From Candidatus Saccharimonadota bacterium (GTDB taxonomy: Bacteria; Patescibacteriota; Gracilibacteria; BD1-5; UBA2023), in NCBI GenBank assembly GCA_042852035.1, contig BAAFHK010000001.1, positions 660,001 to 692,000 of the forward strand: a DNA stretch of 32,000 nucleotides. The letters are read 5' to 3'. The notes under the pieces are model-generated. The model worked only from the letters and a program-made list of their open reading frames with translations, ran no database searches and was not told the DNA's origin. The translations under genes and the position numbers were made by a program. Below, one piece after another: positions 1-32,000 of the stretch (the first letter of the stretch is position 1; the number at the start of each line of letters is the position of its first letter).

Positions 1-1
1 T

Positions 2-271
2 ATTTTTAACTTTACAAAGTATGGGATGTGGGTTAAGACACAGATTCTTGAGCCACTCGAAGAGATTCATGACCTATTAGAAAAAAATTCTAATACTCTA
101 GAGAGTATAGCAAAAGAATTGGATATTCAGATAAAGAACTCAATAGAGTCATCCCATAAGAAGCCCCTTGAACTTCAGAAAGAAAGAATCAAAATTCAAC
201 AAGAAAACATCAAAAGAATACTCACGATAATTGACGGTTACATCGTTAAGCTCAACTGAAAAAGGGATTAA
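2..271 (+). CDS. hypothetical coiled-coil protein, C-terminal fragment (5' end outside window)
   Basis: The frame is open from the window edge. Track ORF 26..259 ends at TGA 257-259; read as Gly it continues to TAA 269-271. The sequence is Glu/Lys/Ile/Leu-rich and heptad-like, with no recognisable catalytic motif. Confidence 0.45.
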
Positions 272-274
272 TTG

Positions 275-303
275 TTGGTTTTTTTACATGACTCTGGTAT
301 GCT
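275..303 (+). promoter_or_regulatory. possible sigma70-like promoter of the helicase cassette
   Basis: TTGGTT (275-280), a 17 nt spacer, then an extended -10 TGgTATGCT (295-303), about 20 nt upstream of ATG 324. The match is weak and the background is AT-rich. Confidence 0.25.
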
Positions 304-323
304 AATAAAGCACTCTACTTACC

Positions 324-3071
324 ATGAAATTTCAAAAGACATTTTACCCATACCAGAATGAGATTCTTTCTGTATTTGAAGAAGAAAGAAAGCGTTGAGA
401 TAAAAAAATTCATATTGTTGCTCCTCCGTGATCTGGAAAAACTATTCTTGGTGCTGAGATACTTTGTCGTATTGCGGAACCAGCCCTCATACTTGTTCCG
501 AATCTCACGCTTCTTTGACAGTGGCAGGATAAAATTGAATCACTTTTTCTTGAAGAAGGAGAAAATGCTGAAGAACTGATTTCGACAAATGCTGGTACTG
601 TAAAAAGAATAAATATCCTCACGTATCAATCACTCACAGGAACGAATGATGAAGAAGATGACGAGATAAAAAATGAGATTTATAATCTTTGGTATGAAAG
701 CGAGAAGAACGATTTTCCAGAAAAAGAAGTTTTTATCCAGTTTCTTAAAGAACTCAAAGAATCAAACCCAGATGAATATCAAGAAGGTTATGTAAAACAA
801 AGAAAAAAAATAAAGAACCGCGGTGATTCAATCAATACCAGAAAAATGATGCGAGAAAGGATTTTTGACTATATTAAGCAACTCAAAGAATATGGAGTAA
901 AAGCTCTTATCGTAGATGAGGCACACCATCTGACATCTTGGTGGTCGCATGTGCTCTACGAAATATGGAATGAATTAGATAAGCCTTATATAGTTTGACT
1001 TACGGCCACTCCACCATTCGACAATGTTGATTATTTCGAACTCGATGAAAGTTATACGAAGCTCCTTGGGAAGGTGGACTATATTGTACCAACTCCAGCA
1101 ATTGTCAGAAGCGGTAGACTTGCCCCCTATTCTGATTTACTGTATATTGTAGAACCAGATAGTACCCTCCAAGAAATTCTTAGAAAAAGAGAAGATTCTC
1201 TCGGAGTTTTTATCGAGAATCATAAAACTGAGATAAGCCAATCCCTACATGATATTCTCATAAAAGATTACGAAAACCTGAAGATAAAATCCGGAAATCT
1301 CTGCGATAAATGGATGCGATTTATCTATACCTACAAATCAGAAAGTATTGATATGTGACCGTATATCCATTGAGGAATAGACGGAAACATAAGCCTCGAA
1401 GATATAGCAAAAAGTATTGGAAAATGGGCAAATGATACCTTTAAAAAAACGAAAGAAACCTCAATATTTAATGAGGTAAAATCATTATTTTTTGACCTCG
1501 GATACATATGGAGGTGAGCAAATCTTTATCGATTTGAGACCCCCCTTGAGAAGTGACTCATCTATGCAAAATCAAAAATAGATGGTGTGAAATCTATCCT
1601 AAAAAAGGAAGAGGAGAATCTCTCAAAAGACCTCAAGTGTGCTATTATTACAGATTTTCTTGATGCTGAATCAGATTGGATAAATTGTCATAGCATCTTT
1701 GATGAACTTACAAAAGACTTTTCACACCTTTGCCCTTATATTGTATCAGGAAAAGGAATCTGGAAATACGAGAATGGAGAAAAAACTCAATGCCCCAACG
1801 AAACCATCCTCTCAGTGACTGCTAAGCTCATGAGATGAGATACAAGGCTGGTAATTGGAACAAGAGGGATCCTCGGTGAATGATGGGATTGCCCAAAGCT
1901 GAACACTCTTATAGATCTTACCTGAGTAAGTGCCTATATGAGCGTCAACCAAGTTCATGGACGAGCCATACGACTTGATCCAGAAAATGCAGAAAAAGTA
2001 GCTAATATTTATGATATCGTCTGTATTGGAAAATGATACCAATGACTGCGTGACTTCGAAAGGATTATAAAAAAACATGCGCAGTTTTATGGAGTTGATG
2101 ACTCCTGACTTGTTATCAAATGAATTGACCACATTTATCCACAGCTTGAAAAAAATATAAAAAACTTTAGCGCGATAAATTCATACACTGAGAAAAAATC
2201 GTCACTTCGAGGAATGATGAGAGAACTCTGGAGTATAGGAACAGAGTTTAAGAACGAGGAAATTTATTCCCTATCTCTCGAAATCAATAAGCCCTTTGAA
2301 ACTTACCCCATAAGTAATGATCTCGGGATGATTCTTCTTTTACAGCTTACTCCTGAAGATGTCTCAAAAGTAAACATTCTTGAGCTCTGAAAGACTCGCT
2401 ATCATACTCTTATAAGAAATCAAATTCGTAGGATAGTTGACGCGAGCATTTTGGTAATGAAGTCAGAGGAGATTATACCTCTCGATTTTACTTATAAAAT
2501 GAATCATCAAGACAGTGGAAGCATAACTATCTTAAGCGAATACAAAGACACCCTTATTTCAAAGTATTTCCTTCAAACTATAGCTGAAATCTTTGAACCC
2601 ATCACCAACCAAAAGTATAAATACCATTTCCAAAATAATATTGATGATATAATATCAAGACTCAATCTCTCTACTCCAAAAGTAGGAATACCCACATCTA
2701 TAGTAGCTACAGGAACTCTACTGTGACTCTATGGGAATATCTTTCCAACCTTCATCATGTGAGAATTTATGGTTTTTCTTTCATTCTTCGTATGATGAGT
2801 AGCTCCATTTTATGGAGCCTATAAATATTTTGATAAAAGGATACAATCTTATAAAAAAATCAAAAGTTCCTCTCTCGATTTTCCACTTCCAAGTATTCTT
2901 TCGAGTAATGATGAAAAAAGGAGGTTATTTCTTTGAAAAACAGAACCAAAATCATGGAGACTCAGGTTTTCAAAAAAAATCCCACCAGAGGGAGATATTG
3001 TACCGATTGAGAAAACAGATATCTGAAAAATACCACTCCTTTCTGCAAAAATTGAAAAATTATGGATATAA
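324..3071 (+). CDS. SF2 DEAH-box helicase (ResIII/XPB-like core) with C-terminal hydrophobic hairpin, 915 aa under code 25
   Basis: Frame 0 has no TAA/TAG from 324 to 3068 (checked codon by codon). It fuses track ORFs 1074..1358, 1587..1838 and 2451..2726. Motifs: YPYQ, Walker A APPGSGKT (420-443, Gly = TGA 429-431), DEAH (915-926), motif III GLTATP (996-1013, Gly = TGA 996-998) and motif VI QVHGRAIR (1950-1973). The C-terminus contains GLYGNIFPTFIMGEFMVFLSFFVGGVAPFYGAY. Confidence 0.85.
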
Positions 3072-4174
3072 ACTCTCTTATTTCATCTAGTATACGCAAA
3101 AATGGAAACCTTTATGAGATAAAGTTCCCAAATTTTTTCGGATTTGTGGAATGAGTACTCTATATGCACGACTCACTTACTATTGATTATTGCAGCGGGA
3201 TATTTGGAAAAAAGCTTGATCTTCAAGAATGGAAAAAACCTGTTGATGCTGTATTTCTCATGAGCCAAGTGTTTTGACTCATTCTCATAAGAATTATACA
3301 TGCGAAGAATCCACTAGAAGATACTATCATTGCGGCAAAAGCAGCAAAAATTGTAACATTTCAGATTCGTGAAGAGATCTATTTTTGAATACTTTACTAT
3401 ACCGAAAGATGAGAATTAAAACTTTTAACTGACTTCCATGATTCGCAAATTTTTCGTTCGAGTTTTGAAAATGGAATCTGGAGTATCTCGAATATACTTA
3501 CCGGAACAAATCTTCAATGTTTTTCATTTCCCTGCGAGATTGCTGAAGATGAAGAAATGAGAAAAGGTTCAATAAAAGAATGCTCATTTTACCTCCTTGA
3601 AGATTCTCTTTTTCCTCAAAAACACGAAAAACAATTCATCGAGTCATTTCTGGAATCAATTATCTCTTATAATGAAACAAGTCCACATATAGAACTCGAG
3701 AAGGATGGAGAAAATCTCACAAAGATAACAATCTATAAAAGGATTACCTCTTATGAAAATGATTCTTTGCTTGAAAGCAAGAAACTTATAGGAATTATAG
3801 GAAATCATCTCATAATAACTGAAGATCCTGACATTCTTCCGGACTTTCTTTCTCTTGATTCAGTTGAAAAATTATGAATTGAATCCGTTGAATGATTTTC
3901 CCTCTCAGAGGAAATTGGACTATTTAATCCAAATTGGCATATTTTACGAGTTATGCTTCTGGAACTCTGATATCTTGTTTATTCGATAGAAAAGCATATA
4001 ATGCTTACAAGAAATTCACTCAAGCAAATAGGAAAAATTGATAGCCCCTATCTTGAAAATCAAGAATATAGAAGCAAAATAACACTTGAATGACTCGAGA
4101 GAATAAAAACTCAATATCAGATAACTCTCGAAACTCTTCTCAAAGGTATAAAAAAATCACAAAATCTCATCTAA
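3062..4174 (+). CDS. hypothetical protein, 370 aa, middle gene of the helicase/AAA+ cassette
   Basis: ATG 3062 overlaps the helicase stop (TAA 3069-3071) by 10 nt. Frame 2 is open to TAA 4172-4174 with 8 in-frame TGA (checked codon by codon) and contains track ORF 3557..3877. I recognised no motif. Confidence 0.7.
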
Positions 4175-4180
4175 TCTACT

Positions 4181-5485
4181 ATGTCACAAAATCCTACCGG
4201 CTTCGATGCCTTCTTTACTGCTGTTACTAGTTCTCCAGAATTTCGAAATGCCGTGAACAAAGACTGGAAGGGTGATTCTCTGGAGCTCCTCGAAACTTCA
4301 CTCAAGCAGATGGAAGAATGAGTCACAAAAGCTAGCGAACTCATGAATGAGTATGATAAAAAATTTACTCCTTCTCCAAATAACTGACCCAGAAGTGGAT
4401 CTTGAGATTCTACAAACCCACCAAAAACTGGAAATCCTCAAGATGAAAAAACAGAATCCCCTATCGAGATACAGCACTTCGTCAAAAAAGAAGGGAAACC
4501 TTGGGGTTTTGAAGCAGTCGCGGGAATGGATGAGCTCAAGAAAGAACTCCAAGAGAGCTTCATAAGACCTTTAAGATTTAAGTTTCTTATAGAAAAGCTT
4601 CGAAATGAGCAAAAAAATACCAATGAAACTGATCAGGATAATTCAACAGAGAAACCTGAGGATATTTCTCCTAATGAGAAGTCAAAAAACCAACTTCTTG
4701 AGAGACTTTACCGTGAGTATGAAAAGTATAAAATATCTATTCCCACTGGAATGCTCTTTTACTGACCTCCTGGAACTTGAAAAACATTTATTACAAAAAA
4801 GCTTGCCGAAGAGCTTGGGTGTGGATTTATTTCTAAAAATCTTTGAGAGTTTGGATCATCCTATCTCCATCAGACTACAAAGAATATAAAAGATTTCTTT
4901 GATGCGGCGAAAAAAGCTGCAGAAAGCGAACCAATCATCCTTTTTTTGGATGAAGTTGACTCGCTTGTTTCTGCACGAACCGATAGAGTAGATGCCAATA
5001 AAGCGGAAGAAATTTCTCAATTCCTTCAAGAATTTAATGCCCTTGAATCAGCGCCGAACCTTATTGTAATTGCAGCGACAAATCGCCCCGATCATCTTGA
5101 TCCAGCGATTCTGAGATCTGGACGTCTAGACAAGAAAGTCTATCTTTGACCTCCGGATGAAAAGGCACGAAAAGAGCTCTTTAAAATGTATATAGAAAAG
5201 GTTGGAAGACCAAGTAAGAAACTTGACTATGATGAACTTGCAAAACTCACTGATGGTTATGTCTCGGCTGATATAGAGGCTATATGCGATGAGGTTGCTC
5301 GAGATGCTTCCCGCGATCTCTTGGAGCTTGTGGATGAGGCTGAAAATGGAAAACTGAGCGAGAAAGACCTCTCCGGACATGAGATAACCATGGAAGACAT
5401 GAGAAAAACAATTTCAGAAACTCCTTCTTCACTCAAGATGGTAGACATGAGTGTATATGAAAGTTGGCTTGAGAAGATCAAATAA
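4181..5485 (+). CDS. AAA+ ATPase, classic clade (CDC48/FtsH/Vps4-like single AAA module), 434 aa
   Basis: It starts 7 nt after the previous stop and fuses track ORFs 4526..4765, 4946..5149 and 5186..5485. Motifs: Walker A GPPGTGKT (4763-4786, both Gly at 4763-4765 and 4778-4780 are TGA), Walker B ILFLDEVD (4937-4960) and a second region of homology ATNRPDHLDPAILRSGRLD (about 5075-5131). Confidence 0.9.
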
Positions 5486-5575
5486 CTACCAGGATTTTAT
5501 CTTGAAGAAGTACTCTTGAAAATATTAAGTGATATTCAATCAGACCCTCGAAATGAAGTGAATACTTATTAAAAT

Positions 5576-6412
5576 TTAAGCCACTCCATAGAATCTCAGC
5601 GAATTTTCATATATTCTATCTTCTATATCAAGGATAGATACTCCTCGAAGTTCTGCAATCTTCTCGAGCGTATAGCGAGTAAATGCTGGCTCACAAACTT
5701 GTCCTCTGACTGGTTGAGGAGCAAGAAATGGAGCATCCGTCTCTATGAGCAAACGATTGATTGGTATATTTTTTGCTGCTTCTTGGACTTTAAGAGCGTT
5801 TTTATAGGTGACGATTCCAGAAAATGAAAAGTATATTTCATTCGAAAAGTCCATAAGTTCTCTTGCAAAGCTCCAGTCTTCTGAAAAACAATGCATAACA
5901 GCTCGCCCTACTCATTCTTCTTTCATAAATTTAAGAGTGGCGTCACGTGCATCACGAGTATGGATAACAAGTGGTAAATCATATTTACATGCAAGTTCAT
6001 GCTGAATTCTCCACCAATTTTTTTGGGTTTCAATCTGCGAAATTGCCCTCTCAGTGAGTCTATCAGGGTCGATCGGATACTTTCATCACTCTGTGCCATC
6101 AAGATAATGAAAATCAAGTCATGTTTCACCTATTGCCACAATAGAATCTGCATCTGAAATAAGAAGTCTTTCAAGGGCTTCAACCAAAATAAAATCTTCT
6201 ACATCTTGTGCTGTTTCAGGATGAAGTCAGACAGTTGCATAAAACTTCCCTGGGTATTCTTTTGCAAGATTAATAGCCTGATTTGATGTTTCAAGATCGC
6301 ATCATATTTGAACCACTTTTTTTATATTTACCCTCTCCATATTAATAAGTACCTCATCTATACGAGGAAGCAAGCTATCCCAATAACAATGTGCGTGTGT
6401 ATCAAAAATCAT
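5576..6412 (-). CDS. tatD: TatD-family metal-dependent hydrolase/DNase, 278 aa
   Basis: The minus-strand frame has no TAA/TAG from 5579 to 6412 (checked). N-terminus is MIFDTHAHCYWD. Other motifs: IGETGLDFHY (Gly = TGA), LPLVIHTRDA, MHCFSEDW and IETDAPFLAP. It contains track ORF 5576..5896. Confidence 0.9.
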
Positions 6413-6417
6413 AAAGC

Positions 6418-7419
6418 CTATATTCAATGAAGTGTAATAGTGTAAATATCACCCTCAGCATTTACAAACCCGGGCAATCCATTATGAAGAAGAAATCCTT
6501 GTATCTCAATCCCTCTTTTAAGTATATTTATGGTATTTTCTTCTCGATCATAGAGAACTAAAACAGACATATCACCTTCAATATTCTGAATTTGAAGTTT
6601 TTCAATCGCTTTCTTACTAATAAATCATATTCTATATCTTGAGGTATAGTCAATATAATCGGTAAAACGAAGGTTTTTTTTCCATTCACCTCCCCTATTT
6701 TCGTAAAGTCAGTTTACTGTTTGAAGTTTGAGAAAACCATCGATTTCTGCAACTGAGATAATCCTTTCAGGATAAGGAAATTTAGTTGAAAAATTTGGAG
6801 ATTCAAGGGAATAAATATATTGCTGTCATGCGGTATTATTCGGAACAATTACAAATGAACGAGTTAGATCAATGTACGCACCCAAAAGAGACTCTTTACT
6901 CCGATAAACTGGGATAAACTTTCAACTTGAAAAAAAGCCGAGCTCACCTCAATCTCTTTTATCAGAAATAGCAATAGCCCGATTTCCTATTCAGATTCAT
7001 ACAGGAAAATATTCACTTGGAACAATACTCTCAGGATTCTCTTGAGAGTATCAAACTTTTTGCATAAGAAAGACCACAGGGAGTTGAACAATATATTTTC
7101 TCTGCTCTCCATTCTCAAGCTGAACAGTATCATTAATATCTTCTCTTCCATTCGATGATATTCGTAAAGAATAATTTAGTGGTGGGATTGGTGAGAAATA
7201 ACATGATCACGTACAAGTACTTTTATATCGAAAAACTTGATCAAGAAGAGGAAAGTTTTTGTATTTTAACTCACCATCAAGACTTACAGTAAAGCTTTCG
7301 ATCGAGTCGGAAATAAGCACCAATGAAGTAACATTTTTTTTATAATAAAACCAATATAAAAAAATTGGTCAACCAATCAATACCAAAAGAATAATGAGAG
7401 CGATAAAGCGTGAACGCAT
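6418..7419 (-). CDS. hypothetical membrane-anchored protein, 333 aa
   Basis: The frame is open under code 25 (checked) and ends at TAG (6418-6420), 5 nt upstream of the tatD start. The N-terminal anchor is MRSRFIALIILLVLIGGPIFLYWFYY. No catalytic motif was recognised. Confidence 0.7.
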
Positions 7420-7479
7420 AAAATATTGCAATTAGGAACATTATAGAGAAAATGGGGAAAACGCAATTCATAAAAGGAT

Positions 7480-8151
7480 ATGGATATTCACTTTTTTCAT
7501 AAGATCATCTCAAGCACGTCTCGATCAATTCCACTTATAATTGATGAGAATACAGCATTGCTTTGTTTAAGTGATTTTCTAGGTACTGAAATATGATCAT
7601 TTGACGACTGCAAAACTGGAAATTTTTCTAATATTTATCTCTATGAAAAAGAAGAAGAAAAAGTTTATATAACAGTGAATATTATACGTAACTGGATAAG
7701 AGATCTTTCAGAGAAACCTTACGCATGAAAAAATCTTTTCATTCTTCGGTACTTTGATGAGGCAACACATCAGGCTATGAATGCTGCACTTAAGGCACTT
7801 GAGGAGCCTCCGATTCATGCAATAATTCTCTTGGTAGTAAAGAATCCTGAAGGAATTCTTGATACCATACGATCGCGAACGATAAATATGTTTTCCTCTC
7901 AAGGATATACTCCGTTATCAAGAGAGATAGTAACTGATATTGAAGATTTTATAGAATGAAGAAGATTTCCCCTCCTTACAAGAATTCAGTCATGAAAACT
8001 TGATGAATTCACTACTATTTTAGTATTAAAATATATTATCGATAAATGACCAGAATACATGGTATCTCGTTTAGAGTCTTGCATAGACGACCTTCTCGAG
8101 GTACATGAAAGCCCGAGAAATATACTTGACAGAGCAATTATTTACATGTAA
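7480..8151 (+). CDS. holB: DNA polymerase III delta-prime-like clamp-loader subunit, 223 aa
   Basis: Contains FDEATHQAMNAALKALEEPP and ILDTIRSRT (clamp-loader sensor motifs) with no P-loop, as expected for delta-prime. It includes track ORF 7777..7959, is open to TAA 8149-8151, and shows the classic holB-tmk neighbourhood. Confidence 0.75.
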
Positions 8152-8227
8152 TATTATTAATCGATATTTATACCCCTTATAGTATAAAAATATATCAGTT
8201 TTTCTATTCCTAATGAGGAAATCTAAG

Positions 8228-8255
8228 GATTCATTTTTGTATACAAAAATGAATC
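8228..8255. repeat. perfect 28 bp palindrome GATTCATTTTTGTATACAAAAATGAATC
   Basis: Read directly from the sequence. It lies in the 200 bp holB-tmk spacer, about 45 nt upstream of a putative promoter. It could be an operator or an AT-rich hairpin terminator. Confidence 0.8.
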
Positions 8256-8300
8256 AAAAACACTTTTAAAGAAAACTCTACATAATGTGTTTGGGTTTTA

Positions 8301-8328
8301 TTGACTAGAAAGCTATTTCCACTATATT
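8301..8328 (+). promoter_or_regulatory. putative sigma70-like promoter for the tmk genes
   Basis: TTGACT (8301-8306), 16 nt spacer, TATATT (8323-8328). ATG is at 8352. Confidence 0.4.
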
Positions 8329-8351
8329 GACAGTATATTCAACCTTAACTT

Positions 8352-9122
8352 ATGCCAACACCCAAAAAAATTACGGTTTCCCAGGCAACCCCTCTAGAAC
8401 AAAAAACAAAAAAAGATATCTTTTTTTCTACCGAAGAACGTCCTGGAACTCTTATTATCGTCGAATGATCAGACGGTTCTGGAAAATCAACTCAGCTTCT
8501 CATAGCCAAAAACCTTCTTGAGTCAAATGGCTTCTTTTGCGTTCATAGTGTATGGAACTCATCACTCAAGATTCACGAAATGCAAAAAAAACTGAAGAAA
8601 TCCGATTTGCATATGCCTGCTGCAGTATTTGATATGGTGTATGCGTCAGACTTTATTGAGAGATACCTCACAGAGATGCGATGAGCACTAAGGGCAGGTA
8701 TGGTAGTTCTCTGTGATCGTTATATGTACACTGCTCTTGCTCGATGATATGCAAGATGACTAAAAATGGAACATCTGAAACCATTTTACGATGCCTACTT
8801 CCCTGTTCCAGATATGGCCTTCTACTTTCGAATACCAGTAGAAATAGCAGCACAAAGAGCTATAGGTCGAAACCCTTTGAAGCATTATGAAGCTGGTATG
8901 GATGTTCGTTACAGCGATAACATCATAGAAAGCTTTAAGAAATTCCAGACAAAGGTTATTGAGTGATATGATATTCTTGCTGAACAAAATGGAATGCACA
9001 TCATTGATGGTATAGCTCCTGTATATAAGACAACTCCTCTCTTTATCGAGAAAATTGCTGACTACTTTGAAAAAAAGTACGACGTTCAACTCATGGGAAT
9101 CCAACGTCGTTCAAAAAATTAA
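8352..9122 (+). CDS. tmk: thymidylate (dTMP) kinase family protein, paralog 1, 256 aa
   Basis: P-loop EGSDGSGKSTQ (8463-8495, first Gly = TGA 8466-8468) and a DRY-type motif LCDRYMYTALARGYARG. The frame was checked to TAA 9120-9122 and contains track ORF 8766..8966. Track ORF 8327..8521 is out of frame. Confidence 0.8.
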
Positions 9123-9159
9123 CTTCTTTTCTTGATTTTGTAATATTCACCTTCACTGT

Positions 9160-9933
9160 ATGCGTCCAAATATATCTAATTGTCATGCACTTCCTGGTTC
9201 CCTTATTATTTTCGAGGGACCAGATGGATCTGGAAAATCTACTCAAATTAAACTCCTGAAAAAACTCCTCGAGCGCGAGTGAAAGAAGGTTACCGTTTCA
9301 TCTTGGAAAAATTGCCCTATTCTTGGAGATTTTCTCAAAGAAAATGAGGGTCTAAAAAAATTCGATGAACGAGTTCTTCCTGAAACGAATCTTTTTCTTC
9401 AAGCTGCCGACTTACTCTATAGAATTGAAAGAGAAGTTATTCCAGCAATGAAAAAATGACATATTGTTATCCTTGATCGAGGCCCACAAACCCTCATAGT
9501 TCGATGACTTATGCTTGGTATGAGTAATCATCAACTCAGAGATGGACTTCTTTGGTGGAGAAATACTGTTTATAAAGAACTTCTCGATAAAAGTCTTACC
9601 ATCGAGCTCACCATAAATCTCGATGAATCACTCATACGTCTCAAAAAGCGCGCACTCAAAGAAGATAGAAGCCTTACAAAAGCCGAGAAAAAGGCTGAAT
9701 GAACTCTTCTAGGTCTTGATTTCATTAACTCACTCGTCTACTCTCCTGAAGGAAAAAAGATGACAAGAAATGATAAACGACAGTTCATACGAAAAACTCA
9801 AAATGATATTATAGAAAACTACAAAAAAGTTTTCAAGGAAGAAACTGGAAAATGAGTTCAACTTACCTGAGAGTGAAGCCTCAAAGAGGTTGAATACGCA
9901 CTCAAAAGAAAAGTTATTGATTCAATATTTTAA
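9160..9933 (+). CDS. thymidylate-kinase-like P-loop kinase, divergent paralog 2, 257 aa
   Basis: P-loop FEGPDGSGKSTQ (9211-9246), but ILDRGPQ replaces the DRY motif. The frame was checked to TAA 9931-9933 and contains track ORF 9511..9702. Confidence 0.7.
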
Positions 9934-9961
9934 AAAAATCCCACTTTCGTGGGATTTTTTT
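9934..9961 (+). terminator. rho-independent terminator after the tmk pair
   Basis: Stem ATCCCAC (9938-9944) / GTGGGAT (9949-9955), loop TTTC, then a T6 run. Confidence 0.7.
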
Positions 9962-9994
9962 GCAGAGAATTGATGATTCATTATACTAAACCTT

Positions 9995-11023
9995 ATGAAT
10001 ATTATTGATTCCCTAGAAAATTTTCTCACCTATTTGCGCCTCCATAAAGGACGAAGCCTGAGAACCCTTGAGCAATACGAATTTCATCTCTGGAGATTCT
10101 TTACGTTTCTTGATCCATGACTTCTCCCGAAAAAAAATCAAGACGGGATAGTTCTTTGGGATCATCGTGAAGTCTTTCTTGATTTAACTCCGGAAAAAAG
10201 GGCCATAAATCGTCAAAAAAGAATAGAACTAAAATGATCTTCCATAACGAATGTTGAAGATATCTCAAAACACGACATTGACGCATTTCGACTTGAGCTC
10301 TCAAAAGATGGACTTTCAATTAAAACTATAAATGCACATATTATAACTTTTCGATCCTGGTTGAAGTACCTTAAAAAGGAACAAGTGCCTTGCCTAGATC
10401 CGACAATTCTCGATCTCCTCAAGCCCCCAGAAAGAGAGGTTACCTTTCTTACGGATGAGGAAATAAAAAAATATTTTGAAACTATTCCGAGAAATACAAT
10501 TCAATGAAAGCGGGATTATGCAATATCAGAATGCATATATTCAACATGACTCCGCATCTCTGAGCTCACAAGTCTAAATAAAAATGATGTTAATCTCGAT
10601 ACTTTAGAATTTGCTGTTCGTGGAAAGTGAAATAAGGTTCGTGTTGTATATCTCACCGAGGAGGCAAGGGATGCAATTATTGAATACCTGAAGGCAAGGA
10701 ATGATGATTTCTCACCGCTATTTCTTCGTCATAATTTTGATGAGAAAAATATTAAGATAATTGATCTCTCAGATGAAAAAGTAAGGCTTACCCGATTCTT
10801 TATAACGAATATGGTTAAGGATTATGGATTGCGAGCATGAATATTGAAAAACTTGCATGCTCATACATTAAGACACAGCTTTGCAACAACTCTCCTTACA
10901 AATGGGGCTGATATACGTATTATTCAAGAGCTTCTTTGACATGCATCAATTACAACAACCCAAGTATATACTCACGTTACAAATCCTAAACTCAAAGAAG
11001 CTCATAAGAAATTTCACAAATAA
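9995..11023 (+). CDS. tyrosine recombinase, XerC/XerD family, 342 aa
   Basis: Motifs [21 protein letters not shown] and [16 protein letters not shown] supply the R, H-x-x-R, H and Y catalytic set. The frame was checked codon by codon to TAA 11021-11023. Confidence 0.85.
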
Positions 11024-11598
11024 TGAATCTCACCTTAAGAATACATAATTATATTCAACGATACGCCCCAAGCGAAAAAAAGCTTAGAAAATACATAAGT
11101 ATGAAATTTCATACTTATGATTTTTCAGAACTTCTGAAAGAAGTACATTTTGATGAATCACTCATGTGTGAACTTTGGATTCAAAGTTATATATCTCAGC
11201 ACCGATGAGAGAAAGAAATACATGAAAAACTCGAAAAAAAAGGATTCCCTCGTATTCTTATTGATGAAAAATTTACCCAACATAGAGCAGATATTTATAG
11301 CTGGGAGAACCATAGAGATGAAATTGAAAGAAGAATAGATACTCTACTATGAAAATGAAAATCAAAGTTATATATTTACAGAACTATTTGCTGCAAGTAT
11401 CCTTACTTTCAAGATGAAGTTCTTTGAATTATCGAATGAAAATGAGATGAATCCTGACTCGAAAAGGAATTTGAAAAAAATATGAGAAAGTATGATATTT
11501 CCAACTTTAATGAAAAAAGGAAATTTATTTCTTGCCTCATACGAAAGGGTTTCCAATATAAAGATATTCTCCCTCTTTTGGAAAAATCTAAAAAATAA
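11023..11598 (+). CDS. recX: RecX-like regulatory protein, 191 aa
   Basis: The ATG overlaps the xer stop (TAATG). It shows repeated helical modules with KLEKKGFPRILIDE and ISCLIRKGFQYKDIL, typical of RecX repeats. The frame was checked to TAA 11596-11598. The assignment rests on motif resemblance only. Confidence 0.5.
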
Positions 11599-11602
11599 GT
11601 CC

Positions 11603-12928
11603 CTATATCTGAAGTTCAGTTATATTGACAAGCCGAATAAATTCTACACCTTTCGGTGTTAATCAGGTATATGATTTAGGAATAATAATCTTCTTGAATC
11701 CAAGTTTTGCAGCCTCAAGAACTCTTTTTTCTAGATGGTAGGTATTTTTTATAATACCCGTAAGTGACACCTCTCAGAGATAGATTGTTCTTCCAAGGGA
11801 TTTTCCACTTTTTGAACTTATAAGGCTTGCTATAGTAGCAAGATCAACTCCTGGATCAGAAAGATTAAATCAACGAGCAACATTTATATAAACATCATAG
11901 CTTTCAAGATTTATATCACTAAATTTTGTTAAAACCGCAATAAGAAGGTCTAACTTTCATTGTGGAATTCAACGACTTGATCGTTTTGGATAACCAAATT
12001 TTGTATATGTAGTAAGCGCTTCGATTTCTATAAGTAACGGTCTATTCCCTTCTACAGTAAGTGTAAGAGCACTTCAGGGAATTCAGCTTGTTGCATCATC
12101 AACAAACTCAAGTCATGGATTTGGCAAATCAATAAGCCCCGTTTCTTCCATTCGAAAAAGTCCTACAGCATCCGTCGATCAAAAGCGGTTTTTTAAAGCA
12201 CGAAGGATTCTATAATTCTCCGTTCGTACTCACTCAAGATAAAGAACTACATCAACCAAATGCTCAAGTACCTTCGGTCAGCTAATAGTTCCATCTTTTG
12301 TAACATGACCTATGAGGATAATTGATTTTTTGAGGTTCTTCGCGAGAAGCATAAATTCTTCAGTCATACTACGAATCTGGGAAATACTTCAAGATACTCA
12401 ATCAAGAGAATCACTTGATAGTACAGAAAGGGAATCAATAATTACAATATTTGCCTTATGATTTCTTAGAGTCGCTATAATATCATCAAAATAATTTTCA
12501 GTGATGATATCTATTGCATCATTCAATACATTTAATCTCTTAGCTCGAGCGGAGATTTGACCAATGTGTTCCTCTCAAGAAATATAGAGCACTCCATTTT
12601 GAGTGGTTCAATTTGCATACCACTCAGCCATTTGAAGGGCAAGAGTTGATTTTCCTATACCTGGCTCCCCTGAGAGCAAAACTAAACTCCCTTCAATAAG
12701 TCATCCTCATAGAACTCCATCGAGTTCCGGAGAATCACTTTTATATCGAAACAATCAAAGAGGTGTATCTTTCGATATTTTTTTTGTTTCTAACAATTTT
12801 CCAGCATGTTGAGTTTTTGATCGATGATTTTTCTCGTAGGATTCTTCTAAAGTATTCCACTCACCACAATTCGGACACTTCCCTGCCCATTTAAGGCTTG
12901 TCTGATGGCATGATGAACAAGTATACAT
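11603..12928 (-). CDS. radA: DNA repair protein RadA/Sms; the N-terminal zinc-finger segment needs two frame changes
   Basis: The main frame is open from TAG (11603-11605) up to 12889. It carries [32 protein letters not shown] (Walker A), LKNRFG (Gly = TGA) and a Lon-like C-terminal domain. ATG 12928 gives MYTCSSCHQNKP, then TAA (12890-12892). The conserved KWAGKCPNCGEWNT is in the +1 frame and rejoins the main frame at an A7 run (12778-12784). A conventional caller would start at ATG 12887-12889 and lose the zinc finger. Confidence 0.85.
12778..12784 (-). other. A-AAA-AAA heptamer: putative -1 frameshift site or homopolymer indel in radA
   Basis: This is a T7 run on the plus strand. In the zinc-finger frame it reads ACA AAA AAA UAU. 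A -1 slip gives AUA UCG AAA GAU, which is the ATPase-domain frame. Confidence 0.5.
12890..12895 (-). other. CCU-UAA: putative +1 frameshift site or 1-nt insertion in radA
   Basis: The mRNA reads AAG CCU UAA AUG. Skipping the U gives CCU AAA UGG GCA GGG AAG UGU, which is P-K-W-A-G-K-C, the conserved RadA zinc-finger spacing. Confidence 0.5.
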
Positions 12929-12969
12929 ACTCCTGTATCAATAGTTGATGAAATTCTACCAGCACCTTC

Positions 12970-14424
12970 TTACTTATCTGTTACTTTTGTAGTTCGTTTT
13001 GTTGGGCTTTTCTGTGCCTGGGATGGATTTGAATCCGTTGTTGCTGACTTTTTTCGAGTACTAGTAACCTTCTTTTCCGCACCATCGAGAGCCTTTACGG
13101 CTTTTGATTTCTTCTTTTTTGCAAGAGCAGCCTTTGCGAGTTGCCTTCATTTTTCGAGTTCATCTATCTCACCTTCAAGCTCTTCTACTTCATATTCAAG
13201 CTCATCTACTCGTTCTTCATCCTTTCTGAAGAGCAACCAAAGAATCCAAATAATAAGGAGAAGTGTAGCAATTAAAATAAGCGCTCACCAATTTATTCAT
13301 TTATCTATGTAGCTATATCGTATATTAATATCTTGCTCACTTTCAAAAGGCTCTATTGCTCCATCAGTTTTACGATATTCAAGATGAATCTTTGCCTTGA
13401 TAATCTTTGTTGCATCTATAATCTTCAATTTTTCCCATGGGAGAAGATATCCAGCAGTATCTCCACTCTTTCTTGAATAGTATTCACTTGGTGAGAGAAA
13501 CTTAATGACTTTCTTATCATTTTCTAGATCTTCATAGGCAAATCACTTCCATAAAACCGTATAAAGACGATTCGAGCTTGGAAGCACATTACCTGCCTCA
13601 TCATTAATTGGAAGATAATCGACAATCTTCTCTCCCAAAAGAACCCCATCTTCGCTTCGTATGCTCTCCTTTCCGATTCTTTTAAGAAGCAACTCATCGT
13701 CGTAGAGCTCAATTCGACCCACTGGAAGTATATGCGTATTTCCATTATTAGTAACCGGAATATTAAAATTCATTCCGAAATCATTCTGTACGAGTACTGG
13801 TGGAGTAATTCTTGGATCAAGATCTCTTTTGAGTTTAGAAATCCAATCATTCGGTTGAGACTTGGGAGCAGAAGAAAGCTCGATACCAATATCTCAAAAA
13901 ATTGTATCATAAACAATTTTTCCAGGAACATTCACAAGAAGAAGAATTCCCGTTCTTTTTACCATTTTTACAGTATTTCAGCTCGTGTCAGAACCTTCTG
14001 GATTATTAAAGAATATAGCACCATAATGACCTCCAGGAAGAGCATCATTAGGAGCCTTAACGATTACCTGTATTTTCTTTTCTGAATGAGGAGGAACAAC
14101 AAAACTCTCAGGAGAATCATAACTTATCCATGAAGATACACTATCTGGGTCTGGTCATGATTTTTGATTCTCTCGACACTTTGGAGTACCAGCACCATCA
14201 TCAGTTACACAATCTTCTGCTGTAACATATATATTATATGGAACATCAGCATTATTAAAGAATGATACCTCTTTGGTAACGGTTTGTCCCCTCTCTACGG
14301 TAAAATCATGACGAATAGGTGATACTCACATACTAATACGTGAGCCCTCACCAACTGCAAAACTTTGAGTAAGACCTGACAAAGAAATGGCAAGAAAAAT
14401 ACCTATCAAATGAATTTTTCGCAT
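12970..14424 (-). CDS. secreted Ig-like surface protein with C-terminal TM anchor and charged tail, 484 aa (DUF916/DUF3324-like by eye)
   Basis: The frame was checked codon by codon. Signal peptide MRKIHLIGIFLAISLSGLTQSFA. The body is beta-rich, with HSEKKIQVIVKAPNDALPGGHYGAIFF. The TM helix GALILIATLLLIIWILWLLF lies at about 13225-13300 and is followed by an acidic/basic coiled tail. It contains track ORF 13543..13773. Confidence 0.8.
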
Positions 14425-14475
14425 AAGAAAAGAAAAAGGATAGCAAAATCATATAAAATTTGCCTCAAAAATCAA

Positions 14476-14505
14476 GAAAAGTCCTCCGAAGAAGGAGGAC
14501 TTTTC
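14476..14505 (-). terminator. rho-independent (bidirectional) terminator after secreted paralog A
   Basis: The stem pairs GAAAAGTCCTCC with GGAGGACTTTTC around a 6 nt loop. On the minus strand it is followed by TTGATTTTTG. Confidence 0.6.
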
Positions 14506-14522
14506 TTCTATATGATGAACTA

Positions 14523-15188
14523 TTAGAAATTTCCTGTTACGGTAATTACCACCTTATCAGAATAATCGCCTGCTGGTGTTTGTGAATTTGGAAGTACTAC
14601 AATAGAGAAATTAAAGTCATTTACTCCAGTAAGAGGCTGTGGACGAGTAGAAGTATAGAGAGTATGGTTGGTTGTATTATTGTTTACTTCTGTCGAAAGT
14701 GTTGCTGCATGAGAAAATCATGGATACGTCGAATCCGAACTACTAATTACTGATACAAACTTATAACTATCGGCTGCACCATCAACAGCAAGCGAGTTAA
14801 TAACAATAGCACCACTTGAGTTACTGGTCATACCAGCATTTGTAGATCGAGCAGTAACAGAAGCGCCATTAAGAGCATTCGTTCCGATTTCAAGATTTAC
14901 AGTACCAGTGGAAGAGGTTGTACTTGAAAGATTTCCAAGAGAGATAACTCCAGATCCAGAGATGGTCATATTCAGTGAAGGGAGAATTCTTCCTGTGACA
15001 ATAACACCATTAATCGTACCACTGGCACTTGATCCAACAAATGTATCATTCCAGTTAATTGCTGTAGAAAGTCCACCACTTGAGACAACTGTACCGGTAC
15101 CAATTTGGGATGCATAGAGGGCAGGGAGCTGAAGAAAAGAAGCAAGAAGTAAAACTGCCGCAAGGGAACGAAGAGAAAATTGGGACAT
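14523..15188 (-). CDS. small secreted Thr/Ser/Gly/Asn-rich beta protein, paralog A, 221 aa
   Basis: It extends track ORF 14718..15227 through TGA to TAA (14523-14525). The preferred start is MSQFSLRSLAAVLLLASFLQLPALYA (signal peptide). The C-terminal strand is TPAGDYSDKVVITVTGNF. Confidence 0.8.
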
Positions 15189-15252
15189 ATAAGAAAAGTT
15201 ATGGAGTACCCTTTCATCATTCCACAATACCCATTAGAAGTCTAGGAGCTGC

Positions 15253-15290
15253 ACAAAAAAAACCCTATGAATGGATAGAGTTTTTTTATT
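15253..15290 (-). terminator. probable terminator after secreted paralog B
   Basis: On the minus strand: AACTCTAT, loop CCATTC, ATAGGGTT (one G-U pair), then a T6 run. It is flanked by A8 and T7 runs, so it could act in both directions. Confidence 0.45.
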
Positions 15291-15331
15291 AATATATTAT
15301 AATATATTTTCTTTGTATAACCGATTCCCTT

Positions 15332-16009
15332 TTAGAAGTTTCCAGTAACTGTAAGTACTACAATATCTGTATAGTCCCCTGCTGGAGTTTCGATAGAGGG
15401 CTTAGCAGAAACTGAGAATGAAAAATCATCCGTTCATACTGAAAGCACTTGAGGCTTACTAGAGGTATAGAGAGTATGGCTTGTTGTATTATTATCCACT
15501 TCAGTATTAAGAGTGGCAGATTGAGCAAATGCAGCATAGCTTGAGTCATCGGCAGCTACTATTGCTGAACTAAACTTATAACTATCAGCTACTTCATCAG
15601 TGGTAAGATCATTGATGTATGTAGTAGGACTTGAGGTATTTTGAAGTCCTCCGTTTGTTGAGCGCGCAGTTGCAGATGCGCCATTCACAGCGTTGGTTCA
15701 GATTTCTACATTTACAGTTCCTGTAGAGTAGTCTGAATCCACAAGATCTCCGAGATCGATAATTCCACTTCCTGAAACAACCATATTGAGCACAGGTTTT
15801 ACACGTGCTTTAACGTAGAGTCCATTAATACTACCCGATGCAGCATTATTGGTAAAAGTACCATTCCAATCGACTGCTGTAGTAAGTCCACCACTTCAAG
15901 CAACAGTACCTGTACCAACTTGGGCAGCACCAACAGAGACGACTCCTGTAGAAATCATCATACCGGCAGCAACAACTCCAGTAAGAAGTTTTTGGGAGAA
16001 AGTATGCAT
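15332..16009 (-). CDS. small secreted Thr/Ser/Gly/Asn-rich beta protein, paralog B, 225 aa
   Basis: The frame was checked and contains track ORF 15434..15688. Signal peptide MHTFSQKLLTGVVAAGMMISTGVVSVGAA. It is collinear with paralog A, with roughly half of positions identical by eye. It ends with the same TPAGDYTDIVVLTVTGNF. Confidence 0.8.
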
Positions 16010-16043
16010 ATTTGTATTGGTTAAAAAATTACAATGCTTAAGT

Positions 16044-16072
16044 AGCTTAACACAAGTATTTTTATTTGTCAA
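16044..16072 (-). promoter_or_regulatory. possible promoter for paralog B
   Basis: On the minus strand: TTGACA (16067-16072), 17 nt spacer, TAAGCT (16044-16049). Confidence 0.3.
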
Positions 16073-16252
16073 AATTTAGCTCATGCTTATTTTTTCAAAC
16101 TGGCGTCACCGTTAGAACTTGTGAAGTTAACTGATTTATACCTCTTGTAAATACTTATTCATCTTTCTATTCTGGAAGATAATAAACTTCATTATTGACA
16201 TGATCTTTATAATATGATATCCTATCAATAGTTAAAATATAATATAAATACT

Positions 16253-16465
16253 ATGACTGCTCCTATTGGCGCACATGCAAGCGCACTCATGGCACTCAGA
16301 GCTAAATCCCTTCAAGCTTATGGGGTAGACCAAAAAATGCTCACGAACATAGAAAATCATACACTTCTTCCTCTCGTAGAGAATCAAACTCGAGCCTTAG
16401 CACTCTCTAAAAGAGAAGAACGTGCCATAGCAGTACAACACGAACATAGTCTCTTATTAATATAG
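16253..16465 (+). CDS. small hypothetical protein, 70 aa, no TGA codons
   Basis: This is an intact standard-code ORF ending in TAG. The protein is Ala/Leu-rich, the DNA looks locally more GC-rich, and a strong terminator follows. Coding status is uncertain. Confidence 0.4.
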   Translation: MTAPIGAHASALMALRAKSLQAYGVDQKMLTNIENHTLLPLVENQTRALALSKREERAIAVQHEHSLLLI

Positions 16466-16495
16466 GAAAAAATTAATAATTTCGTAACAGAACTC

Positions 16496-16530
16496 AATAT
16501 CCTCAACATCGTTGGGGATATTTATTTTTT
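16496..16530 (+). terminator. rho-independent terminator
   Basis: A 12 bp stem, AATATCCTCAAC (16496-16507) / GTTGGGGATATT (16511-16522), with one G-U pair and loop ATC, followed by TATTTTTTT. Confidence 0.7.
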
Positions 16531-16542
16531 TACACTCGCTCT

Positions 16543-19500
16543 ATGAAACATCAGAATCACTGTCATGAAACGATCAATGATATTTCCGAGAAATGAACAA
16601 AAAGAAATGCTACAAAATGAGGTTCACATTCGTACTTTCAAAGAAATAAAAGAAAAATTCTTGGAATAATCGCTAGTTGAATTATTTCATGATGTTGATG
16701 ATGAAACATCGAGACAACAAATAACGCATGAAGTGAGGTTTCTGATTGAAAAATGCAAAAGATGGCAGTAAGCATACCCATTTCAAGCGTTCCAACTTGG
16801 GCGCCTTTTGAGGTTGACTGAATGATGGGATATGGATATATCTACTTTGAACACCCAATAAGTGGATATGTACAAGGACCGTACATGAATCCATTTCAAT
16901 CTAGTAGTTATAATCCGAAAGATGTTCTCACAAGACTCGGATCAACAGAATGGGTTATAGTTCGTGCTTCATTCACATATGATGTAGACAAGAATAATGA
17001 TGGAAAAACCGATTCAAGTTGGACCCCCATAAATGCAGGTATGTCAATGATAATCCACAGATCTGTATTTGAACGTGGAGAAAAAATCATTTTTAGTCCT
17101 CGATCTGCATTTATCTCTGAATCAATTCTTACAAGATCTGGAAAAATTCTCTCAAAGGAATCATTAGATACCATAGCACGTGAAAGCTCTACAGATGACA
17201 TGAATAATGACGGGATTATTGATTATTCTGATATTACCGGGAAAAAATGGTCAGCCCAATTGAATCCGAGTATTTCACTTCCTGGCTTCGGAAACTATAT
17301 GGAAAGTGTATATGTAAATAACTGAGTTAATCGTGGAAATGCAATCAAAACTCTCATAAAAATGCAAAATCATACAATTCTGAAGATTGTTCCACAATCA
17401 ACGAGTCACGATCCTGCGCTCAAAATAGAAACCTCGAGCACCTCAAGCATTCTCTATACTCTGGATTGAAGTACTCCGATTCCCGGATGACCAACAACAC
17501 TAACGGGGGCAAGCGGCATAACTATACCTCTTCAAGATAGGCACATCTATTTCCGCGAATATATACCCACAGGGACTACGCCTATATTATGAAAAGTAAA
17601 ATCCTTTGATCTTGCAACTGACTGGATGGAACTAACACAGCAATCACAGAAATATAATCCATCTTGAAAAGAAACTTTAGAAGAGACCTCCCATTCCTAT
17701 AATGGGAAAAATTATATCGTACGTGCTATCTCAAATAAGACTTCACCAGGTTATACATATCCGAAATTCCTTGATTGCCAATTAGAAATAAATACTTCAG
17801 AGTGATGTCACTTATGACCATACGTTGCATATAATGAAGCTCACGAAGCAAAGGTTCGTGAACTCATACATTCAGCCATTCAAGAATATATTAATACCCA
17901 ATTAAATCAACCAACTAATCCAAATCCACCAAACAATACTACCGGACCCAATACGAGTCCGAATCACTATCAGAACGAAATAGTTGATTATACAGCAAAG
18001 ACACCTTATCTCGGATGATGGTATCAAGTACAAGTTCAATGGAATCTCACTGGAAAAAATGACTTTCCTGTTACCATAGTCGGAAGCTATGCGACACCTG
18101 ATGGTATTAGGCAAGCAAACATAACAGCCACAGCAAATAGTGAAGCTGAGCGACTTTCATTTTCTCAATCAATGGTGGGAAAACTTAAATCTATCATCGA
18201 TGCCAGTAACGCAAATCTTCCCAAACCAACCTATCCACCAAACACAGTTCTTCCGTCAAATCCAGTAAGCTATAAGGGGTATACATATACCCTTATAACA
18301 ACAATGAATACAACAGGATATAGTGACTATCCAGCGAGTGTAAAAGTAAAATATACTACACCGAATGGAGCAAAGGAAACACCAACTCTTCCTGCTAAAA
18401 ATATCTCAGAGCTTTCTGTAGTCCAGAATGAGCGGATAAATGAGGCTAAATCACAGATTGATATGTCATTATGACTCGATAAATACCCTCCATACTATGT
18501 GGAAACTATCACATCGAATAAACCATTTGGATATGGAAGTTATACAACCACTTTTACCTATTCGTGAACTTTGGGAAAAGATTATCCATGATATATCGAT
18601 GTAAACTATAGAAGATTAAATGGCACAACCGGAAAGTGGACCATGGAAGCCAAAAGTGAAGCTGAAAAAAATCTATTTATCCCACAATGAGAAGCTCAAG
18701 CAAGACTCGAAATAGATAATTACCCCCTTCATCCAGTAAATAATATCGTAGCTTCAGGAAATATTCCTTACGGGAATAAATGAGGAACTTATACTCAATA
18801 TGAAAAATACAATCGAAAGTGAACTGGATATAACTACCCAGTCCTCATCTGGATGGAGTATCGATCCACTAGTACTTCTCAACTCCTTGATTCTAGAAAT
18901 ACCTATGGAGTAGTAGAAGCGCAGGACTCAGAGCAGTTAAAGGTTATAAGATGAGCTCTCGAATCTTGGGTAAAATGACAAATAACCGCACTATGACCAA
19001 CAAATCAAACAACTAAATATGCCAATTCAACCTGATTACGTATATTTGATATTCTTATTCCAAGTGCCTTTGCTGCTAATACTCCTAATAGTATAATAAT
19101 AAAATCCAATCCTACCAAGCTTACACCATTGAGTCCATATAGTGCTGATATATCGTTTTTCCGAACTTACAATATAGGCAATCCAACACAAGAATTCTTC
19201 ATGAAACCTTGATTCTCAGCACCTACTGGAAAAAGTAGGGTAAATTATGTGGGGAGAAGTATCGATGAAGCTAGAATTAAAGCGGCTAGAAATAAAATAC
19301 TTACCGCAATGGATTCAATAATAAAATCATTAAAGACAATAGAATTTAACTCTTTATGATCATGTTCTTGAGCTGGTACAGTTAGCACCACATGAGGATG
19401 TATAAAAAATATCGTTCCTTGAAACAATACATTAATTGAATGACATATAGAAATTTTAAAGATACTAAATGATTCTTTTGAGAATAAAACTTTAGATAAC

Positions 19501-20100
19501 CAAACAGCGATTGAATTTGTTATTGAAATATTTAATTGAAAGTGACTTATTTTTGAGTCACTTAGTGAAAATAAACTTTGAGAATATCATCCTGCATTAA
19601 ATGCATACTTTGCGTATGTGGTTTGATCATGAAGATATGGTAATTTAAAAAGAAATAGAGAGCTACCGATAGTTGACTATAGGAGTTGATCCCAGGTTAT
19701 TAGGTGAATTGTTATTAATTGAGTAATAGTCTCAGGAACAGAACTTTGAAACTTATTAATTTGATACCTATGAGCAAAAGCCTGATTCACATTTGATTAC
19801 ATAAAAACATGTGCAAGAGTATTTAATATGTGGAAATATATTGAGGAAAATAAATGAAGGGCTGATATTTCTGAATGAGAATTATTATGACACGCATGGA
19901 ATCTAGCTTGAATTAATGAAGCATGAGATAGTGTGCTCTACAGGGAGTGATATAATTATGCTATTGCAAATCCAAACAAAACCATATCATCTAACGATAT
20001 ACTAAATATGTTTAAAAGTCAGTATGACGAATACAAAAAAATATCAGATCCAGAATCCTCCCTTATAAATCTCTACAAACAAAGATTTAATTTGAATTAG
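16543..20100 (+). CDS. large repeat-containing surface lipoprotein, 1185 aa under code 25
   Basis: Frame 1 has no TAA/TAG from 16450 to TAG 20098-20100 (every line checked). It fuses track ORFs 16822..17325 and 18172..18474. The lipoprotein signal is KRKILGIIASGIISGC (lipobox 16684-16695, with Gly as TGA, followed by TGA TGA TGA). There are two DxNxDG Ca-binding-like loops at 16981-17013 and 17194-17232, about six divergent ~90 aa modules and a distinct C-terminal domain. The start codon is uncertain (ATG 16543 is the first in frame). Confidence 0.8.
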
Positions 20101-20104
20101 CCTT

Positions 20105-20449
20105 ATGAGTGCCTCTTACTTTATCTGGATCAATTGCATACTTATTATCTTTCCTATAATAATTTATAAGTCACATAAAGACAATTCTTGAATAGATTTC
20201 AGATTCTTTGGAATATTATTAATTTGAACTATTTTATTCTCTTGAATGAGTAGTCTTCATGTTGGTTGAATTAATTATTTTTATCTTACAATCTTCCTTA
20301 TATTCTCGTTTCTTTTTAAATGCTTTTTAATTTCAAAAAAAGATTGAGTTTTGAGGATATTAATTTTAATATTGCTCACACTATATTTCATATATATTTT
20401 GATTAGCATTATTGGTGGTATTACTGATATATTTTGAAAAAATTTATAA
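20105..20449 (+). CDS. small polytopic membrane protein, 114 aa (immunity-like)
   Basis: It starts 5 nt after the lipoprotein stop. The frame was checked to TAA 20447-20449 and has 7 TGA. There are four hydrophobic segments: FIWINCILIIFPIII, FFGILLIGTILFSG, YFYLTIFLIFSFLF and ILILILLTLYFIYILISIIGG. Confidence 0.65.
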
Positions 20450-20628
20450 AATAAGAAAACACAAATAATGGCACATTTTGCTCAAATTATTTATACAAAA
20501 AAAATAAAAAAACCATTTTTTCATGGTATTATGCGTATGTCAAAAAATACTGTTCTCGGTCGAGAAAATTTGGGAGAGGCAATATAGAGAGAAAGTACTT
20601 TCTTGCAAGAGAGAAAATTTGAATTCCC

Positions 20629-20657
20629 TTGACGATGGATAGAAGTTATACTAAAAT
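20629..20657 (+). promoter_or_regulatory. sigma70-like promoter
   Basis: TTGACG (20629-20634), 17 nt spacer, TAAAAT (20652-20657). ATG is at 20681. Confidence 0.55.
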
Positions 20658-20680
20658 AGTCTAAAATATATCTACTTGCT

Positions 20681-21406
20681 ATGCCTCAAAATACACCTAC
20701 CCTAGGGATAGATTCATCTCAAGAAAAAAGAAATAATCCAGAAAAGGCATGATGAATCACTCGAAGAGATTTAGTGCTATGAGTACTTGCTGGTGCTATT
20801 GCTTCTAGTGCCCCAACATGAGCCTATGCGGGCATAACTGATACCACTCGTCAGGCTATAGAAAGAATTCAGGCTGAAGATCCGAACTTTAAGCTCACGC
20901 GATATGAGCTCAAGTGCCTAAAGGGCGATATAGTTGATTCAGAATGTGAGGAGGTACTAAGACTCAAAATTCAAGAACGAGAGTCAGATGCAAGGCTAGC
21001 AGAGTCAAATACGAGATTAGAATTCGCAAAGATGCGAAATGCTGCACTTTTTCATCTCGATATCACACTTGCATTACTTCAAATGATACAATATGTTGAG
21101 TTTGATGTGGCAATCCCAAGTGGATGATGAGCCATTAAACGTGTTCTGGATGATACAAATACCCCTCAGGATGTCCGATTTTTGTTAATTAACTTCCAGC
21201 AAAGAAAAATGTCTGGAAAATGAGAATTTACATCAAAAGATGGGAGGGCTATACTTGACCTTACCAAAAGACACCTCGATGCTGGAATAGACCTAAAAGA
21301 TAAGCTTATAAACAGCCCTTACTATGATTCTATGAAAAGAAATGTTATGATAGTAACAACCACTTATGAAGCAATGCAGAAAGCAATGGTATGAAAAATG
21401 GGGTAA
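20681..21406 (+). CDS. hypothetical exported protein with twin-arginine-type signal, 241 aa
   Basis: N-terminus is ...EKAGGITRRDLVLGVLAGAIASSAPTGAYA (RR codons 20762-20767, AYA ends at 20830). The frame runs to TAA 21404-21406. The mature part is helical and charged, with no motif recognised. Confidence 0.75.
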
Positions 21407-21428
21407 ATTTGCAGAGATTTTAAAAAAA

Positions 21429-21455
21429 TGGTAGCATAATCGTGCTACCATTTTT
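21429..21455 (+). terminator. rho-independent terminator/attenuator abutting the next start codon
   Basis: Stem TGGTAGCA (21429-21436) / TGCTACCA (21443-21450), then T5 (21451-21455), directly followed by ATG 21456. Confidence 0.65.
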
Positions 21456-23168
21456 ATGTCAGAAACTGAACTTCAATTACATCAAGAAATATCAACCCCA
21501 ATTTACTCGGATTCTATCGAGGAGATATTAAAATTGTGTCCGCCAGACATTGTAGATGATATAACAGAAGATTATTTAGAGAAAATAAAATCACTTAGTT
21601 GAGATGATCAAAAAAAGCTTCTCGAATTATGGAAAATAGAAGATAAGAAAACTTTATGAGTATTTATTAAGCTTATTAAATGAATTAAGGTTTCGTCTCA
21701 AGATAGAGTTAGCACATCTCAAGATAGATTGACCGCTTCGGTGGTAAATTCTTGAGAGGAAAAAGAAAAAGTACTTTACTCAGAGGCGATCGAAATATCA
21801 AAAAGTGCCCTCAACATAACAAAATCGATAGAAAAATCAGTTGGTAATACCTATACTGGAGAAATTGAATCCAGAATTGCGGCGAGTTATACTGATTCTA
21901 AAACTCAAGACTATTTTAAAACTCTGGGTATTGACATTAACAACCCAGAATCTCGCTCAAATCCTGAAGTACAGTGAATCCTTAAAGCACGCGTATCTAC
22001 CCAAGTATATCTAGAAAAAAGTGATGAGATTTCTCGAACTCATCCAGAACTTCAAGCATCCTTGAGGGAACTTTGAAGTCTGGGATTTAAACTCGGCATC
22101 GAGAGCACCTCAAAAGACATCACCAGCCTTCTCCCCGATGTCCCTAGAGACACTCGTAATCAAGTAGTACAAGCTGTGACTACTATAAATAGCGACTATC
22201 CCGATAATCCTATTACTCGAAGGGGAGATATATTAAGTTTTAAAGATCCAAATAATGATCGATTTAATTATGAAATTAATCTCGCAAACCAACCACCAAA
22301 ACTAACAAAGACTCTAAAGGGCATTTCCCTTTCACGAGAAATACCTGCTGCTTCTACTGAATTTCTTGCCTATCAGAAAGATAAATCAATCTTTGATGAT
22401 TGAGTAAAGAAATTTCTCGAACAATCAAAAAAGGAACCTTTTGTTGCAGCTATGGAGTTGGATACTAAGATTTTTGAAGAGGCATCAAAATGATGAATGA
22501 AAGAAATATGACTTCTTGAGTCATATAAATGATCAAAATCTGAAATGAAGAAAGCGTTTGAGGCATCGGACATAGCAAATTCAAATAGAGATACTCTTTG
22601 AAGTCTTATCAATAATCGAGAGTGACTCCGACTCAAGTGAGTGGCACTCTTTAATCTTGCCTCATACTTAAAAGCTAATGGGAACGAAAGTGAAGCCTGA
22701 TTCATAGAACACGCACTAGGTCCTATAAAATGAGCTATTGAGGAAAGTGATAGTAAAATTGCAAGATATACCCAAATCTCAGAAAGGTGAATACAATTAT
22801 CAAGAAACATGAAAAGTAAAGCAAATGAAGAATCTACTATAGATTCAAATTTAAAATGGTTAACCGATGATCTCCTCATCGACCAGATTTGACCACATGC
22901 GAACGAAGTTTTGCGAAGAATAATTGCCAATAGGAATCAAAATAGAAGTGAAGCAAATAAAATAGATTTATCATGAAAAGAAGTTGATATTCTAGATAAA
23001 GCGGCAATCAAAAATGACTTTCAGAAAATTATTGAATGACTTTGATTTCATCTCGAAGATTTAAGGACTGAAAAGATTTGATCTATAGTAAAAGCAATAA
23101 ATCAAGCTGTAATTATTCAAAGTTCAGGGATAGGTAGCATAGAAAGCCTTATACACTGAGTCAAATAG
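21456..23168 (+). CDS. hypothetical protein, 570 aa
   Basis: Frame 0 was checked codon by codon to TAG 23166-23168 and has about 30 in-frame TGA. It contains track ORF 22176..22403. The protein is helical and charged, with no signal peptide or motif recognised. Confidence 0.75.
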
Positions 23169-23236
23169 CATAAGAATTATCCTTGCATTTTACAGGAAAT
23201 ATATATGATGTATAGTATATCGTATAATATATTTCT

Positions 23237-24940
23237 ATGTCTCTTACACGGACACATATCGCATTTCTTGGCATCATGAGCATCTTTACTGGGATTATCT
23301 GACCAGGAACCCGTTCCTGAGAGATACTTCTGTCCTACCTCATGACTGATGTGCGTGGGGTTATTTATTTTATTCTCATAGGACTTATACTCGCATTTTC
23401 TTTTGCGGCATTTAGAAAATGGAGAATGTATCGATTCACTGTTTTTCTTATTATTTGTGGACTTATTTGAGTCGCGATTGTCACTTCACTCTGATTTATA
23501 TCAAATAGTCGAGATGGGATGCCTGCTGGATGATTTTCTTGGGGTTGGATTTTTTTATTGGTTGGAGGCTTCCTGCTCGCATGGAGTTATATCGAACGAA
23601 GAGATGATGGTAATGATGGAAAATTCTCAGAAACCATAGATACTATTATTGGGATTATGTGAGGATTCGCTCTCGCCTGCATTGCTTGAGTTATAATACT
23701 TTCATCATTTTCTTATTTTACCCGATGAAAATGAGACAGTGAAATTTTGAATCGTTTTTTTAGTACATGATCAGTAAAGACAATATCTGGTGAAATCAAA
23801 ATCGTTGGATCATTCCAAAATATGCCAGCAATAAAATACAATCGTTGAGAAGGATATCTTCTTCTTTCTTATTCCAATGAAAATGAGAGAATATGGGAGT
23901 ACAGAAACAAAGAAAATATACTCTCATGAGTATTACAAAATGATGAATCTGTAATAAAAATTGACAATGAAATCTATACAATAGATGAAGTCTGACACGT
24001 TCGAACTTCATCTGGACGAGTCATTCTTGGATCTCGAAGTACAGAAGATAAAAATATTATTGTATATAAAGAGGATGGAAGGATTATGGTAAAAAATAAA
24101 GATGGAAAAAGAGAACTTATATTGAGCGGAATCATCCAATCTCCTCTCTATTCTTCTAGTAATGGAACCCTTTTCTGGATTGAAACAAAAGATACCCTGA
24201 AATATATATTAGCTAATGGAGAGAAAATATGAAGCTGATATGCAGATATTAGCACACCTTCTTTCTCCTCAAATGGTCAAAATATAACATTTCTTGCGAA
24301 GTCAGGAAGTGAAACTTCAATGATTCGTAATAATATAAACATTGGGGTGCTTCCAAAAAATACTCAAACTTGAACGTATAACTCAAACTGATCACATAGT
24401 ATTTATGCAACATATGAGGCATGAGTGTTTGAGGTTCATCTTGATACAAATAAAGTTTCACGCGACCTACAAGATGTTCGAGAAATTTTTATTGAAGAAA
24501 ATGGAGGAGATTCTTATGCCTACTTCGGAAAACCTGTAGGAGAAGAGAAATGGTGTCTTTTCACCCGATATAAAGGAAATCTTTGCTGACTAGAAGGATA
24601 CATGAATCCAAGGATTTGAGCTGACGGAAGCTCAATCATCTTTGCATGAAAAAAAGATTCAGTTTGGAATATATATAGAAACACTGATGCTCTTGCAAGG
24701 GATACATGATATCACCCAACTTCAGTAAGCTACGATTATGCTTTCTACGACCTTACAAATCCTCGAACCTATATTATTATATCCTATGATAAAAATACAA
24801 AAAAATACAGTTACCGGAAAAACGGAAAACAAATCCCTTGATTCTGGGATGATGTCAGCTTAGAAGTATTTTTCTGATATGATAATCACGTAATGACGAC
24901 TGCAAAGTCAGAGAATAGCTGGAAAATTATAGAATTCTAA
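23237..24940 (+). CDS. membrane protein with N-terminal multi-TM domain and C-terminal PD40/TolB-like beta-propeller repeats, 567 aa
   Basis: Frame 2 was checked codon by codon to TAA 24938-24940. About 5 N-terminal TM helices are present (for example IAFLGIMSIFTGIIG and VIYFILIGLILAFSF). The C-terminal half has PD40-like strings TPSFSSNGQNITFLAKSG and NPRIGADGSSIIFAGKKD. Confidence 0.8.
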
Positions 24941-26449
<1,509 letters not shown>

Positions 26450-26531
26450 TCATTTTAAAGAGAAAAAATATATTTTCAAGGAAATATCAACTTTTGACTA
26501 TGAAAAAAAAATTAATCTGTATACTTACTCT

Positions 26532-27530
26532 ATGAAAAAAAATTGAATCTCACTTTTGGTTACATTGGTTGCATTTTGAATATGAATTTTCTTTTGAATT
26601 CAGATTCAAAGCGATAATTTCGAAGAAAAAAACATATTCGTTGAAAGGACATGAACAGGATATCTTGTGAATCCTTTGATTGAATGTGAACTCTCAACAT
26701 TTTGATCAAACCAAAAATATATTCCATTTGAGAATGATGTAAAAAAAAGAATAAAAAATGAGATTCTGTCTAAAAATCCAGACTTACAGATGTCTTTATA
26801 TTTTAGGAACCTCAGAAACGGTCCTTGGTTTGGAATATGAGAAGATGAGGACTTTGCTCCAGCAAGCCTCATGAAACTTCCTGTGGCTGTCTCTTACATG
26901 AAATGGAGCGAGTATGTTCAAGAGGTAAAAACATTCGCCTTCACTTGAATTGCAGACTCGATGTATATCCAGAATATCCCACCAGAAAAGATGGTTATTC
27001 CAGGAAAGCTTTACTCTCTTAATGAATTGATTGAGCTTTCTCTCGCTTATTCTGATAATAATGCAAATGAGACCCTGAGTTCTCACCTTCCAAGAGATAT
27101 CATTTACAAGGTATTTAACGATCTTGACCTACCAATTATTGGAAAACTTGAAGCATGAGAAAATGATTATATAAGCGTGAAGGAATATGCATCATTTTTC
27201 CGAATTCTCTATAATGCATCATATCTTTCTGATGTAGACTCGAGTTTCCTTCTTGATATAATGACACGCTCTGCAATGAGTTGAGGAATTCGAGCGTCCA
27301 TACCAAATGATATAATTGTTGCTCATAAATTCTGAGAAAGGCGTATCCAAAATGCAGATAATACCACATATATATCTCAGTTTCATGATTGTGGAATCGT
27401 TTATTATGCTGATTATCCGTACATCGTTTGTATTATGACAAAATGATGAGATAGCATACCCCGTCTCGAAAAAATTGTAGAAAACGCTTCTTCGATTATT
27501 TTTGAAGAAATTAGAAAGCGATATAAGTAA
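26532..27530 (+). CDS. class A beta-lactamase-like serine hydrolase with N-terminal membrane anchor, 332 aa
   Basis: Motifs: SxxK as PASLMKL (Ser 26865-26867), SDN as AYSDNNANE, and a KTG-like AHKFGE. The anchor is MKKNGISLLVTLVAFGIGIFFG. It contains track ORF 26961..27158. The upstream ATG 26500 runs into a TAA in its own frame. Confidence 0.75.
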
Positions 27531-27546
27531 AAAATATAAAAAAATT

Positions 27547-27574
27547 TTGACTTTCTTCTCCCCTTCTATAATAT
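27547..27574 (+). promoter_or_regulatory. possible promoter of tRNA-Asn
   Basis: TTGACT (27547-27552), 16 nt spacer, TAATAT (27569-27574), about 35 nt upstream of the tRNA. Confidence 0.4.
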
Positions 27575-27610
27575 GCACTTCGTCATCTTCATGATGATTG
27601 AATGCTTTAT

Positions 27611-27685
27611 TCCCCGATAGCTCAGCGGTAGAGCAACCGGCTGTTAACCGGTAGGTCACTGGTTCGAATCCAGTTCGGGGAGCCA
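27611..27685 (+). tRNA. tRNA-Asn (anticodon GTT), CCA encoded
   Basis: A 75 nt cloverleaf folded by hand. Acceptor stem TCCCCGA/TCGGGGA, D arm GCTC-AGCGGTA-GAGC, anticodon arm ACCGG-CTGTTAA-CCGGT (GTT at 27643-27645), T arm ACTGG-TTCGAAT-CCAGT, discriminator G and CCA. Confidence 0.93.
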
Positions 27686-27694
27686 TTAAAAGTC

Positions 27695-27723
27695 AAAAAT
27701 CACGCCTCTAGCGTGATTTTTTT
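27695..27723 (+). terminator. rho-independent terminator after the tRNA
   Basis: Stem ATCACGC (27699-27705) / GCGTGAT (27711-27717), loop CTCTA, then a T6 run. Confidence 0.7.
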
Positions 27724-27732
27724 GTGGAATTA

Positions 27733-27760
27733 TTGACAGATACATCGAGGATTTTATAAT
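27733..27760 (+). promoter_or_regulatory. consensus sigma70 promoter
   Basis: TTGACA (27733-27738), 16 nt spacer, TATAAT (27755-27760). Confidence 0.6.
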
Positions 27761-27853
27761 GGAAACATGTGAAATACTCACCTCTGACAAAAATCCTATT
27801 TTAATCCACTCTCAGAATGATTTTCCCTAATTGGAGGAGCACTGAAGTGAACC

Positions 27854-28141
27854 ATGCAATGAACCGCAAGAGTGGTAGTTGACTTCAATAATGCCGTAGC
27901 TCAAACATTAGGATTTAAGAATGCTAATTGACTCTCTATCGCTTGACTTGCTTTAGCGGGAGGACTTTATTTCGGTGCTCCAACACTCTCGGGACCAGTT
28001 GCTGCAACTACTTGAGTCACTCAAGCTGCAGTTACAACAACTCTTCAGAACACTGGAATATGAATCGGAATTGCATCTTGAGCTGATCTTGCAATAAATG
28101 CGACCGCAAAGAAACTTGCTGGAAAAAATTATAGAAGATAA
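27854..28141 (+). CDS. small Gly/Ala/Thr-rich hydrophobic protein, 95 aa (alternative in-frame start ATG 27767 gives 124 aa)
   Basis: Frame 2 was checked to TAA 28139-28141 and has 8 TGA. The sequence is ...GLSIAGLALAGGLYFGAPTLSGPVAATTGVTQAAVTTTLQNTGIGIGIASGADLAINATAKKLAGKNYRR. GGAGG lies at 27833-27837. No homolog was recognised. Confidence 0.5.
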
Positions 28142-28148
28142 TTATTGA

Positions 28149-29903
28149 ATGAATCATATTAATATACATCTCGACTCATACGAAGTCGACTGAGAAACTA
28201 TTATTGCTCACATTCATACGATAATTAATGCTACAGACAGAGTAGCTATCGTGGGTCCAAATGGTGTAGGAAAATCCACATTTTTAAAAATAGTTTCCTG
28301 AGAAATTTCAGACTATCAATGAAGTATTGAAAATATTGGAAATATATCCCTTGGCTATCTAGAGCAAATACAGTTTCTTGATGAGACAAAAAAAGTACGA
28401 GATGAGCTCAAAGATGCTTTTTTTGAACTCCGACAACTTGAACAAATTATCAAAGTTGAGGAAGAAAAATTGTCAGAAAACTGAGAGTATGAAAAGTATA
28501 CTGAAGCCATAGAGCAGTATAAGTATCTGGGAGGATATACGTATGAGAATGAAGTAGAAAGAGTATCTCGAGGAATTGGAATCTTCCATCTCCTTGAAAG
28601 GAGGCTCAATGAGGTATCATGAGGAGAAAGAACAAAAATCGCACTTGCAAAAACACTTTTATCTCGACCCGATTTCCTTCTCCTCGATGAACCAACAAAC
28701 TTCATCGATCTCTCAAGTGTAGAATGGCTCGAGAAATACCTTCAGGAAAGTTGGAAATGAGGGTATATGATTGTATCTCATGATAGAGAATTTCTTGATG
28801 AAACTGTAACTATCGTGATAGAAATACTTTGACCAAAATGAATCATAATAACACATGGGAACTATACAGATTCCGTGAGTGAAAAACGGGAAAAAATAAA
28901 ACGAGAAAAAAAAGCTTATGATGAGCAAACAATGCTTATAGAAAGCGAAAAGGAGCTTATTAATAGATTCAGAGCTGGATCAAGAGCTTGATTTGCAAAA
29001 AGCCGAGAGCGAGCCCTTGAGAAAATTGAAGTCCTTCAAAAGCCTGAAGAAAGAAGAGATATAAAATTCCAGTTCAGTTTACCGAAAGAAAGAGCACCCG
29101 AGAGCCTTATTCGTATCGAAGAAGCATTTATCTGAAGGCAAGATCCTCTATTTTTTATCCGGGAAGCCTCACTTGTACCATGAGAACGCATAGGAATTGT
29201 TTGAGAGAACGGTGTATGAAAGAGTACACTTATAAAAACCCTTCTCTGAACACTTCCTGATGAAGAACGGGAAAATTTTACAAAAAAATATCATCTCATA
29301 CCTGTTTTAGAGTGATTTCTTACTATCGCGAAAAACATCCGTGTCGGATACTATTCCCAAATGCATGAAACCCTCGATACATCAAAAACAATTGAAGAAA
29401 ATTTTATCATCCATGGACTTCCCTATTCAAAAGAACGAATAGGCGGGATTTTAGTTGCATTTTGATTTTGATATCATGATAGCAATAGAAAAGTTGAAGA
29501 GTTATCCTGATGAGAGCGATCTCGGCTTCTTTTCGCTTTTATTTGTGAACTCCCCTACCATCTCCTCATACTCGATGAACCAACAAATCACCTTGACTAT
29601 GAAACTCGTGAAATGCTTGAATGAGCATTAAAAAACTTTTGATGATCCGTACTTTTCATTTCTCACGATAGATACTTCGTCAATAAGCTCGCAAATAAAC
29701 TCTGGATTATCGAAGATGGAGAGCTCATACTCTCATATGGTAATTATGAGGATTACCGCTACAAAAAAGAAAAATGAATCTCTCTCGATATGAGCCTCTT
29801 TGACGCGGAATGAGAAATGAATCTTGTACTCGAAGAAAAACTTGGAGCAAGTGAGGCACGCAGAATAAAAGAAAAATTTGCACGCAAAAAAAAGAGGGTA
29901 TAA
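28149..29903 (+). CDS. ABC-F family ATPase (two nucleotide-binding domains, no transmembrane domain), 584 aa
   Basis: Frame 0 was checked codon by codon. NBD1: GPNGVGKSTF, LSGGERTKIALAK (Gly = TGA 28620-28622), LLLDEPTN. NBD2: GENGVGKSTL, LSGGERSRLLFAF, LILDEPTNHLD. A charged linker lies between them. Confidence 0.9.
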
Positions 29904-29914
29904 CCCTCTTTTTT
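29893..29914 (+). terminator. bidirectional rho-independent terminator between convergent genes
   Basis: Stem AGAGGGT (29893-29899) / ACCCTCT (29903-29909), with an A-run upstream and T5 downstream. It overlaps the ABC-F stop codon. Confidence 0.7.
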
Positions 29915-29915
29915 A

Positions 29916-32000
29916 CTATATACCAGATCATCCTGTATAAAGACTTGGATTGAGTGATCTAATAATCATCACTGATCCCGGCAATATCGATACTTGGGTT
30001 CATCCAACTTCACTTGCAAATTGGACTCAGACGGTTCAGGCTCAAGTTACATTGAATGTTCCTTCAAGTTTTCCAAAAGTTGTCGTACTCGCAGCTGGAG
30101 TTACCGTTGAAGTGAGCAATGTACCTGGAATAGTAGTTGCTCATTGGTATCTTGTAGAAGCCGTTTCTTGGAGAGATGAACCAAGAACAAAGTCACTCAG
30201 TCAAGCAGTAGTACCAGTAACGGTTAATCAAACTCAAACACTTGTAGATGCTGACTGATATCTTACATATACTACGATTTCATAAGGTCATGTAGGGAGA
30301 GTTGCTGACATCATTTCAGTAACATTTGAGGCAAAATTACTCGTACTAGACTGTGTAGTAGTAACTCTATAAATAAATGTCCCCGTCTGTGAAGATGATA
30401 GTGTCGACCAATTAGCCACACCATTAGCATCTGAGACAAGTATTTTCCCACTTCATGCATTATTTCGAATTCGCAGTGATCCACTCAAATCAAGAGTATT
30501 AGTTGGATCAACTCAGATACCTACGCTTCCAAGTCTAAATATTGTCTTATTATCTCAGATTGCAATTGTTGGATTTCATGCCTGACCAATTTGGAACTCA
30601 GGAGTACCAGCAAAATTATTAGCACCACCTCGATTTTCGTAACGAATATTTCTTTGATTTGAAAGTCATTTTAGAACAAGATCCACAAGATCAACAGAGC
30701 CTGCTTGTTCAAGCATTAAACCATTCACTCATGCCCTGTTTTGGAGGTAAAGTCGTGCAGTTCCATATGTATCTCCTGTTTCCTCTATAACTAATCCTTG
30801 ATTTCAAGATATACGACTATTTGCTGTTGGAAAAGTAATTGTTCAAGCCCCATTATCCGTAAAGCTTCCTATTCCAACGCTTGAACTTGAGAGCCATCGA
30901 GTAACATAATTTGTTGTTCCTCAAGTGAGAGTTGCAACGACCGCTTGCCAAGACGCTACACCAGTAGCATCAGAAGTAAGAACCCTACCAGAAGCTGGTG
31001 ATCCTCCAGAAATCTTTACCTGCCCATTAACATCGAGTTTCACGCTACTTGATGGCGTTGAAGTTCCGATTCAAACACTTCCATTTGCACCTATTCTCAT
31101 TCTTTCGCTTCCTGCCGTATAGAATCGAGTAATACCATGAGTGTAGTTTGTAGTATTTTTCGTAGTTTGTCAGACAGTAAGAACTCCTCATGTTTGACCA
31201 GAAGTTCCAGCAGCATAATTTATTGCTAGACCCCTATCCCAGTCAAATCCATCAGAAAGAATAATGGAAGATCCTACTGCACCCATAAACCATAGTGATG
31301 ATGCGTTTTGATAGCTTTTAATAGTAAATTGCGATTGTCCTGCGGTATCATTAAGTTTAAAATCTCCGCCATTTATATGAAGCATAGACTGTGGATTGTT
31401 CGTACCAATTCCAACATACCCTCCAGTCGTGACACGAACCTTTTCCGTATTACTTGTACGAATTACGAGTGGTTGAGCATCCGTAGTTCAAAGGAAATTA
31501 GTTACCGGATCCGTTCCTGCATTTCCTATAAGTGACCATCCTGCAATACTTCCTGTCGCCGCTGTTTGCCAACTTGCAATTCATGATGCATCTGACACAA
31601 GGACCTTTCACATTCCTGGATTTCATCATCTAATTCTAATCGTTCCGTTGATATCAAGCTTGGTAGAACTGGTAGGTGAATTTGTAAAAATACCCACATT
31701 ACGATTCGTATAATCAAGATACATAGTGCCGCCTTGCATAGCACCAGTAGATACATTTCAAGAAAAGCGTGGGTCAAAGACTGCATACAAACCATTCATT
31801 ACTAGCGGCCATCTATGATTCGAAAGACCACTCCAGCTCGTTTGCCAGAATAGAAATCTATCACCCCCATCCGTAGCATTATCATCAAGCTTAAATACAT
31901 AATCCGTATTGTCTGCAGCATTCTCCACCGAATACATAGTTGCTGAATCAGTAGCCAGAAGCCATCGGAAGCCACCTGGGTTTGAGCTTCATATACCAGG
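29916..32000 (-). CDS. large tail-fibre-like/adhesin-like repeat protein, C-terminal 694 aa (5' end outside window)
   Basis: The minus frame has no TAA/TAG from 29919 to 32000 (every triplet checked) and ends at TAG (29916-29918). It contains track ORF 31188..31385. The protein is Gly/Thr/Ser/Asn-rich, with three copies of VGIGT..P...LD.NG...I followed by G.G[KR][VI]L.SDA.G[VI]A[SN]W, and a beta-rich C-terminal domain. Confidence 0.8.

Follow-up and report, generated by a model that had tools for sequence, protein, structure and literature searches.

Several described systems resemble parts of the locus analysed here. In archaea, XPB (Rad25/XPB-II) is an SF2 helicase with the partner nuclease Bax1; the SF2 helicase of this locus is likewise encoded with a partner of ~360–400 aa, suggestive of a DNA-opening or DNA-translocating complex of two subunits. 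Classic-clade AAA+ unfoldases include Cdc48/p97/VAT, FtsH, PAN and Vps4/CdvC. IetAS combines the ATPase IetA/IteA with the protease IetS. Shango, Hachiman and Zorya are multi-gene sets with an SF2 helicase; Shango also has an ATPase, and Zorya combines membrane coiled-coil proteins with the helicase. The window (the whole 32-kb stretch of DNA that was analysed) encodes a helicase (ORF1), a 370-aa protein (ORF2) and an AAA+ ATPase (ORF3) side by side.

The closest solved relatives of the window helicase are XPB-II and Rad25, and a PDB profile search matches it to the RecA1 lobe of archaeal XPB-II/Rad25 at 3.7e-13. However, the alignment is limited to this lobe. The window helicase also has double the length and carries two large inserts, transmembrane (TM) hairpins and a C-terminal module specific to its family. 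Compared with Bax1, ORF2 has no Bax1/DUF790 Pfam signal, no significant PDB Foldseek match and no nuclease motif. Similarity over the full length (24–31% identity), which extends to both inserts and the C-terminal module, is found with proteins named 'DEAD/DEAH box helicase family protein' (~900–1000 aa) from diverse bacteria and Marine Group II archaea. Unlike the window helicase, these homologues have no ORF2 partner; outside Gracilibacteria the helicase is a stand-alone gene amid core or metabolic genes. Its partner in Marine Group II is a Zn-ribbon protein, and some bacterial versions carry a fused Zn ribbon.

The AAA+ module aligns best with Cdc48/p97, most closely in a stretch of the D2 module. 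Like classic-clade unfoldases, the protein has the Walker A/B motifs, sensor-1, Arg fingers and AAA_lid_3, and its C-terminal helix weakly matches Vps4_C. In contrast to Cdc48, FtsH, PAN and Vps4, it consists of one AAA module and lacks D1, a protease, MIT and any known N-domain. Its scores are well below every NCBIfam equivalog cut-off, its pore loop 1 reads GEFGSS instead of the usual aromatic-hydrophobic-Gly, it carries a lineage-specific N-domain and tail, and its constant partners are membrane coiled-coil proteins. PADLOC IetA models match the AAA core at 4.5e-41, but NCBIfam IteA_antiphage scores only 128 bits where its cut-off is 510, whereas CDC48 gives 186 bits over the same region. 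Moreover, no IetS-like protease was found in the window or related loci, and the AAA gene is kept throughout the lineage within a fixed operon. PADLOC models of Shango, Hachiman and Zorya do not match the helicase, ORF2, the AAA+ protein or its usual neighbours fam15, fam1 and fam3 at E<=1 or E<=0.1; TerB, DUF1837 and MotAB-like components were not detected, and the inheritance of the locus appears vertical and non-island. An earlier note, made from the sequence alone, recognized no named system of this composition. Consistent with this, Pfam and PADLOC profile searches of the code-25 translations fit no named system, and no defence-system model fits.

Layout and genetic code of the locus

Translated with table 11, the window yields only 8 ORFs >=150 aa (~4 kb), and coding turns dense across it once TGA is read as sense. 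In-frame TGA codons coincide with the invariant glycines of Walker A (aa 36 in ORF1; aa 195 and 200 in ORF3), so TGA encodes Gly (code 25). ORF1, ORF2 and ORF3 contain 22, 8 and 7 TGA codons, respectively.

Table 1. Features of the locus, in window coordinates.
Feature	Position	Strand	Remark
fam1 gene, 3' end	2–271	+	gene continues past the left edge of the window
fam1–helicase spacer, 52 nt	272–323	+	holds the promoter proposed earlier (275–303)
XPB/ResIII-like SF2 helicase (ORF1), 915 aa, family-specific C-terminal module	324–3071	+	
Helicase C-terminal TM hairpin (~aa 793–838)	2700–2837	+	predicted, Kyte-Doolittle scan
Stop/start overlap ATGGATATAA, 10 nt	3062–3071	+	conserved junction
ORF2, 370 aa	3062–4174	+	obligate partner of the helicase
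ORF2–AAA spacer, 6 nt	4175–4180	+	read straight from the sequence
Single-module classic-clade AAA+ ATPase (ORF3), 434 aa	4181–5485	+	Pfam, PDB profiles
tatD	5576–6412	-	Pfam TatD_DNase 2.4e-69; context, outside the module, marks the conserved chromosomal position

The tight packing of the three ORFs described in the earlier note is exact with code 25 and resembles a single transcription unit, in agreement with the proposed operon; the cassette is also convergent with tatD, as proposed. The ORF2–AAA gap is 5–12 nt in other loci, and in loci without the helicase pair the fam1–AAA gap is similarly tight (1–21 nt). The weak promoter proposed in the fam1–helicase spacer (TTGGTT-17-TATGCT) did not hold up: it has 7/12 matches and falls under the scan threshold, and promoter-like sites in 1–6500 show no excess over shuffles (16 versus 19.8 ± 4.6). 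The transcription unit probably starts upstream of the window.

The helicase and ORF2

The helicase matches Pfam ResIII (5.5e-25) and DEAD (3e-11), and its homologues (n = 777) come from bacteria and Marine Group II archaea. Specifically, motifs Q (aa 8–11), I (33–40), Ia (57–63), Ib (99–104), II (DEAHH, 198–202), III (226–231), IV (439–445), V (512–522) and VI (542–550) are all invariant throughout the family alignment, confirming the full SF2 set reported earlier. The large inserts reported with it, between Ib and II (~95 aa) and between III and IV (~205 aa), are real and kept family-wide. The reported hydrophobic C-terminal hairpin was likewise located (Table 1). Every Gracilibacteria orthologue has 1–2 predicted TM hairpins, which are insertions within the family alignment. 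Unlike the window helicase, the archaeal (Marine Group II) and large-genome homologues tested (P0099, P0109 and P0123) have neither a TM hairpin nor a predicted TM segment; P0056, P0061 and P0066 have one predicted TM segment each. By sequence comparison, the predicted hairpins are specific to Gracilibacteria helicases. The helicase occurs in 2 of 50,697 phage records and in 5 of 72,556 plasmids, all five non-mobilizable.

A confident AF2 model of ORF2 (pLDDT 81, pTM 0.81) shows an all-beta domain at the N-terminus, followed by an alpha/beta linker and, at the C-terminus, a helical hairpin (aa 291–366). A Foldseek search of the model against PDB and BFVD returned nothing at E<0.001, and no match was found in Pfam, NCBIfam, PADLOC or PHROGs, in line with the earlier failure to assign any motif to this protein. 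The family comprises only 19 clusters among 1.84 billion proteins. Its alignment has just 8 invariant columns, none of which makes a known active-site pattern, and nuclease, protease, TIR, Sir2 and pore-like signatures are all absent.

The helicase and ORF2 genes are joined at the junction ATGGAT(A/C/T)TA(A/G), where the helicase end ...KIEKLWI* overlaps the ORF2 start MD(I/L)...; in the window, ORF2 begins MDI... at ATGGATATAA. The junction is identical in 10/10 loci, including the deep-branching L006 and L055, whose helicase partners match the ORF2 HMM at 7e-19 and 6e-11. The distant L073 has a variant junction, ATGGAAATAA, and its helicase partner matches an extended ORF2 profile at 7e-8. 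At the level of gene arrangement, helicase and ORF2 are an obligate pair.

The AAA+ gene, its neighbourhood and the inheritance of the locus

The AAA+ protein matches Pfam AAA (5.9e-36) and AAA_lid_3, its best PDB matches are Cdc48/p97, with the top stretch in the D2 module (3.5e-82), and its motifs can be placed: Walker A at aa 195–202, Walker B at 253–260, sensor-1 at 298–303 and Arg fingers at 310–317. The earlier assignment to a single classic-clade module therefore stands. The N-terminal ~190 aa, described earlier as low-complexity, does contain two variable low-complexity stretches, but these are flanked by a conserved, lineage-specific N-domain (aa 1–63) and a conserved linker helix (~aa 94–140). 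The C-terminal tail is also conserved. A scan of GTDB species representatives with an 88-residue C-terminal segment located the gene in 60 Gracilibacteria (Altimarinota) species genomes, with 55–85% identity over this segment.

The commonest order around the AAA gene is fam15–fam1–AAA–fam3. fam15 is a predicted soluble coiled-coil protein, fam1 (~410 aa; no Pfam match) has ~4 predicted TM segments and a C-terminal coiled coil, and fam3 is a membrane protein with 2 predicted TM segments and a coiled coil. No other neighbour of the AAA gene is as constant as fam1, which borders that gene or the helicase in 38 loci. The gene fragment at the left edge of the window matches the fam1 HMM and is 52% identical (tblastn) to the C-terminus of a 419-aa protein of the related locus L001, which bears out the suggestion that this upstream coiled-coil gene may belong to the locus. 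Genes for LemA, TPM-domain, DUF3137 and PilT-like proteins are frequent nearby, with the PilT-like gene downstream in 11 loci.

Among 34 informative species loci (GTDB representatives), 28 have fam15–fam1–AAA–fam3 without helicase or ORF2, and the pair is present in only 6, which are dispersed over the AAA tree; the pair was scored absent when not within ~10 kb of the AAA gene. The order is AAA–helicase–ORF2 in L055, AAA–fam10–helicase–ORF2 in L006 and fam1–helicase–ORF2–AAA elsewhere. In these loci the pair always lies inside the AAA operon, in two arrangements. This argues for some functional link, which a description as two units may understate.

L001, a close relative, lacks the helicase but retains both ORF2 and AAA. 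The distant genome L073 keeps helicase–ORF2, and the AAA gene is not nearby. The view of the three genes as one unit is contradicted by these two loci and by the 28 loci with the AAA gene but not the pair.

The locus has a conserved chromosomal position beside tatD–fam5–holB–tmk–xer–radA. Synteny with tatD, followed by fam5 and then holB, is kept in 19 loci, and the neighbours include TatD, two Tmk genes and RadA. The composition of the locus is not atypical, and no mobile-element, nuclease or effector genes were found among its neighbours. Helicase and AAA distances correlate (r = 0.75), and one deep split is common to the trees of helicase, ORF2 and AAA. ORF2 identity is 17–60% where that of the helicase is 38–64% and that of the AAA+ protein 54–76%. 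No near-identical helicases occur in distant genomes, and the divergence of the pair follows that of the hosts. Because the position is fixed, divergence tracks the host and presence is patchy, the helicase–ORF2 pair fits vertical descent with repeated loss; within the main clade, resolution of the helicase and AAA trees is poor, which leaves room for some transfer among Gracilibacteria. Thus, of the island-like patchiness and core conservation considered earlier, the pair is patchy but sits within an operon and not in an island, and it is the AAA gene that is conserved across the lineage.

Two units and the alternatives

On balance, we consider it probable that the locus consists of two vertically inherited units, the helicase–ORF2 pair (unit A) and the AAA module (unit B), with functional roles that we infer. 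The two are probably co-transcribed.

An accessory or defence role would also be compatible with the patchy occurrence of the pair. As parts of an undescribed system for anti-phage defence or nucleic-acid surveillance, the helicase would sense or translocate foreign DNA at the membrane, ORF2 would be a novel effector and the AAA+ protein would regulate or execute the response. Dispensability of the pair, fast evolution of ORF2, and PIN and AAA_14 genes near the helicase in L072 and L073 agree with such a system, and a membrane anchor would put the helicase at the phage DNA entry point. However, the PADLOC PbeA match spans just ~70 aa of a generic N-lobe, the IetA match reflects generic AAA similarity, and ORF2 has no effector-like or catalytic pattern. 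The AAA gene is conserved without the pair, the operon is fixed amid housekeeping genes with a vertical signal and no mobile signature, helicase homologues elsewhere lie in core-gene contexts, and the family is essentially missing from phages and mobilizable plasmids. We regard this system as distinctly unlikely, and the anti-phage analogy drawn in the earlier note is not sustained.

Alternatively, fam1, helicase, ORF2, AAA, fam3 and possibly fam15 could form one membrane machine, for example a DNA-import or DNA-processing motor, functionally like ComFA, with which an episymbiont scavenges host DNA, pair-less lineages running a reduced version. The placement of the pair inside the AAA operon in two arrangements and two deep clades is consistent with this, as are the predicted membrane anchors of helicase, fam1 and fam3 and the recurrent downstream PilT-like ATPase. 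The likely source organism, HHAS10, is an episymbiont with type IV pili and ComEC (PMC11393006), and salvage or processing of DNA would be in keeping with the neighbours TatD, RadA and two Tmk genes. Yet the majority of species hold the AAA module without the helicase, L073 has the pair without the AAA gene, the PilT-like gene is also present in helicase-less loci (L015, L038) and missing from the window, and competence-protein homology was undetected for any member, which makes a single machine unlikely. Tight packing is the rule in genomes of this lineage, the helicase family stands alone elsewhere and many genes nearby serve DNA metabolism, so the pair might be an ordinary cytoplasmic DNA-repair pair lying by chance in an unrelated operon. 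This is very unlikely, as the pair stays beside the AAA gene after rearrangement (L055 and L006 versus elsewhere) and the lineage-specific TM hairpins oppose a purely cytoplasmic role.

Our best guess, drawn from sequence and predicted structure, is a DNA translocase that is anchored in the membrane and has an adaptor subunit, beside a membrane protein-remodelling AAA module. In unit A, an XPB-like SF2 translocase, with TM hairpins inserted in its C-terminal module in this lineage only, would be translated in strict coupling with the soluble ORF2, which has no evident catalytic site. Because translation is coupled, we infer a helicase–ORF2 complex; its DNA substrate, its membrane topology and a functional coupling of A and B are likewise presumed. 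Unit A would be an ATP-driven DNA translocase or unwinder tethered to the membrane, with ORF2 as adaptor or regulatory subunit. In unit B, the AAA+ protein, grouped with fam15, fam1 and fam3, would be a hexameric Cdc48-D2-type unfoldase or remodeller acting on membrane coiled-coil partners. On the inner side of the membrane, unit A would act on DNA in a dispensable processing role, such as repair or the handling of incoming DNA, rather than as an immune effector.

Gene arrangement and the helicase–ORF2 pair

The window has a G+C content of 35.7%. Read with translation table 11, it has just 8 ORFs that reach 150 aa, which together cover about 4 kb; read with TGA as a sense codon, it is densely coding. 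TGA occurs in frame at the invariant Walker A glycines of ORF1, the helicase (APPxSGKT), and ORF3, the AAA+ ATPase (xPPGTxKT), as well as at other family-invariant glycines, and therefore specifies glycine (code 25). No tRNA-Gly(UCA) for decoding TGA was found within the window; one tRNA-Asn(GTT) gene is present. Direct reading of the sequence returned exactly the coordinates, overlap and gap that an earlier note had given for the three ORFs, together with the convergent tatD gene it had described. The promoter placed by that note at 275–303 did not hold up: 7 of 12 positions match, and the region has no more promoter-like sites than shuffled sequences do. A terminator 3′ of the AAA gene found no support in a sequence scan.

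Features of the window (coordinates in nucleotides)
Feature	Coordinates	Strand	Product	Remarks
fam1 C-terminus	2-271	+		truncated gene; upstream gene of the window
ORF1, helicase	324-3071	+	915 aa	
ORF2	3062-4174	+	370 aa	10-nt overlap with ORF1, ATGGATATAA
ORF3, AAA+ ATPase	4181-5485	+	434 aa	6-nt spacer before
tatD	5576-6412	−		convergent with AAA gene
Thymidylate-kinase-like genes	8352-9933			two, in tandem
WxL-like cell-surface gene cluster	12970-16009	−		includes g13
Paralogue after g13	14523-15188		about 220 aa	signal peptide
Paralogue after g13	15332-16009		about 220 aa	signal peptide
Very large protein	16543-20100	+	1185 aa	
tRNA-Asn(GTT)	27611-27685			
Very large protein	29916-32000	−	at least 694 aa	passes right edge of window

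The helicase and ORF2 are a truly coupled pair. Specifically, the junction decamer ATGGAT(A/C/T)TA(A/G), at which KIEKLWI and a stop close the helicase and MD(I/L) opens ORF2, is the same in all 10 loci that have both genes. Two deep-branching loci, L006 and L055, share this junction, with the pair standing after the AAA gene instead of before it; their partner proteins match the ORF2 HMM at 7e-19 and 6e-11, respectively. In L073, a locus of a far more divergent genome (26% G+C) with a 36% identical helicase and no AAA gene nearby, the junction is of the same design, ATGGAAATAA, and the 363-aa partner is matched by the extended ORF2 profile at 7e-8.

ORF1 contains the full SF2 motif set (Q, I, Ia, Ib, II DExH, III, IV, V and VI), invariant in a 14-sequence family alignment, along with the two large inserts and the C-terminal transmembrane (TM) hairpin that had been noticed earlier. 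Pfam matches are to ResIII (5.5e-25) and DEAD (3e-11), and ORF1 is an SF2 helicase of the XPB/ResIII-like type. Its nearest solved relatives in a PDB profile search, archaeal XPB-II and Rad25, are related via the RecA1 lobe only. XPB proper would match its equivalog models over the full length, including the damage-recognition domain, RED motif and thumb. ORF1 scores 47 bits with NF045503 (repair_heli_XPB; cut-off 610) and 12.7 with rad25 TIGR00603 (cut-off 328.7), and these NCBIfam models align with aa 8–113 only; it is not XPB proper.

The family of the helicase is widespread and uncharacterised; its members, of 900–1000 aa, occur in Gracilibacteria, in many further bacteria and in Marine Group II archaea and are conserved over the full length with both inserts and the C-terminal module. 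One or two TM hairpins are inserted in the C-terminal module of every Gracilibacteria helicase, and none was found in the archaeal and large-genome homologues tested. Outside Gracilibacteria, the helicase gene stands alone among core or metabolic genes; the only exception is Marine Group II archaea, where it is paired with the gene of a Zn-ribbon protein. This Zn-ribbon (DZR) protein of 436–547 aa always precedes the helicase homologue there (L007, L008, L010, L011; about 6340–7988), and some bacterial helicases (P0085, P0119) carry double Zn ribbons as an N-terminal fusion, a Rosetta-stone link that suggests a Zn-ribbon cofactor for the wider family. The Marine Group II Zn-ribbon protein gave no match as an ORF2 analogue.

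ORF2, to which the earlier note could assign no motif, has no match in Pfam (noise only at E ≤ 1), NCBIfam, PADLOC or PHROGs, and its family comprises 19 clusters at 50% identity among 1.84 billion proteins. The AlphaFold2 model is confident (pLDDT 81, pTM 0.81) with a 17-sequence alignment, which raised the pLDDT from 38 with a 3-sequence alignment. In the model, an all-beta domain at the N-terminus is joined by an alpha/beta linker to a long helical hairpin at the C-terminus. Foldseek searches of PDB and BFVD with this model were likewise blank, with no significant neighbour; the best matches are beta-propeller-blade noise (E ≥ 0.013, TM about 0.15). Invariant residues are few and make up neither a recognisable catalytic pattern nor a conserved acidic one. 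A weak CARF_PDDEXK match of one orthologue is at chance level (E 0.003, 14.8 bits), and there is no conserved (D/E)xK motif. The fam10 protein of L006, suspected of being an ORF2 paralogue from similar N-termini, aligns with an hhalign probability of 0.1% and was rejected as such. A genome scan with ORF2 profile A1 confirmed 0 of 59 pattern matches.

The AAA+ ATPase and its membrane neighbourhood

ORF3 has Walker A and B, sensor-1, a second region of homology with Arg fingers and an AAA lid (PF00004, 5.9e-36; PF17862, 2.3e-8), in agreement with the motifs assigned earlier, and is a single-module classic-clade AAA+ ATPase. The N-terminal region, which had been called low-complexity, is not uniformly so: a 63-aa N-domain and a linker helix within it are both conserved. 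The N-terminal 146 aa have no Pfam match. In the PDB, ORF3 matches Cdc48/p97 best, most closely over a stretch of the D2 module. Membership of a named subfamily would require a score above the curated cut-off plus extra domains (D1/N-domain, M41 protease, coiled-coil/OB or MIT). ORF3 is far under every curated NCBIfam cut-off, scoring 186 as CDC48 (cut-off 803), 162 as FtsH (600), 157 as PAN (500) and 151 as CdvC (650). It would work like Cdc48/VAT but stands outside every curated subfamily. The AAA gene is in tandem duplicate in some deep-branching Gracilibacteria (L051, L054) and occurs at three loci of one MAG, HOU_bin.0025 (L065, L067, L071).

Relatives of the locus were sought by protein-based look-ups, by code-25 re-annotation and by scanning GTDB species representatives with the AAA C-terminus as anchor. 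This last approach yielded 60 loci, all from Gracilibacteria/Altimarinota MAGs. The commonest gene order is fam15–fam1–AAA–fam3, with fam1–AAA gaps of 1–21 nt where the helicase is absent. The protein family fam1 (about 410 aa) has roughly four TM segments and a coiled coil, and its C-terminus is the upstream coiled-coil gene of the window (2–271), which was rightly suspected of belonging to the neighbourhood. Similarly, fam3 (about 220 aa) has two TM segments and a coiled coil and occurs in one to three tandem copies (seen in L004, L031, L034, L037 and L040); it is missing from the window, having been lost at the AAA locus of this genome. The soluble coiled-coil protein fam15 (about 370 aa) is 68–93% identical across the lineage, with no Pfam domain, among the best 120 of its 593 homologues. 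TelA (PF05816), considered as a lead for fam15, is not among the Pfam matches at E ≤ 1 of the fam15 representative, and a PDB profile search with fam15 was empty.

Among scan loci with enough flanking sequence, helicase–ORF2 is present in 6 and absent in 28. The AAA module therefore mostly lacks the pair, and the three genes, proposed in the earlier note as one unit, are a composite of two. The close relative L001 has kept ORF2 and the AAA gene, with an unrelated 191-aa two-TM gene where the helicase would be; a match of this gene to the helicase C-terminus, of which it might have been a remnant, is not significant (E 0.02–0.09). In one genome, a polyamine block (glutathionylspermidine synthase-like, spermine synthase and AdoMet decarboxylase genes; L004 1538–6814) lies between fam1 and the helicase, so the operon tolerates insertions at this boundary.

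Genes for LemA, TPM-domain, DUF3137 and PilT-like ATPase proteins recur beside the AAA module and suggest that the neighbourhood serves the envelope or membrane maintenance; neither a nuclease nor any other immune effector is among them. The LemA (PF04011), DUF3137 (PF11335) and TPM-domain (PF04536) genes sit downstream of fam3 beside fam15–fam1–AAA–fam3 (L014, L017, L022, L030, L031, L040 and others; 3931–4827 in L001), and a PilT-like T2SSE ATPase gene precedes tatD in 11 loci.

Known systems, inheritance and chromosomal context

The nearest functional analogy for helicase–ORF2 is archaeal XPB–Bax1. ORF2 itself does not qualify as a Bax1 (DUF790) nuclease, with no Pfam match beyond noise, no significant Foldseek match in PDB and no conserved acidic catalytic pattern. 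The anti-phage analogy drawn in the earlier note is not supported, and PADLOC and NCBIfam models place the genes in none of IetAS, Pbe/Dnd, Shango, Hachiman and Zorya. IetAS pairs an IetA/IteA equivalog ATPase with an adjacent subtilase-like protease, IetS; the AAA protein scores 128 bits with IteA_antiphage (cut-off 510), and no protease gene is adjacent to the AAA gene in the window or the 60 related loci. In PbeABCD, a Dnd-linked archaeal restriction module (PMC6459918), a full-length PbeA helicase is accompanied by pbeBCD and by dnd genes close to it. The PbeA models match aa 6–75 (32.9 bits) and aa 438–566 (21.9 bits) of the helicase only, the N-lobe match spans about 70 residues of this generic lobe, and the window has no dnd or pbe genes. 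The PADLOC matches to PbeA, IetA and TRIP13 reflect generic P-loop or AAA similarity. The models for Shango (SngA TerB, SngB, SngC), Hachiman (HamA DUF1837, HamB) and Zorya (ZorA–D), which we take to be included in PADLOC-DB 2.0.0, gave no match to the helicase, ORF2 or AAA protein at E ≤ 1 and none to fam15, fam1 or fam3 at E ≤ 0.1.

A defence island or mobile element would show variable position, mobile or defence neighbours, atypical composition and a phylogeny in conflict with that of the host. The patchiness of the pair that goes with such a picture is real: pair-bearing loci are scattered over the AAA tree, and sister taxa are often unlike. The distribution is not island-like. The locus keeps one chromosomal position, beside tatD (−), fam5 (−), holB, two tmk, xer, a RecX-like gene and radA, and this tatD–holB–tmk–xer–radA setting is fixed in 17–19 loci. 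Its GC content is 0.32–0.39, as in the rest of the window, and composition is uniform. The helicase, ORF2 and AAA trees have a deep split in common (the fine topology of the main clade is poorly resolved), helicase and AAA distances correlate with r = 0.75, and distant genomes carry no near-identical helicases. The helicase is found in 2 of 50,697 phage records and in 5 of 72,556 plasmid records, all non-mobilizable megaplasmids; viral-contig scans with the helicase and with ORF2 found nothing. Fixed position, ordinary composition, a congruent deep split and rarity on phages and plasmids argue against an island or mobile element. The most economical reading is that the pair is ancestral and was lost repeatedly, and a mobile island is not suggested. 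The sole hint of a variable-region context for the helicase family comes from the two most divergent code-25 genomes, in which the helicase is near AAA_14/DUF4143 ATPase and PIN toxin-antitoxin genes (L072 8238–10296; L073 2088–3284 and 6256–6845).

Several other genes of the window merit description. The two thymidylate-kinase-like genes are about 35% identical to each other and each more than 90% identical to its L001 orthologue; the duplication is old and strongly conserved, and the two proteins may have different nucleotide specificities. The WxL-like cluster contains g13, with a WxLIP_PGBD domain (PF06030, 1.6e-6), followed by two tandem paralogues. WxL-type clusters are typical of Firmicutes, and one in a Patescibacteria genome is therefore unexpected. 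Pfam was consulted for the two very large proteins in the context scan only. The 1185-aa protein has an N-terminal hydrophobic segment with a Cys and could be a lipoprotein; the other is repeat-rich and surface-like.

Proposed roles and biological meaning

Of the earlier interpretation, it holds that these are undescribed genes and that the upstream one belongs with them, as suggested; the triad is a composite, and nothing supports the defence-system reading. Because the overlapping stop and start are strictly conserved, the helicase and ORF2 probably form a two-protein complex with coupled translation. As a membrane-tethered, XPB-like motor driven by ATP, this complex would translocate along or unwind DNA, with ORF2 as a putative non-catalytic adaptor made of the beta-domain and a coiled coil. 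It may act on DNA at the inner face of the membrane in a dispensable role, e.g., repair or the handling of incoming DNA. The AAA protein would be a hexameric remodeller of the Cdc48-D2 type, and the coiled-coil proteins fam1, fam3 and fam15 may be its clients or anchors. The presence of the pair inside the AAA operon in two arrangements speaks for a link between them; the AAA module alone in most species, and the pair alone in L073, speak against it.

The locus combines an XPB-like helicase, to which membrane anchors have been added, and its obligate partner, whose predicted fold has no significant match, with a new classic-AAA module beside them. It is unlikely, in our estimate, that helicase–ORF2, fam1, AAA, fam3 and perhaps fam15 together make up a hitherto undescribed nucleic-acid machine, embedded in the membrane and confined to code-25 Patescibacteria, in which ORF2 would be a new fold coupling the translocase to a membrane apparatus. 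If they did, the machine could be either a motor that imports or processes DNA, so that an episymbiont can live on DNA from its host, or an envelope-anchored sensor that, like Zorya, detects invading DNA. HHAS10, the likely source organism, is a JAEDAM01 MAG from activated sludge, an episymbiont of Zoogloea that reads UGA as Gly and has type IV pilus and comEC genes; the helicase, ORF2 and AAA-module genes are not discussed in that report (PMC11393006).

For defence-system discovery, a false lead is removed. The locus lends itself to clean tests in a lineage that is still poorly understood and supplies exact targets for recoded expression (helicase–ORF2; fam1 plus the AAA protein); it does not yet offer a surprising mechanism. 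Two sets are now told apart, namely a lineage-wide AAA+ membrane module (fam15–fam1–AAA–fam3) and a membrane-tethered XPB-like helicase with its obligate partner. Gracilibacteria/JAEDAM01 are uncultivated and host-dependent, with tiny recoded genomes, and conserved gene sets therefore likely matter for their lifestyle. A role of the pair at the membrane in the uptake, salvage or exclusion of DNA, if there is one, would have a bearing on the ways in which an episymbiont acquires or polices nucleic acids.
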